A DNA stretch of 64,000 bases, taken from the NCBI GenBank assembly GCA_026416665.1, contig JAOAET010000014.1, positions 557 to 64,556 on the forward strand, in the 5' to 3' direction. A program made the position numbers and the translations under genes. Below are positions 1 to 64,000 of the stretch, piece by piece. The notes under the pieces are model-generated. The model saw only the letters and a program-made list of their open reading frames with translations. It made no database searches and was not told the origin of the DNA. How positions within the stretch are numbered: the stretch's first letter is position 1; the number at the start of each line of letters is the position of its first letter. Source of the DNA: Candidatus Omnitrophota bacterium (GTDB lineage: Bacteria > Omnitrophota > Gorgyraeia > Gygaellales > Profunditerraquicolaceae).

Positions 1-4
1 TTTT

Positions 5-1696
5 TTATCCTTCAACATCAAGAGTAACTCGCATTACCTCCTCTGGGGTTGTTAATCCCCCTAAAAGTTTCTGCAATGCTGCTTGCCGCAAGGTTATTAG
101 ACCATCTTTTATGGCCAACTCTCTAATTACATCTGCTGACTCTTTTTTTAAAACCGCCTCTTGAATAGTAGGAGTAACTTTTAATAATTCGTAGATACCT
201 GTTCTCCCCTTATACCCTGTTTGATTACAAACCTTGCAACCTCTTCCTTTCATAAAAGTAACAGGCTTATTAATATAACTATCAAGACCCAAGCTTTTTA
301 ATAATTCTGGTTTAGGCTCATAAGATTCTTTACATTTATCACATACCTTTCGTAATAATCGCTGAGCCAAAACGCCCAAAATTGAGGAAGAAATAAGGAA
401 TGGCTCTACTCCCATATTCATTAACCGTGTAAACGCAGACGGTGAATCATTGGTATGGAGTGTAGAAAAAACCATATGACCAGTCAAAGCTGCTTGTACA
501 GCAATCTCAGCTGTCTCTAAATCGCGTATTTCTCCTACCATAATAATATCCGGATCTTGTCGTAAAAACGACCTTAAAGCTGTAGCAAAAGTAAGCCCGG
601 CAACAGGATTTACTTGCACCTGACGCATTCCAGGGAATTGATATTCTACAGGGTCTTCAACAGTCATGATATTGACATCCTCTTTATTAAGTAACTGTAA
701 AGCAGAGTACAGTGTGGTGGTTTTTCCACTTCCAGTAGGACCAGTTACCAGAAGAATACCATAGGGTGAAGAAATTAATTCTTTAAAAGTAGCTAAAGTC
801 TGCGGAGGAAATCCTAGCGACTCCAGCCCCAGAACAAGTCCACTTTTATCTAGAATTCTTAAAACAATATTTTCTCCGTGCACAGTAGGACAGGTAGAGA
901 CACGAAAGTCTATATCTTTAGAACCAATCTTCATCATGATTCTTCCATCTTGTGGCAGACGTTTTTCCGCAATATCTAACCCCGCCATAATTTTAAAGCG
1001 TGAAGTTATGGCGCTAGCTAAATCTTTAGGAAGCGCGGGTTGTCTATGAAGCATTCCATCTATACGATAACGCACATTAAGGACATTTTCTTCAGGTTCA
1101 ATATGGATATCCGATGCCTTGTTTTGTACAGCTTGAATAATCAAATAATTTACAATTTTTATTATTGGCGCCTCTTCTCCTAATTTATCCGCCTCAACTA
1201 ACTTATTTTTATCAATAGAAGAAACTATCTCTTGTAAACTGCCTGTAGGGCCATAATACTGATCCTGCGCCTTGCGTATTTCAATCTCATCACAAGACAC
1301 CGGTTCAACATTCAGCTTTGTTAACCTTTGAATTTCGTCTATTACATAAACATTTGTAGGGTCAACCATAGCTACCGTAAGAGTGCTCTCTACTATAAAT
1401 ACAGGCATTATTTTATATTTGCGTGCAAAAAATTCGGGTATTAACCGGATTACTTCTGGTTCAATAATATAACTTGAGAGATTAAAAGCGGTAATACCCT
1501 TTTGCATATTAAGACATTTTTCGACAGCCTCTCGACTTGCCCAACCACGGCGCACAATAATCTCCCCAAGTTTTCCCCCTGACATCTTCTGTTCCATTAA
1601 GGCCTCATTAAGTTGTGAGGGGGTAATTAGACCTTTTTCAATAAGAAGCTCTCCTATCTTCTTTGGAATTTCTCCCATTTTTCCCTCATTTATCAA
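5..1696 (-). CDS. GspE/PilB/MshE-family type IV filament assembly ATPase (ATPase 1)
   Basis: Walker A GPTGSGKTT, Asp/His boxes and tetracysteine CDKC...CKVC. N-terminal T2SSE_N domain carries two 24-residue MshEN-like motifs (KIGELLIEKGLITPSQLNEALMEQ and KLGEIIVRRGWASREAVEKCLNMQ) separated by 5 residues. Confidence 0.9.
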   Translation of the reverse strand: MINEGKMGEIPKKIGELLIEKGLITPSQLNEALMEQKMSGGKLGEIIVRRGWASREAVEKCLNMQKGITAFNLSSYIIEPEVIRLIPEFFARKYKIMPVFIVESTLTVAMVDPTNVYVIDEIQRLTKLNVEPVSCDEIEIRKAQDQYYGPTGSLQEIVSSIDKNKLVEADKLGEEAPIIKIVNYLIIQAVQNKASDIHIEPEENVLNVRYRIDGMLHRQPALPKDLASAITSRFKIMAGLDIAEKRLPQDGRIMMKIGSKDIDFRVSTCPTVHGENIVLRILDKSGLVLGLESLGFPPQTLATFKELISSPYGILLVTGPTGSGKTTTLYSALQLLNKEDVNIMTVEDPVEYQFPGMRQVQVNPVAGLTFATALRSFLRQDPDIIMVGEIRDLETAEIAVQAALTGHMVFSTLHTNDSPSAFTRLMNMGVEPFLISSSILGVLAQRLLRKVCDKCKESYEPKPELLKSLGLDSYINKPVTFMKGRGCKVCNQTGYKGRTGIYELLKVTPTIQEAVLKKESADVIRELAIKDGLITLRQAALQKLLGGLTTPEEVMRVTLDVEG

Positions 1697-2839
1697 TTAC
1701 CACAAATTTTCTTTTAACCATTGATCTATCTTTTCCATTCTATCTAACCAAGAACTAACCTCTTCATTTTTTGAACGCCTTTGCCTAGAAGTTTGTATTT
1801 CATTACTGGCTGGTTTCTTTAGCGTTTTTTTATAAACAATTTCCTGTTGTAATTTTCTTTCACTCTTCTTTTGGACTGGTTGTATTATTTCCTTTTCCTG
1901 TTGTTTATTTAGCTTTTGACTTAGTTTATCTTCTTCTCTTTTTTCTTGACCGGTTTGTAGCAATTTAATATCTTTACTTTTTTGTTGTTGAGCAAGACGT
2001 TGTATTTCTTTCTCATATAACTGTTCACGCCTCTGACGAAATAATTCTTCTTCTCTAATCTGCTTTTGCCTTTGTTGCTCTTCTTTCTCCTTTTGTCGTC
2101 TTAATCGTTCTTCCTCTTGTAAACGTTTTTTTCTTTCTTGTTGTTGAATACGGAATTCTGCTTGGGAAGATGTATATTTGACTTTTTCTTCTTCAGGTTT
2201 ACTCACTAATTGTTCTTTTTTTTGCTGTTGAGGTATATTATTTTCAACTTCCTTTATCTTGACTTTTTCTTCTTGCTTATTCTTTGGTTCATATTCTTTT
2301 TTTTGTTCCGTCTTTGTAAGCTGCTTGTATCTCTCATCCTGCTCTAATTTCCTCTTTGCCAACATCTCTTGCCTTTGCGCCTGTCTTTGAGCTTTTAACT
2401 GCTCAATTCTGCCCTCTTTTTCCTGTCTTCTCATAACTAGCTGTTTAAGTTTTTCTTTACGCTGTTGCCTCTGTTGTGCCAATAACTGCTTGCGCCTATT
2501 ATTCTCTTCACGAACCTGCTGTTGCTTCTCTTGCTTTTTTTTATCCACTGCATCTTCTATCTTTAGTTTCTGTTTGGATTTTTCCTGTTTATTTAAAAGC
2601 GCATTCCTACTTTTTCTTTCCTCTATTTGAACTTGTAACTTTTTCCGTTGATTAACTAAATTTTTATAATATTGTTGTAAATCCGAAACCTCCCTTTCCT
2701 GTTGTTGTATTGTTTTTTCTAAGTTCCTGATACGTTCACTCAATTCGTCATATTTAGGTACCTCTGCCAGAGACAAGGAATCTATAAAAAAACAATTCAC
2801 TAGACTAAAAATTCCCATTACTAATAAACGCCTTTTCAT
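1697..2839 (-). CDS. secreted ER/K-rich coiled-coil / single-alpha-helix protein (380 aa)
   Basis: N-terminal signal peptide MKRRLLVMGIFSLVNCFFIDSLSLA. The remaining ~350 residues are almost exclusively K/E/R/Q/L with heptad character. Adjacent to the ATPase with no intergenic gap. Confidence 0.6.
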   Translation of the reverse strand: MKRRLLVMGIFSLVNCFFIDSLSLAEVPKYDELSERIRNLEKTIQQQEREVSDLQQYYKNLVNQRKKLQVQIEERKSRNALLNKQEKSKQKLKIEDAVDKKKQEKQQQVREENNRRKQLLAQQRQQRKEKLKQLVMRRQEKEGRIEQLKAQRQAQRQEMLAKRKLEQDERYKQLTKTEQKKEYEPKNKQEEKVKIKEVENNIPQQQKKEQLVSKPEEEKVKYTSSQAEFRIQQQERKKRLQEEERLRRQKEKEEQQRQKQIREEELFRQRREQLYEKEIQRLAQQQKSKDIKLLQTGQEKREEDKLSQKLNKQQEKEIIQPVQKKSERKLQQEIVYKKTLKKPASNEIQTSRQRRSKNEEVSSWLDRMEKIDQWLKENLW

Positions 2840-2857
2840 TCTTATTCCCTTCTTAAC

Positions 2858-4102
2858 TTAATAAGAAACTGTCCCTTGCAAAACACCTTGATGTTGTTGC
2901 CTTAAGGTTTTTAAAAAACTTTCTTCTGTCTCTAAATTCCTCTCTAAATCTTTCATCTGAATTGCCAGACTTTCTTGTTCTTTAAGTAAATTTTCTGTCT
3001 CGTTCAATATTTTCTCAAACCGTTTATCACACCTTTCTGTAAGCTCTATTTCCATTAGGCGATTACGTTTTTCATTCCAGTCTTTTAACCGCTTCTCTTC
3101 TTTGAGCTGGTTGTATTCTTGCTGTTTTTTTGGTTTTTCGGCCAATTCATATCTTTTTCGTACCTCTCGTATCTGTCTTATCCATGGGCGTTGTTTCAAT
3201 ATTTCTTCTCTTTTCCTCTGACGAATAATTTCCTTTAACTTCTGTTGATGTTCTCTTTTCTTGTAAGTAGTTTCTTCTCTTATTCTTTCAAATTTATTTT
3301 GTCCTTCTTCTTGTTTATTGGCTAACAACTCTTCTCTAAGTTTATCTTCCTCTGTTCTAGTTTGCTTTATTTCCTTGTTCTTACTTTTACTTAAAATATG
3401 TCTTAGCATCTGCCTTTCTCTAATTTTAAGCTTTTTATCAATACGTTTTAACTCTCTTTTTTTTCTTGCTTCTTGCTGCAGTTTATTTTTTCTTTCTTGA
3501 TGTTCCTTTGTCAACAGATTTTTAAGTTTATCTTTTTCTTGTTTTCTTTGGGCCTTCTTTTCCTCTTCAAGTTTTCTCTCAATTTCTCTAGTTATTAAAT
3601 TTTCTTGACGTTGAATTTCCCTTAGAGCTATCTTCTGTGCTTTTTTATCTTTTAACTCTTGGTTATGTTTTAATCTTTCTTCCTTACGTTCTATTGCCAT
3701 TATTTCTTTTCGTTTTCTGACCTCTTCCTTCTTAACACGCTCCTGTTTCCTTCTCTCCTCCTGCTGCTGCCTTAACCTCTCCCTCTCCTGCTTCTTCTTC
3801 TCTATCTCTTGCCTGTATTTGACCTTCTTTTTTTGAAGTTCTTTTTCTTCCTTATCTTTTTTTTCTAATTGCCGCTGCCTTATTTTATTTGTTATTTCCC
3901 TTTCTTTTTCCAGCTGTTCTTTCTTTATTTCTTTGTACCTTGTGCGTAGAAAATTTATTTTTTCTTCTTGTAGTTTTATCTGCTCTTCTAACTGTCTTAC
4001 TGACCTAAGCAATTCTTCTTCGGAATCTGCCCAAGAAGAAAATGAAAGGGTAAAAAAGCCAAGTATAGTGAATATAAATATTAACCATCCTCTATAATTC
4101 AT
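2858..4102 (-). CDS. secreted ER/K-rich coiled-coil / single-alpha-helix protein (414 aa)
   Basis: Signal peptide MNYRGWLIFIFTILGFFTLSFSSWA followed by ~390 residues of an ER/K (KEKE-type) charged helix. Paralogous in composition to the neighbouring genes. Confidence 0.6.
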   Translation of the reverse strand: MNYRGWLIFIFTILGFFTLSFSSWADSEEELLRSVRQLEEQIKLQEEKINFLRTRYKEIKKEQLEKEREITNKIRQRQLEKKDKEEKELQKKKVKYRQEIEKKKQERERLRQQQEERRKQERVKKEEVRKRKEIMAIERKEERLKHNQELKDKKAQKIALREIQRQENLITREIERKLEEEKKAQRKQEKDKLKNLLTKEHQERKNKLQQEARKKRELKRIDKKLKIRERQMLRHILSKSKNKEIKQTRTEEDKLREELLANKQEEGQNKFERIREETTYKKREHQQKLKEIIRQRKREEILKQRPWIRQIREVRKRYELAEKPKKQQEYNQLKEEKRLKDWNEKRNRLMEIELTERCDKRFEKILNETENLLKEQESLAIQMKDLERNLETEESFLKTLRQQHQGVLQGTVSY

Positions 4103-4116
4103 AGGATAATTATTAT

Positions 4117-4803
4117 TTAACCCTTCTTCTCTGTTTCTAATTTTTCCAATATATTATTTAGTTTCTTTATCTTCGCCTCTTCTTTGTTTAACAAGGTTTC
4201 TAGCAAACGTATTTTTCGTTCCAAAGATGTTTTCTTTCTGATAAGAAATTTTAAGGTCTTAGTAGGATTTTCAGTTTGTTCCGCTCTGTTACTAAACAAA
4301 GCCTCTTCGATTACTTTTTGACGAACCGCTACCAAATCTTCAGTTTTCTGGTGGGGTATTGTAGATGGTTTAGATTGTTTACTTCTAATAACTTTTTTTC
4401 TATTCTCTTCGTGTTTCTTCTTTAAAACTTTTGTTGACGTAGGTAGGAATAATTGTTCTTTTTTCACCTCTTTTTCTTTTGTAACTAATTGCTGTCTTGA
4501 TTTAGCAGAAATATCTTTTTCTTTACTGTACTTTTCTTTTTTCTTCTCTTGTTTTGTAAGACATTCGATCTCTTTCTTTTGCTGATTGATAGACAATTCA
4601 AGCTGCTTTCTTTGATAAACGAGATTTTCTAATTTTTTTTGCAGTTGGTTCACATATCTCTGCTGTTGAACAATCTCTTCGGTCAGTTGTTTAATCTTAA
4701 ACTTCAATATTCTGGGATTTTCAGAATTAAAAGCCATGCAATTTACCAAAGCAACCTCAAAAAATAAGCCTATAAATATCAAAATTGTAATATAATTTTT
4801 CAT
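4117..4803 (-). CDS. secreted ER/K-rich coiled-coil protein (228 aa)
   Basis: Signal peptide MKNYITILIFIGLFFEVALVNCMA, then a charged K/E/Q-rich helical sequence. Third member of the tandem triplet. Confidence 0.55.
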   Translation of the reverse strand: MKNYITILIFIGLFFEVALVNCMAFNSENPRILKFKIKQLTEEIVQQQRYVNQLQKKLENLVYQRKQLELSINQQKKEIECLTKQEKKKEKYSKEKDISAKSRQQLVTKEKEVKKEQLFLPTSTKVLKKKHEENRKKVIRSKQSKPSTIPHQKTEDLVAVRQKVIEEALFSNRAEQTENPTKTLKFLIRKKTSLERKIRLLETLLNKEEAKIKKLNNILEKLETEKKG

Positions 4804-4822
4804 TGGTAATTTTTTTTATTTC

Positions 4823-6106
4823 TTAATTAAAACTCTTTTCACCCTTTAGAGTATTTTTCTCTTTTTCTAGCTGTTTGATACGTTCTTCTTCCATATTTAC
4901 AGCTTCTTGTAATTTTTTTGTCTGGTTAATTAATAATTCCTGTTTCTTTAATAGCTCGTTCCACTTAACAGCAAGTTTATTGGCTTTATCCATTTCCTTT
5001 TTCTCTCGTTCAAGTATCCTTATTTCTTCTTCTTCTCTCTCTCTCACAAAATTCCTGCTAATGCCATAGCGTTCTTGCCTAGCTATCTGAGCTATTTTCT
5101 CTTCATTTATAATAGAAGGCGAAACGAAAATAAGTAGTTCAGTTCTTTCTTTAGTATTTAGTTTTGCCTTAAATAAATTACCTAATAAAGGAATATCTCC
5201 CAAAAGAGGAATTTTGGTCTCTGACTTTACATTACGACTGCGCATCAACCCCCCAAGTATCACAGTCTGGTTACTTTTAAGAACCAACTTAGTAGAAGCC
5301 ATTCTTCGGTCAATAATGGGCACAGTATAAGGTATAGATACACCTCCACTGGCAACAGTTAAAGTGTAATCATCTATCTTTTCACTAATTTCAGGATTAA
5401 GCGTCATTAATATATCCCCATTTTCGCTGATAGTTGGCGTTACCTGCAGCATAATACCTACATCTTCAAAATGAATTGTCCAGGTAACTTGAACCGACCC
5501 AGATTCTGAAGTAGTCAGTGTAGGTTCAGCCCAAGGTAACTGCTGAACAATCCTAATTTGTGCTGGACGGTTATTTACTGTTGCTACACGAGGTGCAGAA
5601 AGTACCTCTGTATTATAACTATTGGCTAAAGCATTGATAACAACATTAATATTTTCATCAAAAATAGAAAAGGTAAAAGGTGTTTCCTCTAATGTCCCTC
5701 CTGGCTCGATAGTGTTCTTGTAAGGTATAAGCTGAGTAAGGGATTCAGGAGGAATACCCACTGTACCTGCAGTAGTGCTACCTACTTTAAAATTGCCCAC
5801 TTCTGCTCCCTCAGAATGAAACAACCGCCAATTTACTCCTAATGATTGCTGATCAGTTAACCGCACCTCTACTACCCTTGCCTCAATAAGAACCTGCGCT
5901 GGAGACACATCAATAGCTTCCAGGTACTCACTAATCCTTTTGATATTTTCAGGATAGTCCATTACCACGATAGAATTGGGTTCTTCGCCGTAAAAAACTT
6001 TTCCTTCACTAGAAAGTAAAGCGCGAATATTATTACTTACTTGTTGTGCATAGATATTCACTAATAAAATTGCTGTAATTATAACAATCAAGATGATTTT
6101 TTTCAT
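4823..6106 (-). CDS. short secretin (GspD/PilQ family): one Secretin_N domain plus secretin core, with C-terminal ER/K coiled-coil tail
   Basis: Own signal peptide. N1-like VLIEARVVEV. Secretin core VLSAPRVATVNNRPAQIRIV...IPLLGDIPLLGNLFKAKLNTKERTELLIFVSPSII. Last ~90 aa are an ER/K-rich helix (EREEEEIRILEREKKEMDKANK...). Confidence 0.85.
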   Translation of the reverse strand: MKKIILIVIITAILLVNIYAQQVSNNIRALLSSEGKVFYGEEPNSIVVMDYPENIKRISEYLEAIDVSPAQVLIEARVVEVRLTDQQSLGVNWRLFHSEGAEVGNFKVGSTTAGTVGIPPESLTQLIPYKNTIEPGGTLEETPFTFSIFDENINVVINALANSYNTEVLSAPRVATVNNRPAQIRIVQQLPWAEPTLTTSESGSVQVTWTIHFEDVGIMLQVTPTISENGDILMTLNPEISEKIDDYTLTVASGGVSIPYTVPIIDRRMASTKLVLKSNQTVILGGLMRSRNVKSETKIPLLGDIPLLGNLFKAKLNTKERTELLIFVSPSIINEEKIAQIARQERYGISRNFVREREEEEIRILEREKKEMDKANKLAVKWNELLKKQELLINQTKKLQEAVNMEEERIKQLEKEKNTLKGEKSFN

Positions 6107-6137
6107 TCTTCTACCTCTTTTTAATATTTAATCTTGC

Positions 6138-6992
6138 CTATTTGCTTGAACCACTACTAGCTGTCCCAGTAGTTGTACTAGTAGTAGTCTGCACCTGTGT
6201 TCCCGTTGGAGTAATTACTTCTGTGGTTGTAGTTATCTTTTCGGTAGCGCCTACTACCTCATCCGCCTTAAGATATTTTAGTTTAAATACCCGTGTTTCC
6301 ATTTTATGATCTACTGTCTCTAAATATTGGGCAACGCGTTTTATATTTTCAGGATAATCAATTACCGTCAAAGCATTCTTCTGTGGTACTAACAAAATCT
6401 TTCCTTTTTTGGAGAGTAATGCAAATAAACCAGAAACCTGCTGATTATCTGATGAATCGCTACCTTCTCCTTTATTAGTAGCCGTAGTAGAGACCTCAAA
6501 AAGTTTCTTGGCTTCTATATGCTTTAACACAAAAGTTTGTGTTAATAGGTTTGGCCTTACTCTTAAAAGTGTTCCTTTTTTCTCAAGGATAAGATTACTA
6601 TGTTCGGCAATGGCCTCAAGTGCCTCTTCAAGCGAGATATCCGTAAAACTTGCCGTAATTTTTCCATCTACATCTTCATCTATAAGAATATTCAAATTAT
6701 AATCATGGGCAATAACACGAAACAAATCTCCTAAATTAACATTCCTTAATTCAATAGAATAGCGAGGTGCTTCTGCTTCTAACCGTTTTATTTCCAATAC
6801 CGGTGCATTAGTTAACTCTCTGTTAATCGGTTCTTGGACTTTTTGACCTTGTTGTTGGTTTGGTTGCTGTTGAGTAGGTTGAGATTTATCCTGACCAGCT
6901 GGCTCTTGTGCTTCTATATTTCCGTAATAAAACATACAAAACAAGCATAAAAGATAAATTTTTAATCCCTTATGTCTCTGAAAAACTAACAT
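6138..6992 (-). CDS. separately encoded secretin N0–N1 domain protein with Q-rich N-terminal and T/S-rich C-terminal low-complexity segments
   Basis: Signal peptide. STN/N0-like LGDLFRVIAHDYNLNILIDEDVDGKITASFTDISLEEALEAIAEH. N1-like ALTVIDYPENIKRVAQYLETVD, paralogous to VVMDYPENIKRISEYLEAID of the downstream secretin. Ends TTTTEVITPTGTQVQTTTSTTTGTASSGSSK. Confidence 0.6.
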   Translation of the reverse strand: MLVFQRHKGLKIYLLCLFCMFYYGNIEAQEPAGQDKSQPTQQQPNQQQGQKVQEPINRELTNAPVLEIKRLEAEAPRYSIELRNVNLGDLFRVIAHDYNLNILIDEDVDGKITASFTDISLEEALEAIAEHSNLILEKKGTLLRVRPNLLTQTFVLKHIEAKKLFEVSTTATNKGEGSDSSDNQQVSGLFALLSKKGKILLVPQKNALTVIDYPENIKRVAQYLETVDHKMETRVFKLKYLKADEVVGATEKITTTTEVITPTGTQVQTTTSTTTGTASSGSSK

Positions 6993-7004
6993 CCTATCTC
7001 CTTC

Positions 7005-9017
7005 TTACCGCCGTGTAGATAAAAATACACGTATAACCTCATCAATTAGTCGGATATCCGCTATATCTTGTATCCCAAGAATATCTAGGCTATCATTTGT
7101 TATTTTTAGCGCATAACAACGTTTGTTTGGGAAGCTTAAAAAATCCGCTTGTTGTTTCTTCTCTTCTTTTAATGCCAAACCAAATTTTTGGGAAAGCATT
7201 TTCTTAAATGCCTCAGCATAAGAAACAGCATCGTTGAGTGTTTTCCATTTAATCTGTAACAGAAATAAGCGATTACCGTTATTATGTCTGTATATTGAAA
7301 TTTTATCGTTTTGCCAAGCACCACAGATTTCTTCTGCTTCCTCTTTGGGCAGAATCTGGCGTAAAGTCATTAAAAGGTAAAACTCACCTATACTATCTTC
7401 ATATTCTTTATGCCAGCCTTCCGGAAAAGTTAATACGTTGACCTCTTCCTTCTGTTGGGCAGATTTATCTGCTAAAGACTGTTCAGTAACCGAGCGATAT
7501 GGATGTAACAGTTGCTGTGTGGTAGAAGGCGGTTTGGCAAACAATTTATCCAAATCATTCCATTGTTTATCACTAAGGTAATATTGAATATAATTAGCAC
7601 CATATCCATATAAACTGTATTGCAACTTATCTATTGTCTCTTTATTGTCTTTTAATATCTTATTCTCGATTAAATCAAAGATATCCCCCAAAGATTTGAA
7701 ACTCTTTCCATCCTTACTTAATATATACTCTAGTTGAATAGCTTTTGCCTCGCCTTCTAAAAGCATATTTAAGGCAGTGATATTATCTTGCGAAAGCTTA
7801 TCTTTATTTATTCCAAGTATCTCTGGTGAATAGTAAGTATGTTGATAAGCATGTACGAGTTCATGAACTAAAACCGTTTCTGCTAACTCAGGACTAAGCC
7901 ACTGCCCTAAGAAAATCTTTTTCCTCTGTTTACTATACAAACCAGCAACAGAAGCTATTAAAGAATCAACCAACATCTCACGGTAATTTATTGCCTGCGG
8001 AACTAATCCCAACCATTTCAGAATCTCTTCTTGAATAGCAAAATATTCTGTATTATATTCTTTTTCAAGGTCCTCTAAAACATAAGAACGTAAACTTACT
8101 CTATCTATAAATTCAATCCCAAAATCCTCAAATGGCTTCCATCCACGTAACTGAGTAATCCATTGAATTAAGGTAGGAATCTTCTGTTTTATTTTTTCTC
8201 TCTCACCTAATACCTCTTGTTGAATATCTGAAGGCACATCAAATTTCTCTGTTGGATTTTGTTTCTGATAATGATTAAGTTGTAAAAAATACATCCCATT
8301 GATTTTTCCTTCAATTCGCGCCAAAACTGTAAAAAAATCTGTAGTATCTATCCAGATAGTCTTAGTAAGTTGTCCGCTTATACCTTTTTCTTCTAAGATC
8401 TTTGGGTTAATTGTGTAACGTAAAACATAACACTTCTTTCCAAAACGTTCTTCTATTGCCAGTATTTCTTTAGTAACAGGTTCTGCCTCTTCTTGTTGGA
8501 CATAAAAAAGAGATTGTAAAAACTGATACGTCAATATTTCATTTTTATCTTTATCAGATATTTGCAGCTTTTCTCTTTGCCATTTTCTTTTTTGCGCATC
8601 CCAAACAAAAGAAAGACCGTCGTAATCATACCCTTGCGCCCAGTCAGCAGTAGAGATGCCATAAGGCACAGTTAAAGAAACACTGATTTTGGTATCTGTT
8701 TTTATATTTTCGAGTCTATCTATCAGATCCTTACTATTTACTCTTATATGAAACAACTCATGTCCCAACCAAACATCAGAAATAACTATAAACTTAGGAG
8801 TTTGCAAAAACGCACTGGCTGTTTTATATAAAAGATAGTCTGAATCTATTTGGGTATTTAATGGTAACCATGAAGTATTTTTACCTCTCTGCTGTTGTTG
8901 GGCTATCTCACTTAAATATTGTCTCAGTTGCACCGCCTCCCACCCTAACAAAAAAGGTAAGCATAAGAGTAAGTAGAATTTTCTTTTAATTTTTTCTTTT
9001 ATGGGCTTAACCATCAA
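7005..9017 (-). CDS. secreted HExxH zinc-metallopeptidase-like protein (MA-clan, gluzincin-like), 670 aa
   Basis: N-terminal hydrophobic signal or anchor (FYLLLCLPFLLGW). HELVHAYQH motif followed ~30 aa later by LLEGEAKAI, a candidate third Glu ligand. No recognisable named peptidase family. Confidence 0.45.
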   Translation of the reverse strand: MMVKPIKEKIKRKFYLLLCLPFLLGWEAVQLRQYLSEIAQQQQRGKNTSWLPLNTQIDSDYLLYKTASAFLQTPKFIVISDVWLGHELFHIRVNSKDLIDRLENIKTDTKISVSLTVPYGISTADWAQGYDYDGLSFVWDAQKRKWQREKLQISDKDKNEILTYQFLQSLFYVQQEEAEPVTKEILAIEERFGKKCYVLRYTINPKILEEKGISGQLTKTIWIDTTDFFTVLARIEGKINGMYFLQLNHYQKQNPTEKFDVPSDIQQEVLGEREKIKQKIPTLIQWITQLRGWKPFEDFGIEFIDRVSLRSYVLEDLEKEYNTEYFAIQEEILKWLGLVPQAINYREMLVDSLIASVAGLYSKQRKKIFLGQWLSPELAETVLVHELVHAYQHTYYSPEILGINKDKLSQDNITALNMLLEGEAKAIQLEYILSKDGKSFKSLGDIFDLIENKILKDNKETIDKLQYSLYGYGANYIQYYLSDKQWNDLDKLFAKPPSTTQQLLHPYRSVTEQSLADKSAQQKEEVNVLTFPEGWHKEYEDSIGEFYLLMTLRQILPKEEAEEICGAWQNDKISIYRHNNGNRLFLLQIKWKTLNDAVSYAEAFKKMLSQKFGLALKEEKKQQADFLSFPNKRCYALKITNDSLDILGIQDIADIRLIDEVIRVFLSTRR

Positions 9018-9436
9018 TTCTTATTATTTTCCTCTTGTGACTGAGACTTCAAAATACTGCTTACTTTTATAACGTATTCTCCAACACTATCTTTTAACCT
9101 AATTTCTTCTGGTTTGATATTGGTAATCTCTTTATTATCTACATAATCGCCTATTTTCAATATCCTCCCATTGACAATAACACAGCTTTTTCCAGCATCA
9201 GGCGCATATATAATGGCAGTAATATTAAATCCATCTAAAGGAATAGCCGTTCCTTGTTCCTGAAATAATTTTTCTTCGTCACTGGTAAGAAAAGGATTCT
9301 CTTTACCTTTTAAGATAATAGGCCCTTTCTCCACAGTAACCTCAGTTTGAGTAAAAGAAAAAACCATAAGTAAATTAGAAAAAGTTAAAGTTGTGGTTAC
9401 ACCGATAATCTTTATAAGAAGACTTAATCTAGCCAA
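9014..9436 (-). CDS. PilP/GspC-like small periplasmic protein
   Basis: N-terminal membrane anchor. C-terminal beta-rich segment with VIVNGRILKIGDYV, resembling PilP/GspC secretin-interacting domains. 4-nt overlap with the downstream gene. Confidence 0.35.
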   Translation of the reverse strand: MARLSLLIKIIGVTTTLTFSNLLMVFSFTQTEVTVEKGPIILKGKENPFLTSDEEKLFQEQGTAIPLDGFNITAIIYAPDAGKSCVIVNGRILKIGDYVDNKEITNIKPEEIRLKDSVGEYVIKVSSILKSQSQEENNKN

Positions 9437-9620
9437 GATGCCCCCTCATTATTTCTTTTAGTTTTTTTAAGTCATCCTCAGTGTATTGACGCCAGCGGTT
9501 AATAAGATTTCTTCGTGCTTTAGGAAAAATTCCTTTTTTCTCGTAGCGGAACAGGGTTTGTTTAGAGATTCCAAGTCTCTCAGCTACTTCCTGTGCAGTA
9601 AACATTTTGCTCTCACTCAT
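9429..9620 (-). CDS. small helix-turn-helix DNA-binding protein (MerR/excisionase HTH_17-like)
   Basis: FTAQEVAERLGISKQTLFRYEKKGIFP is a canonical HTH. 63 aa. SD-like AAGGTAGG upstream of the ATG. Confidence 0.6.
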   Translation of the reverse strand: MSESKMFTAQEVAERLGISKQTLFRYEKKGIFPKARRNLINRWRQYTEDDLKKLKEIMRGHLG

Positions 9621-9721
9621 ATAACCTACCTTTCTGAGAAAAATTACTGTTTTATTTTCTTTAAAATAGCATTTTACCAGTATCCCTTATTGTTTAATAT
9701 TCTACTTCTGTTAAAACTGAT

Positions 9722-9747
9722 AATACTTGATAGTATTTGATAGTATT
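9722..9747. repeat. operator-like repeat: inverted repeat AATACT-tgat-AGTATT followed by a tandem direct repeat of TGATAGTATT (x2)
   Basis: Read directly from the sequence in the 185-nt intergenic region upstream of the HTH gene. Confidence 0.5.
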
Positions 9748-9805
9748 GTAAACTACCAGATATAAATTGTCAAGATTTAATTTTTTATAATCCCTTTATT
9801 TTTAT

Positions 9806-10639
9806 TTAGTTAGAAAAAAGACGCACTAATAATTTTCTATCCTCTGCCGTCAGATTATTAATTCGAATCCCTAGCAAATAATTTTTATAGTTTACCATCG
9901 TGCTGCGCAGGATTTCTCCTTTTGCCTCTATTACACAAGTTTCAAACCCACATTTTTCGAACCCATAGAGTGTAAAGGAAACATATATATGAGGTGGTAA
10001 AAATAAAGGCATCTCTGCTCCTAAAGCAGAACAATCCGCCGAAACATTTAAAACTTTTCCTTCAATAACTCTGGGAGCAAACAATTTAACTTCTTCATCA
10101 ACAAGAGTAAGCTGTATTTTACCAGAAACAGGTAATCTATCTGCCTCTCGCCATTGACTAACCCCACTTAAAGGATTATGCTTAATAAGATATCTAGTGA
10201 TTTCAAAATTCTGTTCATCAAGTTTGTAATAGAGATCTATAGCAGCTAAAATTTCGTGAGTAGTAGCAACCACCGGCTCAATCGTTAATCCTGTAATTTT
10301 GGAAACATCGTCAATAAGAGCTGCGTTTAAAGGATTAGCACATGCTAAAAACAAAGTATTGCCTACCTTATATAAGGGAAAAACCTTATTTTGTAAACAA
10401 TAATTTTCTTCTAAAAGATGAAGCACATGTGGCGAAATTGCATAATCAGAAATACGTACAAATGCAAAACCACCCATTTGTGCAAAGAAACAAGCCAGCT
10501 GTTCTTCTGATAAAAACCCTAATTTTACCAGACATATCCAAATAGATTTTTTACTGGTGGTGGCTTCAAGGCGAGCAACATCAAGCTGCCATTGTTCAAT
10601 CCATTTGTTCTCTAATAACTCTTTTTCGAGATCTAACAT
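9806..10639 (-). CDS. T2SSE_N (GspE N-terminal-like) domain fused to a PilZ c-di-GMP-binding domain
   Basis: N-terminal region is T2SSE_N-like (LVKLGFLSEEQLACFFAQ...VFPLYKVGNTLFLACANPLN). C-terminal region has canonical PilZ motifs RxxxR (READR, residues 164–168) and DxSxxG (DCSALG, 202–207). Confidence 0.6.
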   Translation of the reverse strand: MLDLEKELLENKWIEQWQLDVARLEATTSKKSIWICLVKLGFLSEEQLACFFAQMGGFAFVRISDYAISPHVLHLLEENYCLQNKVFPLYKVGNTLFLACANPLNAALIDDVSKITGLTIEPVVATTHEILAAIDLYYKLDEQNFEITRYLIKHNPLSGVSQWREADRLPVSGKIQLTLVDEEVKLFAPRVIEGKVLNVSADCSALGAEMPLFLPPHIYVSFTLYGFEKCGFETCVIEAKGEILRSTMVNYKNYLLGIRINNLTAEDRKLLVRLFSN

Positions 10640-10648
10640 AAATTAAAG

Positions 10649-11875
10649 TTACTTCTTAAATAACTGTATCATATTCCATAATGGTAAAAAAATAGCCAGT
10701 GCCATACCCATTACTACCACCCCCAAAACAGCTGTCATCAAGGGTTCAATTAATGCCGTGAGATTTTTTACCGTAGTTCGCACTTCCAGCCCGAAGTATT
10801 CACATAAAGAATCTAACATCAAAGGTAATTGTCCACTTTTTTCTCCTACCGACACCATATAACCAACTAACCTTGGAAAAAACTTACTGTTAAGGATACC
10901 TCCAGATATACCCTTTCCATCTGCAACTGCTCGTTTAATAATATTAACCTCATTCTCTAACACAACATTACCAATCGTCATTCCTACAATCTCTAACGTC
11001 CTTAGAATAGGTAAACCAGATTGGTATAAAACATTTAACATACTGGCAAACCGTAACATAGTTATTTTAGTATAAAGTTTACCAAAGATAGGGATTTTAA
11101 ACTTTAAGCTATCCCAAAAATTACGCCCAAAAGCAGTTTTAATAAAAACGCGCCATAATAATGAAAATACACCAATACCTGCTATAACCGCATACCAATA
11201 ATGGCGTAAAATGTGTCCAAATAAAATCATTATTTGTGTGGGTAAAGGCAGTTGGGTGTTGGCCTGGGCATAAATTTTGGCAAACTGGGGCATAACAAAT
11301 ACTGTCAATACCACCACCGCCACAATCATAGCAATTACTACCATAATAGGATATCGTAAAGCCGCTGATATATTGGAACGTGTCTCTAAATCTTCTTCTA
11401 ACATCTCTGCCAAACGCATCAGAACCTTATCTAAAATTCCTGCACTCTCCCCCGCTATCACGGTATTTACATAAAGTTCAGAGAATATACCTGGATGCTT
11501 TGCCAATGCCTGAGATAAACTTGTTCCTGCCTCTACATCGCGTAAAATTTCTTGTAGCGCTTTTTTTAATGCAAGATCTTCTGCCTGTTCAGCAAGTACT
11601 CCCAATCCTTCTAAAATAGGCACCGCTGCTTTAATGATAGTGGCAAATTGCCGAGTGAATATCACCAATGTGCGCATATCCACTGTGCCGTGGGTTTTCT
11701 TACCTGCTCCAGAAACACCTTTTTTAATTTGTGTTTTTGCCTTAAAAGTGATACTCACAGGTAAATATCCTTTTTTTGCTAATTCAGTAGTTAAAGCCAT
11801 TTCACTGGTAGCTTCCATTTCCCCTTTCACGTATTTTCCCTGACTATCTACTGCTTTATATATATACCAAGTCAT
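10649..11875 (-). CDS. PilC/GspF inner-membrane platform protein
   Basis: 408 aa. Typical N-terminus (YKAVDSQGKYVKGEMEA), two T2SSF repeats and TM helices. Confidence 0.85.
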   Translation of the reverse strand: MTWYIYKAVDSQGKYVKGEMEATSEMALTTELAKKGYLPVSITFKAKTQIKKGVSGAGKKTHGTVDMRTLVIFTRQFATIIKAAVPILEGLGVLAEQAEDLALKKALQEILRDVEAGTSLSQALAKHPGIFSELYVNTVIAGESAGILDKVLMRLAEMLEEDLETRSNISAALRYPIMVVIAMIVAVVVLTVFVMPQFAKIYAQANTQLPLPTQIMILFGHILRHYWYAVIAGIGVFSLLWRVFIKTAFGRNFWDSLKFKIPIFGKLYTKITMLRFASMLNVLYQSGLPILRTLEIVGMTIGNVVLENEVNIIKRAVADGKGISGGILNSKFFPRLVGYMVSVGEKSGQLPLMLDSLCEYFGLEVRTTVKNLTALIEPLMTAVLGVVVMGMALAIFLPLWNMIQLFKK

Positions 11876-11898
11876 ACCCTCTACCCTTAAATCTTATT

Positions 11899-13716
11899 CT
11901 ACTTTCTATTACTTAACCAATTGGCAATGCGCTTTTCATAAGCAGCTATCTGAGATTCATCCACTTTTACTGGTTGCTGAGATAAAGTACTTGCAGGCGG
12001 AGAAGGAATTGCTGGACCAACAAGAATTTCCTCAGAAGTTGATCGTAAATCAAGATGTTCTTCGCAAACCCTAGCTACTTCTTCCAAAGTGGTTATACCT
12101 TGCAATACCTTTGATAAACCATCTTCACTTAGGAGTTTCATCCCTTTTGCTTGCGATTTTTTACGTAACTGCACAGTAGATGCACCCGCAATAATCATTT
12201 CTCTAATCTCATCATCCACCACCATTAGTTCAAATAATCCGGTTCGTCCGCGATAACCTGTCCCTTTACAATAATCACAACCCTTTCCCCTGTATAAACG
12301 AATATTCTTCTTATGGCTTAATCCCCATTTTTCCAAAACTGCCTTCGTTGGTTCATATGACTCCTTACAATGTTCACAGATAACCCTTACCAACCTTTGT
12401 GCCATAACTCCAATAAGAGAAGCTGAGATTAAAAAGGACTCCACTCCCATATTAACTAAACGCGTTACTGCTGAGGGTGCATCATTGGTGTGCAAAGTAG
12501 AAAAGACTAGATGTCCAGTTAAGGCAGCCTGAATAGCAATAACTGCTGTCTCTAAATCTCTTATCTCTCCGACCATAATTACATCAGGATCTTGACGCAG
12601 AATTGCCCTTAAACCATTTGCGAAGGTAATTCCTGCCTTAACATTTACCTGTATTTGTCGAATCAGTCCGAGACGGTATTCTACAGGGTCTTCAATTGTA
12701 ATGATATTACGGTCAATAGTGTTGATGCGCATAAGGGCTGAATATAAAGTGGTAGTCTTTCCACTACCTGTTGGACCAGTGGAGAGAATAATTCCGTACG
12801 GTCGCGAGATAAGCTCTTCATACCGCTTAAGCATATCTTGGGTAGAAAACCCTAATTTTTCCAGCCCAATCATTACTGAGGCAGTATCCAAAAGCCGAAT
12901 CACCACATTCTCTCCATAAATAGTGGGAATGGTTGAAACACGAAAATCAATAATTTTATCATCTATCTTTGACTGAAAATGGCCATCCTGGGGAATTCTA
13001 CTTTCCGCTATATCCATACCTGCCAACACCTTAATGCGTGAGATAATTGCTCCTTCCCAATCTTTAGGGGGAGGCGGTATTTCATGAAGGATACCGTCAA
13101 TTCTAAAACGAATTCTTAGAATTTCTTGTTCTGGTTCAATATGTATATCCGATGCCCTGTCACGAACCGCTTGTGAGATAATTAAATCTACTAATTTTAT
13201 AATTGAAGCTCCTTCTTGAGCAGATTTGGCAGTGGCAGAGGAAACTGCTACTTGAGCATAGTCAGTCATAAGCTTTTCGTCTTGGGGCCTGCGTTTATAC
13301 ACTTTAATACGCGCCTCTTCTATATCTTCGGGACTGGCCAAATAGGGCTCTACATGAAGACCAGTTTGCATCTTTATTTGGTCAATAGAAAAAATATCCC
13401 CTGGATCCACCATTGCTACGTGAAGCACTCCTTGCTCCAAACGAAATGGTACAGACTGGGTCTCAGTAGCTAAGGATTCAGGCATACGTTCTATCATTTC
13501 TTCGGGTGCTTTAACAACATCTAATTTAACGAAGTTAAATCCAAGTTTTCTGGCAATGGCCTCATAGAGTTTGTGGCGATTGACCAACCCCATCTCTACC
13601 ACTACCTTTACTAGTGGACGTCTCAGTTTCTTAATCTCCTCTTGTGCCTTATCTAAATTTTCCTGACTGATTAATTCCTCCGAGATAAGTAGTTGGGCTA
13701 ACTCCATGTCGTTCAT
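11899..13716 (-). CDS. GspE/PilB-family type IV filament assembly ATPase (ATPase 2)
   Basis: Walker A GPTGSGKTTT and tetracysteine CEHC...CDYC. N-terminal T2SSE_N domain without the MshEN motif. Confidence 0.9.
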   Translation of the reverse strand: MNDMELAQLLISEELISQENLDKAQEEIKKLRRPLVKVVVEMGLVNRHKLYEAIARKLGFNFVKLDVVKAPEEMIERMPESLATETQSVPFRLEQGVLHVAMVDPGDIFSIDQIKMQTGLHVEPYLASPEDIEEARIKVYKRRPQDEKLMTDYAQVAVSSATAKSAQEGASIIKLVDLIISQAVRDRASDIHIEPEQEILRIRFRIDGILHEIPPPPKDWEGAIISRIKVLAGMDIAESRIPQDGHFQSKIDDKIIDFRVSTIPTIYGENVVIRLLDTASVMIGLEKLGFSTQDMLKRYEELISRPYGIILSTGPTGSGKTTTLYSALMRINTIDRNIITIEDPVEYRLGLIRQIQVNVKAGITFANGLRAILRQDPDVIMVGEIRDLETAVIAIQAALTGHLVFSTLHTNDAPSAVTRLVNMGVESFLISASLIGVMAQRLVRVICEHCKESYEPTKAVLEKWGLSHKKNIRLYRGKGCDYCKGTGYRGRTGLFELMVVDDEIREMIIAGASTVQLRKKSQAKGMKLLSEDGLSKVLQGITTLEEVARVCEEHLDLRSTSEEILVGPAIPSPPASTLSQQPVKVDESQIAAYEKRIANWLSNRK

Positions 13717-14357
13717 TTCTTCTGTCCTTCTTGCAATTGTATAATCCAGCTCTTTACTAAATTTGCATCAGGAGCATCGCCAGAGATATTAAGATATTGT
13801 TGGTAGTATTTAATTGCCTTATCTTTGTTACCCAAATAATTTTCATATAAAACAGCCAGATTATAACAGGCATCTTTATCTAAAGGATTTAAATTAAGTA
13901 CGAGTTTAAACGCCTCTTCTGCCTGAATAAACTGCCCTTGGAGTAAGTACTCGATACCCAAATTATAGTAATAGTCAGGGTTTGATGTTTCTTTTTTTAA
14001 TTCTGTAAGATAATAAGTAAGGGCTTTATCCATTCTTTTCTTCTCTTCTTCGGTTGCTTTATGCGAAAAGTCTTTCTGCGTTGTTTCTGACTTAATAGGC
14101 AACTCCGCTGGCATCAATGCTGATAGGCCTTGTATCTCTTGCAGTAAAATTTCTACCCGATTAAACTCAAGATTTGCTGCGGTATAGTTACCCTCTTGAA
14201 TATAAATCTTACCCTTCTCATAATGTTGTTGCGCTTCAGCAAGTTTCTGTTGCTTTAATTGCCAAAAATCTTCTGTAGCAATAACTAACACATTGAAAGA
14301 TAGTAAAAATAATCCAATAATTAAAATTATCCACTTTTTTATTAGCATCTTTTGCAT
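13713..14357 (-). CDS. TPR-repeat protein with N-terminal membrane anchor (PilF/pilotin-like?)
   Basis: Signal/anchor followed by TPR-like repeats (AANLEFNRVEILLQ..., YYYNLGIEYLLQGQFIQAEEAFKLVLNLNP, ACYNLAVLYENYLGNKDKAIKYYQQYL). Confidence 0.5.
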   Translation of the reverse strand: MQKMLIKKWIILIIGLFLLSFNVLVIATEDFWQLKQQKLAEAQQHYEKGKIYIQEGNYTAANLEFNRVEILLQEIQGLSALMPAELPIKSETTQKDFSHKATEEEKKRMDKALTYYLTELKKETSNPDYYYNLGIEYLLQGQFIQAEEAFKLVLNLNPLDKDACYNLAVLYENYLGNKDKAIKYYQQYLNISGDAPDANLVKSWIIQLQEGQKK

Positions 14358-14360
14358 AGA

Positions 14361-15473
14361 CTATCTCTTCTTTTTAGAATCAGGAATTAGCTCTACTTCT
14401 ACCTTAGGTTCACCTTTTTTTGTAGGTAAATGGCCTTGTTGATTTAGCTGGTTATCAGGTGTCTGCAGAACCTCACCAATACGCCCTAAAAGCGTAAGGT
14501 ATTTATCTTGCAAATCTAACATTTGTTGATTTATCTTGTCCAAAGCCATCTGTATGTTGTTTTTTTCTAATTCTACTGCTATATATTTTTCACGTAAGAT
14601 AGCAATTTGTCGGTCTTTGTCCTTGGATTCAGAACGCGCATCAAAAAGTTCGTTTTCCAAGTGCATAATCTTTTCTTGTAAAGAAAATATCTTCTTTGAG
14701 CGGTCTTCCAACTCCTCTCTACTGTTGGCCAATGCCTCCTTGGCTTCTTCATATTGTTTAGCCAATAGTTGTCTTTGGTTTTCTGATTGTTGCAGTTCAT
14801 CTTCCAGTTTCCTAATTTTCTCTTCCAAAGGTTTTGGGTCAAAACGCTTTGTCTGCTCAACTGTGACTTCCTGCAAACTCGCTACAGAAAGAGGGGTATT
14901 CTCTAAAATCTGCAAAAGATAGTTATTAACCGAGGAAAGCTCTTTAGAGACTGTCTCAAGTTGCAGACGTAGTAATTCTTCCTTACCCCTAGAAATTTGC
15001 AGACTTTCTAAAGCTGTTTCCACATGAGCAAGTTTATCTTTAATTGGCTCTATTAAGAGAAACTTCTCTTTTAGTTGAACTATCTGCTTTCTAAGAAATC
15101 TGTTATGTTTTACAAGCACAAGTAACTGCTTCCTAAGGACAGAAAACTGAATTATCTGTTGTTGTAGCTTTTGAAGCTGTAGGGTCAAAAGATGGTTCTG
15201 CCTGAGGGCATCAGTAAGCGTCTGATTAGTTGTTGTAGAGCTACGTTCTACTTCTTCTAACTGTTTTTTTATCTCCTGCTCCTTTTTAACAAACTTATCA
15301 CTTAATTCTTTATAATAGTTGAGCTCTCCTTGTAACTTATCAAGTATTAACTGTTGCTGTTTGTTTTGCATAATACTTTGAGTAAACTCTTTCTGAAGCC
15401 CAGTATAGTAAAACAAAAGCGCACAACTACAACTTATTACAATAACCACAAAAAATGTCCTTTCAGCGAACAT
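14361..15473 (-). CDS. membrane-anchored long coiled-coil protein
   Basis: N-terminal TM helix followed by ~340 aa of heptad-rich Q/E/K/L sequence. Sits between the TPR gene and the secretin. Confidence 0.45.
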   Translation of the reverse strand: MFAERTFFVVIVISCSCALLFYYTGLQKEFTQSIMQNKQQQLILDKLQGELNYYKELSDKFVKKEQEIKKQLEEVERSSTTTNQTLTDALRQNHLLTLQLQKLQQQIIQFSVLRKQLLVLVKHNRFLRKQIVQLKEKFLLIEPIKDKLAHVETALESLQISRGKEELLRLQLETVSKELSSVNNYLLQILENTPLSVASLQEVTVEQTKRFDPKPLEEKIRKLEDELQQSENQRQLLAKQYEEAKEALANSREELEDRSKKIFSLQEKIMHLENELFDARSESKDKDRQIAILREKYIAVELEKNNIQMALDKINQQMLDLQDKYLTLLGRIGEVLQTPDNQLNQQGHLPTKKGEPKVEVELIPDSKKKR

Positions 15474-16872
15474 CTATTATTTTCCTTTTTTCTAACTTAA
15501 ATGGTCTCTGTTGAACAAGAAAATTATTTTCTTTGTCTATCACAGATTTATCGCCATCTTTCAGGATACGTGCAGTAACAAAAATTAATAGGTCTGTCTG
15601 TTCTTCAGGCTCTTCTTTACTTCCTTTTTGTTTATAGGTAAAGATTTTACCTACAAGAGGTAAAGAACTCAAACCCGGTATCCTCGTCTGTGAAGCATAT
15701 TCCTTGGTTTTGACTAATCCTCCTAAAACAATGGTCTGGCCATCTTTAATTTGAACCTCTGTCTCAGCAGTTCGCGTCTGAATTATCGGACGTTGATTGA
15801 CCCCTTCTCCGATATAATCAAATATATTGGAGACTTCTGGTTTTAACTTTATCTTAATATAGCCATCAGGACTAATCTGAGGCGTAACCTCTAAGTTAAT
15901 ACCTATATTCTGTTCCTCCCAACCAGTAATTTCCCAAGCACCCGTTGTCTCATTAAGAGTGTAAGTAGCAATAGGCACAACTTTACCCACATTAATCTTT
16001 GCTTTTTGGTTATTTACTGCTATAACTCTTGGGGCAGCAATTAATTTTGAATCCGTGCGATTTTTTAAGAAATTTAAAATCGCTGTGAATGAAGAAAAGT
16101 CTAGTGTCCCTAATACAAAATCACTGGTAGTTGCATAAGGAAAACTATAAGGACTATCGGCAGGGAAACTAGAACCACTTGAGACAGGAAATAAATTTTT
16201 TGACAGTTCACCTTTTCCTTTTGGGTCAAAAGGAAAGGTTGTCTTGCGAATAGCTCCCTGTAAAGAAACAGTGGTGCTCCAGTTAATTCCTAGATTTTCG
16301 CTGGTTAAAAGAGAAGTCTCAATTAATCGTGCTTCAATAAGTACCTGCCGATTGGTTTCATCTAAAGCGGGTAACATCGCCTCTATTTTGTTAAGGACTG
16401 AAACCGTATCAGTGACCACCAATGAATTAGAACGGCTATCTGCCTCTATAGAACCACTGGGACTGAGAACTTTGGAGAGAGTATCTTTTAGTTGCATAGC
16501 ACTTGCGTAGTTAAGTTTAAAAAGTTTGGTTTGTTTACCCTCTCGTTCTGCCTCTTCAATAGTAGTAACTTTATACACATTATCCTTCTTTGTATAGGCA
16601 AAACCATTAACCGTAATGATAGAATCAAGGGCTTGATCAATAGTCACATTGGAAAGCTGAACAGTCACCAAACCTCTTACATTCTCAGAGAATACGATAT
16701 TTAGGTTATATTGTTTGGCTAATTGTCTTAAAATATCTTTGATATCCACCTCGCGAAACTCTAATATTTCTATAAGCGGAGTAGATACTTCTTTTTGTTG
16801 AGCGAAGCTAAATTTGATAATTACCCCTGCAACAAAGCTAACTACTAACAAACCTAAAATCGTCTTCTTCAT
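15463..16872 (-). CDS. secretin (PilQ/GspD), N0+N1+secretin core
   Basis: STN/N0 VDIKDILRQLAKQYNLNIVF...TIDQALDSI, N1 NRQVLIEARLIE, secretin core AAPRVIAVNNQKAKINVG...IPGLSSLPLVGKIFTYK...DLLIFVTARIL. Confidence 0.9.
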   Translation of the reverse strand: MKKTILGLLVVSFVAGVIIKFSFAQQKEVSTPLIEILEFREVDIKDILRQLAKQYNLNIVFSENVRGLVTVQLSNVTIDQALDSIITVNGFAYTKKDNVYKVTTIEEAEREGKQTKLFKLNYASAMQLKDTLSKVLSPSGSIEADSRSNSLVVTDTVSVLNKIEAMLPALDETNRQVLIEARLIETSLLTSENLGINWSTTVSLQGAIRKTTFPFDPKGKGELSKNLFPVSSGSSFPADSPYSFPYATTSDFVLGTLDFSSFTAILNFLKNRTDSKLIAAPRVIAVNNQKAKINVGKVVPIATYTLNETTGAWEITGWEEQNIGINLEVTPQISPDGYIKIKLKPEVSNIFDYIGEGVNQRPIIQTRTAETEVQIKDGQTIVLGGLVKTKEYASQTRIPGLSSLPLVGKIFTYKQKGSKEEPEEQTDLLIFVTARILKDGDKSVIDKENNFLVQQRPFKLEKRKIIDVR

Positions 16873-16907
16873 AAATATACCCTTTTGCTATCATTTTCTA
16901 TAAAAAC

Positions 16908-17366
16908 CTATTGTTCTGGAAAAGTTAAATAAAAACTCTGACTGCCTTTGCGCAAAAGCACTTTATCAGGTAATATCTCAACAACCTCATAACCACTAAT
17001 TATATCACCCACCTTAACAATCTCGTTACTAACAAAAGCAAATCCTACTTTATCTTTCCGCATTGAAATACCCTGAAGACGTAAGGCGGAAGCTTGTCCT
17101 GCCTTGTATGGGTCAGCAGAAAAAGGGTCCCTTCCCCAAGGTTTTTGGGCATTTTTTCTTTGCTCCTCAAGAACTGCTGCTTCCACCTCTTCAACTTTAT
17201 TATTTGCTTGAAAAAAACTATTTCCTGAAGAAGCTTCTTGCAACTGCGAAACCGTAGCCTGAGTTTTCCTCTTCTTATTTTTAAAAGAAAGGTTATGCCA
17301 AAACAAAAAAAACATCAACGGAATTCCTAAGATAATAATTATTATTTGAATCTTCTGTTTATCCAT
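16908..17366 (-). CDS. PilP/GspC-like protein
   Basis: N-terminal TM. RDPF motif. C-terminal GFAFVSNEIVKVGDIISGYEVVEI beta domain. Confidence 0.6.
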   Translation of the reverse strand: MDKQKIQIIIIILGIPLMFFLFWHNLSFKNKKRKTQATVSQLQEASSGNSFFQANNKVEEVEAAVLEEQRKNAQKPWGRDPFSADPYKAGQASALRLQGISMRKDKVGFAFVSNEIVKVGDIISGYEVVEILPDKVLLRKGSQSFYLTFPEQ

Positions 17367-17372
17367 ATAATC

Positions 17373-17981
17373 TTAGCCAAAAATAGCGCTTAAAAGAATT
17401 GTTGTTTGTAAATTAACCCAACCAACGTTTGTCTCTTTTCCTTTTGATTCTGCTGTAGGTAACTGCTCTATTCTTACAATACTCAATGACTCTACTTGAA
17501 AAGGCACACTAAGAATTTTTAGTTCGTCTAAAAACTTGCCTATTTGCTGATAATTACTTTCAAATACCACTTCAATATAAACCTTTTCTACTCGTTGGGG
17601 TAATGGTCCCTGGTTTATATCTTCTCTGGGTTTAAGCAAAACTAGTTTTAGCTGTTGTTCATTGGCAAGACTATTGATAATCTGCATAAGTTTAGGAATT
17701 TGTTTTTTTACTGAACCTTGAGTTTGAAACTCCGCCACTTTTGCCCGCAAAGAATTGATAGCTTCTTGCGGATTAGGAACAAGTCTCACCAGTTCTTGAG
17801 CCTCTTGCACCAGACGCTGATTTTGTGAGAATTCTCTGCGAACCCGTTGGGAATAACGTTTAATTGGCCTTCCTACCAGAAAATGAACCAATAAAGTCAA
17901 TAGAAGAAATACGCTACTAAAGATTATTAACCCTTGTATTTTTCCAGAAGGAAGTTTCATCTTTAATATATAAGTTGACAA
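17373..17981 (-). CDS. PilO/GspM-like protein
   Basis: Single N-terminal TM plus coiled coil plus C-terminal domain. Position between the PilMN fusion and PilP. Confidence 0.5.
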   Translation of the reverse strand: MSTYILKMKLPSGKIQGLIIFSSVFLLLTLLVHFLVGRPIKRYSQRVRREFSQNQRLVQEAQELVRLVPNPQEAINSLRAKVAEFQTQGSVKKQIPKLMQIINSLANEQQLKLVLLKPREDINQGPLPQRVEKVYIEVVFESNYQQIGKFLDELKILSVPFQVESLSIVRIEQLPTAESKGKETNVGWVNLQTTILLSAIFG

Positions 17982-19756
17982 ATTGCCTTAAATGTCTTTG
18001 CCTCTACCGCTGAATACATATCCTTTTCTCCTGGCAAAATATCCACTTTTTTAAAGTAAGGAGATTCCTCAAGTGCAAGTTGAAACTGAGAAAGCTCCAA
18101 ATCTACCATACTGTACTTTGCAAATATTTTACCATAGAGATGCAATTCTTTTTTACCTTGTTCTGTGACAAAAATTATTTTATCAAGCGTCACATGAGCT
18201 GGAACAATATTGCTTAATTCTTTAAGGAGCCCTAACCAATAAGGCTGCCTTGGCTTAAGACTATCTAAGAACCGCTGTCTTTCTTCAATTTTTGTTTTCA
18301 AAGATAGGTATTCCTTAACCAAAGCTGTGGTTTGTTGTAATTGACTTAATTCTTGTTCCAAATGCTGATTAAAACGTGCATACTTCTTGGCTGTAGCAAA
18401 CAAAAGAAGATAGAAAGAAAAAGTAACAATAAGTAGCAGAGGCATAGCCAAACGAAGCGCCATAGATAACACCAAGGCCTTCTGTTCCACTCTTTCTTTA
18501 ACCGGTAACAGATTGACTCTGCCACCGGTGCCTAAACATACAGAAAATGCTGCTGCCAGATGTGGCATTGCTTGTTCCATCATCAATTCTTGTTTTAAAA
18601 GACCTGCCTCGGTCCAACCTTTAAGTCTACCCAGTATATTTAGAGGTTCTACTTTTTGAATTCCCTCTAAATTAAATAGAAGAAACTTATCTAAATTTTT
18701 CAAACGAGACCCGCCCCCCGTAAGATACAATTCATCGCTTAACTCTGCTCTAAAAGTCTTAGTATAGTAGGAGAATGTCCGATTAAGCTCCATTACAAAA
18801 CGCTCTAATGTTGGACGCAACAATGCACTCAGTTGTTCACCGCGCAGCCGACCTAAGTCAGTCAGATATTCTACCTTTGCTTCATCTTGTAGAGGTAAAC
18901 CACAGTTCCTCTTTATTTTTTCTGCATCCTCAAGGCTAATTGTTAATGTGCCTTCAGGTAAGTTAAGAGTTTTAGATAAAGCGTGAGTGAAGTGGTCTCC
19001 TCCAATAGGAATTTCACGACAAAAGACAAGATTTCTCCCTTTATAAAAATTTAGTAAAGAGGTACCGGCTCCTATCTCAAGAAGTAGCTGTGTCTTTTTT
19101 GAAGGGCTATCAAAACAAAAAGGAATAAGGTTGCCTAAGGCATCTGGCAAAACGCAAATAGCAACAGGCCGAATACCCGCATCCTTTAGTAATTGGATTC
19201 CTTCTTCAACAAGTGCCTTTAATGCAGCCACACAGGTAACTTGCAAGGTAATTCCTTTTTCGTCTTCAGTCTGCCCAGTAATAAAAAAATCAAAAGTTAC
19301 TGCAGAAAGCTCTGTTTGAAAAGGTAGGCGTTTTTTTAATTCAATACCTACTGCCCCCCGTAAATCTTTTTTACTGACATTAGGCACAGTAAGAGAAAAA
19401 ACAAAAACTCCTTTTCCATAAATCACCAGCCTGCCTAAACAGGAGTTGGTGTGGATTTCACTGACGAATTCCTTTACAAATTGTTGTACTAATTTCTTTT
19501 TTTCTTGAGGATTCTCTCTTACTGCCTGAGGAAGAGCGCGAGTAATACATTTATTAATCTGATAACGATGCCTTTTCTTTTGCAGTTGTACAAGTTTAAT
19601 ATACCCTGAACCAATATCAATTCCAATAATATCTTCTGATGAGATAATAAAATTTCCCAAGGCATTAACAAAGGCGTTAAATCTCTCATTAATAATCTCA
19701 AAGCCGGCCCAGCTTTTAGAGTTTTTCTGTTGGTTTTGGCTAGTACTTCCTTCCAT
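17963..19756 (-). CDS. PilM–PilN fusion (GspL-like architecture)
   Basis: N-terminal actin-like PilM (IGIDIGSGYIKLVQL). After ~residue 420, a TM helix plus coiled coil typical of PilN (LLPVKERVEQKALVLSMALRLAMPLLLIVTF...). Confidence 0.7.
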   Translation of the reverse strand: MEGSTSQNQQKNSKSWAGFEIINERFNAFVNALGNFIISSEDIIGIDIGSGYIKLVQLQKKRHRYQINKCITRALPQAVRENPQEKKKLVQQFVKEFVSEIHTNSCLGRLVIYGKGVFVFSLTVPNVSKKDLRGAVGIELKKRLPFQTELSAVTFDFFITGQTEDEKGITLQVTCVAALKALVEEGIQLLKDAGIRPVAICVLPDALGNLIPFCFDSPSKKTQLLLEIGAGTSLLNFYKGRNLVFCREIPIGGDHFTHALSKTLNLPEGTLTISLEDAEKIKRNCGLPLQDEAKVEYLTDLGRLRGEQLSALLRPTLERFVMELNRTFSYYTKTFRAELSDELYLTGGGSRLKNLDKFLLFNLEGIQKVEPLNILGRLKGWTEAGLLKQELMMEQAMPHLAAAFSVCLGTGGRVNLLPVKERVEQKALVLSMALRLAMPLLLIVTFSFYLLLFATAKKYARFNQHLEQELSQLQQTTALVKEYLSLKTKIEERQRFLDSLKPRQPYWLGLLKELSNIVPAHVTLDKIIFVTEQGKKELHLYGKIFAKYSMVDLELSQFQLALEESPYFKKVDILPGEKDMYSAVEAKTFKAICQLIY

Positions 19757-19757
19757 T

Positions 19758-20090
19758 TTATCTATGGCTTGCCCTTACTTTCACAATGGCTAACTCCTCT
19801 AAAATCTTTTTTTGATTTTCTAAAACTTGGTTTATCTTGCTAGTTAGCTCTTTGTTACTTTTTTGAATATTATCACTAATAAGCTCTAATTTTTTCATTA
19901 AAGCAAGGTATTCTGGATTCTGGGAAATAAGTGTTTCCTGACCGGTCTTTTCAGCATAAAGAAAAATACACCAACTAAACACACCAATTAATCCACCAAC
20001 AAGAATATAGATAAAAAAATTTCTTCCCATAATCGCCTCCGGATAATCATTTTTACTGCTCTTGCCAAAAGAGTACCTGGTTACCCTCAT
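19758..20090 (-). CDS. small membrane/coiled-coil protein. True start is probably the internal Met (MGRNFFIYIL...)
   Basis: Hydrophobic helix followed by a coiled coil. The annotated 5' end overlaps the upstream gene by 38 nt. Confidence 0.35.
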   Translation of the reverse strand: MRVTRYSFGKSSKNDYPEAIMGRNFFIYILVGGLIGVFSWCIFLYAEKTGQETLISQNPEYLALMKKLELISDNIQKSNKELTSKINQVLENQKKILEELAIVKVRASHR

Positions 20091-21135
20091 CTCCTGGATT
20101 AGCCCCTGGTAAAACTACAGAGTTGACTGCTGGGTCAAAACGTATTTGAGCATTACCCCCTAATGTCACACTTCCCCCAATAAATTCACCTGTATATTGA
20201 CCATTCCCCGTAATCCTAAGTGTTGCTTGTGGGGCGTAAATTACACCAAAGAATTGACCATTTCCTGCAAGAGTAATTGTGCCACGGTTATTAGCTGTTC
20301 CCCAAAAAACAAGATTTGCTACGTTATTAGGATTACCAATTACTCCGTTTCCACCAATAGTAAGATTTCCGTCAAAATAAAAATGTACTGGCTGGTTATT
20401 CCTAATATTTAAGTTTGCAATGCCCTCTGTAGTAAAAGAATTTGCTCCGGTTAGATAAATATTTGTAGGACCAAAAATATTCAGATTGCTGTTTCCTGCG
20501 ATACTAATAGATGTATATTTGTAATTACCCGCTGCTATAGTTACTGCCTGATTTCCTGTAACAGTTAATGTGCCTAAGTTTGGCAAGTTAAGAGGCGGAT
20601 CTGGCACTACCACTGCAGGTAAAGTATCCGGTGGGGCATTCTGTGTAATATTTCCAACTACAACTACATTATTTCCTATTGTCACTGAACCAGTAGAATA
20701 AATAACTGTTCCAGCACCAAAGGTAAATCCTGGTTGTCCTGAACGAACAGTTACAAATACCTGACGCAAGGCATGGTAGTTATTTCCCGAAGGCACATAT
20801 CCCCAAGAGGTAATATTAACTAGATTACCAGAGGTTTGTCGCCTTACCCTATATTCTCCTGCACCAAATGAACGATTTAACCACTTTGTATCGTTATCAA
20901 AAACTGTATCTCTCACTGCCAAGTGCATTATTGCTTCTTGAATACCTGCTTCGGCAATAAACAACGCCTGCTCTGACTCAATAGCTAATCTATTCATCTC
21001 AAAATTAGCCGAAAAAAGATTAGTCAATGTCCAACCTAAAATTGCAAGTATTAACATAGTAAAAATCACTACGATTAGACTTACTCCTCTTTGGTCAAGA
21101 TACCAATGTCTAAATTTTTTTAAAAGCTCTTTCAT
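20053..21135 (-). CDS. PilX/GspK-like minor pseudopilin with C-terminal beta-helix repeat domain
   Basis: PilX_N-like N-terminus (QRGVSLIVVIFTMLILAILG). C-terminal ~200 aa of G/N/T-rich ~20-residue repeats (TVTGNQAVTIAAGN..., LTIGGNGVIGNPNN..., RITGNGQYTGEFIGGSVTLGGNAQIRF). Confidence 0.6.
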   Translation of the reverse strand: MKELLKKFRHWYLDQRGVSLIVVIFTMLILAILGWTLTNLFSANFEMNRLAIESEQALFIAEAGIQEAIMHLAVRDTVFDNDTKWLNRSFGAGEYRVRRQTSGNLVNITSWGYVPSGNNYHALRQVFVTVRSGQPGFTFGAGTVIYSTGSVTIGNNVVVVGNITQNAPPDTLPAVVVPDPPLNLPNLGTLTVTGNQAVTIAAGNYKYTSISIAGNSNLNIFGPTNIYLTGANSFTTEGIANLNIRNNQPVHFYFDGNLTIGGNGVIGNPNNVANLVFWGTANNRGTITLAGNGQFFGVIYAPQATLRITGNGQYTGEFIGGSVTLGGNAQIRFDPAVNSVVLPGANPGDEGNQVLFWQEQ

Positions 21136-21626
21136 AAATTTCTTCCAAATACTTGGGTACGTAAGTTATAATCCTGATTACCATAACTTAGGTTTATCAT
21201 AATTTCAATACGCCTAATCTGGGTGCGGTTAGTAGCATCAACTGGGGCTGTTAATAACACATTGGTCTGGTTATAATATCGGAAAATAACTAACGCAGGT
21301 ACACTAAGTAAGCTTTGATTATTACGGAAAAGCTGAAAGTTCTGATTAGTGTAATTAATCGTCTCTATATAACTGGTATTAAACACCAACCTTTGGTTTT
21401 CTGCAATAAAGATGTTGCTTCTATTTTGTATCTGTCGAATTTCCCTTATCATTCTTAAAAGCGCAAATCGTGCTTGTACACCAATTTCATTACGAAAAGA
21501 TAAGAAATTCCACAGGTCAATAACTTCTCGTATATAGCCTGTAGCGACTGCCACAATAATGCCTACAGTAGCCATAATAATAACTAATTCAATAAGACTA
21601 AAAGCACGATAGTTAATCCGAATCAT
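21132..21626 (-). CDS. minor pseudopilin (GspJ/PilW-like), type IV prepilin N-terminus
   Basis: MIRINYRAFSLIELVIIMATVGII: prepilin-like leader with A at -1 and E at +5. Confidence 0.6.
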   Translation of the reverse strand: MIRINYRAFSLIELVIIMATVGIIVAVATGYIREVIDLWNFLSFRNEIGVQARFALLRMIREIRQIQNRSNIFIAENQRLVFNTSYIETINYTNQNFQLFRNNQSLLSVPALVIFRYYNQTNVLLTAPVDATNRTQIRRIEIMINLSYGNQDYNLRTQVFGRNL

Positions 21627-22168
21627 TGTCTATATCCAGCAACAATAGTGGTTAAAGTAACATTATCAGCAAAAGGTATGTTCCTGCGCGCAGAAACTGT
21701 GATACGTTTGTAGCAACAACTAGAACATAGAGTGCAATTTGTTATTGTACTTACACAGTTTAACTGTCCGCAACCTGTCCAGTTACCCGTAGAGCTTAAA
21801 TTTACATATTCCACATTAACAGTTCGGCTATAACCATTGGCTGGAGTAAGTATACGAATATCGGTTGTTCCTACAAAATCGTCTATATCGTCGTAGGTTG
21901 AGGCGTTTTCTATTGATTCTGTTGTTTCTCTACCCAATATTGAACTGAAAGGGGGGGTGGCATTCTCATCAAAACGTGTTGCCTTTATTTGCTCCAATAA
22001 CTCTGTCGCATAAAAAAGTGCATCTACCGTTGCCTCAGAACGGACTGATTGCCAAGCTACTGTTGCCCATAAAACTAAAAGGGTAGGTACAGCCAAACCC
22101 GCTACTACTAAAACCACAATTAATTCAACCAAGGTAATTCCATTGTTACAATATTTTTTCTTTTTCAT
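21623..22168 (-). CDS. minor pseudopilin (GspI/PilV-like)
   Basis: MKKKKYCNNGITLVELIVVLVVAGL: class III signal, G at -1 and E at +5. Confidence 0.7.
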   Translation of the reverse strand: MKKKKYCNNGITLVELIVVLVVAGLAVPTLLVLWATVAWQSVRSEATVDALFYATELLEQIKATRFDENATPPFSSILGRETTESIENASTYDDIDDFVGTTDIRILTPANGYSRTVNVEYVNLSSTGNWTGCGQLNCVSTITNCTLCSSCCYKRITVSARRNIPFADNVTLTTIVAGYRQ

Positions 22169-22800
22169 TCTAACTCAACTGTTCCTGTTCCAGATAAAAC
22201 TTTAACTCTTCTCTGATTATCTCTTAAAGCAAGACGCACTATTCCACCGTTAGAAGGACTTCCTTGCCAGTTAAATTGCAACTCTGAAAGCCCTCCGAAA
22301 TTTGCCTCTACAATGTCAATTCCTGCGTATTGAGGGTCGGTCTTATAATTCATTATTAACGGTGCTCGTGTAAAAGGGTCAGAGACCTCTTTCCATATTC
22401 CCGTGGTTTTATTAAGTTGCTCAGCAACATAATAATCCTGGCTAATATTAAAAATAATCCGTGTATTGGTATGCTGCGCTACCGCTAATTGTTGAATATA
22501 GCGAATATCTGCAATTAATTTGTTAGCCCCACCTGCCAGTCGTATCGTATTAAAACTGTCTATTCTGGGAATGGCTAAAGCTGAAAGAATACCAATTATT
22601 ACCATAACCATTATTAACTCAATAATAGTAAAACCTTCTTTTAATACACTCTGCTTTTCTTCTTTATTTTCATCTTTGCTATTCAAATAAACGTGACTTT
22701 GATGGGTAAAATAAGAAATTACCCATTTTTTATAATAAAGTAAGACCCCTTTAGAAATGTCTAATTTTCTGGTAACTTCTACCAAAAGAAAAAGGCCCAT
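22165..22800 (-). CDS. pseudopilin GspH/FimT-like, with an unusually long (55-aa) N-terminal extension before the prepilin motif. Start may be misassigned.
   Basis: KEGFTIIELIMVMVIIGILSALAIP prepilin motif. KLIADIRYIQQLAVAQHTNTRIIF resembles GspH/FimT. Confidence 0.65.
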   Translation of the reverse strand: MGLFLLVEVTRKLDISKGVLLYYKKWVISYFTHQSHVYLNSKDENKEEKQSVLKEGFTIIELIMVMVIIGILSALAIPRIDSFNTIRLAGGANKLIADIRYIQQLAVAQHTNTRIIFNISQDYYVAEQLNKTTGIWKEVSDPFTRAPLIMNYKTDPQYAGIDIVEANFGGLSELQFNWQGSPSNGGIVRLALRDNQRRVKVLSGTGTVELE

Positions 22801-22892
22801 AAAAATCTTCTGATATAACTTAATAATATTTGTATATATTTTAACATTTTTGTATAAGAAAACAAGAAATTTCTTTTCATAAATTATTTTTT
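22801..22892. promoter_or_regulatory. divergent AT-rich promoter region: pseudopilin operon (minus) and ComFB–CheR genes (plus)
   Basis: TATACT -10-like hexamer about 25 nt upstream, and AAGAGGG SD 7 nt upstream, of the ATG at 22893. Exact promoter elements not resolved. Confidence 0.3.
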
Positions 22893-24035
22893 TTGTTATA
22901 CTTTTTAATAAAAGAGGGTATTTTTATGGCTTCAAAATTAAGAAATATAATTGAGGATATTGCAAGAGACTATTTAAATAGTGCCCTTACTTTACGCTAT
23001 GACATCTGCACCTGTCCTGCCTGCAAAAACGATATGTTGGCATATATACTTTCTCGTGTCCCTGCTAAATATGTAACTACTGAAGAAGGAGCTTTACATA
23101 CAGTTATTCAACAAAGTCGTGTTGAGCATCAGGCAGTAATTGGACGGGTAATCATTGAGGCAATTGAGGTCATTAGTAAGAACCCACGCCATAAACTCAA
23201 GGAAGACAAAAATAAAGTTTTTTCGTTACTACTTGAAACTATTAAAGAAAACAGAGGCTTAGACTTTACACATTATCACCAGGAGCTTCTAAAACGCCGT
23301 ATTGCTATTAGGCTACGTGCAAATAGGATGGAAACCTATTCTGAATATCTAAGATATTTAATAAACAATCCTGAAGAATATGACAAACTCTTTGCCACAC
23401 TTTGTATTAATGTCTCAGAGTTTTTCCGTGACCCTGAAGTGTGGAAGAAAATAAGACAGATTTTAAAAAATATAGTGGAAGATAAAATAAAAAGTAGCAA
23501 TCCTTACATTTGCATCTGGTCAGCAGGCTGTGCTGATGGTGAAGAACCGTATTCCATTGCTATTCTACTTAAAGAAATTTTAAAAGACAAAACTTATAAC
23601 CTTCATATAGATATCTCTGGAACAGATGTAGATAAAAAAAGTTTAGCTTTTGCCCAAGAGGCAATCTACGAAAAAAACCTGATAAAAAATGTAGATAAAG
23701 AACTATTAGATAAATATTTTGAGCCACAAGATAACTGTTGGAGAGTAAAAAAAGAAATACGTTCAATGGTTAATTTCTATTATCTTGACTTAACTGGCCA
23801 AGAATATAAAAAAAATGTAGATGTTATATTTTGCAGAAATGTTTTTATCTATTTTGACCGTGGATTACAAGAACAAATTCTGATGAAATTTTATAATGCC
23901 CTTAGAAATGATGGATATTTAGTAATGGGTAAGTCTGAAACCCTTATCTCTGAAGCAAAACATATTTTTAGTGAGGTAGATTTAGATTGTCGAATATTTC
24001 GTAAAAAAGAAGTAAATTCAATTACTTCTCCTTAA
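22893..24035 (+). CDS. ComFB-like domain fused to CheR-type MCP methyltransferase (CheR_N + SAM-MTase)
   Basis: N-terminus RYDICTCPACKNDMLAYILSRVPAKY matches the ComFB Cys motif. CheR_N: LDFTHYHQELLKRRIAIRL...INVSEFFRD. MTase: ICIWSAGCADGEEPYSIAILL. Confidence 0.7.
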   Translation: MLYFLIKEGIFMASKLRNIIEDIARDYLNSALTLRYDICTCPACKNDMLAYILSRVPAKYVTTEEGALHTVIQQSRVEHQAVIGRVIIEAIEVISKNPRHKLKEDKNKVFSLLLETIKENRGLDFTHYHQELLKRRIAIRLRANRMETYSEYLRYLINNPEEYDKLFATLCINVSEFFRDPEVWKKIRQILKNIVEDKIKSSNPYICIWSAGCADGEEPYSIAILLKEILKDKTYNLHIDISGTDVDKKSLAFAQEAIYEKNLIKNVDKELLDKYFEPQDNCWRVKKEIRSMVNFYYLDLTGQEYKKNVDVIFCRNVFIYFDRGLQEQILMKFYNALRNDGYLVMGKSETLISEAKHIFSEVDLDCRIFRKKEVNSITSP

Positions 24036-24049
24036 GCAACAAACAAGAA

Positions 24050-25126
24050 ATGGACAACCAAAGTTTGCTATTAGTAAAAGAAGTAGCAAAAGAAGCCCTC
24101 AACCAATCCTTACAGACGCGTTTCGACATCTGCAGATGTGCTCTCTGTAAAGAAGCAATGCTTAAGCGTATAATGGAAGATTTAGCAAACTTAGCTTATC
24201 CTCTTTCTGAAAAAACAATTCAAGAAGTGCGAAAACTTTATATGGGCGATATTAACCGCGCTATTGTTCACGCTATTGGACAAGTAAGCTTTAAACCTCC
24301 GCATTCCGTTACAGAGAATCTACATCTTTCTTTTAAAAAACTTTTAGAGAAAATTCGCCAAGACCGCGGACTTGACCTACGCCACTATCATGCAGAGTTA
24401 CTAAAACGTAGGATTGCACTTAGACTCCATAAGAATAATCTGTCTTCTTACAAGGAATATATCAAGCTACTTGATAGAAAACCAGAAGAATATAATAAAT
24501 TATTTGAAACCCTCTGCATTAATGTTTCGGAATTTTTTCGCGACCCACCTGTCTGGGTCACCATCCAGTATCTATTTGAAAACCTTCTAAGACTAAAACA
24601 AAATAGTAAGGATAAGAATCTAAAAATATGGTCTTGTGGTTGTGCTTGTGGTGAAGAACCTTACTCATTAGCTATTGTCCTTAAAGAAGCTTTACGTAGT
24701 TATCCGACTAATATTAAAGGACACATTTTAGCTACTGATATAGATAAAGCTTGTTTAGAATGCGCACAAAAAGCTGCTTATCCTAAGGAACAACTCAAAA
24801 ATGTTGAAAATAAAATACTTGCACGATACTTTGAACCAAAAGGAAATCAATACGTTGTAAAAGAAGATACCCGACAGTTGGTAGAATTCCAATATCTAGA
24901 CCTAACTTGTCAGAGTTATCCTGAGCAAATAGATGTAATTGTATGCCGTAATGTATTTATTTACTTTGACCGTGTTCTACAAAATGAAATAATTAATAAG
25001 TTCTATAACTCTGTTAAAACAGGGGGTTATCTTATCTTAGGTAAAACAGAATTCCCTGAGATGAATAAAAGATTTGAAATAGTTGACCCCAATGCGCGGA
25101 TTTTTAGAAAGGTTAATCTTTCTTGA
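24050..25126 (+). CDS. second ComFB-like–CheR methyltransferase paralog
   Basis: RFDICRCALCKEAMLKRIM; LDLRHYHAELLKRRIALRL...INVSEFFRD; KIWSCGCACGEEPYSLAIVL. 14 nt downstream of the first copy. Confidence 0.7.
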   Translation: MDNQSLLLVKEVAKEALNQSLQTRFDICRCALCKEAMLKRIMEDLANLAYPLSEKTIQEVRKLYMGDINRAIVHAIGQVSFKPPHSVTENLHLSFKKLLEKIRQDRGLDLRHYHAELLKRRIALRLHKNNLSSYKEYIKLLDRKPEEYNKLFETLCINVSEFFRDPPVWVTIQYLFENLLRLKQNSKDKNLKIWSCGCACGEEPYSLAIVLKEALRSYPTNIKGHILATDIDKACLECAQKAAYPKEQLKNVENKILARYFEPKGNQYVVKEDTRQLVEFQYLDLTCQSYPEQIDVIVCRNVFIYFDRVLQNEIINKFYNSVKTGGYLILGKTEFPEMNKRFEIVDPNARIFRKVNLS

Positions 25127-26045
25127 TACCTTCTCTGTACGCTTTAGCCACTTCTTGCAAAGATTCATAAACTGAACCTATAGGTTTAACACCTAGTTGT
25201 TGTAATCTACTGGTATCATATACCCTATCCTTAAGAAACAGATTAACCCGCTTGCCAATAAAAGGTAATTTCGCCAACATCTTTGTTGCTGAAGTAGAAA
25301 GCAGAATAGGACAAGGGGCCTTTATACCTTCGGCTAATGCCTTAAAGATTTCTTTTGCAGTTAAGACCTCAAAATCTGCAACAAAAAAAGGCCGGTTTAC
25401 TATTTCTTTATTTTCTAATGTCTTTATTACTGTTTGACAGACGAGCTTAATGTCAACAAGATGCCATTTGTTTTTTCCTTTATTTGGCACAGGTAAGAGT
25501 CTAAATCTTAACAGAAATAATAATAGTTCTAAAAGATGCGGCTCTCCTACTCCATAAACCATCGCTGGTCTTAGAATGACTGTTGACAAACCATTTTGGG
25601 CATAAGACAGGACTATTTTTTCTGCCTCTATTTTAGAATAACCATAATTATTAGTTGCCCAGTAAGGTAATTCTTCTGTCAAAGGAATTTTATTATGTCC
25701 GCTTACTACAGCTACAGAGCTAATATGTAAAAATCGCTTAACATTAGCCTTTACAGCCCACCAACAAATGTTCTCTGTTCCTAAAACATTAGAGAGGTAT
25801 AATTTTTTTTTATCTTCTCCGACATAACCAGCGCTATGAACAATAACCTCGAAAAAATCGGGTAGAGCAAGAAGTGATTTTTTATCTGAAATATCTGCTT
25901 TTATTAGTTGGATTCCCAAGTGAGATAACCGCTGTGCCTTAAGTGGATTACGCACTAAACCATATACCTTATGCCCTTGACTTAATAAAGATTTTGCGAT
26001 TGCTTTTCCAATAAATCCTGTAGCACCTGTAACAAGTATCTTCAC
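25113..26045 (-). CDS. NAD-dependent epimerase/dehydratase (SDR family)
   Basis: MKILVTGATGFIGKAIAKSLL Rossmann motif. Confidence 0.75.
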   Translation of the reverse strand: MKILVTGATGFIGKAIAKSLLSQGHKVYGLVRNPLKAQRLSHLGIQLIKADISDKKSLLALPDFFEVIVHSAGYVGEDKKKLYLSNVLGTENICWWAVKANVKRFLHISSVAVVSGHNKIPLTEELPYWATNNYGYSKIEAEKIVLSYAQNGLSTVILRPAMVYGVGEPHLLELLLFLLRFRLLPVPNKGKNKWHLVDIKLVCQTVIKTLENKEIVNRPFFVADFEVLTAKEIFKALAEGIKAPCPILLSTSATKMLAKLPFIGKRVNLFLKDRVYDTSRLQQLGVKPIGSVYESLQEVAKAYREGIKKD

Positions 26046-26169
26046 TGTCTACTCTCCTAAAGATATAATTTTTTACATTCTTATATAATGTTATTTTATC
26101 TATTTTTCTGCACAGTAACCAGAGAATTTTTAATAAATAAAAAGTTGTCTTATACAAAAATTTAAAAAC

Positions 26170-27921
26170 TTACTTTCGGTAGGTAGGTCGCGCTTTATAT
26201 CGTGTATGTAAAAGCTGGTGTGACTTCTGGCTCAACGGTTTTTCTAAGAATTCCTCATAGAGCCTTTTTATATAGGGATTTTGGTGAGAAAATCTTATTT
26301 GTTTTGAGGCATCGTCTTCGTATAAGGCCTGTGCCCGTTTGATTCTGAGTTCATCAGTAACCATATACGGCTGGCCACCTCCTCCGATACAACCTCCAGG
26401 ACACGCCATAACTTCTATAAAGTGATACGGCAAAGCAAGATTATCTCTTTTTGCCTGTCTTACTTTATTTAAAACAAATTCAACATTACTTAATCCATGA
26501 GCAACTGCTACACGAATTTTTTTAGCACCTATTTCTATCTCAGCCTCTTTTATCCCTTTTAGACCGCGCACTTGGTTAAATTCAACATTTTTTAGGTCTT
26601 TACCACAGATAAAATAGTGGGCTGTTCGTAACGCTGCCTCCATAACCCCACCAGTGGCACCAAAAATAACGCCGGCTCCTGAATATTCACCAAGTATTGA
26701 ATCTGCTTCTTCTTCCGGAAGATTCTCGAAATCAATTCCTGCTTGTTTAATCATCCGTGCAAGCTCCCTTGTACATAGAACGATATCTATATCTTGATAT
26801 CCTGAAGCAAACATTTCTTCACTACGGGATATCTCATATTTCTTTGATGTGCAGGGCATAATGGAAACCATCACAATCTTAGCAGGGTCAATCTTATTTT
26901 TCTGAGCATAATAAGTCTTGGATAACACACCTAAAATTTCATGAGGCGACTTACAGGAAGAGAAATGTTCTATCATATCCGTATGAAACTTCTCCATAAA
27001 GTCTACCCAAGAAGGGCAACAGGTAGTAATAAGCGGTAATGGTTTTTCTGCTTTTAAAAGCCTCTCCTCGAACTCACTTGCCTCTTCCATAATAGTTACA
27101 TCGGCAGCAAAGTTGGTATCAAACACCGCCTTAAAACCCAAACGACGTAAAAGTGCATAAAGCTTCTTGGTAAAATTTCTACCTGTATAACCGAATGCCT
27201 CACCAATAGAGGCACGAACAGCTGGAGCAATTTGAACTACACAATATTTCTCTGTATCCTGCAATGCCTCCCAGACCCGAGCAGTATGATCCTGCTCAAC
27301 AATTGCTCCGGTAGGACAATGTGCAGAACACTGTCCACATTTAACACAAGGTGAATCAGCTAATTGAATATCTCCAGCAGGTGATATCCGCGTATGAATT
27401 CCTCTTTCTAAAAACGATAATGCCCAAACATCCTGTAAATTTTGACAGACATGTACACAACGACCACACAGAATACACTTTTGTGGTTCTAAATCAACTG
27501 CGTTTGTAGAGATATCTTTAGGTATATCTCTTAAAAATTGTGGAAATGATTCAGCATTGATACCAAAATCAGCGGTTAACTTTTGCAATTCACAATTGTT
27601 ATTGCGGGCGCACTTTAAACAATCATTGGGGTGGTTAGAAAGAATCAATTCAATAACAGTGCGTCTTATCTCAACAATCTCTGGATCGTGGGTAATAACC
27701 TCCATTGCCTCCTCTAGAGGAGTACAGCAAGCACGTAACATCTTATTAGAACCTTTTACCTTAACAATACAAATCCCACAAGAAGCAGATGGCTCTAAAT
27801 CAGGATGTTTACATAAGGTAGGTATTTTTATCTGAACCTGTTTTGCTGCCTCAAGAATAGTGGTTCCCTCAGGAACCCTTAACAAAATCCCATTTATCTT
27901 TGCTTTTATTACCTTTGCCAT
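26170..27921 (-). CDS. hydA: [FeFe]-hydrogenase catalytic subunit (HydA/HndD-type, with N-terminal 2Fe-2S and 4Fe-4S domains)
   Basis: H-cluster motifs TTCCPSWV (L1), IMPCTSKKYE (L2), EVMACPGGCIGGGGQP (L3). Ferredoxin Cys clusters CILCGRCVHVC and CVKCGQCSAHCP. Confidence 0.9.
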   Translation of the reverse strand: MAKVIKAKINGILLRVPEGTTILEAAKQVQIKIPTLCKHPDLEPSASCGICIVKVKGSNKMLRACCTPLEEAMEVITHDPEIVEIRRTVIELILSNHPNDCLKCARNNNCELQKLTADFGINAESFPQFLRDIPKDISTNAVDLEPQKCILCGRCVHVCQNLQDVWALSFLERGIHTRISPAGDIQLADSPCVKCGQCSAHCPTGAIVEQDHTARVWEALQDTEKYCVVQIAPAVRASIGEAFGYTGRNFTKKLYALLRRLGFKAVFDTNFAADVTIMEEASEFEERLLKAEKPLPLITTCCPSWVDFMEKFHTDMIEHFSSCKSPHEILGVLSKTYYAQKNKIDPAKIVMVSIMPCTSKKYEISRSEEMFASGYQDIDIVLCTRELARMIKQAGIDFENLPEEEADSILGEYSGAGVIFGATGGVMEAALRTAHYFICGKDLKNVEFNQVRGLKGIKEAEIEIGAKKIRVAVAHGLSNVEFVLNKVRQAKRDNLALPYHFIEVMACPGGCIGGGGQPYMVTDELRIKRAQALYEDDASKQIRFSHQNPYIKRLYEEFLEKPLSQKSHQLLHTRYKARPTYRK

Positions 27922-27925
27922 ATTT

Positions 27926-29668
27926 TTATTTTCGAGCTATTGCCTTGAATTTACAAACCTCAAAACACCGTCCACATTTAATACAAGTATCAACATTAAT
28001 AGAAAAACCTGTCTCTCTACTACCTGCTATAGCTTTGACTGGACACTGATTTACACAGACTGTACACCGTTTACATTTCTCTTGGATAATCGTATAATTT
28101 AAAAGCTCTACACATTTTGCTGCGCGACAGTATCTTTCATCAATATGTTCTTTATATTCGTTTTCAAAATAACGCAGGGTAGAAAGAACGGGATTTGCTG
28201 CTGTTTGTCCTAGTCCACAAAGAGAAGCCTTTTGCATAGCAAAGGCTATACGTTTTAATAGCGATATATCAGCAGATTTACCTTTACCACTAGCAATACG
28301 CTCTAATACTTTAAGCATCTGAAAACCACCGATACGACACGGTGCACATTTACCACAAGATTCATCAACACAAAATCCAAGATAGAACCTAGCAATATCT
28401 ACCATACAGTCATCTTCGTCCATTACAATCATTCCACCTGAACCCATAATAGAACCTAGCTTCTGTAAATTTTCATAGTCAACTGGAGTATCTAAATATT
28501 CTTCAGGAACCACACCTCCAGACGGCCCACCTGTTTGAACAGCCTTTATAGGTTTTCCTGAGATAGTTCCACCCCCAATATCATAGACAATTTCGCGTAG
28601 AGTAATTCCCATCGGAACCTCTACCAACCCAGAATTTTTTACCTTTCCAGTCAAAGCAAAAACTTTTGTTCCTTTAGAAGTAGCTGTTCCAATCTTTGCG
28701 AAATTATCTGCTCCCTCTAAAATAATATAGGGCACATTAGCAAGGGTCTCTACATTATTTATTGCTGTAGGTTTGTCCCAAAGCCCTTTTACTGAAGGAT
28801 AAGGTGGTCTTGGTCGGGGTGTACCTCGTTTACCTTCTATAGAAGCAATAAGCGCTGTTTCTTCTCCACAAACAAAAGCACCAGCTCCCAGACGAATTTC
28901 TATATCAAAATCAAAATCCGTCCCTAAAATACTTTTCCCTAGTAACCCATATTCATATGCCTGACTAATAGCTAAACGAATACGTTCCACCGCTAAAGGA
29001 TATTCCGCCCGAATATAAAAATACCCACGAGAAGCACCTATGGTATAGGCAGCAATTATTAAGCCTTCTACTACTGAATGTGGATCACCTTCTAACACTG
29101 ACCTATCCATATACGCACCAGGGTCTCCTTCATCTGCATTACAGATAACATATTTTTGTTCTGCGGTGACCTGGCGTGTAAATTTCCATTTTAACCAAGT
29201 AGGGTATCCGGCACCACCTCTTCCGCGCAGTCCAGATTTTTTCATCTCCTCAATTACTGCGTCTGGTGTCATCTCCAACAGAACCTTTTTCAAAGCAAGA
29301 TATCCACCTTTAGCAATATAATCCTCTATTGACTCGGGATTTATCCTACCACAATTACGTAAGACAATGCGTAGCTGTTTAGAAGGTTTCTTATAAAGTA
29401 AGTCTTCTATAACTTTTGATTCTTTTATCGTGGTATCAATAATACGTGAAAAATCTTCTTCTTTTACATTGGCATAAAGGACATTGTCAGGAAGGATTTC
29501 TATTACAATACCCTGGTTATAAATGCCGATATCCGCAACACGAACTACCTGCACTTGGTCTTGAAGATTGTGATTACGTATTAGGTCAATAAAAACACTA
29601 TAAACTTGACGAGTTCTTTCTTCAGTGTCGGCACCTGTATCTTTTAAAAAAACTGTTTTGGTGTACAT
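27926..29668 (-). CDS. hydB: NuoF-like NAD(P)H-binding flavoprotein subunit of hydrogenase (HydB/HndC)
   Basis: [16 protein letters not shown]; [10 protein letters not shown]; C-terminal 2x[4Fe-4S] [12 protein letters not shown] / [11 protein letters not shown]. Confidence 0.85.
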
Positions 29669-29670
29669 TG

Positions 29671-30021
29671 TTATTCTACTTGAAAAGTAAAAATATAATC
29701 ATTTACTAACATCTTGGAAACAACGTGTTTTTCCAGTATCTTCAAAGCAACTTCAGGATTCACTTTTCCATAAATAACTGTGGGAACACCCTCTACCTGA
29801 ACCTCCACCAGGGGCTCAGCATAACACATTCCTAAACAACCACATTTTTCCACAGAAACAGGCAACCCACGTTTTGATACTTCTTCTTTTAATACTGAAT
29901 AAACTTGCTGTGCACCAGCAGCAATACCACAGGAAGACATACCCACACGAATTAAATTACCTTGCTGCTGCTTTTTCTGTTTATGTAACTGCTCTAATTT
30001 TTGCGGAGTCAACTTTTCCAT
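29671..30021 (-). CDS. small thioredoxin-like [2Fe-2S] ferredoxin subunit (HndB-like)
   Basis: 116 aa with [10 protein letters not shown]...[13 protein letters not shown]. Confidence 0.6.
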
Positions 30022-30052
30022 TTAACTTATCAAAAACTTAATTTAAAATAAT

Positions 30053-30526
30053 CTACTCTTTGACATAGCTAGAAAGGATATCCATTATATCTTGTTTTCT
30101 TACTTTTCCGTAGACTTTATCATCAATCATCATTACTGGTGCTAAACCACAGCATCCTAAACAGCGCACAACATTAAGTTGAAAATTCCCATCTTTGGTT
30201 GTTTGCCCCTCTTCAATATGCAATATATTTTTTATCTCTTTAATAAGCTCTGGAGCACCCTTAAGATAACAGGCAGTTCCCATACACACACTAATACGAT
30301 GTTTACCCGGTGCGGAAAGTTTAAAATAGTTATAAAAGGTAAGCACTTCATAAATACGTGCTAGAGGGATATCTAAAAGTGCAGAGACATCTAAAGCTAC
30401 CTGACGCGGCACATAGCCGTGGTGATTCTGTATCTCATGGAGAATCATAATAAGATTCCCCTCTTTATCTTTCCATCTCTCTACTAACTGTTTTACCTCA
30501 TCAGTTAATAAGGTATGTCTTTCCAT
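30053..30526 (-). CDS. hydC: NuoE-like [2Fe-2S] subunit of hydrogenase (HydC/HndA)
   Basis: CMGTACYLKGAPEL...CLGCCGLAPVMMID. Confidence 0.8.
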   Translation of the reverse strand: MERHTLLTDEVKQLVERWKDKEGNLIMILHEIQNHHGYVPRQVALDVSALLDIPLARIYEVLTFYNYFKLSAPGKHRISVCMGTACYLKGAPELIKEIKNILHIEEGQTTKDGNFQLNVVRCLGCCGLAPVMMIDDKVYGKVRKQDIMDILSSYVKE

Positions 30527-30756
30527 ATAAATCCTTCTTTAAACAAAAAATTAATGATAAATTATAGAAATATAAATTTAGCATAACTGAGAAAAAAATC
30601 AAGTTTTTTGTTCGCAAGGAAAAATAGATAGGGCTTGTTCTCTTTGCTAATTATAAATGTTTTTTTGTTTTCCTTAGATTTGTCAAGCTGATACTTATAT
30701 CAAAAAAAAGGCGCCTTTTTAAAATAGAAAAGACGCCTCTGTTATAACCAAATACT

Positions 30757-32397
30757 TTAAGATTTTAAAATCCTTTTGGCTACCTTGTCCCCTACCTCAG
30801 TAATAAAAGGTATACCTGTTTCTTTTTCGGTTTCACGGTTACAAGAAGCTATATCTTCTCTTGATATTTCCTTAATAGAGAATTTTCTTGCTCCAGCCAG
30901 CAATTGTTGGACACCCGCAGCTAACTTATCCGCTAATGTCCAGACGGCAATAGCTCCATAAGGAATATTTTTCATTTCGTCCTTACCAACCTTCTTCTGC
31001 ACGTCATAATAACCAGCAAATATCGCTTCGGCAGAGGAACCAAACTCTGCCACAGCAGGAGGCAATTTCTCCCAATTTCCTTTAACTTTTTCTTTTCTTT
31101 CAGGATGAAGTACTCCTTCAATATTTGCTCCCAAAAATCCCGGAATCATTAAAGCTCTACCCATACAGACAAGTTTGGTATAAGGAGCACCTAGGGCAAG
31201 TGCCTTAAAAATATGATCTTCTCTTGCAAAACCACCAGCAAAAGCCATATCCACAGGTTTTTTGTCTTTTTTCGCTAATAAAGAGGCGTATTCATATGCC
31301 TTGGCATGTAAAAAGATAGAAGGCACACCCCAAGTTTGCATCATATTCCACGGTGACATTCCTGTTCCGCCACCCGAACCGTCAATAGTTAGAAGATCAA
31401 GCTTCAAGTCAGTGGCAAATTTTATTGCCATTGCCAAGGCCTCCATACCATAAGAGCCAGTTTTTAATGAGATTCGTTTATATCCAAGTTTACGTAAATA
31501 TTTGACTTGTTTAGAAAGATTTTCATAAACATCTTCCCAAGAAGAACAATTAGTGTAACCCAAGCGGGAGTGTCTGGCAAAAGATTTAATTGCTCCTGAC
31601 TTAAATGCCTCTTGCACTTCAGGTAGCGTTGGATCAGGATCAACCACATAGCCGCGTTTTTTAAGAAATAACGCATACTCTAAGTCCGTAACTTGAATTT
31701 CTCCTCCTATATCTTTTGCACCTTGTCCCCACTTAAGTTCCATAATTACTTTATCAGCGTATTTTTCAATAACATACTCGGCTACACCATTTCTTGTATC
31801 TTCTACATTCATTTGAACGAGGATTGCTCCATAGCCATCAAAATATCGTAAGTAAGTTTGAATCCTACGGTCCAATTCAGGGGCTTTAAGGATTTTACCA
31901 TTTTTTATCTCAGCTTGACGGTCAATGCCCACTACGTTTTCTCCTACCACAATAGGAAACCCTACTAAACTGGCACCAACTGCAAAAGATTCCCAGTATT
32001 TGGCAGCAATAAAAGTTGAACCTAAAGCACCAGTCATTATCGGTACTCTTACTTTTGTCTTAACACTGGCACCAAACTCCGTTTCCAAACTAACATTGGG
32101 AAAAATACAATCATCTTCACAATTGGATAATCCCTTCGGTAATCCCTGGGCACCGTAGAGATAACCATTTATCCTCAAAGAGTTGTATGATACCCCCAAA
32201 TGAACAGTGTTATCTGCTCCTGCAGTAACAAAACCAAAATCCCTTGGGTAAATTAACTTTCGACCACGTAAAGAAGAAAGCCATGTTTCACATTTACCCA
32301 TACAGTCGGCACGGCATAAGGTACAAAGTCCTGATTCTGCGGGATTACCCCGATTAACTGTTCCCAAGACATCATTAGATTTTGGCCATGAAATCAT
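30757..32397 (-). CDS. FMN-binding glutamate-synthase-domain family protein (GltB domain 2-like) with N-terminal Cys cluster
   Basis: DGSGGGTGMSPWNMMQTWGVP; CTLCRADCMGKCETW. Confidence 0.6.
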   Translation of the reverse strand: MISWPKSNDVLGTVNRGNPAESGLCTLCRADCMGKCETWLSSLRGRKLIYPRDFGFVTAGADNTVHLGVSYNSLRINGYLYGAQGLPKGLSNCEDDCIFPNVSLETEFGASVKTKVRVPIMTGALGSTFIAAKYWESFAVGASLVGFPIVVGENVVGIDRQAEIKNGKILKAPELDRRIQTYLRYFDGYGAILVQMNVEDTRNGVAEYVIEKYADKVIMELKWGQGAKDIGGEIQVTDLEYALFLKKRGYVVDPDPTLPEVQEAFKSGAIKSFARHSRLGYTNCSSWEDVYENLSKQVKYLRKLGYKRISLKTGSYGMEALAMAIKFATDLKLDLLTIDGSGGGTGMSPWNMMQTWGVPSIFLHAKAYEYASLLAKKDKKPVDMAFAGGFAREDHIFKALALGAPYTKLVCMGRALMIPGFLGANIEGVLHPERKEKVKGNWEKLPPAVAEFGSSAEAIFAGYYDVQKKVGKDEMKNIPYGAIAVWTLADKLAAGVQQLLAGARKFSIKEISREDIASCNRETEKETGIPFITEVGDKVAKRILKS

Positions 32398-32471
32398 CTC
32401 GCCTCCTTTGTTATCAAGTCCCTAAGACAGATAAAATAAAAAGTTTTACTTTAACCATAATAGTTTGACGC

Positions 32472-32515
32472 TTTTATTTTTTTATTTTTTTATTTTTTAT
32501 TTTCTAATTTTTTAA
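32472..32515. repeat. phased (T5-7A)n tract in intergenic region
   Basis: ttttatttttttatttttttattttttatttt read directly. Likely curved-DNA or UP-element-like promoter context for the gltS-like gene. Confidence 0.5.
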
Positions 32516-32551
32516 ACAATAACATAAAGTTGTAATATGTCAAGTTTTTTG

Positions 32552-33526
32552 TTAATTACTAATTAATTTTCTTATCGCATTTTCCACCTCATCCACAGTA
32601 ATTCGTTGTAAACATTCTTGACTTTGAAAAGGACAAAATGGCTTCTCACAGGGTCTGCATTGCAGTTGACTTTTTACAACTATTGACTGAGCAGACCATG
32701 GCCCATAACGCTGTTCAGAAGTAGGACCAAAGATTGTTACTACAGCAAGGTCAAGATAACTAGCCAGATGAGAAATTGCGCTGTCATTGGTAACTACCAC
32801 CTTACAACGACTTAATAAATAAGCTGTCTGTCTTAAGTTAGTGCAAGCAGTAAGATCAACGAATTCAACACTACTATATTGCTTAACCTGGGCACTTATT
32901 GGAATATCTTGCTGGTCTCCAATTAGAATAATGCGGGCATTATATTTTTTAGTTAATCTTTCTGCTAACTGAGCATAATTATGGCTTGACCAACGTTTTA
33001 AACTACTACGACTTCCACAAGCAAAAGCAATTAATATATCTTTTAATGTATTTTGACATTGACCAAGTAACTTATCAACATACTCTTTGTCATCTTCAGA
33101 GAAAATAGGCATTTTACTTTGCATACTTTCCTGTTCTGTAAAAAACTCCTTTCCTAAAGCAGACAATTTATAGAGATGGCGCTGACTCATATGCATAATA
33201 TTTTTAGGAATCCGTAAAAAAGGTGATGTTTTTTTGGGTGCTTTTATTAACCAACCAAAAAGACTATTCCTTAAATCAACCACAACGTCAAAACGTTTTT
33301 TCTGTAATTGTTGCAATATTTGCATCTGATAGACAAAACCTTTGTGCTTTTCATAAGGTATGATATGCTTTACTTGAGGAATTTCTTTAAACAATTCTGC
33401 AGCTCTATACCCACAAAGTACAGTAAAATTTACTTGATTAAGAACCTGGGATAATCTATTCAATACCGGAAGTGTTAAGATTACATCCCCAACATTAGTA
33501 AGCGTTATAAAAAGAATCTCTTGCAT
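32552..33526 (-). CDS. glycosyltransferase family 9 (LPS heptosyltransferase-like)
   Basis: ILFITLTNVGDVILTLPVLNRL; GPTSEQRYGPW. Confidence 0.75.
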   Translation of the reverse strand: MQEILFITLTNVGDVILTLPVLNRLSQVLNQVNFTVLCGYRAAELFKEIPQVKHIIPYEKHKGFVYQMQILQQLQKKRFDVVVDLRNSLFGWLIKAPKKTSPFLRIPKNIMHMSQRHLYKLSALGKEFFTEQESMQSKMPIFSEDDKEYVDKLLGQCQNTLKDILIAFACGSRSSLKRWSSHNYAQLAERLTKKYNARIILIGDQQDIPISAQVKQYSSVEFVDLTACTNLRQTAYLLSRCKVVVTNDSAISHLASYLDLAVVTIFGPTSEQRYGPWSAQSIVVKSQLQCRPCEKPFCPFQSQECLQRITVDEVENAIRKLISN

Positions 33527-33536
33527 ATTACAGCAT

Positions 33537-34577
33537 TTAGCATTTAGCTAGCAACTTTTGCACTGTCTGCCAAACTTGATCTACGGTAATCGCTTTCATA
33601 CAACGGTAATCTTTACAGGATAGATTATAACAGGGTAAAGAACAACCAATTTTTTTCTGTAAAATTACAACTCTATCTAATGGATAGGGGCCAGTTAAAG
33701 AAGGATCGGTTGGCCCGAATAAGGCAATTATGCGGGGACAACCGCAGGCATTGGCAATATGCAAAGGGCCTGAATCAGCACTAATAAAAAGAGTTGAAAC
33801 CCTTGTTAAAACTCCAAATTGCTTAAGTGAAAGCTTACCACTTGCAATAATAGGGCTACTTGCCATCTTTTGCGCAATTTCCTCTGCCAGGGGTAACTCA
33901 GTGTTACTGCCAGTAATAATTATTTTTGCCTTATAAGTTTTTATTATGCGGTCAGCTAGTTCCGCATAATAACCAATAGGCCAGCGTTTAGGCTGCCAGT
34001 TTCCACCTGGATGGATAGTGACAATTAAATCTTCTTCTCCTAACCCTTGTTTTTTTAAAAATTCCTCTGTCTGCTTTATATCTTCATCTTTACAGTTAAA
34101 TTCTAAGAAACGGTCTATTATGGTAAGACCTGCTTTATGAAAAAGATTTAAATAATAATCGATTCGGTGAGTAGTCAAAATATCAGGAGCAACAAAACGT
34201 TGCGTAAGTAAAAATCCACCTTTTTTAGAGTAGTAACCAATACGGTTAGGTATACCTGCCAGAAAAACTAATAACTTCCTTGTAAAGGAACGATGCAACA
34301 AGAAACAAGTATCAAAATGTTTCTTACGAAGATAACTGACAAAACGTAATTTTCCAATTACGCCTTTATGCTCTTTGTCCTCATCGAAAACAATTATCTC
34401 GTCTATATTGGGATTACACTCCAATACTTGCTTGCAGCGCGGTGGCACTATACAAGCAATAAAACTTTGGGGATAGTTATAACGTAGTGTTCTAAAACAA
34501 GCAGTAGAAAACAAAACGTCACCTATCCAATTGACGTTAAACACTAAAATGCGCTGAGGAAAGTTTTGTCTATCCAT
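33537..34577 (-). CDS. glycosyltransferase family 9 (LPS heptosyltransferase-like)
   Basis: RILVFNVNWIGDVLFSTACFRTL; ISADSGPLHIANACGCPRIIALFGPTDP. Confidence 0.75.
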   Translation of the reverse strand: MDRQNFPQRILVFNVNWIGDVLFSTACFRTLRYNYPQSFIACIVPPRCKQVLECNPNIDEIIVFDEDKEHKGVIGKLRFVSYLRKKHFDTCFLLHRSFTRKLLVFLAGIPNRIGYYSKKGGFLLTQRFVAPDILTTHRIDYYLNLFHKAGLTIIDRFLEFNCKDEDIKQTEEFLKKQGLGEEDLIVTIHPGGNWQPKRWPIGYYAELADRIIKTYKAKIIITGSNTELPLAEEIAQKMASSPIIASGKLSLKQFGVLTRVSTLFISADSGPLHIANACGCPRIIALFGPTDPSLTGPYPLDRVVILQKKIGCSLPCYNLSCKDYRCMKAITVDQVWQTVQKLLAKC

Positions 34578-35364
34578 TTTTCCCAGTCTGTAGACTCCTA
34601 AACATGTTATAGTAACCGCTTGTTTTGAACCAAAATAAAAAGAGATTAGATGCTGTCTCAGAAATACGTATTCTTCTTAACGCAAAAAAATCATAAGGGC
34701 AGTAATATCTGGTGGGCTTGGAAGCCACAGCCAAAAGATACCCTTTTTCCTGAACCATTTTTTTTATCTTCTGATTAAACCTACCAAAAGGATAAGCAAA
34801 AGCAATCACAGGCTTACCTAAGATATCTTCAAGTTGATTCTTGGAATCACATATTTCCTGCATAATTTTTTCTTCGTCGTTTAATTCAGTTAAATACGGA
34901 TGGCTTAAAGTATGACTACCAAAGCTTACCAGCCCTGAATCCTGCATCTGACGTATCTGCTCTTCTGTTAAAAAACCAGGTTTTCCTATGGCATCTACAA
35001 TTAAGAAGACAGTTACCGGTATCTGATATTTTTTAATGATTGGAAACGCATAGATGAAATTATCTTCATGTCCATCGTCAAACGTAATTGCTACTGTTTT
35101 TAAAGGCAACCTTTTTTTATTCCTTAAATAATCAACAACTTCTTCTAAAGTAAGTACCCTATAATTATTCCGAACCAAGAATGACATTTGACGCTCAAAA
35201 CTTGCTACAGAGACAGAAATTCTATCGTGTCTTTCTACTTCCGGCTTTATGGAGTGATACATAAGAATAGGTATAACATATTGGCTGCGCAAGAATACAA
35301 TGGTAGAAAGTATAATTACTAAAAATAAGCCTAAAAAGAAAAATTTCTTTTTTTCTCTAAACAT
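34570..35364 (-). CDS. polysaccharide deacetylase (NodB-homology)
   Basis: AITFDDGHEDNFIYAFPIIKKYQIPVTVFL; SHTLSHPYL. Confidence 0.75.
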   Translation of the reverse strand: MFREKKKFFFLGLFLVIILSTIVFLRSQYVIPILMYHSIKPEVERHDRISVSVASFERQMSFLVRNNYRVLTLEEVVDYLRNKKRLPLKTVAITFDDGHEDNFIYAFPIIKKYQIPVTVFLIVDAIGKPGFLTEEQIRQMQDSGLVSFGSHTLSHPYLTELNDEEKIMQEICDSKNQLEDILGKPVIAFAYPFGRFNQKIKKMVQEKGYLLAVASKPTRYYCPYDFFALRRIRISETASNLFLFWFKTSGYYNMFRSLQTGKNG

Positions 35365-36449
35365 AATCTGTATACCTTTTCTGTTTCTTCCACCATCTTG
35401 TCTGTGGAAAAATTGTCTGTTATAAACTTTTGTGCATTTCTTCCCATAATTGCTGCCTCAACCGGATGTGTAAGAATATATTGTAACGCCTCTGCCAGCG
35501 CTTGACTATTTTGCGGCTGAACCAATAAGCCGTTTTCTTTATTTTTTATAAGATTACGAATTCCTCCAACATCTGAACCGATTACCGGTTTTGCCCAAGC
35601 CATTGCCTCCATAAGGCTTAAACCTAACCCCTCTTTAAGTGAGGGCATAACAAATACATCTATACAATAAAAGACCTTCCAGATATCTCTTATATTTCCT
35701 AAAAATTTTACTCTGGTAGACAGCCCTAGTGTTTCTACCTTTTGTTCTAATAAGGGTCTGATTCGTCCCTCTCCCACAATTAAAAGCTGAGCTTCGGGGA
35801 ATTCTTTTTGTATTTGCCCAAAGGCCTCCAATAAGTAGATATGGCCTTTTACCTCAGAAAGACGTCCGATAATCCCTATAACTGGCCCTTCCATTAGTCC
35901 AAGTTGCTTTTTTGCCTTACACTGGGAAACGTTTTCTTTTAGACGAATACGTTCCATATCAATGGCATTATAGATTAGGTAGACTCTATCCTCAGATGCA
36001 GACATTTCTTTAATCAGATGTTTTTTCACTGCTTCGCTGACAGCTATGACAGCATCAGGCCAACAAGGAAATAAACGCCGACCAAGACGATTCTTAAAAA
36101 ACCCATGCCAAGTACTTACATGGGCAACCTTAAATCTTTTAGATAATAAATACCCTAAAACTTGAGTAACTCGTGTATTGGAGTGAATAACTTCTATATT
36201 GTACTGCCTGATAAAACGCCTTAATATCCAAAAGCTTCTTCCTAATTTTAACAAGTTTACTTCGCACTTTGTGTTTATAGGAATAGGAATAAAAATTGCC
36301 CCTTGCTCTGTAAAAGAAATAGCTCCTTCACCGAAATTAGCCGCAATATAAACTGAATGTCGCCTTAGCTTTAAACCTTTAATAATGGTCAAAAGATAGC
36401 TTGTAATGCCACCAATATTTAGGTGATTAGTAAGAAAAAGTATGTTCAT
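35331..36449 (-). CDS. glycosyltransferase family 4 (GT-B, group 1)
   Basis: N-terminal GGITSYLLTI and C-terminal EGLGLSLMEAMAWAKPVIGSDVGG. Confidence 0.75.
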   Translation of the reverse strand: MNILFLTNHLNIGGITSYLLTIIKGLKLRRHSVYIAANFGEGAISFTEQGAIFIPIPINTKCEVNLLKLGRSFWILRRFIRQYNIEVIHSNTRVTQVLGYLLSKRFKVAHVSTWHGFFKNRLGRRLFPCWPDAVIAVSEAVKKHLIKEMSASEDRVYLIYNAIDMERIRLKENVSQCKAKKQLGLMEGPVIGIIGRLSEVKGHIYLLEAFGQIQKEFPEAQLLIVGEGRIRPLLEQKVETLGLSTRVKFLGNIRDIWKVFYCIDVFVMPSLKEGLGLSLMEAMAWAKPVIGSDVGGIRNLIKNKENGLLVQPQNSQALAEALQYILTHPVEAAIMGRNAQKFITDNFSTDKMVEETEKVYRLCLEKKRNFSF

Positions 36450-36455
36450 AATATT

Positions 36456-38564
36456 CTATGATTTCTTAGGTTGATTTATCTTAAGCAAATCCTCTATAGC
36501 AGAAATAACTTCCTCGGGAGTAATTGAATGCATACATACACACTTCTTACATTTTGACCGGTAACAAGGAGCACAGGCAATCTTTTTGTTTAGAATAATA
36601 CAGTCTTTTACTGATGGCATATGGCGTAATGGATCAGTTGGACCGAATAACGCTATTATAGGCACACCTACACTAACCGCCACATGTAACGGAGCAGAAT
36701 CCCCGCTAATGTAAACACTACACCTTTTAATAAGACAGGCAAGCTGATTTATAGAGAATTTTCCGCACGCATCGATTATTTTGGCGCTACTTGTAATCTT
36801 AAGTAACTGTTGAACCCGTTTCTTATCTGTATCTGAGCCTGTGACCACAACACGAATATCTCGTTGGGCTAATTCCCGACATAGACGTGCAAGATGTGAT
36901 AAAGGCCATAGTTTTGTCTGCCAACGCTTACTTGCTCCAATGTTGATTCCCACTAATTTCTGTGACCCCAACCACTGCTGATTCAAGAAATTATCTACAT
37001 ACTGTTGATCCTCCTTTTGCGGAAAAAGCTCAAGTGAAAGAGTATCGGACTTAACCCCCAGCTGCTCTAAGAGACGAAATTGATGCTGGACAGGATTACA
37101 AGGATCTTTTTTATCCTTTATTCGGTGATTTAAAAGAAAAGAAAATTTTTTATTGTCATAACCGTATCGTTCAAATGCGCCAGATAACCAAGCAAGTAGA
37201 TGACTTCTACGATTATTTTGAAGGTCAATAACGATATCAAATCCTTTTGCACGTAATTTGTTTGCCAGTCTTAAAAATCCAAATAGACCTTTGTCTCTCC
37301 CTTTAAAGTCACATACAAATAACTCATCAATATGTGGATTACGCGCAAGGATTTCCTGGTAATCTGCGGATACCAAGACACTAATCTTGGCTGGTGGTTT
37401 AAATCTCTGACGGACAGCACGTATAGCCGCAGTAGCAAGAATTATATCACCCAAAGAACTCATCTTGATTATCAATACCTGTGGAGAAGACAATACTTCG
37501 TGGTATACTGCGACAGTCTTATCTACCATACTCTCCAGACTGTATCGTTCTTTTACCTTCCTGTAGGCATTGACTGCAATTTTCTTAGCAAGGGCTTTAT
37601 CCTCCATTAACCGCTTTAAAGCTTCACACATACTGGCTATGTCTTTGGCAGGTACAAGTAACCCTGTTTTGCCATCCTCAATAATGTCTACTACACCTCC
37701 TACCCTAGTTGCTACTACCGGCACACCACTTGCCTGTGCCTCGATAATTACTCGTCCAAATGCCTCTTGAGTTATAGTAGCCATTACCAAAACATCTAAC
37801 TGAGAAAGCACTGCAGGAATATCTTTCTGGTTACCTAAAAACTCTGTAATTCTTTCAAGACCAAGTCTCTTTACTAAAGTGCGTAAATACTGTTTATAAG
37901 CATCGTAAGAACCTGCTGTATCACCAACAATCCAAATCTTAATATTTTGATTATAGATATAAAGTTGAGCCATTGCCCTAAGAAAATATTCATGCCCCTT
38001 GATAGGACTAAGACGCCCAATAATACCTACATCAAAGATATTATCTAGTTTCTGTTCAGGCTCAGTAAAGCAAAATCGTTCTAAATCCACACTGCGAGGA
38101 ATAAGTCTGATCCGTTCATAGGGGACACTGAAATCTTCTATCATATGTTTAGCAATAACATTTGAGATAACAATAACTCTTTTACCCCAGCCCATTACTG
38201 AACTGAAAGGATGTTTACTATAATAACCGTGGCAGGTGGTAACAAATGGCCTTCTTGTCTTACGACAGGCAAAATACGCGCTCCAGGCAGGCGCTCGTGA
38301 ACGGGCATGCACAATATCTATTTTCTCTTTCTCTATAATTTCACAGAGTGGCTTTATCATCTGTAGTATACACCAAGGAGATTTTCTATGTACAGGTAGC
38401 TGATAATGAACTGCTCCTGATAACTCTAGTTCAGAAACTAATAACCCGCCGTTTGAAACAACTACTACTTTGTGACCACGTTTAACTAATTGTCGGGATA
38501 AATCTATTGTCCCCCGTTCTACTCCACCAATATTTAATTCTGGCACTACCTGTAAGATATTCAT
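36456..38564 (-). CDS. bifunctional GT4 (N-terminal) – GT9 heptosyltransferase-like (C-terminal) fusion, 702 aa
   Basis: N-terminal GGVERGTIDLSRQL...EAFGRVIIEAQASGVPVVATRVGG. C-terminal VLIIKMSSLGDIILATAAIRAV...ISGDSAPLHVAVSVGVPIIALFGPTDP. Confidence 0.7.
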   Translation of the reverse strand: MNILQVVPELNIGGVERGTIDLSRQLVKRGHKVVVVSNGGLLVSELELSGAVHYQLPVHRKSPWCILQMIKPLCEIIEKEKIDIVHARSRAPAWSAYFACRKTRRPFVTTCHGYYSKHPFSSVMGWGKRVIVISNVIAKHMIEDFSVPYERIRLIPRSVDLERFCFTEPEQKLDNIFDVGIIGRLSPIKGHEYFLRAMAQLYIYNQNIKIWIVGDTAGSYDAYKQYLRTLVKRLGLERITEFLGNQKDIPAVLSQLDVLVMATITQEAFGRVIIEAQASGVPVVATRVGGVVDIIEDGKTGLLVPAKDIASMCEALKRLMEDKALAKKIAVNAYRKVKERYSLESMVDKTVAVYHEVLSSPQVLIIKMSSLGDIILATAAIRAVRQRFKPPAKISVLVSADYQEILARNPHIDELFVCDFKGRDKGLFGFLRLANKLRAKGFDIVIDLQNNRRSHLLAWLSGAFERYGYDNKKFSFLLNHRIKDKKDPCNPVQHQFRLLEQLGVKSDTLSLELFPQKEDQQYVDNFLNQQWLGSQKLVGINIGASKRWQTKLWPLSHLARLCRELAQRDIRVVVTGSDTDKKRVQQLLKITSSAKIIDACGKFSINQLACLIKRCSVYISGDSAPLHVAVSVGVPIIALFGPTDPLRHMPSVKDCIILNKKIACAPCYRSKCKKCVCMHSITPEEVISAIEDLLKINQPKKS

Positions 38565-38573
38565 AACTGAAAC

Positions 38574-40529
38574 CTACTTAAGTAATTTTTTTAGTGCTAA
38601 AATAATGGTACTGTTGTCGTCTAATCTTTTAGGCTCTTTTTTATCTTGAATAACTTCTTCAATAACTTGTTTACACTCTTCTAATAAACCGAGTCTCAAA
38701 TATCCTTCTTTGGCCAAGGTATCTAAAAATCTCCGGTGTCTTCCTCTAATGGCTCTATTATCAAGTACCACTACTTTCTTTCCGCTTGTACATGCCTCTG
38801 AGACCATTGAGATACTTTCTGCAGTAACTACTACGACGTTACTTAAAGCAAGTATGCCTCCTACAGTAAACGGATAATTCTTCTTACTTGCGATAACCAC
38901 AAACAAAGCACGTTTGTAAGATTGCAGATGTTCTTCAATTACTTCTTCTACATCTTGAGAAGTCCTACGAGAAGTGGTGGCCATAATCCCAAAATTGTGT
39001 TTATCCGCTACTTCTTTAAGAGAATTTATCAAAAGAAGTGCTTCCTTTACGCCAAAATTATATTTCTTGCTCTTACCACCTAGTAATAAACCAATAAAAC
39101 CTGAAAAGCAAAAGCTTTCTTCTCCAAGAAAATTCCGTAGCCTATGAGCTTGTTCGGACAAATAATCTTCATCTATTAAATTAAGCGCTCCTTTGGTTAT
39201 TACCACATTTTTTCTTTTAGGGGGACGATCATGTTGAGGCATAACAACTAAATTAAATCGTCTAAAGGAAAGGAAAGATGGACGCATTGCTACCACAGAG
39301 AATGCCTGGTTTTCCCTGCTTAGAAGGTAATTCACTATGGCAACTGCTGAACCGCAGGAAACAATAATATCTGGCTTTATTTTTAAAAGTCTATCTCTAC
39401 TGTCAGCAAGCAGAAACTTACGCATGCATAAAAGACATCCTTGGCAGATATATTTACCACTCAAAATTCCTGATAAACTTAACAATCGAGCTCTATATCC
39501 TTTGTGGAAAACTACTTCTTCCACAACTTCTGATACCTTATACCCTTGCTCTCTTAAAACTGAAGTTATAAGCTTTGCTAAACTTTGGGCTTGCCGAAGA
39601 TGACCTACTTTACCATCAGAAAGAACAAGTATTGTCTTGTCCTTTGAATACTTCCACACTTTATAGGTCCACAGATATTCATAAGGATACTTTCTGATTT
39701 GTTCTTCAAAAATATTTACTAGCTTCTCCAATGTATTCTGAATATCTTGCTCGATATTTGAGGTAGCTTTTATTTCAATGGGTTCTAAGGCAATAAATTT
39801 TACATAAGGCCCTTTTAATCTAACCGGCATAACTGGCACCAGCATACAACCAAGTTCTAAGGCAAGGCGAACAGCACCTGTAGCCATAGAAGCGCTTTTA
39901 CCAAAAAAAGAAACAAGCCTTCCTTTCTTTCCACCTTGATCAATGGTCATTACCACGGCTTCATTTTTCTTTAATACCCGTATGATATCCCGTATCTGAC
40001 CACGCTTGATAACAGGTCTTATTGCGGCTTTTTTACGATAGGTATCTAAAAGTCTATTGACACAAGGTAATTTTTGCTGGCGAACAAACATATGTAAAGG
40101 AATTCCCAGAAAAGACGCAACGATATTTGCTAATTCCCAACTGCCTGCATGCACTGCTACAAAAATAACTCCTTTTTTCTTACTAAATGCCTGTTGTACA
40201 TATTCTTGCCCTTCGGTTTTCACATATTTACTAAAATAACTTTGATTAAACCGAGGGATAAGAAATATCTCAATAATATTCTGTCCGAAGGCTTGAAAGA
40301 ACTTTCTGGTAGTCTTACGTAATTGCACAACGTCCATAGTATTACAAAAGGCTGTGCGAATATTTGCGTAAGCAATTAAGCGGTGTTTTAAATCTACCAG
40401 ATAAAACAAATCTCCCAATCGTCTTCCTAACCAATAACAAAGTTCTGTTGGTAACAAACAAAAAAGAGGCGCCGATATTTTACAGATTATATAAAGAAAG
40501 AAGTCGATTAAATAATTTCTGCTTTCCAT
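38574..40529 (-). CDS. LpxL/HtrB-family lipid A acyltransferase fused to ELM1-like (PF06258-type) domain
   Basis: N-terminal half is LpxL-like (membrane anchor, HAGSWELANI). C-terminal half starts ILVLSDGKVGHLRQAQSLAKLI, typical of the bacterial ELM1 family. Confidence 0.55.
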   Translation of the reverse strand: MESRNYLIDFFLYIICKISAPLFCLLPTELCYWLGRRLGDLFYLVDLKHRLIAYANIRTAFCNTMDVVQLRKTTRKFFQAFGQNIIEIFLIPRFNQSYFSKYVKTEGQEYVQQAFSKKKGVIFVAVHAGSWELANIVASFLGIPLHMFVRQQKLPCVNRLLDTYRKKAAIRPVIKRGQIRDIIRVLKKNEAVVMTIDQGGKKGRLVSFFGKSASMATGAVRLALELGCMLVPVMPVRLKGPYVKFIALEPIEIKATSNIEQDIQNTLEKLVNIFEEQIRKYPYEYLWTYKVWKYSKDKTILVLSDGKVGHLRQAQSLAKLITSVLREQGYKVSEVVEEVVFHKGYRARLLSLSGILSGKYICQGCLLCMRKFLLADSRDRLLKIKPDIIVSCGSAVAIVNYLLSRENQAFSVVAMRPSFLSFRRFNLVVMPQHDRPPKRKNVVITKGALNLIDEDYLSEQAHRLRNFLGEESFCFSGFIGLLLGGKSKKYNFGVKEALLLINSLKEVADKHNFGIMATTSRRTSQDVEEVIEEHLQSYKRALFVVIASKKNYPFTVGGILALSNVVVVTAESISMVSEACTSGKKVVVLDNRAIRGRHRRFLDTLAKEGYLRLGLLEECKQVIEEVIQDKKEPKRLDDNSTIILALKKLLK

Positions 40530-41562
40530 CTTTTAATTCCAAAGTTATAGCTAAAAAGAAAATATTCATCCCGTATTGAGAAACAACCTCAATTGGCAGA
40601 CGAACCACATCTTTCTGCGTAGTAACAAGTAAAATTTCTTTTTTATTGCCTATTTCTTCATACATCTTCTCAATATCCTGTTTGCAATAAGGGTAATGAT
40701 CTTCAAACTCAAACCAACCTACAATAGAAACACCACAGGAAAAAAGACTACGTTTAAAAGAATAAGGATTCCCTATTCCACAAAAAGCAATCACTTGTCT
40801 ATCCCTTAAATAATCTAATGCGATTTGTTCTTTGGGTTTACCGACACAATACCAAGCAACTGGCTTGTGTTCTGCTTCAATAATTAACGCCTGAGGTGCA
40901 AGTTGTCTCAACTGAGAAACCAATACATTATCTTTAAAAGATAAAGATTGATCAGTAAGGATAAATACGTCAACCTTTTTTAAAGTAGAGATTGGTTGAC
41001 GTAAAATCCCTCTGGGTAGAAGCCGCCTATTACCAAAAGGATTACTTGCATCTAAACAGACTATTTCTAAGTCCTTATAGAGCGCCCACTGTTGAAAACC
41101 ATCATCTAAAATAAGCGTATCAAGCTTATACTTTTCAAGTGCCAACTTTACTGCACGGATTCGATTACTATCTACAATTACGGGGATGTTTTTCCCTAAA
41201 TTATCCGTTAACATAGCTGGTTCATCCCCTAAAAGTAGATATTTTGAATCATAATTTCTATTGACTTTTCTTGGCTTACGAAAACCGCGTGATATAATGC
41301 CTACTTTTTTGCCCTCTGCTGTTAAAAAATGAGCTATTTCCTGTACGAGTGTAGTTTTTCCGGTGCCACCTAAAGTGATATTCCCTATGCTAATAATTAC
41401 GCAATTAAACTTTTTACGTCTAATTAAGTTTAAATTACGTATTAGCCACACTATTACTCCATAAAGTAACGAGAGGATAAATAAACAACCCTTAATTATC
41501 TTGGATACTACTGAGTTTTCTTTATCCAGGGCACAATGATACAGATATTGTTTAATCCTCAT
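40480..41562 (-). CDS. lpxK: tetraacyldisaccharide 4'-kinase
   Basis: ISIGNITLGGTGKTTLVQEIAHFL P-loop in LpxK context; 360 aa. Confidence 0.8.
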   Translation of the reverse strand: MRIKQYLYHCALDKENSVVSKIIKGCLFILSLLYGVIVWLIRNLNLIRRKKFNCVIISIGNITLGGTGKTTLVQEIAHFLTAEGKKVGIISRGFRKPRKVNRNYDSKYLLLGDEPAMLTDNLGKNIPVIVDSNRIRAVKLALEKYKLDTLILDDGFQQWALYKDLEIVCLDASNPFGNRRLLPRGILRQPISTLKKVDVFILTDQSLSFKDNVLVSQLRQLAPQALIIEAEHKPVAWYCVGKPKEQIALDYLRDRQVIAFCGIGNPYSFKRSLFSCGVSIVGWFEFEDHYPYCKQDIEKMYEEIGNKKEILLVTTQKDVVRLPIEVVSQYGMNIFFLAITLELKDGKQKLFNRLLSLYNL

Positions 41563-41650
41563 AGATATCCCTTAGTTTATTGACTAGTTAGGTAACTATT
41601 ATACAATGTAACTAACTCAGGACAAAATAGTTTTGTTTATAAATAAAATA

Positions 41651-44278
41651 CTAAGCTAATTCAATACGGATAGTGTTTTGGGTTTTATTAAGTAATTCGG
41701 TAGGAATCAAACAATCGTGTCTAAAGGAAGATAAGTCTATGCGGTTACAAGTAACTTTTTTTAATGCTAGACACTGGTTGATCCGAGAGTTTTTCTTTTT
41801 AAATAAATAGATAATTCTTAGTGGATAAGCACCTATTTTTAATTCAACCACAATAGACTTTTTAACGAATTGACCACTAACCAACTTTGGTCCAACAAAA
41901 AGTCTGCCAAAAGAAAACTTTACTCCCAGCACTTCTTCAAGTAAGGTGTAAATATACCAACTGGCTGAACCAGTAAGAAAAAGATATTTTCCTCTACCCT
42001 GGCTATCAAAATATTCTGGTAAGCAAGGACCAATTGCAGCGTATTGACTAGTAGCCATTCTGTAAAGGGAATTAAAAACAGTCCACCCTTCTGTTACGAA
42101 ACCTCTTCTATAAAGGGCATTTGCAAACATCACATTCATGTGGCTGAAGAAAGCCCCGTTTTCCTTATCGCCATACACAAAACCAAATGCCCTTCCTAAA
42201 TCCATATATAAAGGACCAACATAGGTATTCAACCGGAATCCGCCTAACTGCTGGTCATAAAGATATTTGTTAATATTCTGCCAAATCTTTCTTATTTGAT
42301 TTGTTTGAGCAATTCCACTCATAATGGGAAAGACTTGTGAAGCAAGCATAAGACGCATACCATATTTATTTCTTCCCTCGAAACGTTTTCCTTTGTTATC
42401 ATAGTAACCATTAAAAACCCCTTCAGGTAACCATTGATGTTTTTGTATCCAGCTTACCATATGGTTATACTTATCTCTTAAATCCTCAATAAGATTATCA
42501 ATTGGAACTTTAATTTTTTCTCCAGATAAATTTCTAATTAGCGAAAAATACTTATCAAGTACTTGTTGCTTATTATAATAATTATCATAATCAATAGGTT
42601 TACCCGAGACTCTGTCCAGTAAAATTTTTAATTCTTTGGCTAACTCTACCGTCTTAGTTTTTGTTCTCAAAGCAGAAAGGAGTTCACAAAGCCCTTTTAA
42701 GTTATGTGCATACATACAGCTAAAGGCAACACTTTCACCTTTTTTAGCTGCCATATCTAAACCATCATTCCAATCGGCATTTTCCAATCGAATAATATTA
42801 TGTTTCCCAACATTAAAAAACTGAACAAGCTGTTGGACCAACAGATGCTCTAAAATTGTGCCAAAATAAATTTTCCCTTTAATTGTTCTTTGCAAAAAAT
42901 CCTGCTGGCTAAAATCTGTATCTATCTGTTGTGCCCTGCTTAGCTGGTGGTCACGAAAATAAGTGGTTTTGAAAAGTAAAAAATCAACATCACCTGTCCG
43001 GTCAATATAAAGACGAGTAGTAAGATATGGCCATATACCGTGATCCATCCATACACGATTAATCCGGTTACGGTCAGCAATAAATCCACCATCGGATGTG
43101 ATTATAGTAGCATTTGACCCATCCAAACGCACACCACGAAAACTCTTGGTAATAATTTCCTTTGCTTTATCAGGCTCTGTTAATAAAAGTGTAAGGGCAT
43201 CCTGCCATAAATCCCGCCAGCCACGACCACCTTTTCCATAATCAAAGTGTGGTAAAAATGAACAACCAAATAATCGTCTTAGCGTTGGCTGAAGACAAAC
43301 CCACGTTAACCAACCATTAAAATTCTTATCGCCAAAATTAAAACGTATTGAGGAGTAATACCCTTGCCAGAATGAGCGCGTTTTATTGAATCTGTCTTGT
43401 ACTTTGCCTGGTGTGTTTAAAAGCCTAAACCTCTTTTCTATAGTTTCCATACTGTCCTCAATTCCCATTAAAAGAACATATTCTGTTGAGAACTTAGGCC
43501 TAATCTCTATCTTTGGAAATCTTAATGCTGCGCATACCTCTTTGCCTTGAAAACTTGCTTGTATTCTAGTTACTGGTGTAATATCTCTGTAAATTGCCTC
43601 TGGTTGCTCAATATTACCGCTACCATAAAAATAGTCTAATGTAGGGAACTGTCCTAATGGTGGCCGTTTTATTCCTTGATAACCTAATACATAGTAACAA
43701 ACAAAATTTTCTTTATGACCCCGTTCGTCGAAAACCATTGTCGGTTTTAAGATAATACCATACTTTTTTAGAATTATTCTATTAAGCAGAGAACTTACAT
43801 GCCGATGATCCCGAATGTTTTTCTCAGAACGGCCAAATAAAGGAATAAAAGAAGTAGCAAAAATCTCTTTTTTTCTATTGCTTATATTCTTTATACGAAT
43901 ACGCATAACTTCGGCAGGGATATCAAAAGGAACAAAATTAAGGATCTCAATTTCTAAGCCAGCAATTCTTTTTTTTAGTCGCTGAAAGAATAAGCCTGCT
44001 TCTAGGATGTCGTTTTTATTTGGGCTAGATAAACGAAATACTTTACTATTACAATGAAGAAAGAACTCTCTACGAGATAAAAGATTACTTCGCAAGTCCT
44101 CAATACTTGTAGGAAGGGTTAAGAAATGGTCATTATCCCTTTTAATATCGCCTGCCAAAGAAGGACTGATAGCAGATAAAAGTTTTCCCTGAGCATCAGT
44201 TAAAGGCAAATAAAGATTATACTGATGAGGATTTTTTATTTTAAAGGTGCCGTACTGATCAATAAAACGATATATCAC
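41651..44278 (-). CDS. large (875 aa) glycoside hydrolase/phosphorylase-like protein (alpha/alpha-toroid, GH94/GH65-like?)
   Basis: ENADWNDGLD motif and overall size. Family assignment uncertain. Confidence 0.35.
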   Translation of the reverse strand: MIYRFIDQYGTFKIKNPHQYNLYLPLTDAQGKLLSAISPSLAGDIKRDNDHFLTLPTSIEDLRSNLLSRREFFLHCNSKVFRLSSPNKNDILEAGLFFQRLKKRIAGLEIEILNFVPFDIPAEVMRIRIKNISNRKKEIFATSFIPLFGRSEKNIRDHRHVSSLLNRIILKKYGIILKPTMVFDERGHKENFVCYYVLGYQGIKRPPLGQFPTLDYFYGSGNIEQPEAIYRDITPVTRIQASFQGKEVCAALRFPKIEIRPKFSTEYVLLMGIEDSMETIEKRFRLLNTPGKVQDRFNKTRSFWQGYYSSIRFNFGDKNFNGWLTWVCLQPTLRRLFGCSFLPHFDYGKGGRGWRDLWQDALTLLLTEPDKAKEIITKSFRGVRLDGSNATIITSDGGFIADRNRINRVWMDHGIWPYLTTRLYIDRTGDVDFLLFKTTYFRDHQLSRAQQIDTDFSQQDFLQRTIKGKIYFGTILEHLLVQQLVQFFNVGKHNIIRLENADWNDGLDMAAKKGESVAFSCMYAHNLKGLCELLSALRTKTKTVELAKELKILLDRVSGKPIDYDNYYNKQQVLDKYFSLIRNLSGEKIKVPIDNLIEDLRDKYNHMVSWIQKHQWLPEGVFNGYYDNKGKRFEGRNKYGMRLMLASQVFPIMSGIAQTNQIRKIWQNINKYLYDQQLGGFRLNTYVGPLYMDLGRAFGFVYGDKENGAFFSHMNVMFANALYRRGFVTEGWTVFNSLYRMATSQYAAIGPCLPEYFDSQGRGKYLFLTGSASWYIYTLLEEVLGVKFSFGRLFVGPKLVSGQFVKKSIVVELKIGAYPLRIIYLFKKKNSRINQCLALKKVTCNRIDLSSFRHDCLIPTELLNKTQNTIRIELA

Positions 44279-44304
44279 TGCTTAAACCTCTGATTAAGAC
44301 CAAT

Positions 44305-44337
44305 AACCCCGCCTCAGCAATAAGAAGAGACGGGGTT
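44305..44337 (-). terminator. candidate stem-loop terminator downstream of the 44365..45063 gene
   Basis: AACCCCG...CGGGGTT 7-bp GC-rich inverted repeat with inner CUC/GAG pairs. Weak U-tract. Confidence 0.3.
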
Positions 44338-44364
44338 ACTTGTTTCTCACTATTACATAGTAAG

Positions 44365-45063
44365 CTACTTCTTTGTTTTTAATTTCTCTATAAGATTAAC
44401 AAGAAACTCTCTAGCCTGCTCCTGACAACCAAACCCAAAGGCAATTGCAAACGCAAGCCCTAGAGAACCCAAAACAATACCTACCACTAACTCAATAATT
44501 CTAGGAGCAATTCCTAATTGCTCAAGGGCAATCATTACTGTGAAAACAACTATGCATACCTCTACAATCTTTGCCAACAATTTTGCTTCATTTATTCCTG
44601 CGTTGGTGGCAGCAGTCTGAACAATGTTACGTAAAAGCGTTGCTATAAACATCCCGAAAATGAGAATAAACACCGCTGCTATAATATTAGGTATGTAGAG
44701 AATAACTCGGCTAAGCAAATCTGCAGCTACCGTTAACCCCACTGCATTTATTGCTACTACAATAGTCACCAACAATGTCAGCCAATAAAATACAATTCCC
44801 ATTAGCTCCGAGAAAGTATATGGAATACCACCTTTAGCTAGAACATCGTCTAAATCAATACGTTCGGAAAGTTCATCTACTTTGCAGGTTTTAAGTAATT
44901 TTGTTACTAAACTTTTAATTACTTTAGCAATTATCCAACCAACCAGAAGAATTATAATAGCCCAGAGAATCAAAATAAAAAATTGCCCAATCTGAAGGGC
45001 CAATGTCTTTGCAGGCTCTACCACACTTAGCTGAAAATTTGTTCCTAATTCTCCCATTGCCAC
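44365..45063 (-). CDS. multi-pass membrane protein (MscS-like TM-helix repeat?)
   Basis: 232 aa, about five hydrophobic helices with repeated I/L/V-rich segments. Confidence 0.35.
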   Translation of the reverse strand: MAMGELGTNFQLSVVEPAKTLALQIGQFFILILWAIIILLVGWIIAKVIKSLVTKLLKTCKVDELSERIDLDDVLAKGGIPYTFSELMGIVFYWLTLLVTIVVAINAVGLTVAADLLSRVILYIPNIIAAVFILIFGMFIATLLRNIVQTAATNAGINEAKLLAKIVEVCIVVFTVMIALEQLGIAPRIIELVVGIVLGSLGLAFAIAFGFGCQEQAREFLVNLIEKLKTKK

Positions 45064-45167
45064 CTCCTTTTTATTTTTTTTAATTTAACACAAGAGAAAT
45101 ATCCTGTCAAGCAACTCAGAACTGTTAATCATAACGGCATAAATATAGTTACGGCTTGCCCTAAATT

Positions 45168-46376
45168 CTAGTATGTGAAAAACTGTGAATCCGAGGCTCT
45201 GCCTGAAGCGGTGGTAGATATCCCTAATAAGAATGCCGGATACAAAGTCCATTCTCCAAAACGTGTATTTACCCTATCTATTGCAGCAAGTAGACGGCGT
45301 TGTCTCTGGTCTACCGGAAGTAATGGCTCAACTGTTTCCGGCAGAAACCCTTTAGCTACTATTCCCAAAGCACGAATACACAGTGGTCTCGGTGAAAGCA
45401 TTTGATAAATATAGCGAGCACGCTGGTAAAGAACAGCTGTATCATTGGTGGGAACATGAAAGTTTTTTTGTCGTAGGATATCTTCTTCGTAATTACTTAA
45501 CCATAAACAGCAGGTAGAACTTTCTAATTTGTGCTGGCGCATACGATGTCCTACCATCTCACTTAATAATAGTAACCACTGAAAAACGTGGGTATTACTG
45601 CGTAAGGGATTTTCTAGGGTATAAGAGTGCCCTATGGATTTAGGAGGTTTGTCTGGTGCATCCCAGTAATCAACTTCTTCCTCATCTATCCCCTGGCTAA
45701 TCTGCCACAACCAAATACCAATCTTACCAAAGTGCTGAATCAGAAATTCTAAACCTACCTGTGCAAGGTCTGCACCGGTAGTAATAGAAAGTAAATTTAA
45801 CCTCTTTGTTAACTTTGGCCCTATCCCTGGTATCCTATCCACAGGTAAATTATGAATAAAATCTTCTAGCTCCTGATGACTTACACATAACAGGCCATCT
45901 GGTTTAGAAAGTTTTGCCGCTATTTTTGCAAAAATTTTGCCTGGTGCAATACCAATAGAAGCACATAAAGAGAATTTTTCTCTTATCTGTCTCTTTATTT
46001 GCTTTGCTAACAGGACTGCCTCATCCAACTTAAGAAAACTCACATCTAGATAGAATTCATCAATAGAGGCCTGTTGTATCTTTTTAGAGAAATTCTTTAG
46101 TAGGTCAAAAATCTGTTCAGAACATAATAGGTACTTCGCAGAATCTGCCGAAACAAACTCTGCCTCAGGACAAAGCCGAAACGCCTGTTGGGTTGGCATA
46201 CCCGAACATACTCCGTATGCCTTTGCTTCATAGGAACAACTAGCTACTACTGTTCGGTACTTATTACCACGCGAACCAACAATAAGAGGTTTCCCTTTCA
46301 AAAACGGATAAGCTGCCTGCTCTATAGAAGCAAAAAAGGCATCCATATCAATATGCAGGATAATCCGTTGACTCAT
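45168..46376 (-). CDS. dinB: Y-family DNA polymerase IV
   Basis: ILHIDMDAFFASIEQ and SIDEFYLDVS catalytic motifs. Confidence 0.85.
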   Translation of the reverse strand: MSQRIILHIDMDAFFASIEQAAYPFLKGKPLIVGSRGNKYRTVVASCSYEAKAYGVCSGMPTQQAFRLCPEAEFVSADSAKYLLCSEQIFDLLKNFSKKIQQASIDEFYLDVSFLKLDEAVLLAKQIKRQIREKFSLCASIGIAPGKIFAKIAAKLSKPDGLLCVSHQELEDFIHNLPVDRIPGIGPKLTKRLNLLSITTGADLAQVGLEFLIQHFGKIGIWLWQISQGIDEEEVDYWDAPDKPPKSIGHSYTLENPLRSNTHVFQWLLLLSEMVGHRMRQHKLESSTCCLWLSNYEEDILRQKNFHVPTNDTAVLYQRARYIYQMLSPRPLCIRALGIVAKGFLPETVEPLLPVDQRQRRLLAAIDRVNTRFGEWTLYPAFLLGISTTASGRASDSQFFTY

Positions 46377-46435
46377 AGGGAAAAATAGTAAAATTGCTTT
46401 TTAATTATTTACTGTAGGGTTTTAATAAAAATACG

Positions 46436-46723
46436 CTATGGGCTGTTTAATATCTTAACATACCAACGTTGGTCCATTGTGTCCCAGAGAAGACAAAAGA
46501 ATTCTCCTGCGCAAGAGACATTAAAATAAAATAGTTCTCTTAAACCTTGGCGTTTCTTCCAACTGTAATAAATACGATCTATTTTCATACGTTTTTGCTG
46601 TAGAGAAAACGCAAGTGGCACAATCTTACCATAACTAAATTTTATTAATACTTCAATCGGTTCTCCTTTATATAGCTTATTGCTGGGTAAAACCCTATCC
46701 CAACGTGCTTGATAGTTAAACAT
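46436..46723 (-). CDS. hypothetical small protein encoded between lexA and dinB
   Basis: 95 aa, no recognisable motif. Start overlaps the lexA stop, so it is likely co-transcribed with the SOS operon. Confidence 0.4.
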   Translation of the reverse strand: MFNYQARWDRVLPSNKLYKGEPIEVLIKFSYGKIVPLAFSLQQKRMKIDRIYYSWKKRQGLRELFYFNVSCAGEFFCLLWDTMDQRWYVKILNSP

Positions 46724-47327
46724 ATCGCCTCACCACCCCAATGACCTGTCCAATAATCTCGGTATTATCGGTATAAGGAATAGGTTTAAATTTCTTATTA
46801 CAAGGCATAAGCCAAAGTTTCCCTTTTTTTCTTTGAAACATCTTTACTGTTGCTTCTCCTTCTACTAAAGCAACCACAATGCTACCTAAAGAACATTCTT
46901 TTTTCTTCTGCACTATCACAATATCTTTGTCCATAATACCCATCCCAGACATACTCTCACCCTTAACTCGTAGGGCAAATATATCCTGCCTCACTGGAAA
47001 AATATCCTGTGGTTCTAAAATTTCTTCTATATTCTCCTGGGTTTCTAAAGGCTGCCCGGCTGGTACTGTTCCTAATAATGGAATACCTCTGGCTTGCCCT
47101 AAAAGTTCAATAGAACGGGCATACCGACCAATACGTCGGATATAACCTTTGACAACCAAAACACCTAGATAATCACGCACTGTTCCAGTAGAGGAAAAAC
47201 CGAAATTTGCCGCAATCTCACGGATTGTAGGAGGGAATCCTCTTCTAGTGATAGTTTCTTTAATAAAAGAAAGTATCTGTCTTTGTTTGTCGGTAAGTAA
47301 CTGGTTCATTATTTTATTTATTACCAC
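46716..47327 (-). CDS. lexA: LexA repressor (S24 peptidase). The more likely start is the ATG at 47309 rather than the GTG at 47327.
   Basis: N-terminal wHTH (LTDKQRQILSFIKETI...GFPPTIREIA). C-terminal VKGESMSGMGIMDKDIVIVQKK S24 Ser/Lys dyad region. Confidence 0.9.
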   Translation of the reverse strand: MVINKIMNQLLTDKQRQILSFIKETITRRGFPPTIREIAANFGFSSTGTVRDYLGVLVVKGYIRRIGRYARSIELLGQARGIPLLGTVPAGQPLETQENIEEILEPQDIFPVRQDIFALRVKGESMSGMGIMDKDIVIVQKKKECSLGSIVVALVEGEATVKMFQRKKGKLWLMPCNKKFKPIPYTDNTEIIGQVIGVVRRYV

Positions 47328-47341
47328 ACATTTGTGTGGTA
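47322..47341. promoter_or_regulatory. candidate LexA operator (SOS box): 9-bp inverted repeat TACCACACA-TT-TGTGTGGTA
   Basis: Perfect palindrome read from the sequence, immediately upstream of or overlapping the lexA start. Confidence 0.4.
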
Positions 47342-47356
47342 GTCAAGTAAAATAAT

Positions 47357-47387
47357 AACCGCTACTTATCGTAGCGGTTGTTTTAAG
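47357..47387 (-). terminator. rho-independent terminator for the 47403..47756 gene
   Basis: AACCGCTAC-ttatc-GTAGCGGTT perfect 9-bp stem with 5-nt loop. U-rich 3' flank on the minus strand (AUUAUUUUACUU). Confidence 0.6.
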
Positions 47388-47402
47388 AAGTAATAGATAA
47401 TT

Positions 47403-47756
47403 TTAACTCATCCCCGGTTGCTGATGAATTTGCCTCTTTTTCTCTTCTATTTCTTTTAATAACCTAGTTACAAGCTCATCTATCTCTGCCTGGCTTAGTT
47501 TACGTTCTCCATAAGGATCCCTAAAGGTAACACAACTGTGGGAATTTGTATCAGATATCGGTGCTTCAAACTGAATAATATGAATTGGCTCATCAGCAGA
47601 GATACTATATAACTGTTCAGAGGAGGCATTAGTTTTACCTATAATCACTACCGGCACCTTGGAAACAGGTTTACCTATGATACTGGCAGGTGTAGGTCCA
47701 CAGAATACGCACAAACATTGCTGTTCAACAGAGAAGCCTATATCTCCAATGTCCAC
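47403..47756 (-). CDS. hypothetical protein
   Basis: 117 aa (GTG start per ORF track). Cys-containing N-terminus and charged helical C-terminus. No family recognised. Confidence 0.35.
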   Translation of the reverse strand: MDIGDIGFSVEQQCLCVFCGPTPASIIGKPVSKVPVVIIGKTNASSEQLYSISADEPIHIIQFEAPISDTNSHSCVTFRDPYGERKLSQAEIDELVTRLLKEIEEKKRQIHQQPGMS

Positions 47757-47965
47757 CTGTCTTGTCTCAAACTCACCTGTGGGCTCTATCCCTGGAAAAG
47801 AAAGAGAAATCTCACCACCCCAACGTGAAACTGTTGAATCGTAGGGAAGGCGACTATATACCCTTTGTGCAGTAAGGGTGTTATTTAAATCTGCATAAAA
47901 AGTTACTGTTTTGGTCTGAAATTGTATCCTTATTTCTCACCCCTTCTTAACATAGTTATTCTTTT

Positions 47966-48259
47966 TTAAAAAACTCCAAAAGTCTTAAGCCGATCTTTTA
48001 ATTCTTGTATCTTTGAATCTTTCTCCTGTATCTTCTTTTGACAATCCTGTAACTGACTTTTTAGTGCTTGTATAATTTCTTCTTTTTTAGCCAACTCTGC
48101 CGAAAAATTATCCATCCGTGTTTGATTTCCCTGAAGAACCTGTTCTTTTTTAGAGGAAAAACGACCTGCCACTGATATACAGCTACTTAACAGAACAGAA
48201 AGCAAAGCAATAAATAACGCTATGGGCATGTGTTGTCTCATCTTGAGAATTTTTGCCAA
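47966..48259 (-). CDS. small lipoprotein with coiled coil. True start is likely an internal Met.
   Basis: LLSVLLSSC lipobox-like signal plus K/E/Q-rich helix. The annotated 5' end overlaps the nitroreductase gene. Confidence 0.4.
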   Translation of the reverse strand: MAKILKMRQHMPIALFIALLSVLLSSCISVAGRFSSKKEQVLQGNQTRMDNFSAELAKKEEIIQALKSQLQDCQKKIQEKDSKIQELKDRLKTFGVF

Positions 48260-48744
48260 TGTAATACTTCTTCTAACGGACGCTTAGGCATCTGATAAAA
48301 AACCTTTTTAGTCAGAGGATAACCTAAGGCAATTAAACTAACTACTTTATATTTAGGAGGTATACCCAAAAGTTCTTTTATCTTCTCGCAGTAAGGTTTC
48401 TTATCTGCGGCTATCCAACAAGACCCCACTTTAAAAGTTACCGCTGCTAATAATATATTCTGGGTAGCTGCCGAGCAGTCTTCAAGGTAATATTTCGTAT
48501 CAGTAGATACCACACAAATACAAGCAGCTGCCCGAGCTAAAAATTTTCCGTGGTCAGTAATCTCAGCCAAATTTTTAAGGCTTTGTTTATCTGTTACTAC
48601 AATAAACTCCCAAGGTTGAATATTCCGTGCAGTTGGTGCAAAACGACCAGCATCTACAATGGCTTCAAGCACCTCTTGTGGAATAGGTTTATCAATAAAT
48701 TCTCGAACACTTCTTCGTCTCTTTATTACACTAAGGCAATCCAA
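48238..48744 (-). CDS. nitroreductase family protein
   Basis: IKRRRSVREFIDKPIPQEVLEAIVDAGRFAPTARNIQPWEFIVV. Confidence 0.8.
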   Translation of the reverse strand: MDCLSVIKRRRSVREFIDKPIPQEVLEAIVDAGRFAPTARNIQPWEFIVVTDKQSLKNLAEITDHGKFLARAAACICVVSTDTKYYLEDCSAATQNILLAAVTFKVGSCWIAADKKPYCEKIKELLGIPPKYKVVSLIALGYPLTKKVFYQMPKRPLEEVLHWQKFSR

Positions 48745-48891
48745 CTGTTTTTCCTTGTTTAGTAATTATTTCTTCTATACCAACAATTATCGATAATCAA
48801 CACCCTTTTCATTAATCCTTTTTTATTATAAGTGCCCATTATAGAAAGGTCAAGAGAACATATTCTCTATACTATTTTTATTACACTGCAT

Positions 48892-51285
48892 TTACAGATG
48901 CGGCTTTTTATATCTTCGCATAGATAAAGAATTGGCTACCACTGAAAAAGAACTAAAAGCCATTGCCGCAGCTGCCACCATGGGATTAAGCAAGAAGCCA
49001 TTAACCGAATATAAAACACCCGCAGCTATAGGTATGGCAACCAGATTATAAAAAAATGCCCAGAAAAGATTCTGTTTAATCTTTCTGATGGTATATCGTG
49101 ATAAATCAATGGCAGTAACTATCTGCCGTAAATCGTCTCTTAACAGAACAATATCTCCTGCTTCCATAGCTATATCAGTGCCTGAGCCTAAGGCAATACC
49201 TACATCTGCCTCGGCTAAAGCTGGTGCATCATTAATTCCATCTCCTATCATCGCAACTTTCTCATTTTTCTCTCGTAAAGAACGAATGACCTCTTCTTTA
49301 TGCTGAGGTAAAACCTCTGCCCGCACTTCATCTAAAGAAAGAGAATGCGCAATTGCCTCTGCGGTATTTTTATTATCTCCAGTCAAAAGTATTAATCTCT
49401 TACCCATCTTTTTTAAATATCTAATCGTCTGCTCGACAAAGGGTTTAAGCATATCCCCTACAGCAATAAGCCCTACTGCTTTGTCATTTACTACTACGAC
49501 CATTACGGTCTTACCTTCCTTTTCCCATTGCTCAGCATCAATCAAAATTTCTGGTGACAGATTAATGTTTTTCTTCTCAGCAAAACGGCGATTAGTAATA
49601 AGCAAGCGTTGACTGCCTATATTTCCCATTACTCCTTTTCCTGGTAAAGCAATAAAGTTGTCTACCTTCTCCAGAGGTAAAGATTTTTCTGTTGCCGCCT
49701 CAAATATTGCCTGACCAATAGGATGCTCTGAATATTTTTCTACTGAAGCAGCCAAACGCAATATCTCCTCAGCAGACCTCTGGTGATATCCTCGGTAATC
49801 CATAAGGATAGGTTTACCTCGAGTAATTGTGCCCGTCTTATCAAAGACTATTACTGTTACCTTATATGCTATTTCTAAAACTGAGGGGTTGCGTATAAGA
49901 ATACCATTCTCTGCAGCTACACCCATACTGACTACTAAAGCTGTAGGAGTAGCAAGACCTAAGGCACAGGGACAAGCAACAATCAACATAGAGACAAAGG
50001 TAGTAAAAGCAAATAAAAAATCTTCTCCAACAGCTAACCATACACTAAACACTGCAATAGCTGCTAAAAAGATTGTAGGCACAAATATACTGGCTATTTT
50101 ATCTGCTACTTCTTGAATAGGAACTTTATGTGCTAGTGCCTCTTTTACTAAGTTAATAATTTGAAAAAGTAAAGTATCTTGCCCTACACGAATAGCCTCA
50201 AATTTAAAGGTACCTGTTTTATTTACGGTACCACAGAAAACTTCTTTACCAGGAGTTTTATCTTGAGGTATACTCTCACCAGTTATCATAGATTCATCTA
50301 CACTTGAAAAACCCTCTATAACAATTCCATCAGCAGGAATCCGTTCGCCAGGTTTAATAATTACAATATCGCCTATCTGTAACTGATCAATAGGAATTAA
50401 CTCTTCCTTTCCTTGGCGAACTACTAAAGCGGTATTAGGACGTAAATAAAATAGCTTCTTAATAGCCGCTGATGTCTTTCCCCGAGCACTTAACTCTAAG
50501 TATTGACCTAAAAGAATAAAGGTAACTATTACCGCAGCTGTTTCAAAATAAAGATGAAGATTAGATAGTTGACTTCGTGTCTTAAAATACGCCCATGCCA
50601 CAAAGACACTGTACAGATAAGCAGATGCTACACCCACAGAAACCAACGTATACATATTTGCTTTTCGACTATGTAAAAGATCAATCCATCCTTTCTGAAA
50701 AAAGGATAGGCTACAAATTATTACTAAGGTAGCAAGAATTAATTGAATAAAAATGTTATGTTTAGCCAATAATGTCGGCAAAGGCATATTTGTAGCTGAA
50801 GCAGTTGACAGAATTACCAAAGGCAGGCTTAATAGAAAAGAGAGCCAAAATCGCAAGCGTAAAGATTTAATATCTGCCTTAAGCAGATTTTCAGTAGAAA
50901 CAACTGTCTCTTTCTCAGTGTTTGGTATACGGTAACCTAAGTTGCGAATAATCTTCTCTAACTGTTCCTTCTTAACTTTCTTTGGATTGTAACGTACAGA
51001 TACTTGACCTAATGTAAGATTTCCATTTACCTCTAACACCCCAGCTTTGGCTTTTAATGCAGATTCTATAGTAAGTACACATGTTGCACAGTGCATTCCT
51101 CCAACAGGAATGACTATATGTTTCTCTGGGACAAAATACGTTTGTGATATTTCCTCTTGGCTCTCAGCTTGCTTGAATTTCTCTAAGCAATGCCGACTGC
51201 AGAAGTAATAATTTATGCCACGATGATGAAGACACAGCTGTTCTGTTTCTTCTATTTGCCGGCCACAAATAGGATCAATTGCCAT
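48892..51285 (-). CDS. copA: copper-translocating P1B-type ATPase with N-terminal TRASH/YHS-like Cys domain and one HMA domain
   Basis: DPICGRQI...YYFCSRHC; GMHCATCV; ACPCALGLATP (CPC); DKTGTIT; GDGINDAP. Confidence 0.9.
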   Translation of the reverse strand: MAIDPICGRQIEETEQLCLHHRGINYYFCSRHCLEKFKQAESQEEISQTYFVPEKHIVIPVGGMHCATCVLTIESALKAKAGVLEVNGNLTLGQVSVRYNPKKVKKEQLEKIIRNLGYRIPNTEKETVVSTENLLKADIKSLRLRFWLSFLLSLPLVILSTASATNMPLPTLLAKHNIFIQLILATLVIICSLSFFQKGWIDLLHSRKANMYTLVSVGVASAYLYSVFVAWAYFKTRSQLSNLHLYFETAAVIVTFILLGQYLELSARGKTSAAIKKLFYLRPNTALVVRQGKEELIPIDQLQIGDIVIIKPGERIPADGIVIEGFSSVDESMITGESIPQDKTPGKEVFCGTVNKTGTFKFEAIRVGQDTLLFQIINLVKEALAHKVPIQEVADKIASIFVPTIFLAAIAVFSVWLAVGEDFLFAFTTFVSMLIVACPCALGLATPTALVVSMGVAAENGILIRNPSVLEIAYKVTVIVFDKTGTITRGKPILMDYRGYHQRSAEEILRLAASVEKYSEHPIGQAIFEAATEKSLPLEKVDNFIALPGKGVMGNIGSQRLLITNRRFAEKKNINLSPEILIDAEQWEKEGKTVMVVVVNDKAVGLIAVGDMLKPFVEQTIRYLKKMGKRLILLTGDNKNTAEAIAHSLSLDEVRAEVLPQHKEEVIRSLREKNEKVAMIGDGINDAPALAEADVGIALGSGTDIAMEAGDIVLLRDDLRQIVTAIDLSRYTIRKIKQNLFWAFFYNLVAIPIAAGVLYSVNGFLLNPMVAAAAMAFSSFSVVANSLSMRRYKKPHL

Positions 51286-51304
51286 AAAAAGTAACTTTTT
51301 TTTC

Positions 51305-52180
51305 TTATTCCTGTTTTTCTTTCTTTACAATAGGTATAACCCCGGCCATCTCTCCAATAACATTGACTAAATCCGCATTATTGGGTAGGACTATCTTTGC
51401 GTTATTAGCAAGTGCTCGCTCAAGTGCTTCTATTCTTCTTAATAACTGAGCATTTCCTACAAAATATTGGTTTGCTGCCTCGTTTACAAGTTTAATTGCC
51501 TGAGCCTGTCCTTCTGCCTCTAGAATTTTTGCTTGCTTTATTCCTTCTGCTTTTTTAATCTCTGCTCTACGCGCACCATCTGCCATTGTCTCAGTAGCAG
51601 TAGCAAAATCAATAGCAGCGATTTTCTCGTTTTCTGCTTTCACTACCTTATTCATTGTCTCCTGCACATCCTTAGGTGGGTCTATCTCTTTTAATTCTGT
51701 GCGCACAATCTCAATACCCCAGGCAGCGGTTTCTTGTTTAAGTGTCTTCTGTAACTCCTCATTGATTTTACCACGTTCGCTGTTGGCAGATTTAAGGGTC
51801 ATTGTTCCAATAATATTTCGTAAGGTAGTGCGCGCTAAATTTACTATTTGATACTGGTAGTTATTGACATTATACTGAGATGCCTTTACACTTTCTTCAT
51901 CAGATTTTACTTTAAAGTATACCTGCGCATCAACACGGGCATTAAGATTATCAAAAGTAATTATTTCCTGTGGTTCTGCATCTACCATCACCTCCGTTAT
52001 ATTCACCAGATATAATTCCTCAATAAAGGGAATAATCCAGTGAAATCCTGGGGTAGCAAAACGATGGTATCTGCCTAATCTTTCAATAAGTCCGCGGTGA
52101 GTAGGTCGTACGATACGAATACCCATAAGAAAAAAAATAACTACAAACACTACTACTGCCCAGATTATAAGATGTCCCAT
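51305..52180 (-). CDS. SPFH/band-7 (stomatin/prohibitin-like) membrane protein
   Basis: N-terminal TM plus SPFH core plus A/E-rich coiled-coil C-terminus. 19 nt upstream of copA. Confidence 0.7.
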   Translation of the reverse strand: MGHLIIWAVVVFVVIFFLMGIRIVRPTHRGLIERLGRYHRFATPGFHWIIPFIEELYLVNITEVMVDAEPQEIITFDNLNARVDAQVYFKVKSDEESVKASQYNVNNYQYQIVNLARTTLRNIIGTMTLKSANSERGKINEELQKTLKQETAAWGIEIVRTELKEIDPPKDVQETMNKVVKAENEKIAAIDFATATETMADGARRAEIKKAEGIKQAKILEAEGQAQAIKLVNEAANQYFVGNAQLLRRIEALERALANNAKIVLPNNADLVNVIGEMAGVIPIVKKEKQE

Positions 52181-52292
52181 GTAAACCTCCTTTATGCTAA
52201 TTATAGAACCTTAGCCTCAGTATTGTCTGATATAATTTTACTTTTTCCGTAAACTTTTTATCTAGGAAATATTTTTAGAAACAGACACGTCT

Positions 52293-52631
52293 TTATTCAA
52301 CCACAATTGTTTTTGTGATACTGCCTATTCGCGAACAAAATGCAGAAATCTCAATCTCATCTGCTGGTTTCAGCCCCGATATTTCAAAAGATGCTGTCTG
52401 AGTATCATTAGATTCCTGAGAACTAAATTCCTTTTTGCCCACTTCTTCTTGATTGACTTTAATTAAGATAAGTTTTACATAATGATTAGAAGGGTTTGCT
52501 ACAGAGTGCTCTACCACTACATCGACGGTGCCTTCATTTACTGTAGCTGAAATTGAACTAGGCGAATGAGCAAACGAAATATTAAGTATCCCTACAACAA
52601 ATAAACTTGTCAAAAAAGATAATTTGATCAT
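52293..52631 (-). CDS. small secreted beta-rich protein (function unknown)
   Basis: Signal peptide MIKLSFLTSLFVVGILNISFA; 112 aa. Confidence 0.4.
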   Translation of the reverse strand: MIKLSFLTSLFVVGILNISFAHSPSSISATVNEGTVDVVVEHSVANPSNHYVKLILIKVNQEEVGKKEFSSQESNDTQTASFEISGLKPADEIEISAFCSRIGSITKTIVVE

Positions 52632-52735
52632 CAGACTGCCTCCTTTGTTATTTAGTTTTGTTAATAATTATTGTAACATCCTTTTTTCTATTTTACCTAG
52701 TCAAAATTAAATTTCTTATAAAAATACTATCGTTA

Positions 52736-52915
52736 CTACTTTTTTCTTCTTTGATAAAGTATAGTTCCAACATGCAAGAGAACAAACATAACTGTGATTA
52801 TCCCAAATAACTTATGTAAAATAAAATTTACTCCTGTAAGACCAAGAAAAGCAGTAAATATCAACACGCATAGACTAATTGTTCCAAAAATTAAAATAAG
52901 CTGATAGACGGTCAT
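52736..52915 (-). CDS. unannotated small (59 aa) two-helix membrane protein
   Basis: Hand translation MTVYQLILIFGTISLCVLIFTAFLGLTGVNFILHKLFGIITVMFVLLHVGTILYQRRKK, ATG to TAG. Below the 60-aa cutoff of the supplied ORF track. Confidence 0.3.
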   Translation of the reverse strand: MTVYQLILIFGTISLCVLIFTAFLGLTGVNFILHKLFGIITVMFVLLHVGTILYQRRKK

Positions 52916-52936
52916 CTTATTATTTTTTAGCGTAAC

Positions 52937-53605
52937 CTAGCAACTTCGCTCAATAATTGGTGGTATATCTTCTATTCTTTCCACAATCTTATCTGCTTCA
53001 GAAAGATATTGACGGGGAAGACTTGTGGTTAAACCAATACAGAATATACCCGCGCGCTTAGCGGATTTAATACCAAAAGGAGCATTCTCTATAACCACCG
53101 CTTCTTTCGGTAATAAAGCGAGTTTGTGAATAGCCATAAGATATGGCTCAGGGTGTGGCTTCCCTTTTTTTACGTGATCCCCTGCCACAATTACATCAAA
53201 CATTTTACGTAACCTTTTGGGCAGTATGCGGGTTAACTCCTGGGTAGGAGTTCCTGTGACTAATCCTAAACGATATCCCTTTTTCTTAAGGCAATAAATA
53301 AACTGCTTTACGTTCTCAAATAAATAACGTTTAAAATAACGTCTAAAGATTCTCTTTCTACGTAAAAATATTTTCCTTAAAATATCTGGGGTAGGCTTAA
53401 TACCTTCTCTTCGTAAAAGAGCAGTTAATGTCTTTTCCCAACGTTCTCCTTCTTTGGCAAAGACCTCAAAACAGCTTACCCTTATCCCATAAGGTCTTAG
53501 TGCTTCATACCAAGCCAAGTAATGATAAGGCATAGAATCTACCAGAACACCATCCATATCAAAAATAACCGCCTTAATTTTGTTTACTCTTTCTTCCCTC
53601 ATCAA
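52937..53605 (-). CDS. HAD-superfamily hydrolase (beta-phosphoglucomutase-like subfamily)
   Basis: IKAVIFDMDGVLVDS motif I; downstream K and DD motifs. Confidence 0.75.
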   Translation of the reverse strand: MMREERVNKIKAVIFDMDGVLVDSMPYHYLAWYEALRPYGIRVSCFEVFAKEGERWEKTLTALLRREGIKPTPDILRKIFLRRKRIFRRYFKRYLFENVKQFIYCLKKKGYRLGLVTGTPTQELTRILPKRLRKMFDVIVAGDHVKKGKPHPEPYLMAIHKLALLPKEAVVIENAPFGIKSAKRAGIFCIGLTTSLPRQYLSEADKIVERIEDIPPIIERSC

Positions 53606-53611
53606 GTATTT

Positions 53612-54334
53612 TTAGTAATCAGGCAAATTACTTAAAGGAAGGTTGCGTTCTACAAATTGAATAATCTTCTCCTGAATGTGGGGATCAATACGATAAAACT
53701 CTAACCCCATACCCGGATAAATCTGCGGCTGAAGATGTTTTTCTACTAACCAAACTACCCTGGCTTCAAGAAATAACTGCCCTGGTTGAGGTTTTAAGGT
53801 TAATTTTAGGTCTAATACCTCTCCAACGGGATAGGTTTTCTGAGAGAAAATCATTACCCCAATCCCACTTAGATTCAATGCTTTCCCTTGATGATAATCT
53901 TCCTCATATTTTGCTTTATAATACACATCTATATCTAAAGGAAGCCTCTTAAATCTACGGCGTAATTGTTTTCTTTTTATCTGGGTAATTACCTCTTCGG
54001 CCTCAAAACTGTCCAAAGCACTCTCTAAATCCTTACAAATCTCAAATACCCGGTCAAGACAAACCAAACTGAAGAGTTTCTGAATGTGGGCGGGCACAGC
54101 TACAAATTTTAACTTGCCTTGATGATTAAGTACATGCTTAAACGCAAGCGCAAGACAGGACATACCTGCATAGTCCACCAACTCTACATTTTCAAAATCA
54201 CAGATAAGCTGACGATAACCATTAGATAAAGCCCAACCCACCTTCTCTACTAGATTAGCAGAGTTAATGTCTATTGAACCAGAAAGATGTAATACAGCCG
54301 CACCTTTTATTTTCTTAAAAGTTATCTCTAACAT
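53612..54334 (-). CDS. STAS (anti-sigma-factor antagonist-like) domain fused to PilZ domain
   Basis: N-terminal STAS (AVLHLSGSIDINSANLVEKV...). C-terminal RxxxR (RRFKR) and (D/N)xSxxG (NLSGIG) spaced ~30 aa apart. Confidence 0.55.
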   Translation of the reverse strand: MLEITFKKIKGAAVLHLSGSIDINSANLVEKVGWALSNGYRQLICDFENVELVDYAGMSCLALAFKHVLNHQGKLKFVAVPAHIQKLFSLVCLDRVFEICKDLESALDSFEAEEVITQIKRKQLRRRFKRLPLDIDVYYKAKYEEDYHQGKALNLSGIGVMIFSQKTYPVGEVLDLKLTLKPQPGQLFLEARVVWLVEKHLQPQIYPGMGLEFYRIDPHIQEKIIQFVERNLPLSNLPDY

Positions 54335-54350
54335 AACATAAGCGGTATCT

Positions 54351-55676
54351 TTATTTTTCTATTTTAGCACTATTTTTGTTTTCTAAAAGTGCTAATATAC
54401 AATTAAGACTAAGCAGGGTTGCACCTTGATTTTCTTGAATAAGCAAACGCGCTTGACTACCTAACTGTCTTGCCAATGCCTGGTTGTTTATAAGATTCTC
54501 CAAAACCTGATAAATTTCTTGTTTGTCTTTTACCTGTATAGCAGCATTTTGTTTTATAAAAAGCTCTGCTATGCTACGGAAATTAAACATATAATTACCA
54601 AAAACAATTGGTTTGGCTAAAGAAGCTGGCTCAAGAATATTGTGTCCACCAATAGGTACAAGACTTCCTCCAACAAATACTATATCTGCAATCTGATAAA
54701 ACTGCATAAGTTGTCCAACTGTATCAATTATAAAGACAATATTATCTTCTTTTTCTTTTCTTTCTAAGCCTATTGTTTTGCTTTTATCTTTAAATTGGGA
54801 AATAAGCTGGACTTGTAATTTCGTATTTTCCTTAATCCATTTCACCAAATAAGTAACTCTTTGGGGATGTCGCGGAGCAATTATTAATCTACAAGAAGGA
54901 TATTTTTTTATTAATTTCTCATAGACGGATACCAGTATCTTTTCTTCACCCCGATGGGTACTTGCAGCAATAATTACTTTTTCTGTCTTTTTGATCCCTA
55001 ATTCTGTGCGTAATAACAGATTTTCCTTCTCTATAACATCCTTACTAACAAGATTAATGTCAAATTTCATATTGCCTGTTACTTTAATCTTTGGTTCTGC
55101 TACACCTAAACTAAGCAAACGATTCTTTTCTTCAACGGACTGCACACAGAAACAACTTATCTTTTCCAATACACTCTTCACAAACGGGCGTAACAATCTG
55201 TATCTTGGTAATGAACGGTCAGAAATACGACCGTTAACAACTACAAGCGGAATTTTTTCTCTAGCAAGACAATTAATAAATATAGGCCACAGCTCTGTCT
55301 CAACTAATACTACTATAGACGGTTTAATTCGACGAATAACAGAACACATAATAAACCTTAAATCAAGTGGAAGGTAAATGACTACATCACGATTTCTTGC
55401 CAAGGAACGCGCCACACTATTACCTGTGGCAGTCACTGTAGAAAGAACTAACTGTTTATGGGGCAGGTGTTCTCTTATTTTATCTATAAGTGCCCTTACT
55501 GATAATATCTCTCCGACACTGACTGCGTGAATCCAAATAGGATTATAAAAATCATTTTTCGGTGGTAAAAATCCTAAACGCATTAAAATTCCTCGGTGAA
55601 GCTGAGCGCGCAATAATAAAATCAATACATAGAATGTAAATCCCACCAGATATATAAACTCATAGAGAATTTCCAT
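54351..55676 (-). CDS. waaA: 3-deoxy-D-manno-octulosonic acid (Kdo) transferase
   Basis: PIWIHAVSVGEILSVRALI and overall GT30 architecture. Confidence 0.8.
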   Translation of the reverse strand: MEILYEFIYLVGFTFYVLILLLRAQLHRGILMRLGFLPPKNDFYNPIWIHAVSVGEILSVRALIDKIREHLPHKQLVLSTVTATGNSVARSLARNRDVVIYLPLDLRFIMCSVIRRIKPSIVVLVETELWPIFINCLAREKIPLVVVNGRISDRSLPRYRLLRPFVKSVLEKISCFCVQSVEEKNRLLSLGVAEPKIKVTGNMKFDINLVSKDVIEKENLLLRTELGIKKTEKVIIAASTHRGEEKILVSVYEKLIKKYPSCRLIIAPRHPQRVTYLVKWIKENTKLQVQLISQFKDKSKTIGLERKEKEDNIVFIIDTVGQLMQFYQIADIVFVGGSLVPIGGHNILEPASLAKPIVFGNYMFNFRSIAELFIKQNAAIQVKDKQEIYQVLENLINNQALARQLGSQARLLIQENQGATLLSLNCILALLENKNSAKIEK

Positions 55677-55708
55677 AATTGATCAACTTTTACCGATTAA
55701 AATGTTCT

Positions 55709-56569
55709 TCATGCACGAGGATGAGCATGGTCGTAAATATTCTTTAGCTTCTCTGTGGTAAGGTGAGTATAAATCTGAGTTGTCGATAGATTCGCATGGC
55801 CTAAAAGTTCCTGCACAGTGCGTAAATCTGCGCCTCGGTTAAGCAAATGGGTAGCAAAACTGTGGCGCAAGGTATGTGCAGATACTCCTTTTTGAATGCC
55901 CACTATTCTAATATACTTGGCCACAATATTACGAACCCCTCGGTCCGTAAGACGCCTGCCTGCGCGATTTAAAAAAAGAGCAGACGACTGTTTTTTACGA
56001 TTTGTAAGATAGTTTCTGATTGCTTCTAGTGCCTTGTCTCCAATAGGCACAATACGCTCTTTTTTACCTTTACCTTTTACTTTAATAATACCCCCTATAG
56101 CATCTACATCCTCAACATCTAAACCTACTAGCTCACTAATGCGAATACCTGAGGAGTAAAAGGTCTCTAGAATAGCTCTGTCACGTAAACCTTGCTCATC
56201 TTTAGGAATAATTGCTTCAAGCAGACGAAACATCTCCTCCTCTGTCAGAAACTTAGGTAAACGCCGTTCTATCTTAGGACTTGCCACACTAGCAATAGGA
56301 TTACTCGCTAGTAGCCCTTCGCGAACAAGGAACTTAAAAAATGACCTCAGACAAGACAAATGTCTACAAATAGTGCGATTAGAGGCATTTTTTGCTTTCA
56401 GAGCTGCTAAATAACGCCGAATGGTTAAGTAATCAACACTACTGAGTGGTTGATTGGCCAAAAATTTAAAAAAGTCTTCTAAATCTAGTGAGTAATTAAC
56501 AATGGTGTGTTTTGAATAGTTGCGCTCAATCTCAAGATATCTTAAAAATTTTTCAACTAACCTGTCCAT
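55709..56569 (-). CDS. xerC: tyrosine recombinase XerC/XerD family
   Basis: R...HTLRHSFATHLLNRGADLRTVQELLGH...Y catalytic motif. Confidence 0.8.
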   Translation of the reverse strand: MDRLVEKFLRYLEIERNYSKHTIVNYSLDLEDFFKFLANQPLSSVDYLTIRRYLAALKAKNASNRTICRHLSCLRSFFKFLVREGLLASNPIASVASPKIERRLPKFLTEEEMFRLLEAIIPKDEQGLRDRAILETFYSSGIRISELVGLDVEDVDAIGGIIKVKGKGKKERIVPIGDKALEAIRNYLTNRKKQSSALFLNRAGRRLTDRGVRNIVAKYIRIVGIQKGVSAHTLRHSFATHLLNRGADLRTVQELLGHANLSTTQIYTHLTTEKLKNIYDHAHPRA

Positions 56570-58547
56570 CTTTCGTCGCCAAATCTGGATTTTCCTCAGG
56601 TAAATTTTTAGTTATATAAGTACATTTTGGATACTGGGAACAGCCATAAAAGTAACCTTTTGGTGACCTACGCTGAACTAACTGTCCATTACAGCCTGGT
56701 TGTGGACATTTTATCCCCGTAGAAATGGATTTAGAAAATTTACATTCTGGAAAGCCCGAACAACTTAAAAATTTACCCTTTTTACCCCATTTTATGACTA
56801 GGGGTCTGCCGCATTTCTCACAAATCTGCTGGGTAAGAACTACTTCTTTTTGCATATTTTGTGCAGCAAAATCAAAACTTGCTTTAAAAGGTGCATAAAA
56901 ATCATTTAGGACTTTTAGACGATCGAGTGTCCCTTCCTCAATGGCATCTAATTCCTCTTCCATTGCCGCGGTGAATTTAACATCCATAATCTCAGGGAAA
57001 AAGTGAATAAGCATTTCCGTTACTTTCATCCCTAGTTCGGTGGGGTGGAGGTAGCCTTTTACACGGTGGACATATCCACGCTGAATAAGTGTAGAGATAA
57101 TTGGGGCATAAGTTGAAGGCCGCCCTATGCCCTCTTCTTCTAAAACTTTTACTAAAGAACTATCCGAAAAACGTGCAGGTGGTTTAGTAAAATGTTCTGA
57201 AGGTAAAAGCTCTAACAATTGCAAGACTTCTCCTTCTTCTAACAAAGGCAAAGGAGGACGTTTGTTTGTATCTTCGCTTTGAGGATAAATTCTTAAAAAG
57301 CCGTCAAAGATAAGTTCGCTTGCTGTGCCATAAAAAAGATAATCTCCTGCCTTTATTTCTACCGATGTCTGTTTAAAACGTGCTGGTCTCATCTGGCTGG
57401 CCATAAATCTTCGGTAAATAAGTTCATATAACCTATATTGGTCATCATTAAGGTATTTACGGACTTTATCTGGAGTTAGAGTTGGTCTGGTGGGTCTTAT
57501 TGCCTCATGTGCTTCTTGAGCAAATTTCTTATTTTTATATACTGGTGGTTCTTCGGGTAGATAATTAATGCCGTAATTATCTAAAATAAACTTCCGTGCC
57601 TCTTCTACTGCTTCAGGTGCAAGATTAGTTGAGTCTGTGCGCATATAGGTAATAAGCCCAATAGGAGTTTCTTCTGCTATATCAATGCCTTCGTAAAGCT
57701 GTTGGGCAATAAGCATAGTCTTTACTGCATTAAACCGTAGTTTATTAAATGCCTCCTGCTGTAAAGTACTAGTGGTAAAAGGTGGCTCAGGATAGCGGTT
57801 CTTTTCTTGGTATTTTACTTCCTGAACAATAAACTGGCATTTTTCTAATTCTTCACAAATAGCCAATGCCTGATCCTTTGTTTTTATCTCTAACTTCTCG
57901 GAATTTTTCTTTTCAAGTTTGGCTATAAAATCTTTTTCATCTGTTTCCTTTTTTTTTAATCTTGCCTCAATTTGCCAATATTGTTGTGGAATAAATGCCT
58001 GAATTAACTTCTCGCGTTCTACAATAAGACGTAAAGCCACAGACTGGACTCTACCTGCACTTAAACCCCTAGCAACCTTTTTCCATAACAAAGGGCTCAG
58101 GTAATAACCCACAATACGATCCAGAATCCGACGAGCAATTTGAGCCTCTACCATCTTAGAATCAAAATCCCGCGGATGAGTAAAAGCCTCTCTCACTGCC
58201 TCGGAAGTAATCTGATGGAAAGTAACTCGTTTGACATCTTTGTCTTTTAGAATCTCTTCTTTGATGTGCCAACCAATCGCTTCTCCTTCGCGGTCAGGAT
58301 CAGTAGCAATATAAACTTTTTCTACATCACTTGCGCTCTTTTTTAACTGATTTAGAATCTTCTTTTTCCCTGGAAGGACATTGTAGGAAGGAATAAAACC
58401 TCTTGGTATATCTACTCCTAACGTCTTTTCAGGCAAATCTATTACGTGCCCCATAGAGGCTAAAACCTGATAGTTTTTACCTAAGATTCTACTTATGGTT
58501 TTTGCCTTCGTAGGTGACTCAACAATCACAAGACTTTTTTCTGCCAC
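56553..58547 (-). CDS. topA: DNA topoisomerase I
   Basis: LVIVESPTKAKTI Toprim and C-terminal Cys4 zinc ribbons. Confidence 0.9.
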   Translation of the reverse strand: MAEKSLVIVESPTKAKTISRILGKNYQVLASMGHVIDLPEKTLGVDIPRGFIPSYNVLPGKKKILNQLKKSASDVEKVYIATDPDREGEAIGWHIKEEILKDKDVKRVTFHQITSEAVREAFTHPRDFDSKMVEAQIARRILDRIVGYYLSPLLWKKVARGLSAGRVQSVALRLIVEREKLIQAFIPQQYWQIEARLKKKETDEKDFIAKLEKKNSEKLEIKTKDQALAICEELEKCQFIVQEVKYQEKNRYPEPPFTTSTLQQEAFNKLRFNAVKTMLIAQQLYEGIDIAEETPIGLITYMRTDSTNLAPEAVEEARKFILDNYGINYLPEEPPVYKNKKFAQEAHEAIRPTRPTLTPDKVRKYLNDDQYRLYELIYRRFMASQMRPARFKQTSVEIKAGDYLFYGTASELIFDGFLRIYPQSEDTNKRPPLPLLEEGEVLQLLELLPSEHFTKPPARFSDSSLVKVLEEEGIGRPSTYAPIISTLIQRGYVHRVKGYLHPTELGMKVTEMLIHFFPEIMDVKFTAAMEEELDAIEEGTLDRLKVLNDFYAPFKASFDFAAQNMQKEVVLTQQICEKCGRPLVIKWGKKGKFLSCSGFPECKFSKSISTGIKCPQPGCNGQLVQRRSPKGYFYGCSQYPKCTYITKNLPEENPDLATKDGQVS

Positions 58548-59640
58548 TTTCTCTCCTGTAAACTAAACCCTTTTCAGAGGTAGAAATTAATCCTTTTAGC
58601 TCTAACTGGAATAGAACACTACAAATCTCTGGAACAGTTTTACCAGTAGAAGCTACTAATTCATCAATAGTTGTAGGTTTGGCAGATATTATATTATATA
58701 AATGGAGCTGAAAGCAAGATAATCCTTTGTTTGCTTCCTCATCGGTTATTTTATTTAACTGTGTTACTTGTTTAAGGGAAGGCAGTTCTTCAAGAATATC
58801 TTGGACACAAATCACCAATTTTGCCCCTTGCTGAATAAGCAAATTGCAACCAAGGTAATGGGCTTGGTCAATATTACCAGGTAATACAAATACCTCTCTT
58901 GCTTGCTCTAAGGCATAATCTGCGGTAATTAATGCCCCGCTATTTCTTGCTGCCTCAACTATCAATACCCCTAAAGATAACCCACTTATTATTCTGTTTC
59001 TTCTAGGAAAATTATTTTTAAACGGCGGACAATTAAGTGGAAATTCTGAAATAACTGCTCCAGATTCTGCAATACGTGCGGCTAAAGCTATATTTTCTTT
59101 TGGATAGATGTTAGCTAGACCACTTCCCAAAACTCCAACGGTCCTACCCTTTACTTTTAAGGCAGCAATATGGCTGGCGGTATCAATCCCCCGTGCAAGA
59201 CCAGAGATAATAGTAATCTGCATTTGGGCCAATTCTGCAGCAAACTCATTGGCATAGCGCAAACCTAACAAACTGGCATTGCGGCAGCCTACTATGGCAA
59301 TACTACGTATATCACTATCTAATATTGCACCTTTCATATATAAAACTACAGGTGCATCTTCAATAAAATGCAAATTAGTAGGGTATTCTGGTTCATTATA
59401 AGTAATAATCTTAATATCTCTTTTTTTAGCTAAAGATAGCTCCAGAGAAACTTCTTGTTCCTTAAGGGTAGCAAGTTTTTCTGCTAAATGTAAATCTATC
59501 TTGGCCAGCTGTTCTGGATTTTTCCGACAAGCAAATAAAATCTCCTTTGCTGAACCAAATACCTCCAATAATGGCTTTAGACGACTGACAGTAATTAGTC
59601 CAGTCAAATTAAGCGCAACCAAAGCCTCTTTTTCTTCCAT
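58519..59640 (-). CDS. dprA: DNA processing protein A (Smf)
   Basis: ISGLARGIDTASH Rossmann-like DprA core. Located upstream of topA. Confidence 0.8.
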   Translation of the reverse strand: MEEKEALVALNLTGLITVSRLKPLLEVFGSAKEILFACRKNPEQLAKIDLHLAEKLATLKEQEVSLELSLAKKRDIKIITYNEPEYPTNLHFIEDAPVVLYMKGAILDSDIRSIAIVGCRNASLLGLRYANEFAAELAQMQITIISGLARGIDTASHIAALKVKGRTVGVLGSGLANIYPKENIALAARIAESGAVISEFPLNCPPFKNNFPRRNRIISGLSLGVLIVEAARNSGALITADYALEQAREVFVLPGNIDQAHYLGCNLLIQQGAKLVICVQDILEELPSLKQVTQLNKITDEEANKGLSCFQLHLYNIISAKPTTIDELVASTGKTVPEICSVLFQLELKGLISTSEKGLVYRRESGRKKSCDC

Positions 59641-59725
59641 CTCGATAATCCTTTCTATAAATTAAAAGACGTTTGTCTGGCAATAATCTCACTATATCCG
59701 AACAATACTTTAATCTTTAGATAAC

Positions 59726-60226
59726 CTATAGATTCAACTTCCGTAGGATTTGACAAGCTACCTCATAAGGAGTAATATCAGAGGTATCTATAGATAAATC
59801 TGCCTGTGCATAAAAAGGTTGGCGTTGTTGAAGTAATTGTCTTATTTTCTCCTCTGGGTTATCCACTAGTAACAAAGGACGATGCCCAAGTCCTCTTGTG
59901 CGTTCTAGGATCACTGGAATACGCGCAGTTAAACAAACCATTATTCCAGTTTTTTTCATTAAGGCAATGTTTTCAGGGTCAAGAACAATGCCTCCACCAC
60001 AAGAGATAATCTGATTTTTTTGCTGAGCAACTTCTTTAAGTATTTGTTTTTCTATTTTTCGAAAATACGGTTCTCCTTTTTCTTTAAATATCTCAACAAT
60101 AAGCTTGCCCTCTCTTTGCTCAATAAGCTGGTCTAAATCAAGAGGAGGCCATTGCTTAAGCTGGGCAAGCTGGCGGGCAACCACGCTCTTGCCTGTTCCC
60201 ATAAACCCAGTTAGATAGATATTCAT
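59726..60226 (-). CDS. aroK: shikimate kinase
   Basis: NIYLTGFMGTGKSVVARQLA P-loop; 166 aa. Confidence 0.85.
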   Translation of the reverse strand: MNIYLTGFMGTGKSVVARQLAQLKQWPPLDLDQLIEQREGKLIVEIFKEKGEPYFRKIEKQILKEVAQQKNQIISCGGGIVLDPENIALMKKTGIMVCLTARIPVILERTRGLGHRPLLLVDNPEEKIRQLLQQRQPFYAQADLSIDTSDITPYEVACQILRKLNL

Positions 60227-60322
60227 ACCACTAACAAAGCAGTTGTCTTGCTGGCGTCATTACTAATTGCTACACCAGCAAAAAACAACTGATTAAAAAC
60301 TCTGGCCTTGATTAATCCCTGC

Positions 60323-60589
60323 TTACTGCTGATAAGCCTCCAACACCACTTCCTGTAATAACTTCTGCGCTTCTTTAGTTGCGGCAAAAAAACTGTTATA
60401 CCACTTGCCATCTTTTGCTTTCTCTTGAGGCATAGACAGAAACAGTCCGTTTTTACCCTCTAAAATCTTCAATCCCTTAACAATAAAATCTCCTATTGCA
60501 ATATCCACAAAGGCCTTGATTTTAGAGCCACCATCAATACGATACAGTCTTACTACCTGAATACTACATACTTCGTTCATCTTTATCAC
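60323..60589 (-). CDS. spoVG: SpoVG-family protein
   Basis: VRLYRIDGGSKIKAFVDIAIGDFIVKGLKILEGKNGLFLSMPQEK closely matches the SpoVG core. GTG start. Confidence 0.8.
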   Translation of the reverse strand: MIKMNEVCSIQVVRLYRIDGGSKIKAFVDIAIGDFIVKGLKILEGKNGLFLSMPQEKAKDGKWYNSFFAATKEAQKLLQEVVLEAYQQ

Positions 60590-60625
60590 CTCCTTTACTT
60601 ATATAGACGTAAAGGAGACAACAAT
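60590..60625 (-). promoter_or_regulatory. stem-loop sequestering the spoVG Shine-Dalgarno (coordinates approximate, +/-3)
   Basis: Minus-strand RNA CUCCUUUAC-gucuauauaa-GUAAAGGAG immediately 5' of gugauaaag-AUG. The 3' arm contains the AAGGAGG SD. Confidence 0.4.
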
Positions 60626-60660
60626 CTAACTTTTTTTAAAGTCTTTATCAAAAAAAATCC

Positions 60661-61716
60661 CTATCGAATTCTACGTAAGTAAAACTGGTATGCTTTTTTT
60701 ATATCAGAAAGAACATCTGCACCAAACTTTTCTAGCAAGGCATCCGCTAACACGAATGCAACTACAGACTCTGCCACCACACCAGCAGATTGAACCGCAC
60801 AGACATCTGAACGCTCAGTAGCTGCTTTAGCAGGCTTGTTGGTGGATACATTCACCGAATTTAGGGGATTCATTAAGGTGGCTATTGGTTTCATACAACA
60901 AGACAGATGTATATCTTCACCATTAGAGATACCTCCTTCAATGCCACCGGCATTATTGGTCAAACGGAAATATCCTTTCTTTTTGTTATAGTAAATAGCA
61001 TCGTGTACCTGGGAGCCAAAACGCTTGGCATAACCAAAACCTAAACCAATTTCTACTGCTTTAATTCCGGGTATAGCCATCAATGCCCCAGCAAGTCGAC
61101 CATCAAGCCTTCGGTCAGGATGTACATAACTACCTAATCCCGCTGGTACATTATGACAACATATCTGAAAAGTCCCCCCCACTGTATCATTACGTTGCAT
61201 AGCTTGTTTAATTTTCTCAATACGTTCTTTCAAACTGGTAGCTCCTCCAATAGAAGTGACTGTGCTGTTTATAGAAATATTAAATTCTTTAAGTAAAAGT
61301 TTACATACCGCACCTATTGCTACAGTGGCAGCTGTGCTACGGGCAGAAGCTCGTTCAAGACATTCCCGTATATCACTAAAACCATACTTAAGATAACCTG
61401 CAAGGTCCGCATGCCCTGGTCTGGGACAGAACACAGGATGTAAGGTTTCAATACTAAAGTCTTTATTATGAATTATCATTGCAATAGGACTGGCTAAAGT
61501 CTTTTGTGCCTTAAGCCCTGAAAATATCTCTGCTGTATCATGTTCAATCTTCATTCGAGCTCCTCTTCCAAATCCCATTTGTCTGCGCCTAAGTTCTGCG
61601 TTGATAAAATCTACATCAATGCGCAACCCCGCAGGTAAACCCTCTAAAATTGCAATTAAGCCTTTTCCATGCGACTCCCCAGCAGTAAGGTATCTTAACA
61701 TACTTACCTCCTCCAT
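60661..61716 (-). CDS. aroC: chorismate synthase
   Basis: MLRYLTAGESHGKGLIAILEGLPAGL and GRSSARETA-like motifs. Confidence 0.9.
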   Translation of the reverse strand: MEEVSMLRYLTAGESHGKGLIAILEGLPAGLRIDVDFINAELRRRQMGFGRGARMKIEHDTAEIFSGLKAQKTLASPIAMIIHNKDFSIETLHPVFCPRPGHADLAGYLKYGFSDIRECLERASARSTAATVAIGAVCKLLLKEFNISINSTVTSIGGATSLKERIEKIKQAMQRNDTVGGTFQICCHNVPAGLGSYVHPDRRLDGRLAGALMAIPGIKAVEIGLGFGYAKRFGSQVHDAIYYNKKKGYFRLTNNAGGIEGGISNGEDIHLSCCMKPIATLMNPLNSVNVSTNKPAKAATERSDVCAVQSAGVVAESVVAFVLADALLEKFGADVLSDIKKAYQFYLRRIR

Positions 61717-61810
61717 ATTTATCTTCTGAATTTTAGAAAAAATCTTTGGTTTATTTCCACAGCCACAGCTAATGTTATAGACGTTATCTTTAAAACAGTT
61801 TTATCTCTAC

Positions 61811-62401
61811 TTATTCTTCAGCCCATAGTCCTCGTTTACTTTCCCGTGCCTCTTTATATAATTGTCTAAATAAATCAACATACTTTACGTTCGGCGGATA
61901 GGTTAATAGATTAGCATAGCCTTGCTTGATTATTTCGGCATTTACAAATGTCCCGTCAGGCAAAAAGACATAGGCCAAAAGACGACCATAACGGTCTGTT
62001 TTTTCGATATCAAACTCAAGGCGCACGCGTTTTCCTTCAACTAACTGGCGAGTAAAAGCAAAGGACTTTTGACCAAGCTGCTTAATAGTCCTTATATCTT
62101 TCCCTGAACGCTGACTGTCTTTATATAATTTAGTTGATTCGTGAATTTCTGGTGTATCAATTCCAATTAAGCGTAATCTCTGCCCGTTTTCTAAAACTAA
62201 AGTGTCACCATCAACTACTCGTATGACCAGAATATTATCATAGGAATAACTTTTGCCCCAAGGAATACCTATTTTTGCTTCGCCTCTTCCACCTACTTCA
62301 CCTGAACAACCGCAAAAAGTCAAACTTATCACTAAGCATATAATAAAAAGTTTATTTGTCAGTTTATATCTTTCTATGCTTCTATCAGCCTTTTTTTTCA
62401 T
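61811..62401 (-). CDS. thermonuclease (staphylococcal nuclease-like) with signal/lipoprotein N-terminus
   Basis: VIRVVDGDTLVLENGQRLRLIGIDTPE...RYGRLLAYVF SNase fold motifs. Confidence 0.8.
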   Translation of the reverse strand: MKKKADRSIERYKLTNKLFIICLVISLTFCGCSGEVGGRGEAKIGIPWGKSYSYDNILVIRVVDGDTLVLENGQRLRLIGIDTPEIHESTKLYKDSQRSGKDIRTIKQLGQKSFAFTRQLVEGKRVRLEFDIEKTDRYGRLLAYVFLPDGTFVNAEIIKQGYANLLTYPPNVKYVDLFRQLYKEARESKRGLWAEE

Positions 62402-62422
62402 AAGAAACTATTTTTGTAAAAA

Positions 62423-62983
62423 TTAAATCTTTTGTGCAATAAAACCAGCCAAAACCGCAATATCCTCAGTACAGAAAACTTGGGAAATATTTTGGTCAAA
62501 AAGCATATTTACCTCAGCAGGCAATTCCTCATCTTCACCCCAAATCTCTATTAAAACAGGTACCTCTGGAAACACCTCTAACCTAATGGCTGCATCCGCT
62601 TGTTTGACTTTTTCACCAGGCAAGTGCTTTAAACAGTTATATAGGTCAAGCGGATTATGTCCAAACTTGTCAATTAGAGAAAGTAACACCCGCCTTCGAA
62701 AAGCGGGGTAGTAACTGTCGCCACCTGGTAACTCACGAAATGATATCCACTGCCCCGTTATCTTAGGTAATCCCGCTATTTTCCTTAAAAGGTAATGAAT
62801 TATTAGAAGTGACAACCACTGTTTGGCTACTTCTCTACCATTACACACTAACTCTAAGTTAGGTTTAACCCAATATTTCTCTCCGAGGAAAATCACCACA
62901 AACTCTTTAGTACTTTGCTGTCTCTTCTTAAGTAAATCAATAAGAGTATTCCAGGAATTCTTAAGCGCTATTTCATACCCCAT
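62423..62983 (-). CDS. hypothetical protein
   Basis: 186 aa, no confident family. Confidence 0.4.
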   Translation of the reverse strand: MGYEIALKNSWNTLIDLLKKRQQSTKEFVVIFLGEKYWVKPNLELVCNGREVAKQWLSLLIIHYLLRKIAGLPKITGQWISFRELPGGDSYYPAFRRRVLLSLIDKFGHNPLDLYNCLKHLPGEKVKQADAAIRLEVFPEVPVLIEIWGEDEELPAEVNMLFDQNISQVFCTEDIAVLAGFIAQKI

Positions 62984-63130
62984 AAAATTATTCTACTCTT
63001 TTTATTAGATAAATCAACGGTTTTACATTATAATAGTGAAAGATTAAAAGCAAGAACACTTAATTAAGTGTTATGAACAGAATGCTTATCTTCGTTTTAA
63101 ATATCTGCGAGTAACAGAACGACAAAGACT

Positions 63131-64000
63131 ATGCTCTACGACAAATTTCAGCAAGAAGCAATTAATGCCATTAATAATGGTTTATCCGTATTAGTATCTG
63201 CTCCTACCGGCGCAGGAAAAACAGCTATTGCTGAACATGTCATTCAAAATTGTCTCGATAAAGGGGTAGGTTGTATCTACACCGCGCCCATTAAAGCACT
63301 TTCTAACCAAAAGTTCAGAGACTTTCAACAGCAATATCACGATAATATCGGCATACTTACAGGAGATGTTTGTCTCAATTCTAATGCACCAGTATTAATT
63401 ATGACCACTGAGATTTTTCGCAATAAAATATTGGATGAACCAGAAAGCCTTAAACCATATCATTGGATTATCTTTGATGAAATTCACTATATTGACAATT
63501 ACGAACGAGGCACTGTCTGGGAAGAGGCGCTAATGTTTTTACCAAAACATATGAACTTTTTGGGGTTATCTGCCACTATCCCAAATTGTAAAGAGTTAGC
63601 TAATTGGCTGGAGACTATTCATCAAAGACCTGTTGCAGTAATTATTGAAAATAAACGACCAGTGCCATTGCATTTCTTCTTTCAATATAACAACCAGATT
63701 GTAGATAAAATAAATCTTTTGCGACGCACACATCTAGTTAAACCTAATCGGCTACACACACTTATTGAATACATCCGGAATAAACAAGGGTTACCTTGCA
63801 TTTATTTTGTCTTTGGCAGACGCCGAACCGAAGAACTTGCCTGTGAACTGTCAACTTACAATTTCTTGAATAAAGAAGAGCAAGAGAGTATTGAAAAGAT
63901 GTTCTTTGAACTTTGTCAAAAGTTTGAGTTAACTTATGAAAAAAGTACCCAATTATTGTATCCTCTAATTAAACGCGGTATTGCCTATCATCATGCAGGG
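63131..64000 (+). CDS. DExH-box (Ski2/Lhr-like) helicase, 5' partial: runs off the window end
   Basis: Hand translation: Q-motif FQQEAI, Walker A APTGAGKT, DEIH box, SAT motif. No stop before position 64000. Not in the ORF track because it is open-ended. Confidence 0.75.
   Translation, partial: MLYDKFQQEAINAINNGLSVLVSAPTGAGKTAIAEHVIQNCLDKGVGCIYTAPIKALSNQKFRDFQQQYHDNIGILTGDVCLNSNAPVLIMTTEIFRNKILDEPESLKPYHWIIFDEIHYIDNYERGTVWEEALMFLPKHMNFLGLSATIPNCKELANWLETIHQRPVAVIIENKRPVPLHFFFQYNNQIVDKINLLRRTHLVKPNRLHTLIEYIRNKQGLPCIYFVFGRRRTEELACELSTYNFLNKEEQESIEKMFFELCQKFELTYEKSTQLLYPLIKRGIAYHHAG

What the first reader, a model, noticed from the sequence alone, without database searches (positions are those of the whole stretch)
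4823..6992. Split secretin: N0–N1 domains encoded as a separate secreted protein upstream of a short secretin
The 284-aa upstream product has its own signal peptide, an STN/N0-like domain and an N1-like domain whose sequence (VIDYPENIKRVAQYLETVD) is clearly paralogous to the single N-domain of the downstream 427-aa secretin (VMDYPENIKRISEYLEAID). Both proteins begin with independent signal peptides and are separated by a 31-nt spacer, so this is not a simple frameshift of one long gene. The N-domain protein also carries a Q-rich N-terminal segment and a T/S-rich C-terminal segment (possibly glycosylated or a flexible linker). A two-polypeptide secretin periplasmic vestibule would be unusual.
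Basis: partly seen in the sequence, partly recalled or inferred. Interest (0 to 1): 0.55.

Follow-up and report, generated by a model that had tools for sequence, protein, structure and literature searches.

The report
Two-gene secretin split inside a domain
In this Omnitrophota genome the outer-membrane pore protein (secretin) of a pilus/secretion machine is encoded as two adjacent, separately exported proteins, and the break lies in the middle of a small folded domain, so the two halves probably have to snap together again in the periplasm.

Summary
On the minus strand, 6138..6992 encodes a 284-aa signal-peptide protein (A: N0/STN and one Secretin_N domain). After a 31-nt spacer, 4823..6106 encodes a 427-aa secretin (B) with its own signal peptide.

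It is not a frameshift or a pseudogene:
- All 30 Omnitrophota species-representative loci that hold both genes have the same pair. Gaps run from -41 to +245 nt, in all three relative frames.
- B always carries a signal peptide.
- dN/dS is 0.15-0.36 for A and about 0.1 for B.

A ends with strand beta1 and the start of helix alpha1 of a further Secretin_N domain. Mature B begins with the rest of that domain. Neither fragment passes Pfam's threshold alone, but joined they match the whole model (39 bits).

A few syntenic orthologs (about 5%) are single-chain. They carry a low-complexity loop exactly where the stop codon and signal peptide sit in the split form. These fused forms are scattered in the tree.

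Best reading: a conserved gene fission whose two products reassemble by fragment complementation. This is inferred, not shown, and the AlphaFold evidence was ambiguous. The only precedent found, rhizobial RhcC1/RhcC2, has a different origin. I rate it a new variant of a known kind.

The parts
6138..6992 (-). Gene A: 284-aa secreted N-terminal half of the secretin (signal peptide, Q-rich linker, N0, N1, then beta1/alpha1a of the next N domain and a low-complexity tail)
   Evidence: ORF. Pfam Secretin_N 4.3e-10, STN and GspD_N0 weak. 195 homologs, nearly all 230-395 aa. 80 clusters at 50% identity with E<=1e-30. dN/dS 0.15-0.36.
6909..6992 (-). A signal peptide (res 1-28, ...GNIEA|QE)
   Evidence: Read from the sequence. 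Aligned hydrophobic N termini in 21 orthologs. Heuristic only.
6807..6908 (-). Q-rich low-complexity linker (res 29-62), variable among orthologs
   Evidence: Alignment A1, columns 30-120, is not conserved.
6549..6806 (-). N0 / STN-like domain (res 63-148)
   Evidence: Pfam STN, GspD_N0 and FecR_C weak hits. NCBIfam PilQ model positions 3-74. PDB PilQ N0 alignments. Most conserved block of A1.
6309..6548 (-). N1 domain (Secretin_N, res 149-228), with a low-complexity insertion in helix alpha1 (res 168-185; 6438..6491)
   Evidence: Pfam Secretin_N model 1-64. The insertion ranges from 0 to about 80 aa in orthologs. N1 is absent from the '1N' variants L034, L035, P0302, P0304-P0306.
6249..6308 (-). 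First fragment of the split N domain: HKMETRVFKLKYLKADEVVG (beta1 and the start of alpha1, res 229-248)
   Evidence: Matches Secretin_N model 1-15 and PilQ model from position 96. K239 and Y240 are invariant in A1. The motif is present near the C terminus of all 120 A homologs and in variants lacking N1. AF2 job 1 predicts a strand at these residues with pLDDT about 92.
6141..6248 (-). T/S-rich low-complexity tail of A (res 249-284), predicted disordered. Corresponds to the loop of fused orthologs.
   Evidence: pLDDT <50. Composition and length vary; the tail (after the ..VG) is only 3-5 residues in L025 and L029. Fused orthologs have a continuous S/T/G loop here.
6107..6137 (-). 31-nt intergenic spacer with a further in-frame stop and the AGAGG ribosome-binding site for B
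   Evidence: Orthologous gaps run from -41 to +245 nt in all three frames.
4823..6106 (-). Gene B: 427-aa short secretin (own signal peptide, rest of the split N domain, secretin core, coiled-coil tail)
   Evidence: ORF. Pfam Secretin 2.5e-44. 2639 homologs. PDB GspD and PilQ, E 1e-33 to 1e-25. dN/dS about 0.1.
6047..6106 (-). B signal peptide (res 1-20, ...VNIYA|QQ); no lipobox
   Evidence: An SP-like N terminus is found in 28/28 complete orthologous loci and in 111/114 short B homologs. Heuristic only.
5900..6046 (-). Second fragment of the split N domain (end of alpha1, beta2, beta3, alpha2; res 21-69)
   Evidence: Secretin_N model 14-69, 27.3 bits alone (below threshold); 38.8-39.6 bits and model 1-69 when joined to A 229-248. 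0/114 short B homologs have a beta1 motif. pLDDT 90-94 in AF2 job 1 and 76-87 in job 2.
5051..5899 (-). Secretin pore-forming core (res 70-352)
   Evidence: Pfam PF00263. The AF2 model matches the solved secretins PilQ 6w6m, PulD 6hcg and GspD 5wq7 at E 1e-19 to 1e-17.
4826..5050 (-). C-terminal charged coiled-coil tail of B (res 353-427), in place of a pilotin-binding S domain
   Evidence: Read from the sequence. Similar tails occur in orthologs. Function not tested.

Best explanation
This is a genuine, phylum-wide gene fission of a PilQ/GspD-class secretin, belonging to a type IV filament (pilus/type II secretion-like) gene cluster of Omnitrophota.

The break sits in a low-complexity loop that interrupts helix alpha1 of the N domain next to the pore.
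- Protein A (signal peptide, N0, N1, beta1 and the first half of alpha1, disordered tail) and protein B (signal peptide, second half of alpha1, beta2, beta3, alpha2, secretin core, coiled-coil tail) are each exported by Sec. This step is shown only as sequence features.
- In the periplasm, A's C-terminal strand most likely completes B's incomplete N domain by fragment (donor-strand-like) complementation. This step is inferred.
- The result would be a two-chain protomer equivalent to the single-chain orthologs. B forms the outer-membrane pore, and A hangs below it as the N1 and N0 rings that dock onto the inner-membrane platform. The conserved GspB-like protein encoded just upstream is a candidate partner.

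Split and fused forms have interconverted several times, which says that the covalent link is dispensable.
For: Not an artefact:
- 30/30 Omnitrophota species-representative loci with both genes are split. Gaps run from -41 to +245 nt in all three frames, with an SP-like start on B.
- Synteny is conserved.
- dN/dS is 0.15-0.36 for A and 0.09-0.12 for B.

The break is inside a domain:
- A 233-247 matches Secretin_N model 1-15. Mature B matches model 14-69 at 27.3 bits, below the 28.2 threshold.
- The joined sequence matches model 1-69 at 38.8-39.6 bits.
- The NCBIfam PilQ model aligns in one stretch across the junction, positions 96-428. These are the same boundaries as in the natural fused ortholog P0186. 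B alone starts at model position 122.

The beta1 fragment is selected for:
- K239 and Y240 are invariant.
- The motif is present in 120/120 A homologs, 15-51 residues before the end, while the tail after it varies freely.
- It is retained even in variants that have lost N1 entirely (L034, L035, P0302, P0304-P0306).
- 0/114 short B homologs have their own beta1.

Equivalence to one chain:
- Syntenic fused orthologs read beta1/alpha1a, then an S/T/G loop, then alpha1b, with no signal peptide.
- Fused P0191 is sister to split L005 with 100% bootstrap and 77% identity. Monophyly of all fused forms has 0% support.

Structure prediction:
- In the AF2 model of A62-284 joined to B21-352, the beta1 strand has pLDDT about 92, the tail <50 and the rest of N3 90-94. 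N3's beta3 is a 6-residue strand, versus 4 residues when beta1 is not docked.
- The model matches solved secretins.
Against: - No direct evidence of an A-B complex.
- The structure tool returns no coordinates, so I could not see which sheet the beta1 strand joins in job 1. It could pack on N1, whose own beta1 was poorly modelled.
- In job 2 (A228-284 + B21-352, no N1, and no homologs covering beta1 in the alignment) the beta1 segment was disordered (pLDDT <40). AF2 therefore did not dock it there.
- Signal peptides were judged by eye and a simple heuristic.
- The direction of change (fission first, later re-fusions) rests on a neighbour-joining tree with distant outgroups and moderate support near the root (51-73%).
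- The existence of fused forms shows that the split is not required for function, so any adaptive value is speculative.
Confidence: 0.7

Rival explanations
1. A is an independent periplasmic adaptor that does not complete B's fold. It would be an N0-N1 protein that rings the channel or binds the inner-membrane platform. The C-terminal FKLKY strand would be conserved for another reason, for example strand augmentation onto a different partner, onto the neighbouring protomer, or onto the second secretin of the cluster.
For: - AF2 job 2 did not dock the strand on B's N domain.
- B's partial N domain still folds with pLDDT 76-87 without it.
- A second, complete secretin and a PilMNO set lie 9-13 kb away in the same cluster.
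Against: - HMM coordinates of the two fragments are exactly complementary and additive.
- Fused syntenic orthologs contain the same two fragments as one domain.
- A and B are always adjacent.
- No B homolog has its own beta1.
Confidence: 0.2
2. Sequencing or assembly frameshift, or a decaying pseudogene of a single long secretin gene.
For: A minority of orthologs are single ORFs.
Against: - The same split is seen in 30/30 independent species-level genomes and in over 100 metagenomic clusters, with varied spacer lengths and frames.
- A further in-frame stop, a Shine-Dalgarno site and a 20-residue signal peptide lie between the fragments.
- Both genes are under purifying selection.
Confidence: 0.01
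3. Partial homologous replacement, as in rhizobial RhcC1/RhcC2. A would be the remnant of an old secretin, and B a secretin imported from another system.
For: It is the only documented route to a two-gene secretin (Abby and Rocha 2012, PMC3459982, read).
Against: - A's N1 and B's N fragment are close paralogs.
- The two fragments fit one domain.
- Fused orthologs exist with the same order and the same loop.
- B has no BON domain or Tad-type architecture.
- The genes are adjacent, not dispersed.
Confidence: 0.03

Closest known systems
PilQ / GspD / MshL-class secretins (Pfam PF00263 with PF03958 and PF07660; solved examples V. cholerae PilQ 6w6m, A. hydrophila ExeD 6i1x, M. xanthus PilQ 3jc8)
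   Same: - Same domains in the same order: N0, Secretin_N domain(s), secretin core.
- B's core matches GspD and PilQ at E 1e-33 to 1e-25. A matches PilQ N0-N1 at E about 1e-7.
- The AF2 model superposes on solved secretins.
- The gene cluster has PilB/GspE-like ATPases, PilC/GspF, pseudopilins and PilMNO.
   Different: - Encoded as two polypeptides, each with a signal peptide, with the break inside the last N domain.
- Low-complexity insertions in helix alpha1 of the N domains.
- A coiled-coil tail instead of an S domain, and no AMIN domains.
- All NCBIfam equivalog scores are below their cutoffs, even for the joined sequence.
Rhizobial (Rhc) type III secretion 'split secretin' RhcC1 (NolW) / RhcC2
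   Same: The N-terminal periplasmic part and the pore-forming part of a secretin are separate gene products. The N part is thought to link the pore to the inner-membrane ring (PMC3574062, PMC3973906, PMC3459982).
   Different: - The Rhc pair is a mosaic. RhcC1 is the remnant of a T3SS secretin, and RhcC2 is a Tad-type secretin with a BON domain acquired separately. The genes are not adjacent.
- Here the two genes are adjacent halves of one ancestral gene, cut within a domain. Fused orthologs exist in the same phylum, and the system is of the type IV filament class, not a T3SS.
Donor-strand complementation in chaperone-usher pili, and beta-strand augmentation between GspC HR and GspD N0 (recalled from general knowledge, not tested here)
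   Same: Mechanistic analogy only. A periplasmic fold that lacks a beta strand is completed by a strand from another, separately exported polypeptide.
   Different: - No homology to these systems.
- Here the complementing strand is the cognate strand of the same ancestral domain.
- The complementation is inferred, not shown.

Membership tests
Secretin superfamily (PF00263) | C-terminal secretin pore domain | tested here: met
   B res 159-333: 151.3 bits against a threshold of 27.5. PDB secretins at E down to 6e-33. The fold matches PilQ and GspD at E about 1e-19.
Secretin superfamily (PF00263) | At least one complete Secretin_N (ring-building) domain directly N-terminal of the pore domain, on the same chain | tested here: not met
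   B alone scores 25.9-27.3 bits, below the 28.2 threshold, covering model 14-69 only. The domain is complete (model 1-69, 38.8-39.6 bits) only when A 229-248 is joined on.
Secretin superfamily (PF00263) | N0 (STN/GspD_N0) domain on the same chain as the pore domain | tested here: not met
   N0 is in A (res 63-148), not in B.
Secretin superfamily (PF00263) | 12-15-mer gated channel in the outer membrane | not testable with these tools
   Only monomer prediction was available.
Type IV pilus secretin PilQ (NCBIfam TIGR02515) | Score above the curated cutoff (284.35 bits) | tested here: not met
   A 65.8, B 194.9, joined sequence 256.9, natural fused ortholog P0186 277.1 bits.
Type IV pilus secretin PilQ (NCBIfam TIGR02515) | AMIN domain(s) at the N terminus | tested here: not met
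   No AMIN hit in A or B at E<=0.1. A Q-rich low-complexity linker sits there instead.
Type II secretion secretin GspD (NCBIfam TIGR02517) | Score above the curated cutoff (351.35 bits), with N0-N1-N2-N3 on one chain | tested here: not met
   B 222.2, joined sequence 260.6 bits. Only N0, N1 and one split N domain, spread over two chains.
MSHA pilus secretin MshL (NCBIfam TIGR02519) | Score above the curated cutoff (250.2 bits) | tested here: not met
   B 185.5 bits. The cluster's ATPases do carry MshEN domains.
Rhizobial split T3SS secretin (RhcC1/RhcC2) | Secretin function divided between an N-terminal-domain protein and a pore protein | tested here: met
Rhizobial split T3SS secretin (RhcC1/RhcC2) | Pore protein of Tad type with a BON domain; the two parts of different evolutionary origin; T3SS gene context | tested here: not met
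   No BON hit. Fused orthologs and complementary domain fragments show a single origin. The context is PilB/PilC/pseudopilin, not a T3SS. The family definition is taken from PMC3459982.

The most novel reading that the evidence does not exclude
A naturally split protein domain that is rebuilt in the periplasm from two separately Sec-exported polypeptides.
- The last ring-building N domain of a secretin would be assembled in trans. The outer-membrane pore (B) and the periplasmic N0-N1 column (A) would then be made, inserted and perhaps exchanged or released independently.
- A low-complexity loop in helix alpha1 would act as an evolutionary hinge where the gene has repeatedly broken and re-fused across Omnitrophota.
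- If true, it is a natural fragment-complementation system and a new way of coupling a secretin to its inner-membrane platform.
Probability: 0.55. Interest if true: 0.65.

Novelty: new variant of a known kind. Interest (0 to 1): 0.55.

Why it matters
Secretins are the shared outer-membrane gates of type II and III secretion, type IV pili, competence and filamentous-phage export. They are treated as single-chain proteins whose N domains stack under the pore.

- A phylum-wide two-chain version, cut inside a domain, gives a natural experiment on three questions: which covalent links in the periplasmic column are needed, how N-domain rings are nucleated, and whether pore insertion and platform docking can be uncoupled.
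- It is also a clean evolutionary case of gene fission at a disordered loop, with acquisition of an internal signal peptide and later re-fusions.
- In practice, annotation pipelines label A as 'hypothetical' or 'secretin and TonB N-terminal domain protein', and B falls below all curated secretin cutoffs. Omnitrophota secretion machinery is therefore likely to be mis-scored as incomplete.

Tried and rejected
2. A mixed alignment of the joined sequence with A-only, B-only and fused rows (A3) was discarded. MAFFT aligned the A orthologs' N1 onto the N3 columns.
3. AF2 job 2 was meant to force a choice of docking site for beta1. The strand came out disordered, so the result is uninformative or negative. 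The alignment held no homolog of beta1 and had signal-peptide residues misaligned over it.
4. Including the fused rows in that shorter construct misaligned their signal peptides, so alignment A6 was dropped.
5. A DNA alignment of the junction in fused P0191, split L005 and the window was too diverged to show how the stop and signal peptide were lost or gained.
6. The Biopython bootstrap timed out and was redone with a numpy distance routine.
7. Covariation between A's strand and B's N fragment was not attempted. The motif is nearly invariant, and the one correlated change (clade L021/L028/L032/L034) is a single event.
8. A lipoprotein reading of B was rejected: there is no conserved lipobox cysteine.
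9. Literature searches for Omnitrophota/Omnitrophica plus secretin, and for phrases such as 'split PilQ' or 'bipartite secretin', found nothing relevant beyond the rhizobial T3SS case.
Full report
**Observation**

On the minus strand, 6138..6992 encodes a 284-aa protein (A) and 4823..6106 a 427-aa protein (B).
- They are separated by 31 nt. Read in A's frame, the stretch from A's stop onward holds two stops (A's own TAG and a second TAG inside the spacer). B's frame is closed by a TAA 24 nt upstream of its ATG, B is shifted +1, and an AGAGG ribosome-binding site precedes B's ATG.
- Pfam on A gives a Secretin_N domain (res 151-228, 40.1 bits, above threshold) and weak STN, GspD_N0 and FecR_C matches over res 81-147.
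- Pfam on B gives a strong Secretin domain (151 bits) and a sub-threshold, N-terminally truncated Secretin_N match.
- Both start with Sec-type signal peptides by inspection. The window is from a Candidatus Omnitrophica MAG: A is P0001 (N2606_00860) and B is P0121 (N2606_00855), on a 65-kb contig.

**Not an artefact**

- A's homologs are almost all stand-alone proteins of 230-395 aa: 195 hits in the 90% clusters and 80 representatives at 50% identity with E<=1e-30.
- 114 of the 120 best homologs of B are 396-446 aa long.
- I scanned one genome per species. All 30 Omnitrophota loci that contain both genes have A followed directly by B (28 complete pairs, two cut by a contig end).
- In these loci B has its own hydrophobic, basic N terminus ending in ..A|Q. 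The intergenic distance runs from -41 to +245 nt, in all three relative frames.
- Neighbouring genes are conserved: MshEN/T2SSE ATPase, T2SSF, MshEN-PilZ, a MerR-like gene, a small GspB/CdsD_C-like protein, A, B, a coiled-coil protein, a second ATPase, and pseudopilins.
- Between related genomes dN/dS is 0.15-0.36 for A and 0.09-0.12 for B. A frameshift, an assembly error and a pseudogene are therefore excluded.

**Where the cut is**

It does not carry a whole one.
- After its N1 domain, A continues with HKMETRVFKLKYLKADEVVG and then a T/S-rich tail. Mature B begins QQVSNNIRALLSSEGKVF...
- Against Pfam Secretin_N, A's segment matches model positions 1-15 (12.9 bits). B's mature N terminus matches positions 14-69 (27.3 bits, below the 28.2 threshold).
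- The two joined, with or without the tail, match positions 1-69 at 37.9-39.6 bits.
- The NCBIfam PilQ model aligns in a single stretch across the junction of the joined sequence (model 96-428). These are exactly the boundaries seen in the natural fused ortholog P0186. B alone starts at model position 122.
- The gene is therefore cut inside helix alpha1 of the N domain adjacent to the pore. Strand beta1 and the first turn(s) of alpha1 are on A; the rest is on B.
- A's own N1 domain carries a variable low-complexity insertion (0 to about 80 aa) at the homologous point of its alpha1. This loop position tolerates interruption.

**Conservation of the fragment**

- In an alignment of 21 A orthologs, K239 and Y240 are invariant, and K237, A243 and G248 nearly so.
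- All 120 A homologs carry the (V/I/T)FK(L/M)KY(L/I) motif 15-51 residues from the C terminus: 114 by a strict pattern and 6 with T/S/M at the first position.
- The tail after the motif is free to vary. It is T/S-rich, G/A-rich or E/K-rich. After the ..VG that ends the alpha1a fragment it is only 3-5 residues long in L025 and L029.
- Several lineages (L034, L035, P0302, P0304, P0305, P0306) have lost N1 altogether but keep N0 followed directly by this strand.
- None of the 114 short B homologs has a beta1-like motif of its own, and 111 have an SP-like start.

**Fused orthologs**

Eight cluster representatives are single chains.
- P0157, P0158, P0186, P0191 and P0248 have the order N0, N1, N, secretin. 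P0204, P0221 and P0296 have N0, N, secretin.
- In the fused orthologs read at this point, the sequence runs beta1/alpha1a, then an S/T/G-rich loop, then alpha1b, with no signal peptide. For example, P0186 reads ...VFRLKYLSAAEIVGEIEKKT-[S/T loop]-VTSKVLELLSLEGKILFG...
- P0186 and P0191 sit in the same gene neighbourhood as the split pairs and were assembled independently in several samples.
- I built a bootstrapped neighbour-joining tree of the region shared with B. Fused P0191 is sister to split L005 (100%, 77% identity), and monophyly of all fused forms has 0% support.
- The deepest ingroup branches (L031, and the 100%-supported clade L021/L028/L032/L034) are split.
- The simplest history is a single old fission followed by at least three re-fusions. 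However, the root rests on distant outgroups with 51-73% support, so the polarity is not settled.
- Either way, split and fused states interconvert among close relatives. That argues the two-chain and one-chain proteins do the same job.

**Structure prediction**

- Job 1 was the window's A62-284 joined to B21-352, with fused and B orthologs as the alignment. Mean pLDDT was 70.5.
  - The beta1 strand (A 232-237) had pLDDT about 92, the tail <50 and the rest of the split domain 90-94.
  - The model matches solved secretins (PilQ 6w6m 2e-19, PulD, GspD, InvG).
- No coordinates are returned, so I could not check which sheet the strand joins. N1's own beta1 was poorly modelled, which leaves room for a wrong pairing.
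- Job 2 omitted N1. Its alignment had no homolog over beta1. The strand came out disordered (pLDDT <40) and the rest of the N domain dropped to 76-87. Its beta3 was 4 residues long, against 6 in job 1.
- This is compatible with docking on B in job 1, but it is not proof. I count the AF2 evidence as suggestive only.

**Mechanism proposed**

- Shown: there are two genes, both conserved and constrained. Both have signal-peptide-like starts. The two domain fragments are complementary, and syntenic single-chain equivalents exist.
- Inferred: after separate Sec export, A's C-terminal strand inserts into B's incomplete N domain, a fragment or donor-strand-type complementation. B would form the pore, and A would supply the N1 and N0 rings that reach the inner-membrane platform.
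- The conserved 140-aa GspB/CdsD_C-like protein just upstream (9014..9436) is a plausible N0 partner. From general knowledge, GspB/ExeB-type proteins contact secretin N0-N1; this was not tested here.
- Why the split is kept is unknown. Independent insertion of a short pore protein, adjustable stoichiometry and reversible coupling are speculations.

**Comparison with known systems**

- The proteins belong to the secretin superfamily, and the closest relatives are PilQ, GspD and MshL types.
- No curated equivalog cutoff is reached, even by the joined sequence or the natural fusions. The subtype therefore stays open.
- There are no AMIN domains. A coiled-coil tail replaces the S domain.
- The only 'split secretin' in the searchable literature is the rhizobial and P. 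syringae Rhc T3SS pair RhcC1/RhcC2. Abby and Rocha showed it to be a partial replacement: RhcC1 is the N-terminal remnant of a T3SS secretin, and RhcC2 is a Tad-type secretin with a BON domain. The two genes are not adjacent.
- The Omnitrophota case differs in origin (fission of one gene), in position (inside a domain), in gene arrangement (adjacent) and in machine type.
- Searches for Omnitrophota/Omnitrophica with secretin, and for related phrases, found no description of it.

**Verdict**

- It is a new variant of a known kind of protein, of moderate interest.
- The fission itself is near certain. The trans-complementation mechanism is likely (about 0.6-0.7) but unproven.

Noticed in passing
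window 15463..16872 (-), with 16908..19756 and 20053..22800 (-): A second secretin in the same cluster is an ordinary one-piece protein (469 aa: N0, Secretin_N, Secretin). It has no low-complexity insertion. PilO- and PilM-like genes precede it, with three pseudopilin-like genes and a DUF7305 protein further upstream. The genome therefore has both a classical and a split secretin side by side.
   Followed up: partly
window 1697..2839, 2858..4102, 4117..4803 (-); L001 10291..13608; L043 10132..12768; L003 10242..10574: Directly after B lie three tandem genes for signal-peptide-bearing, extremely K/E/Q/R-rich coiled-coil proteins (228, 414 and 380 aa; no Pfam hit). At the same position, orthologous loci have one gene of 1105-1221 aa, one of 878 aa, or only one of 110 aa. 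This partner is highly plastic and may itself be repeatedly split or fused.
   Followed up: partly
window 4826..5050 (-): B ends in a roughly 75-residue charged coiled-coil tail where T2SS secretins have the pilotin-binding S domain. Similar tails occur in split and fused orthologs. It may pair with the downstream coiled-coil proteins.
   Followed up: no
window 7005..9017 (-): A 670-aa protein with an HExxH motif (LVHELVHAYQH) is inserted between the GspB-like gene and A. It has weak DUF6782 and peptidase matches, DUF8575 in orthologs, and NCBIfam Hvo_1808 family at 94 bits (below cutoff). It is present in L001/L002 but absent from L003, L042 and L043.
   Followed up: partly
window 9014..9436 (-) and 9429..9620 (-): A 140-aa protein with T2SSB/CdsD_C-like C-terminal domain hits is overlapped by 8 nt by a 63-aa MerR/HTH_17-like gene. 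The MerR-like gene lies immediately upstream of the secretin gene(s) in both split and fused loci, followed by the small protein in most of them (L042 lacks it).
   Followed up: partly
window 9806..10639, 11899..13716, 5..1696 (-): A stand-alone MshEN + PilZ protein and two MshEN-T2SSE ATPases suggest c-di-GMP control of the machine. Orthologous loci add a histidine kinase, a PilZ protein and a response regulator at this point.
   Followed up: no
P0301 (436 aa): An A-like protein (signal peptide, N0, part of N1) runs into a roughly 230-residue coiled coil instead of the beta1 strand. This is an odd architecture and may be a chimeric or degraded gene.
   Followed up: no
window 1..64000: GC skew is negative in every 2-kb bin. 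Nearly all long ORFs are on the minus strand, consistent with a single replication arm. G+C is about 36%.
   Followed up: no

What the first reader, a model, noticed from the sequence alone, without database searches (positions are those of the whole stretch)
9806..10639. T2SSE_N–PilZ fusion protein immediately downstream of PilC and PilB
The N-terminal ~150 aa resemble the N-terminal domain of GspE/PilB ATPases, without an ATPase core. The C-terminus carries canonical PilZ motifs (READR...DCSALG). A free-standing ATPase-N-domain mimic coupled to a c-di-GMP sensor could compete for, or bridge, the ATPase docking site on the platform (PilM/GspL/PilC) in a c-di-GMP-dependent way. It is not a standard component of described T2SS or T4aP gene sets.
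Basis: partly seen in the sequence, partly recalled or inferred. Interest (0 to 1): 0.55.

Follow-up and report, generated by a model that had tools for sequence, protein, structure and literature searches.

The report
ATPase-less MshEN–PilZ pilus accessory protein
The last gene of a type IV pilus operon in an Omnitrophota bacterium encodes the docking domain of a pilus motor ATPase fused to a PilZ c-di-GMP sensor; this undescribed, phylum-restricted protein probably puts a motor that lost its own c-di-GMP site back under c-di-GMP control.

Summary
The ORF is real. It lies on the minus strand (9806..10639, 277 aa), 9 nt after pilC, and is the last gene of a pilMN…pilB–pilC operon in a Ca. Omnitrophota MAG. 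Residues 1–147 form a complete MshEN/GSPII fold (Pfam E 7e-20; Foldseek vs MshE TM 0.81) with no ATPase core. Residues 164–276 form a PilZ barrel with a C-terminal helix. RxxxR (R164/R168) is invariant in 32 family representatives. The true second motif is N198-V-S-A-D-C203, with Cys replacing the usual Gly.

The MshEN c-di-GMP motifs are degenerate across the family (Ser and Trp replace Arg and Gly), so PilZ is the likely sensor. The co-operonic PilB also lacks the motif in 6 of 6 genomes. A second ATPase downstream has an essentially perfect motif in 3 of 3. The N-domain keeps the aromatic residues through which Xanthomonas PilB binds its PilZ, and AF2 pTM (0.78, 0.77) implies the two domains pack together.

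The best reading is a free-standing PilB-N:PilZ regulatory module that docks on the PilM/N platform under c-di-GMP control. All named members are Omnitrophota, all 11 loci examined are pilus-linked, and no held paper describes the architecture. It is a new variant of a known kind. The mechanism is inferred, not shown.

The parts
9806..10639 (-). MshEN–PilZ fusion gene (called MZ here), 277 aa, last gene of the pilB1–pilC operon
   Evidence: ORF. Pfam MshEN plus PilZ. 100% identical to NCBI MAG protein N2606_00880 of Ca. Omnitrophica. AF2 pLDDT 84.3.
10469..10639 (-). ND0 / MshEN_N four-helix sub-domain (aa 1-57) with both 24-residue c-di-GMP motifs degenerate. S32-I-W34 (10538..10546) replaces the R-L-G of motif II.
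   Evidence: Helices H4-10, 16-29, 33-39 and 45-56. Motif score 16/22, with S32 in 29/32 and an aromatic at position 34 in 31/32 family members. NF053729 scores 19.5 bits against a cutoff of 38. Ser at this position abolishes binding in PilF GSPII-A (PMC12002112).
10199..10468 (-). ND1 / MshEN_C alpha/beta sub-domain (aa 58-147), carrying the aromatic patch Y66, Y90, F97 and E121
   Evidence: PF05157 covers aa 59-142. Foldseek matches 5htl and 7lkm. In the alignment to X. citri PilB, F77/F101/F108/E132 correspond to Y66/Y90/F97/E121. Family conservation is 32/32, 27/32, 29/32 and 23/32, against 1/8 and 0/8 aromatic at positions 90 and 97 in other PilB N-domains.
10145..10198 (-). Low-confidence interdomain linker (aa 148-165) that leads into RxxxR
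   Evidence: pLDDT <50 for aa 148-165. The distant member P0043 has an equivalent disordered linker at aa 142-165.
10136..10150 (-). PilZ motif 1, R164-E-A-D-R168 (RxxxR)
   Evidence: Invariant in 32/32. Aligned to RNSHR of the BcsA PilZ domain and RNAFR of PP4397. Coordinates checked.
9812..10150 (-). PilZ domain (aa 164-276): beta-barrel (strands 168-260) plus C-terminal helix 265-276
   Evidence: PF07238 at 21.2 bits. 26/32 family members match PilZ, best E 1.3e-14. Foldseek 4xrn TMt 0.81, 5y6g YcgR, BcsA, Alg44.
10031..10048 (-). True PilZ motif 2, N198-V-S200-A-D-C203 ([D/N]xSxxG with Gly replaced by Cys)
   Evidence: Profile alignment to DLSMGG and DISATG of solved PilZ domains. Column counts. 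Coordinates.
10019..10036 (-).
   Evidence: S204 is conserved in only 9/32 and D202 in 17/32. Register established.
10649..11875 (-). PilC/GspF platform protein, 9 nt upstream of MZ
   Evidence: PF00482 E 6e-56; TIGR02120 and PilC models.
11899..13716 (-). PilB1, the extension-type ATPase of the operon; it has its own MshEN-fold N-domain but a degenerate c-di-GMP motif
   Evidence: PF00437 plus PF05157. NF053729 scores 32.9, below the cutoff of 38. Motif score 16/22 here and 15-17/22 in 5 orthologues; shuffled sequences reach at most 17.
17963..19756 (-). PilM–PilN fusion (GspL-like layout), the inferred docking partner of ND1-type domains
   Evidence: PF11104 PilM_2 plus PF05137 PilN; TIGR01175; Amuc_1101 family. 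ND1–GspL/EpsL complexes as described in PMC8389850.
9745..9773 (-). Sigma-70-like promoter (TTGACA-17-TACAAT, 11/12) between the MZ stop codon and the next gene. It makes MZ the terminal gene of operon 1.
   Evidence: This is a consensus match only.
9429..9620 (-). 63-aa MerR/HTH_17-like protein, first gene of the downstream module; conserved next to MZ in class A1 loci
   Evidence: ORF. Conserved neighbour with MerR Pfam hits in L001, L003, L032 and the P0006 contig.
5..1696 (-). ATPase2, a second PilB/GspE-type ATPase, with a perfect tandem MshEN c-di-GMP motif (aa 13-65, nt 1502..1660)
   Evidence: PF00437 plus PF05157. Motif 22/22. NF053729 scores 65.4 bits, above the cutoff of 38. Orthologues score 22/22 and 21/22.

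Best explanation
MZ is a c-di-GMP-responsive accessory subunit of the type IV pilus / T2SS-like machine encoded upstream. In effect it is a free-standing, single-chain version of the 'PilB N-domain : PilZ' regulatory module known from Xanthomonas, cut loose from the ATPase.

Shown:
- MZ has a complete MshEN-fold N-domain (ND0+ND1), a roughly 18-residue flexible linker that ends in RxxxR, and a canonical PilZ barrel.
- The MshEN-type c-di-GMP pocket is absent across the family.
- The PilZ signature residues are conserved.
- The co-operonic motor PilB1 also lacks the MshEN c-di-GMP motif, while the neighbouring ATPase2 has it intact.

Inferred:
1. PilZ, together with the RxxxR linker, is the only c-di-GMP sensor in MZ.
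2. The PilZ barrel packs in cis on the aromatic face of ND1 (Y66/Y90/F97), the same face that X. citri PilB uses to bind its PilZ. c-di-GMP binding at the linker re-sets this clamp, as in two-domain PilZ effectors such as YcgR and PlzD.
3. The other face of ND1, which in GspE/EpsE binds GspL/EpsL, docks MZ on the PilM–N ring. MZ thereby gates or modulates access of PilB1 (and possibly ATPase2) to the PilM/PilC platform. This gives a motor that has lost its cis sensor a c-di-GMP input in trans.

The sign of the effect is not determined. I lean towards occupancy or competition at PilM sites in one of the two ligand states.
For: Architecture and fold:
- Pfam MshEN E 6.7e-20 and PilZ 21.2 bits.
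- AF2 pLDDT 84.3, with only the linker (aa 148-165) disordered.
- Foldseek: MshE 5htl TMt 0.81, X. citri PilB-N 7lkm, PilZ 4xrn TMt 0.81, YcgR, BcsA.

Sensor assignment:
- R164/R168 are invariant in 32/32; position 198 is D/N in 32/32; position 200 is S/T in 31/32. The register was fixed against solved PilZ domains.
- MZ members score 14-18 of 22 on the MshEN motif. Every MZ member lacks Gly at motif position 3 and carries Ser/Thr/Asn at position 1 of motif II. Shuffled controls average 12.4 (maximum 17), and PilB N-domains of other phyla score 19-22.
- NF053729 scores 19.5 bits against a cutoff of 38.
- In PilF GSPII-A, Ser at this Arg position abolishes c-di-GMP binding and Gly-to-Ala weakens it 10-30 fold (PMC12002112).

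Division of labour:
- PilB1 orthologues next to MZ score 15-17/22 in 6/6 genomes, and the window PilB1 scores 32.9 bits, below the cutoff of 38.
- ATPase2 orthologues score 21-22/22 in 3/3, and the window ATPase2 scores 65.4 bits.

Cis docking:
- X. citri PilB F77/F101/F108/E132 lie at the PilZ interface, and the F101A/F108A double mutant abolishes the complex (PMC8389850). These residues align to Y66/Y90/F97/E121.
- The aromatic residues are conserved in 32/32, 27/32 and 29/32 of the family. Other PilB N-domains are aromatic at positions 90 and 97 in 1/8 and 0/8. PilB1 has R/K/R and H/F/H there.
- pTM is 0.78 for the window protein and 0.77 for a member only 22% identical, despite 18-24 disordered linker residues. 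By my calculation from the pTM formula, unpacked domains would give about 0.55.

Pilus linkage:
- A 9-nt gap separates MZ from pilC, and a promoter follows the MZ stop codon.
- 11/11 family loci are T4P-linked: after pilB–pilC, next to a pilin gene, or in front of pilS/pilR-like genes and a pilin gene.

c-di-GMP signalling in the lineage:
- A REC-GGDEF gene lies 5 kb from MZ in L035.
- The window also holds STAS-PilZ and ComFB-CheR genes.
- GGDEF and pilZ genes are reported in Omnitrophota (10.1101/2023.11.21.568195).
Against: - No interaction has been shown. Docking on PilM/N is transferred from GspE–GspL/EpsE–EpsL structures of distant homologues.
- AF2 coordinates and PAE were not available, so cis packing rests on pTM arithmetic and on conservation of three aromatic positions.
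- The window protein has Cys instead of the motif Gly and falls 1.3 bits under the Pfam PilZ threshold. Its own affinity for c-di-GMP is therefore uncertain.
- No diguanylate cyclase or phosphodiesterase is encoded in the 64-kb window.
- The MZ N-domain is only 23-24% identical to the PilB1 N-domain and is not derived from it. Specific mimicry of PilB1 is not supported at sequence level.
- In the distant clades the gene sits next to pilS/pilR-like regulators or chemosensory genes, not next to the motor.
- The high conservation of S32/W34 could mean a re-purposed ND0 pocket rather than a dead one.
Confidence: 0.5

Rival explanations
1. MZ is a trans-acting activator or chaperone of PilB1, working like Xanthomonas PilZ–FimX. 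It binds the PilB1 hexamer directly, for example by N-domain hetero-association or through its PilZ domain, and at high c-di-GMP it recruits, stabilises or stimulates the ATPase. It does not occupy PilM sites.
For: PilB1 lacks the cis c-di-GMP motif in 6/6 genomes in which MZ is adjacent. In X. citri, PilZ–FimX promotes PilB localisation and ATPase activity, and PilZ solubilises the PilB N-domain (PMC8389850 and PMC11656802). MZ is co-transcribed with pilB1 and pilC.
Against: The PilB1 ND1 lacks the aromatic pair that X. citri PilB uses to bind PilZ (R/K/R and H/F/H at positions 90 and 97). That patch is on MZ itself. High pTM suggests the MZ PilZ domain is already engaged in cis. No precedent for ND0/ND1 hetero-dimerisation was examined here.
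Confidence: 0.22
2. MZ is a constitutive structural adaptor that does not sense c-di-GMP. Its PilZ domain would be a 'type II' protein-binding PilZ, like P. aeruginosa or X. citri PilZ, at least in the window organism, and MZ would simply be an extra fixed subunit of the pilus base.
For: The window protein has Cys203 instead of the motif Gly and scores 21.2 against the 22.5-bit PilZ gathering threshold. 10/32 family members lack the Gly. No c-di-GMP turnover gene is in the window. Non-binding PilZ proteins that bind PilB N-domains are well documented (PMC11656802).
Against: RxxxR is invariant in 32/32, D/N198 in 32/32 and S/T200 in 31/32 across sequences as low as 22% identical. This is the pattern expected if ligand binding is under selection. 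Type II PilZ proteins lack these motifs (PMC11656802). Other c-di-GMP receptors are encoded alongside MZ.
Confidence: 0.12
3. The ND0 sub-domain is re-purposed, not dead. The conserved S32-x-W34/E5/G41 pocket binds a different small ligand, or c-di-GMP in a new mode, which would make MZ a dual-input sensor.
For: The residues replacing the MshEN motif are themselves strongly conserved: S32 in 29/32, an aromatic at position 34 in 31/32, G41 in 28/32 and E5 in 24/32. Simple decay would not give this pattern. [quoted passage not shown]
Against: Ser at motif II position 1 causes complete loss of binding, and even Ala at the Gly position costs 10-30 fold, in PilF GSPII-A (PMC12002112). Trp is bulkier still. 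Conservation may instead reflect a protein–protein surface or fold stabilisation. No ligand candidate was identified.
Confidence: 0.08
4. MZ acts mainly on pilin expression or chemosensory signalling, not on the motor. For example, it might couple c-di-GMP to a PilS/PilR-like two-component system.
For: In clade B, MZ lies directly upstream of a PilS-like HAMP-PAS kinase (7 nt away in L033), a sigma54 PilR-like regulator and pilin genes. In L034 it sits between REC and PilZ genes, a pilin gene and a Che cluster.
Against: In 8 of 11 loci, including the window, it directly follows pilC (or a small ORF after pilC) in the motor operon. Its only non-sensor domain is a motor-ATPase docking fold. No DNA-binding or kinase-interaction domain is present.
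Confidence: 0.08

Closest known systems
Xanthomonas citri PilB(ND0/ND1)–PilZ(–FimX) regulatory complex (PDB 7LKM/7LKO; PMC8389850)
   Same: Both have an MshEN-fold N-domain whose ND0 lacks the c-di-GMP motifs, paired with a PilZ-fold domain. The ND1 residues at the PilZ interface (F77, F101, F108, E132) align to conserved Y66, Y90/F, F97 and E121 of MZ. In both cases c-di-GMP control of a T4P extension motor is supplied in trans, not by the ATPase's own N-domain.
   Different: In Xanthomonas the N-domain is part of the ATPase and PilZ is a separate, non-binding (type II) protein that relays c-di-GMP sensing from the FimX EAL domain. In MZ the N-domain is detached from any ATPase and covalently fused to PilZ, and the PilZ domain carries canonical RxxxR and D/NxSxx(G) motifs. 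No FimX-like gene is present in the window.
MshE/PilB2/PilF-type MshEN (GSPII) c-di-GMP receptor domains (PDB 5HTL, 8PDK; PMC5013675)
   Same: The same two-sub-domain fold (Foldseek TMt 0.81 to 5htl), also associated with a T4P/T2SS motor.
   Different: The defining tandem 24-residue c-di-GMP motif is not met (16/22; NF053729 at 19.5 against 38 bits). There is no ATPase, glycosyltransferase or receiver output domain. MZ behaves like the non-binding PilF GSPII-A or XpsE N-domains.
Two-domain PilZ effectors YcgR / PlzD (VCA0042) / MotI that act on a motor
   Same: The layout is the same: an N-terminal target-binding domain, a linker containing RxxxR, and a C-terminal PilZ barrel. The PilZ domain matches 5y6g, 2rde and 5vx6 structurally. 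The expected logic, c-di-GMP-driven re-orientation of the two domains that controls engagement with a motor, is also the same.
   Different: The N-terminal domain is an MshEN fold borrowed from the pilus ATPase, not PilZN/YcgR_N. The presumed target is a T4P/T2SS platform, not the flagellar stator or rotor.
Non-ATPase MshEN proteins (E. coli NfrB GT2–MshEN, M. xanthus FrgA, P. aeruginosa PA3740, Bdellovibrio Bd2402)
   Same: These also use an MshEN domain outside a secretion ATPase (PMC5013675; MZ gives a weak NfrB model hit).
   Different: In those proteins MshEN is the c-di-GMP sensor for another output domain. In MZ the MshEN pocket is lost and a second, different receptor domain (PilZ) is attached.

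Membership tests
MshEN / GSPII (T2SSE_N, PF05157) domain | Two-sub-domain fold: a four-helix ND0 (MshEN_N) plus an alpha/beta ND1 (MshEN_C) | tested here: met
   PF05157 E 6.7e-20. TIGR02538 N-terminus aligned over aa 4-144. AF2 helices and strands as expected, pLDDT >90. Foldseek 5htl TMt 0.81, 7lkm, 8pdk.
MshEN / GSPII as a c-di-GMP receptor | [quoted passage not shown] | tested here: not met
   MZ scores 16/22. D3/E5/K12/A26 and S32/W34/M55 occupy the key positions. The whole family scores 14-18/22; shuffled sequences reach at most 17, and positive controls score 19-22. NF053729 scores 19.5, below 38.
GspE/PilB secretion ATPase | N2 plus C-terminal RecA-like ATPase core (PF00437, Walker A/B, Zn-binding motif) | tested here: not met
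   No PF00437 hit. The protein ends at residue 277 after the PilZ domain. All 32 family representatives are 269-292 aa long.
Canonical (c-di-GMP-binding) PilZ domain, PF07238 | Six-stranded beta-barrel followed by a C-terminal helix | tested here: met
   AF2 strands 168-260 and helix 265-276. Foldseek 4xrn TMt 0.81, 5y6g, 4rt0, 4i86, BcsA.
Canonical (c-di-GMP-binding) PilZ domain, PF07238 | RxxxR motif in the flexible segment preceding the barrel | tested here: met
   R164-E-A-D-R168, invariant in 32/32. Aligned to RNSHR and RNAFR of solved PilZ domains. It lies at the end of the low-pLDDT linker.
Canonical (c-di-GMP-binding) PilZ domain, PF07238 | [D/N]xSxxG motif on the barrel | tested here: inconclusive
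   The window protein has N198-V-S200-A-D-C203: D/N and S are present but Gly is replaced by Cys. In the family, D/N is 32/32, S/T 31/32, and position 203 is G in 22, A in 5, C in 4 and Y in 1. Whether Cys is tolerated is unknown.
Canonical (c-di-GMP-binding) PilZ domain, PF07238 | Score above the Pfam gathering threshold | tested here: not met
   The window protein scores 21.2 bits against 22.5. 26/32 family members match at E<=0.01, best 1.3e-14.
Canonical (c-di-GMP-binding) PilZ domain, PF07238 | Binding of c-di-GMP | not testable with these tools
   Requires ITC, DRaCALA or thermal shift on purified protein.
X. citri-type PilB N-domain : PilZ module | ND0 without c-di-GMP motifs, plus the hydrophobic PilZ-binding patch on ND1 (F77, F101, F108; E132) | tested here: met
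   Alignment to 7lkm/7lko gives Y66, Y90, F97 and E121.
X. citri-type PilB N-domain : PilZ module | Physical ND1–PilZ contact through that patch | not testable with these tools
   Only indirect support: pTM 0.78 and 0.77 with disordered linkers. Model coordinates and PAE are not returned.
X. citri-type PilB N-domain : PilZ module | A non-binding type II PilZ partner that relays from a FimX (GGDEF-EAL) c-di-GMP receptor | tested here: not met
   The PilZ domain here keeps RxxxR and D/NxS. No GGDEF or EAL protein was found in the window.
YcgR/PlzD-type PilZN–PilZ effectors | N-terminal PilZN/YcgR_N domain | tested here: not met
   The N-terminal domain is MshEN, and there is no PilZN hit. Only the linker-RxxxR-PilZ layout is shared.

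The most novel reading that the evidence does not exclude
MZ is a c-di-GMP-operated arbiter between two extension motors that share one platform. The 22-kb cluster encodes two PilB-type ATPases but only one PilC and one PilM–N. In the related locus L032 the second module also contains no PilC or PilM. PilB1 cannot sense c-di-GMP, whereas ATPase2 has a perfect MshE-type site. The ATPase-less N-domain protein encoded between them would occupy or release PilM docking sites according to c-di-GMP level, switching the machine between PilB1-driven and ATPase2-driven modes. A variant of this reading is that MZ fills the six PilM sites left vacant by a PilB hexamer in a 12-mer PilM ring, forming a sensor collar.
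Probability: 0.12. Interest if true: 0.75.

Novelty: new variant of a known kind. Interest (0 to 1): 0.5.

Why it matters
How c-di-GMP reaches type IV pilus and type II secretion motors differs between lineages. In MshE and PilB2 the sensor is the ATPase's own MshEN domain. In Xanthomonas and Pseudomonas it is supplied in trans by PilZ–FimX.

MZ would be a third solution. The ATPase's docking domain is duplicated, stripped of both the ATPase and the MshEN ligand site, and fused to a canonical PilZ.

If the cis ND1–PilZ contact is real, the fusion acts as a 'Rosetta stone'. It would show that the PilB-N:PilZ interface, so far known only from Gammaproteobacteria, is ancient and widespread.

MZ would also be a compact, soluble tool for studying how ATPase N-domains engage the PilM/GspL ring, an open question in the field (PMC11656802).

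Finally, it adds a pilus-specific c-di-GMP effector to Omnitrophota. These are ultra-small, probably host-dependent bacteria in which pili and T2SS-like systems are thought to mediate attachment and predation (10.1101/2023.11.21.568195).

Tried and rejected
- **Truncated pilB paralogue or pseudogene with a chance PilZ-like tail.** Rejected. About 32 clusters at 50% identity keep the same 269-292-aa layout, the PilZ fold is confidently predicted, and RxxxR is invariant.
Rejected: it is out of register by 4 residues.
- **N-domain as a recent copy of PilB1 or ATPase2.** Rejected. In a neighbour-joining tree it forms its own clade. Identity is 23% to PilB1, 29% to ATPase2 and about 30-33% to PilB N-domains of other phyla.
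- **Same architecture outside this family.** Ten other short MshEN proteins among the top profile hits were scanned. They are tandem MshEN proteins, PilB fragments or MshEN plus an unknown region; none has PilZ. All named family members are Omnitrophota.
- **Genome scan with the 32-sequence alignment.** The scan with A1 returned only 2 full-length loci and otherwise PilB N-domains.
- **Second word-index search with A2.** It added little: P0161, and P0043 became usable for context look-up.
- **Chimeric AF2 runs (MZ plus PilM, or MZ plus PilB1).** Not attempted. The tool returns no coordinates or PAE, so an interface could not be evaluated.
- **c-di-GMP turnover genes.** Regex and Pfam scans of most ORFs of at least 120 aa, though not all of them (for example 30053..30526, 157 aa), found no GGDEF, EAL or HD-GYP gene in the window.
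- **Terminator after MZ.** None found.
- **Literature.** No held paper contains 'MshEN-PilZ'. The final J Bacteriol version of Galperin & Chou 2020 is not held.
Full report
**1. What is at the coordinates**

Window 9806..10639 holds an intact ORF on the minus strand: ATG start, 277 aa. Read on the plus strand the region is full of stop codons.

In the direction of transcription the ORF follows a PilB/GspE-type ATPase and a PilC/GspF platform protein, with only 9 nt between the pilC stop codon and its own ATG:
- PilB1 (11899..13716): PF00437 E 2.5e-140.
- PilC (10649..11875): PF00482 E 6e-56.

Further upstream on the same strand lie the rest of a T4P/T2SS-like machine:
- a TPR protein and a coiled-coil protein;
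- a secretin;
- a GspC/PilP-like protein and PilO;
- a 597-aa PilM–PilN fusion;
- a set of pseudopilin-like genes.

Downstream of the ORF there is a 185-bp spacer. It contains a near-consensus sigma-70-type promoter (TTGACA-17-TACAAT). A 63-aa MerR/HTH_17-like gene and a second secretion module follow. The finding is therefore the terminal gene of the pilB1–pilC operon.

The protein is 100% identical to a hypothetical protein of a Candidatus Omnitrophica MAG. The window has 36.5% G+C.

**2. Domain identities**

*N-terminal domain.*
- Pfam gives MshEN (PF05157, formerly T2SSE_N) at E 6.7e-20 for aa 59-142.
- NCBIfam aligns aa 4-144 with positions 2-142 of the PilB model TIGR02538.
- PDB sequence search finds the N-domains of Geobacter PilB, Thermus PilF, Myxococcus PilB, X. 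citri PilB (7LKM/7LKO) and V. cholerae MshE.
- No ATPase domain is present.

*C-terminal domain.* Pfam gives PilZ (PF07238) for aa 164-275, at 21.2 bits against a gathering score of 22.5.

*Structure prediction.* An AF2 model built on a 32-sequence family alignment has mean pLDDT 84.3 and pTM 0.78. It shows:
- four helices (ND0, aa 1-57);
- an alpha/beta sub-domain (ND1, up to about aa 147);
- a low-confidence linker (aa 148-165);
- a beta-barrel (aa 168-260) and a terminal helix (aa 265-276).

Foldseek against the PDB matches the N-half to MshE-c-di-GMP (5htl, TMt 0.81), X. citri PilB-N and PilF GSPII domains. It matches the C-half to PilZ domains of a P. aeruginosa protein (4xrn, TMt 0.81), YcgR, BcsA, Alg44, MotI and PlzD. 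No solved chain contains both domains.

**3. The PilZ motifs**

R164-E-A-D-R168 is a genuine RxxxR. It is invariant in all 32 family representatives and aligns with RNSHR of the BcsA PilZ domain and RNAFR of PP4397.

The same profile alignment puts the family consensus 'DiSadG' opposite 'DLSMGG' and 'DISATG' of the solved domains. In the window protein that is N198-V-S200-A-D-C203.

Column counts confirm this:

| Position | Residues in the 32 family members |
|---|---|
| 198 | D or N in 32 |
| 200 | S or T in 31 |
| 203 | G in 22, A in 5, C in 4, Y in 1 |

The family is therefore a canonical, presumably ligand-binding PilZ. The window protein belongs to a small sub-clade with Cys in place of the motif Gly, which leaves its own affinity uncertain.

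**4. The MshEN half is not a c-di-GMP receptor**

MshEN is itself a widespread c-di-GMP receptor. It binds the ligand through two tandem 24-residue motifs in ND0 (PMC5013675). I scored the published relaxed motif, which has 22 specified positions:

| Sequence set | Score out of 22 |
|---|---|
| MZ, window protein | 16 |
| All 32 MZ family members | 14-18 |
| Shuffled N-termini | mean 12.4, maximum 17 |
| PilB N-domains from 11 other-phylum loci | 19-22 |

Every family member lacks the Gly at position 3 of both motifs and carries Ser/Thr/Asn instead of Arg/Lys at position 1 of motif II. In the window protein these residues are S32 and W34. NCBIfam's MshE-related c-di-GMP motif model scores MZ at 19.5 bits against a cutoff of 38.

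Experiments on the non-binding PilF GSPII-A domain bear directly on this. Ser at exactly this Arg position causes complete loss of binding, and Ala at the Gly position costs 10-30 fold (PMC12002112).

The replacing residues are themselves conserved: S32 in 29/32 and an aromatic at position 34 in 31/32. I therefore keep a re-purposed pocket as a minor rival.

**5. A division of labour between the two ATPases**

The co-operonic PilB1 also fails the motif. It scores 16/22, and 32.9 bits against the cutoff of 38 for NF053729. Its orthologues next to MZ in five other genomes score 15-17/22.

The second ATPase at the end of the downstream module (window 5..1696) matches perfectly. It scores 22/22 with the sequence KIGELLIEKGLITPSQLNEALMEQ-5-KLGEIIVRRGWASREAVEKCLNMQ, and NF053729 gives 65.4 bits. 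Its orthologues score 22/22 and 21/22.

So the motor that shares an operon with MZ has lost cis sensing, while the neighbouring motor keeps it.

The downstream module in the window contains:
- a T2SSB-like protein;
- an HExxH protein;
- a split secretin;
- three signal-peptide coiled-coil proteins;
- ATPase2.

It has no recognisable PilC or PilM. In L032 it is reduced further and still lacks both.

**6. The family and its genomic contexts**

An exhaustive profile search of 1.84 billion representatives found about 32 full-length members (269-292 aa, E 1e-120 to 1e-27). All remaining hits match only the MshEN part. Every member that carries a source name is from Omnitrophota. Pfam finds MshEN in 32/32 members and PilZ in 26/32. 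Ten other short MshEN proteins among the hits have no PilZ.

Contexts fall into four classes:

| Class | Loci | Gene order |
|---|---|---|
| A1 | window, L001, L003, L005, P0006 contig, L032 | …pilB1–pilC–MZ–merR-like–second module |
| A2 | L035, L036 | …pilB–AAA_22–pilC–small ORF–MZ–pilin, with a REC-GGDEF gene 5 kb away in L035 |
| B | L030, L033 | MZ–PilS-like kinase–PilR-like sigma54 regulator–pilin(s) |
| C | L034 | kinase–PilZ–REC–MZ–pilin, near a Che cluster with PilM-like, ComFB and CheR genes |

All 11 loci are pilus-linked.

**7. A link to the Xanthomonas PilB–PilZ complex**

X. citri PilB has an ND0/ND1 N-domain that lacks the c-di-GMP motifs and binds the small PilZ protein through a hydrophobic ND1 surface. 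F77, F101, R103, F108 and E132 lie at that interface, and the F101A/F108A double mutant abolishes the complex. The GspL/EpsL (PilM-like) binding face of ND1 is on a different side (PMC8389850).

The HMMER alignment of MZ to chains 7lkm/7lko reads 'PLYKVGNTLFLACANP' opposite 'PLFKRGNRLFVGVSNP'. The P70S difference between the two entries fixes the numbering. The correspondence and its conservation are:

| X. citri PilB | MZ | MZ family | Other-phylum PilB N-domains | PilB1 orthologues |
|---|---|---|---|---|
| F77 | Y66 | Y/F 32/32 | mixed (S/F/V/M) | V/V/L |
| F101 | Y90 | aromatic 27/32 | aromatic 1/8 | R/K/R |
| F108 | F97 | aromatic 29/32 | aromatic 0/8 | H/F/H |
| E132 | E121 | E 23/32 | mostly E | E/E/E |

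MZ therefore carries, on its own N-domain, the patch that Xanthomonas PilB uses to hold a PilZ domain. It also has a PilZ domain tethered to that N-domain by about 18 flexible residues.

AF2 gives pTM 0.78 for the window protein and 0.77 for a member only 22% identical, even though 18-24 linker residues are disordered. From the pTM formula (d0 about 6 Å for this length), two well-folded but unpacked domains of 147 and 110 residues would give roughly 0.55. A value of 0.78 requires an inter-domain predicted error of about 4 Å. This is my calculation; the PAE itself is not returned.

I read the fusion as a single-chain PilB-N:PilZ module. This is an inference that needs coordinates to confirm.

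**8. Mechanism**

Shown: the architecture, the motif status of MZ, PilB1 and ATPase2, the operon position, and the conserved aromatic patch.

Inferred:
- c-di-GMP binds the RxxxR linker and the barrel.
- This re-sets the ND1–PilZ clamp, as in YcgR/PlzD-type effectors.
- The free face of ND1 docks on the PilM–N (GspL-like) ring, by analogy with the EpsE–EpsL and GspE–GspL structures.
- Occupancy of those sites modulates engagement of PilB1, and perhaps ATPase2, with the single PilC/PilM–N platform.

The M. xanthus-based model cited in PMC8389850 has 12 PilM around 6 PilB. Free ND1 domains could therefore add to the motor's own N-domains instead of competing with them. The sign of regulation is open.

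Rivals are set out in the Rival explanations section: a direct PilB1 activator, a non-sensing adaptor, a re-purposed ND0 pocket, and a PilS/PilR-directed role.

**9. Comparison and novelty**

MZ has the MshEN fold but fails the feature that defines the MshEN receptor. It is a canonical-type PilZ by fold and by RxxxR/D-N/S residues, but the window copy has Cys for Gly and a sub-threshold Pfam score. It is not a GspE/PilB ATPase.

MZ resembles three known kinds of system without being a member of any:
- the X. citri PilB-N:PilZ(:FimX) module, in its parts and its ND1 patch;
- YcgR-type two-domain PilZ effectors, in its layout;
- non-ATPase MshEN proteins such as NfrB, FrgA and PA3740 (PMC5013675), except that here the sensing role has moved from MshEN to PilZ.

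Databases already label some members 'PilZ domain-containing protein' and carry both Pfam hits. No held paper mentions the architecture, and the reviews of PilB cofactors and PilZ architectures consulted do not list it.

I rate it a new variant of a known kind. It is phylum-restricted and of moderate interest. Its most attractive features are the Rosetta-stone-like support for an ancient PilB-N:PilZ interface and the two-motor, one-platform arrangement.

Noticed in passing
window 5..1696 (-), motif at 1502..1660; compare 11899..13716 (-): The cluster holds two PilB/GspE-type ATPases with opposite c-di-GMP status. ATPase2 has a perfect tandem MshEN motif (22/22; NF053729 65.4 bits). PilB1 is degenerate (16/22; 32.9 bits, below the cutoff of 38). 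The pattern repeats in orthologous loci L001, L003, L005, L032, L035 and L036.
   Followed up: yes
window 1697..9436 (-): The second secretion module contains a T2SSB/CdsD_C-like 140-aa protein and a secretin split into an N0/N1-only protein (6138..6992) and a core secretin (4823..6106). It also has three signal-peptide, extremely K/E/R/Q-rich coiled-coil proteins (228, 414 and 380 aa, with no family hits). No recognisable PilC or PilM is present, so ATPase2 may have to share the upstream platform.
   Followed up: partly
window 7005..9017 (-): A 670-aa protein with an HExxH motif (VHELVHAYQH) gives weak hits to DUF6782, Peptidase_M91 and the Hvo_1808 family. Orthologues in L032 and the P0006 contig are annotated DUF8575. 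It is present in the second module of some loci and absent from L001 and L003. It may be a substrate or accessory of that module.
   Followed up: no
window 53612..54334 (-): A STAS–PilZ fusion protein (240 aa) with a canonical PilZ domain (54 bits; RxxxR…NLSGIG). It sits between a Kdo-transferase gene and a HAD hydrolase gene, and is another unusual c-di-GMP receptor architecture in the same contig.
   Followed up: partly
window 22893..24035 (+) and 24050..25126 (+): A ComFB–CheR fusion is followed by a second CheR gene, transcribed divergently from the pseudopilin genes. ComFB is a recently defined c-di-NMP receptor family, and ComFB–CheR fusions in Omnitrophota are already noted in PMC12448109. 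L034 has separate ComFB and CheR genes beside a PilM-like gene and a Che cluster near its MZ gene.
   Followed up: partly
window 9700..9773 (-): Directly after the near-consensus promoter upstream of the 63-aa MerR/HTH_17-like gene there are short direct repeats (ACTATCAA ATACTATCAA GTATTATCA). They could be an operator for that small regulator.
   Followed up: no
window 17963..19756 (-): PilM and PilN are fused into one 597-aa protein with a GspL-like layout, related to the Amuc_1101 family of Akkermansia. The fusion is conserved in L001, L032 and L035.
   Followed up: no
MZ aa 213-217 (window 9989..10003) and aa 257: Family-specific conserved residues lie on the PilZ barrel outside the canonical motifs: an 'FLPxG' motif (P215 in 31/32, L214 in 25/32) and G257 (30/32). 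Their role is unknown. They may form part of an interaction surface.
   Followed up: no
L034 952..1882: In one family locus a stand-alone 121-aa PilZ protein and a receiver-domain protein lie immediately upstream of the MZ gene. The aromatic ND1 patch of MZ might therefore also receive a separate PilZ protein in trans.
   Followed up: no
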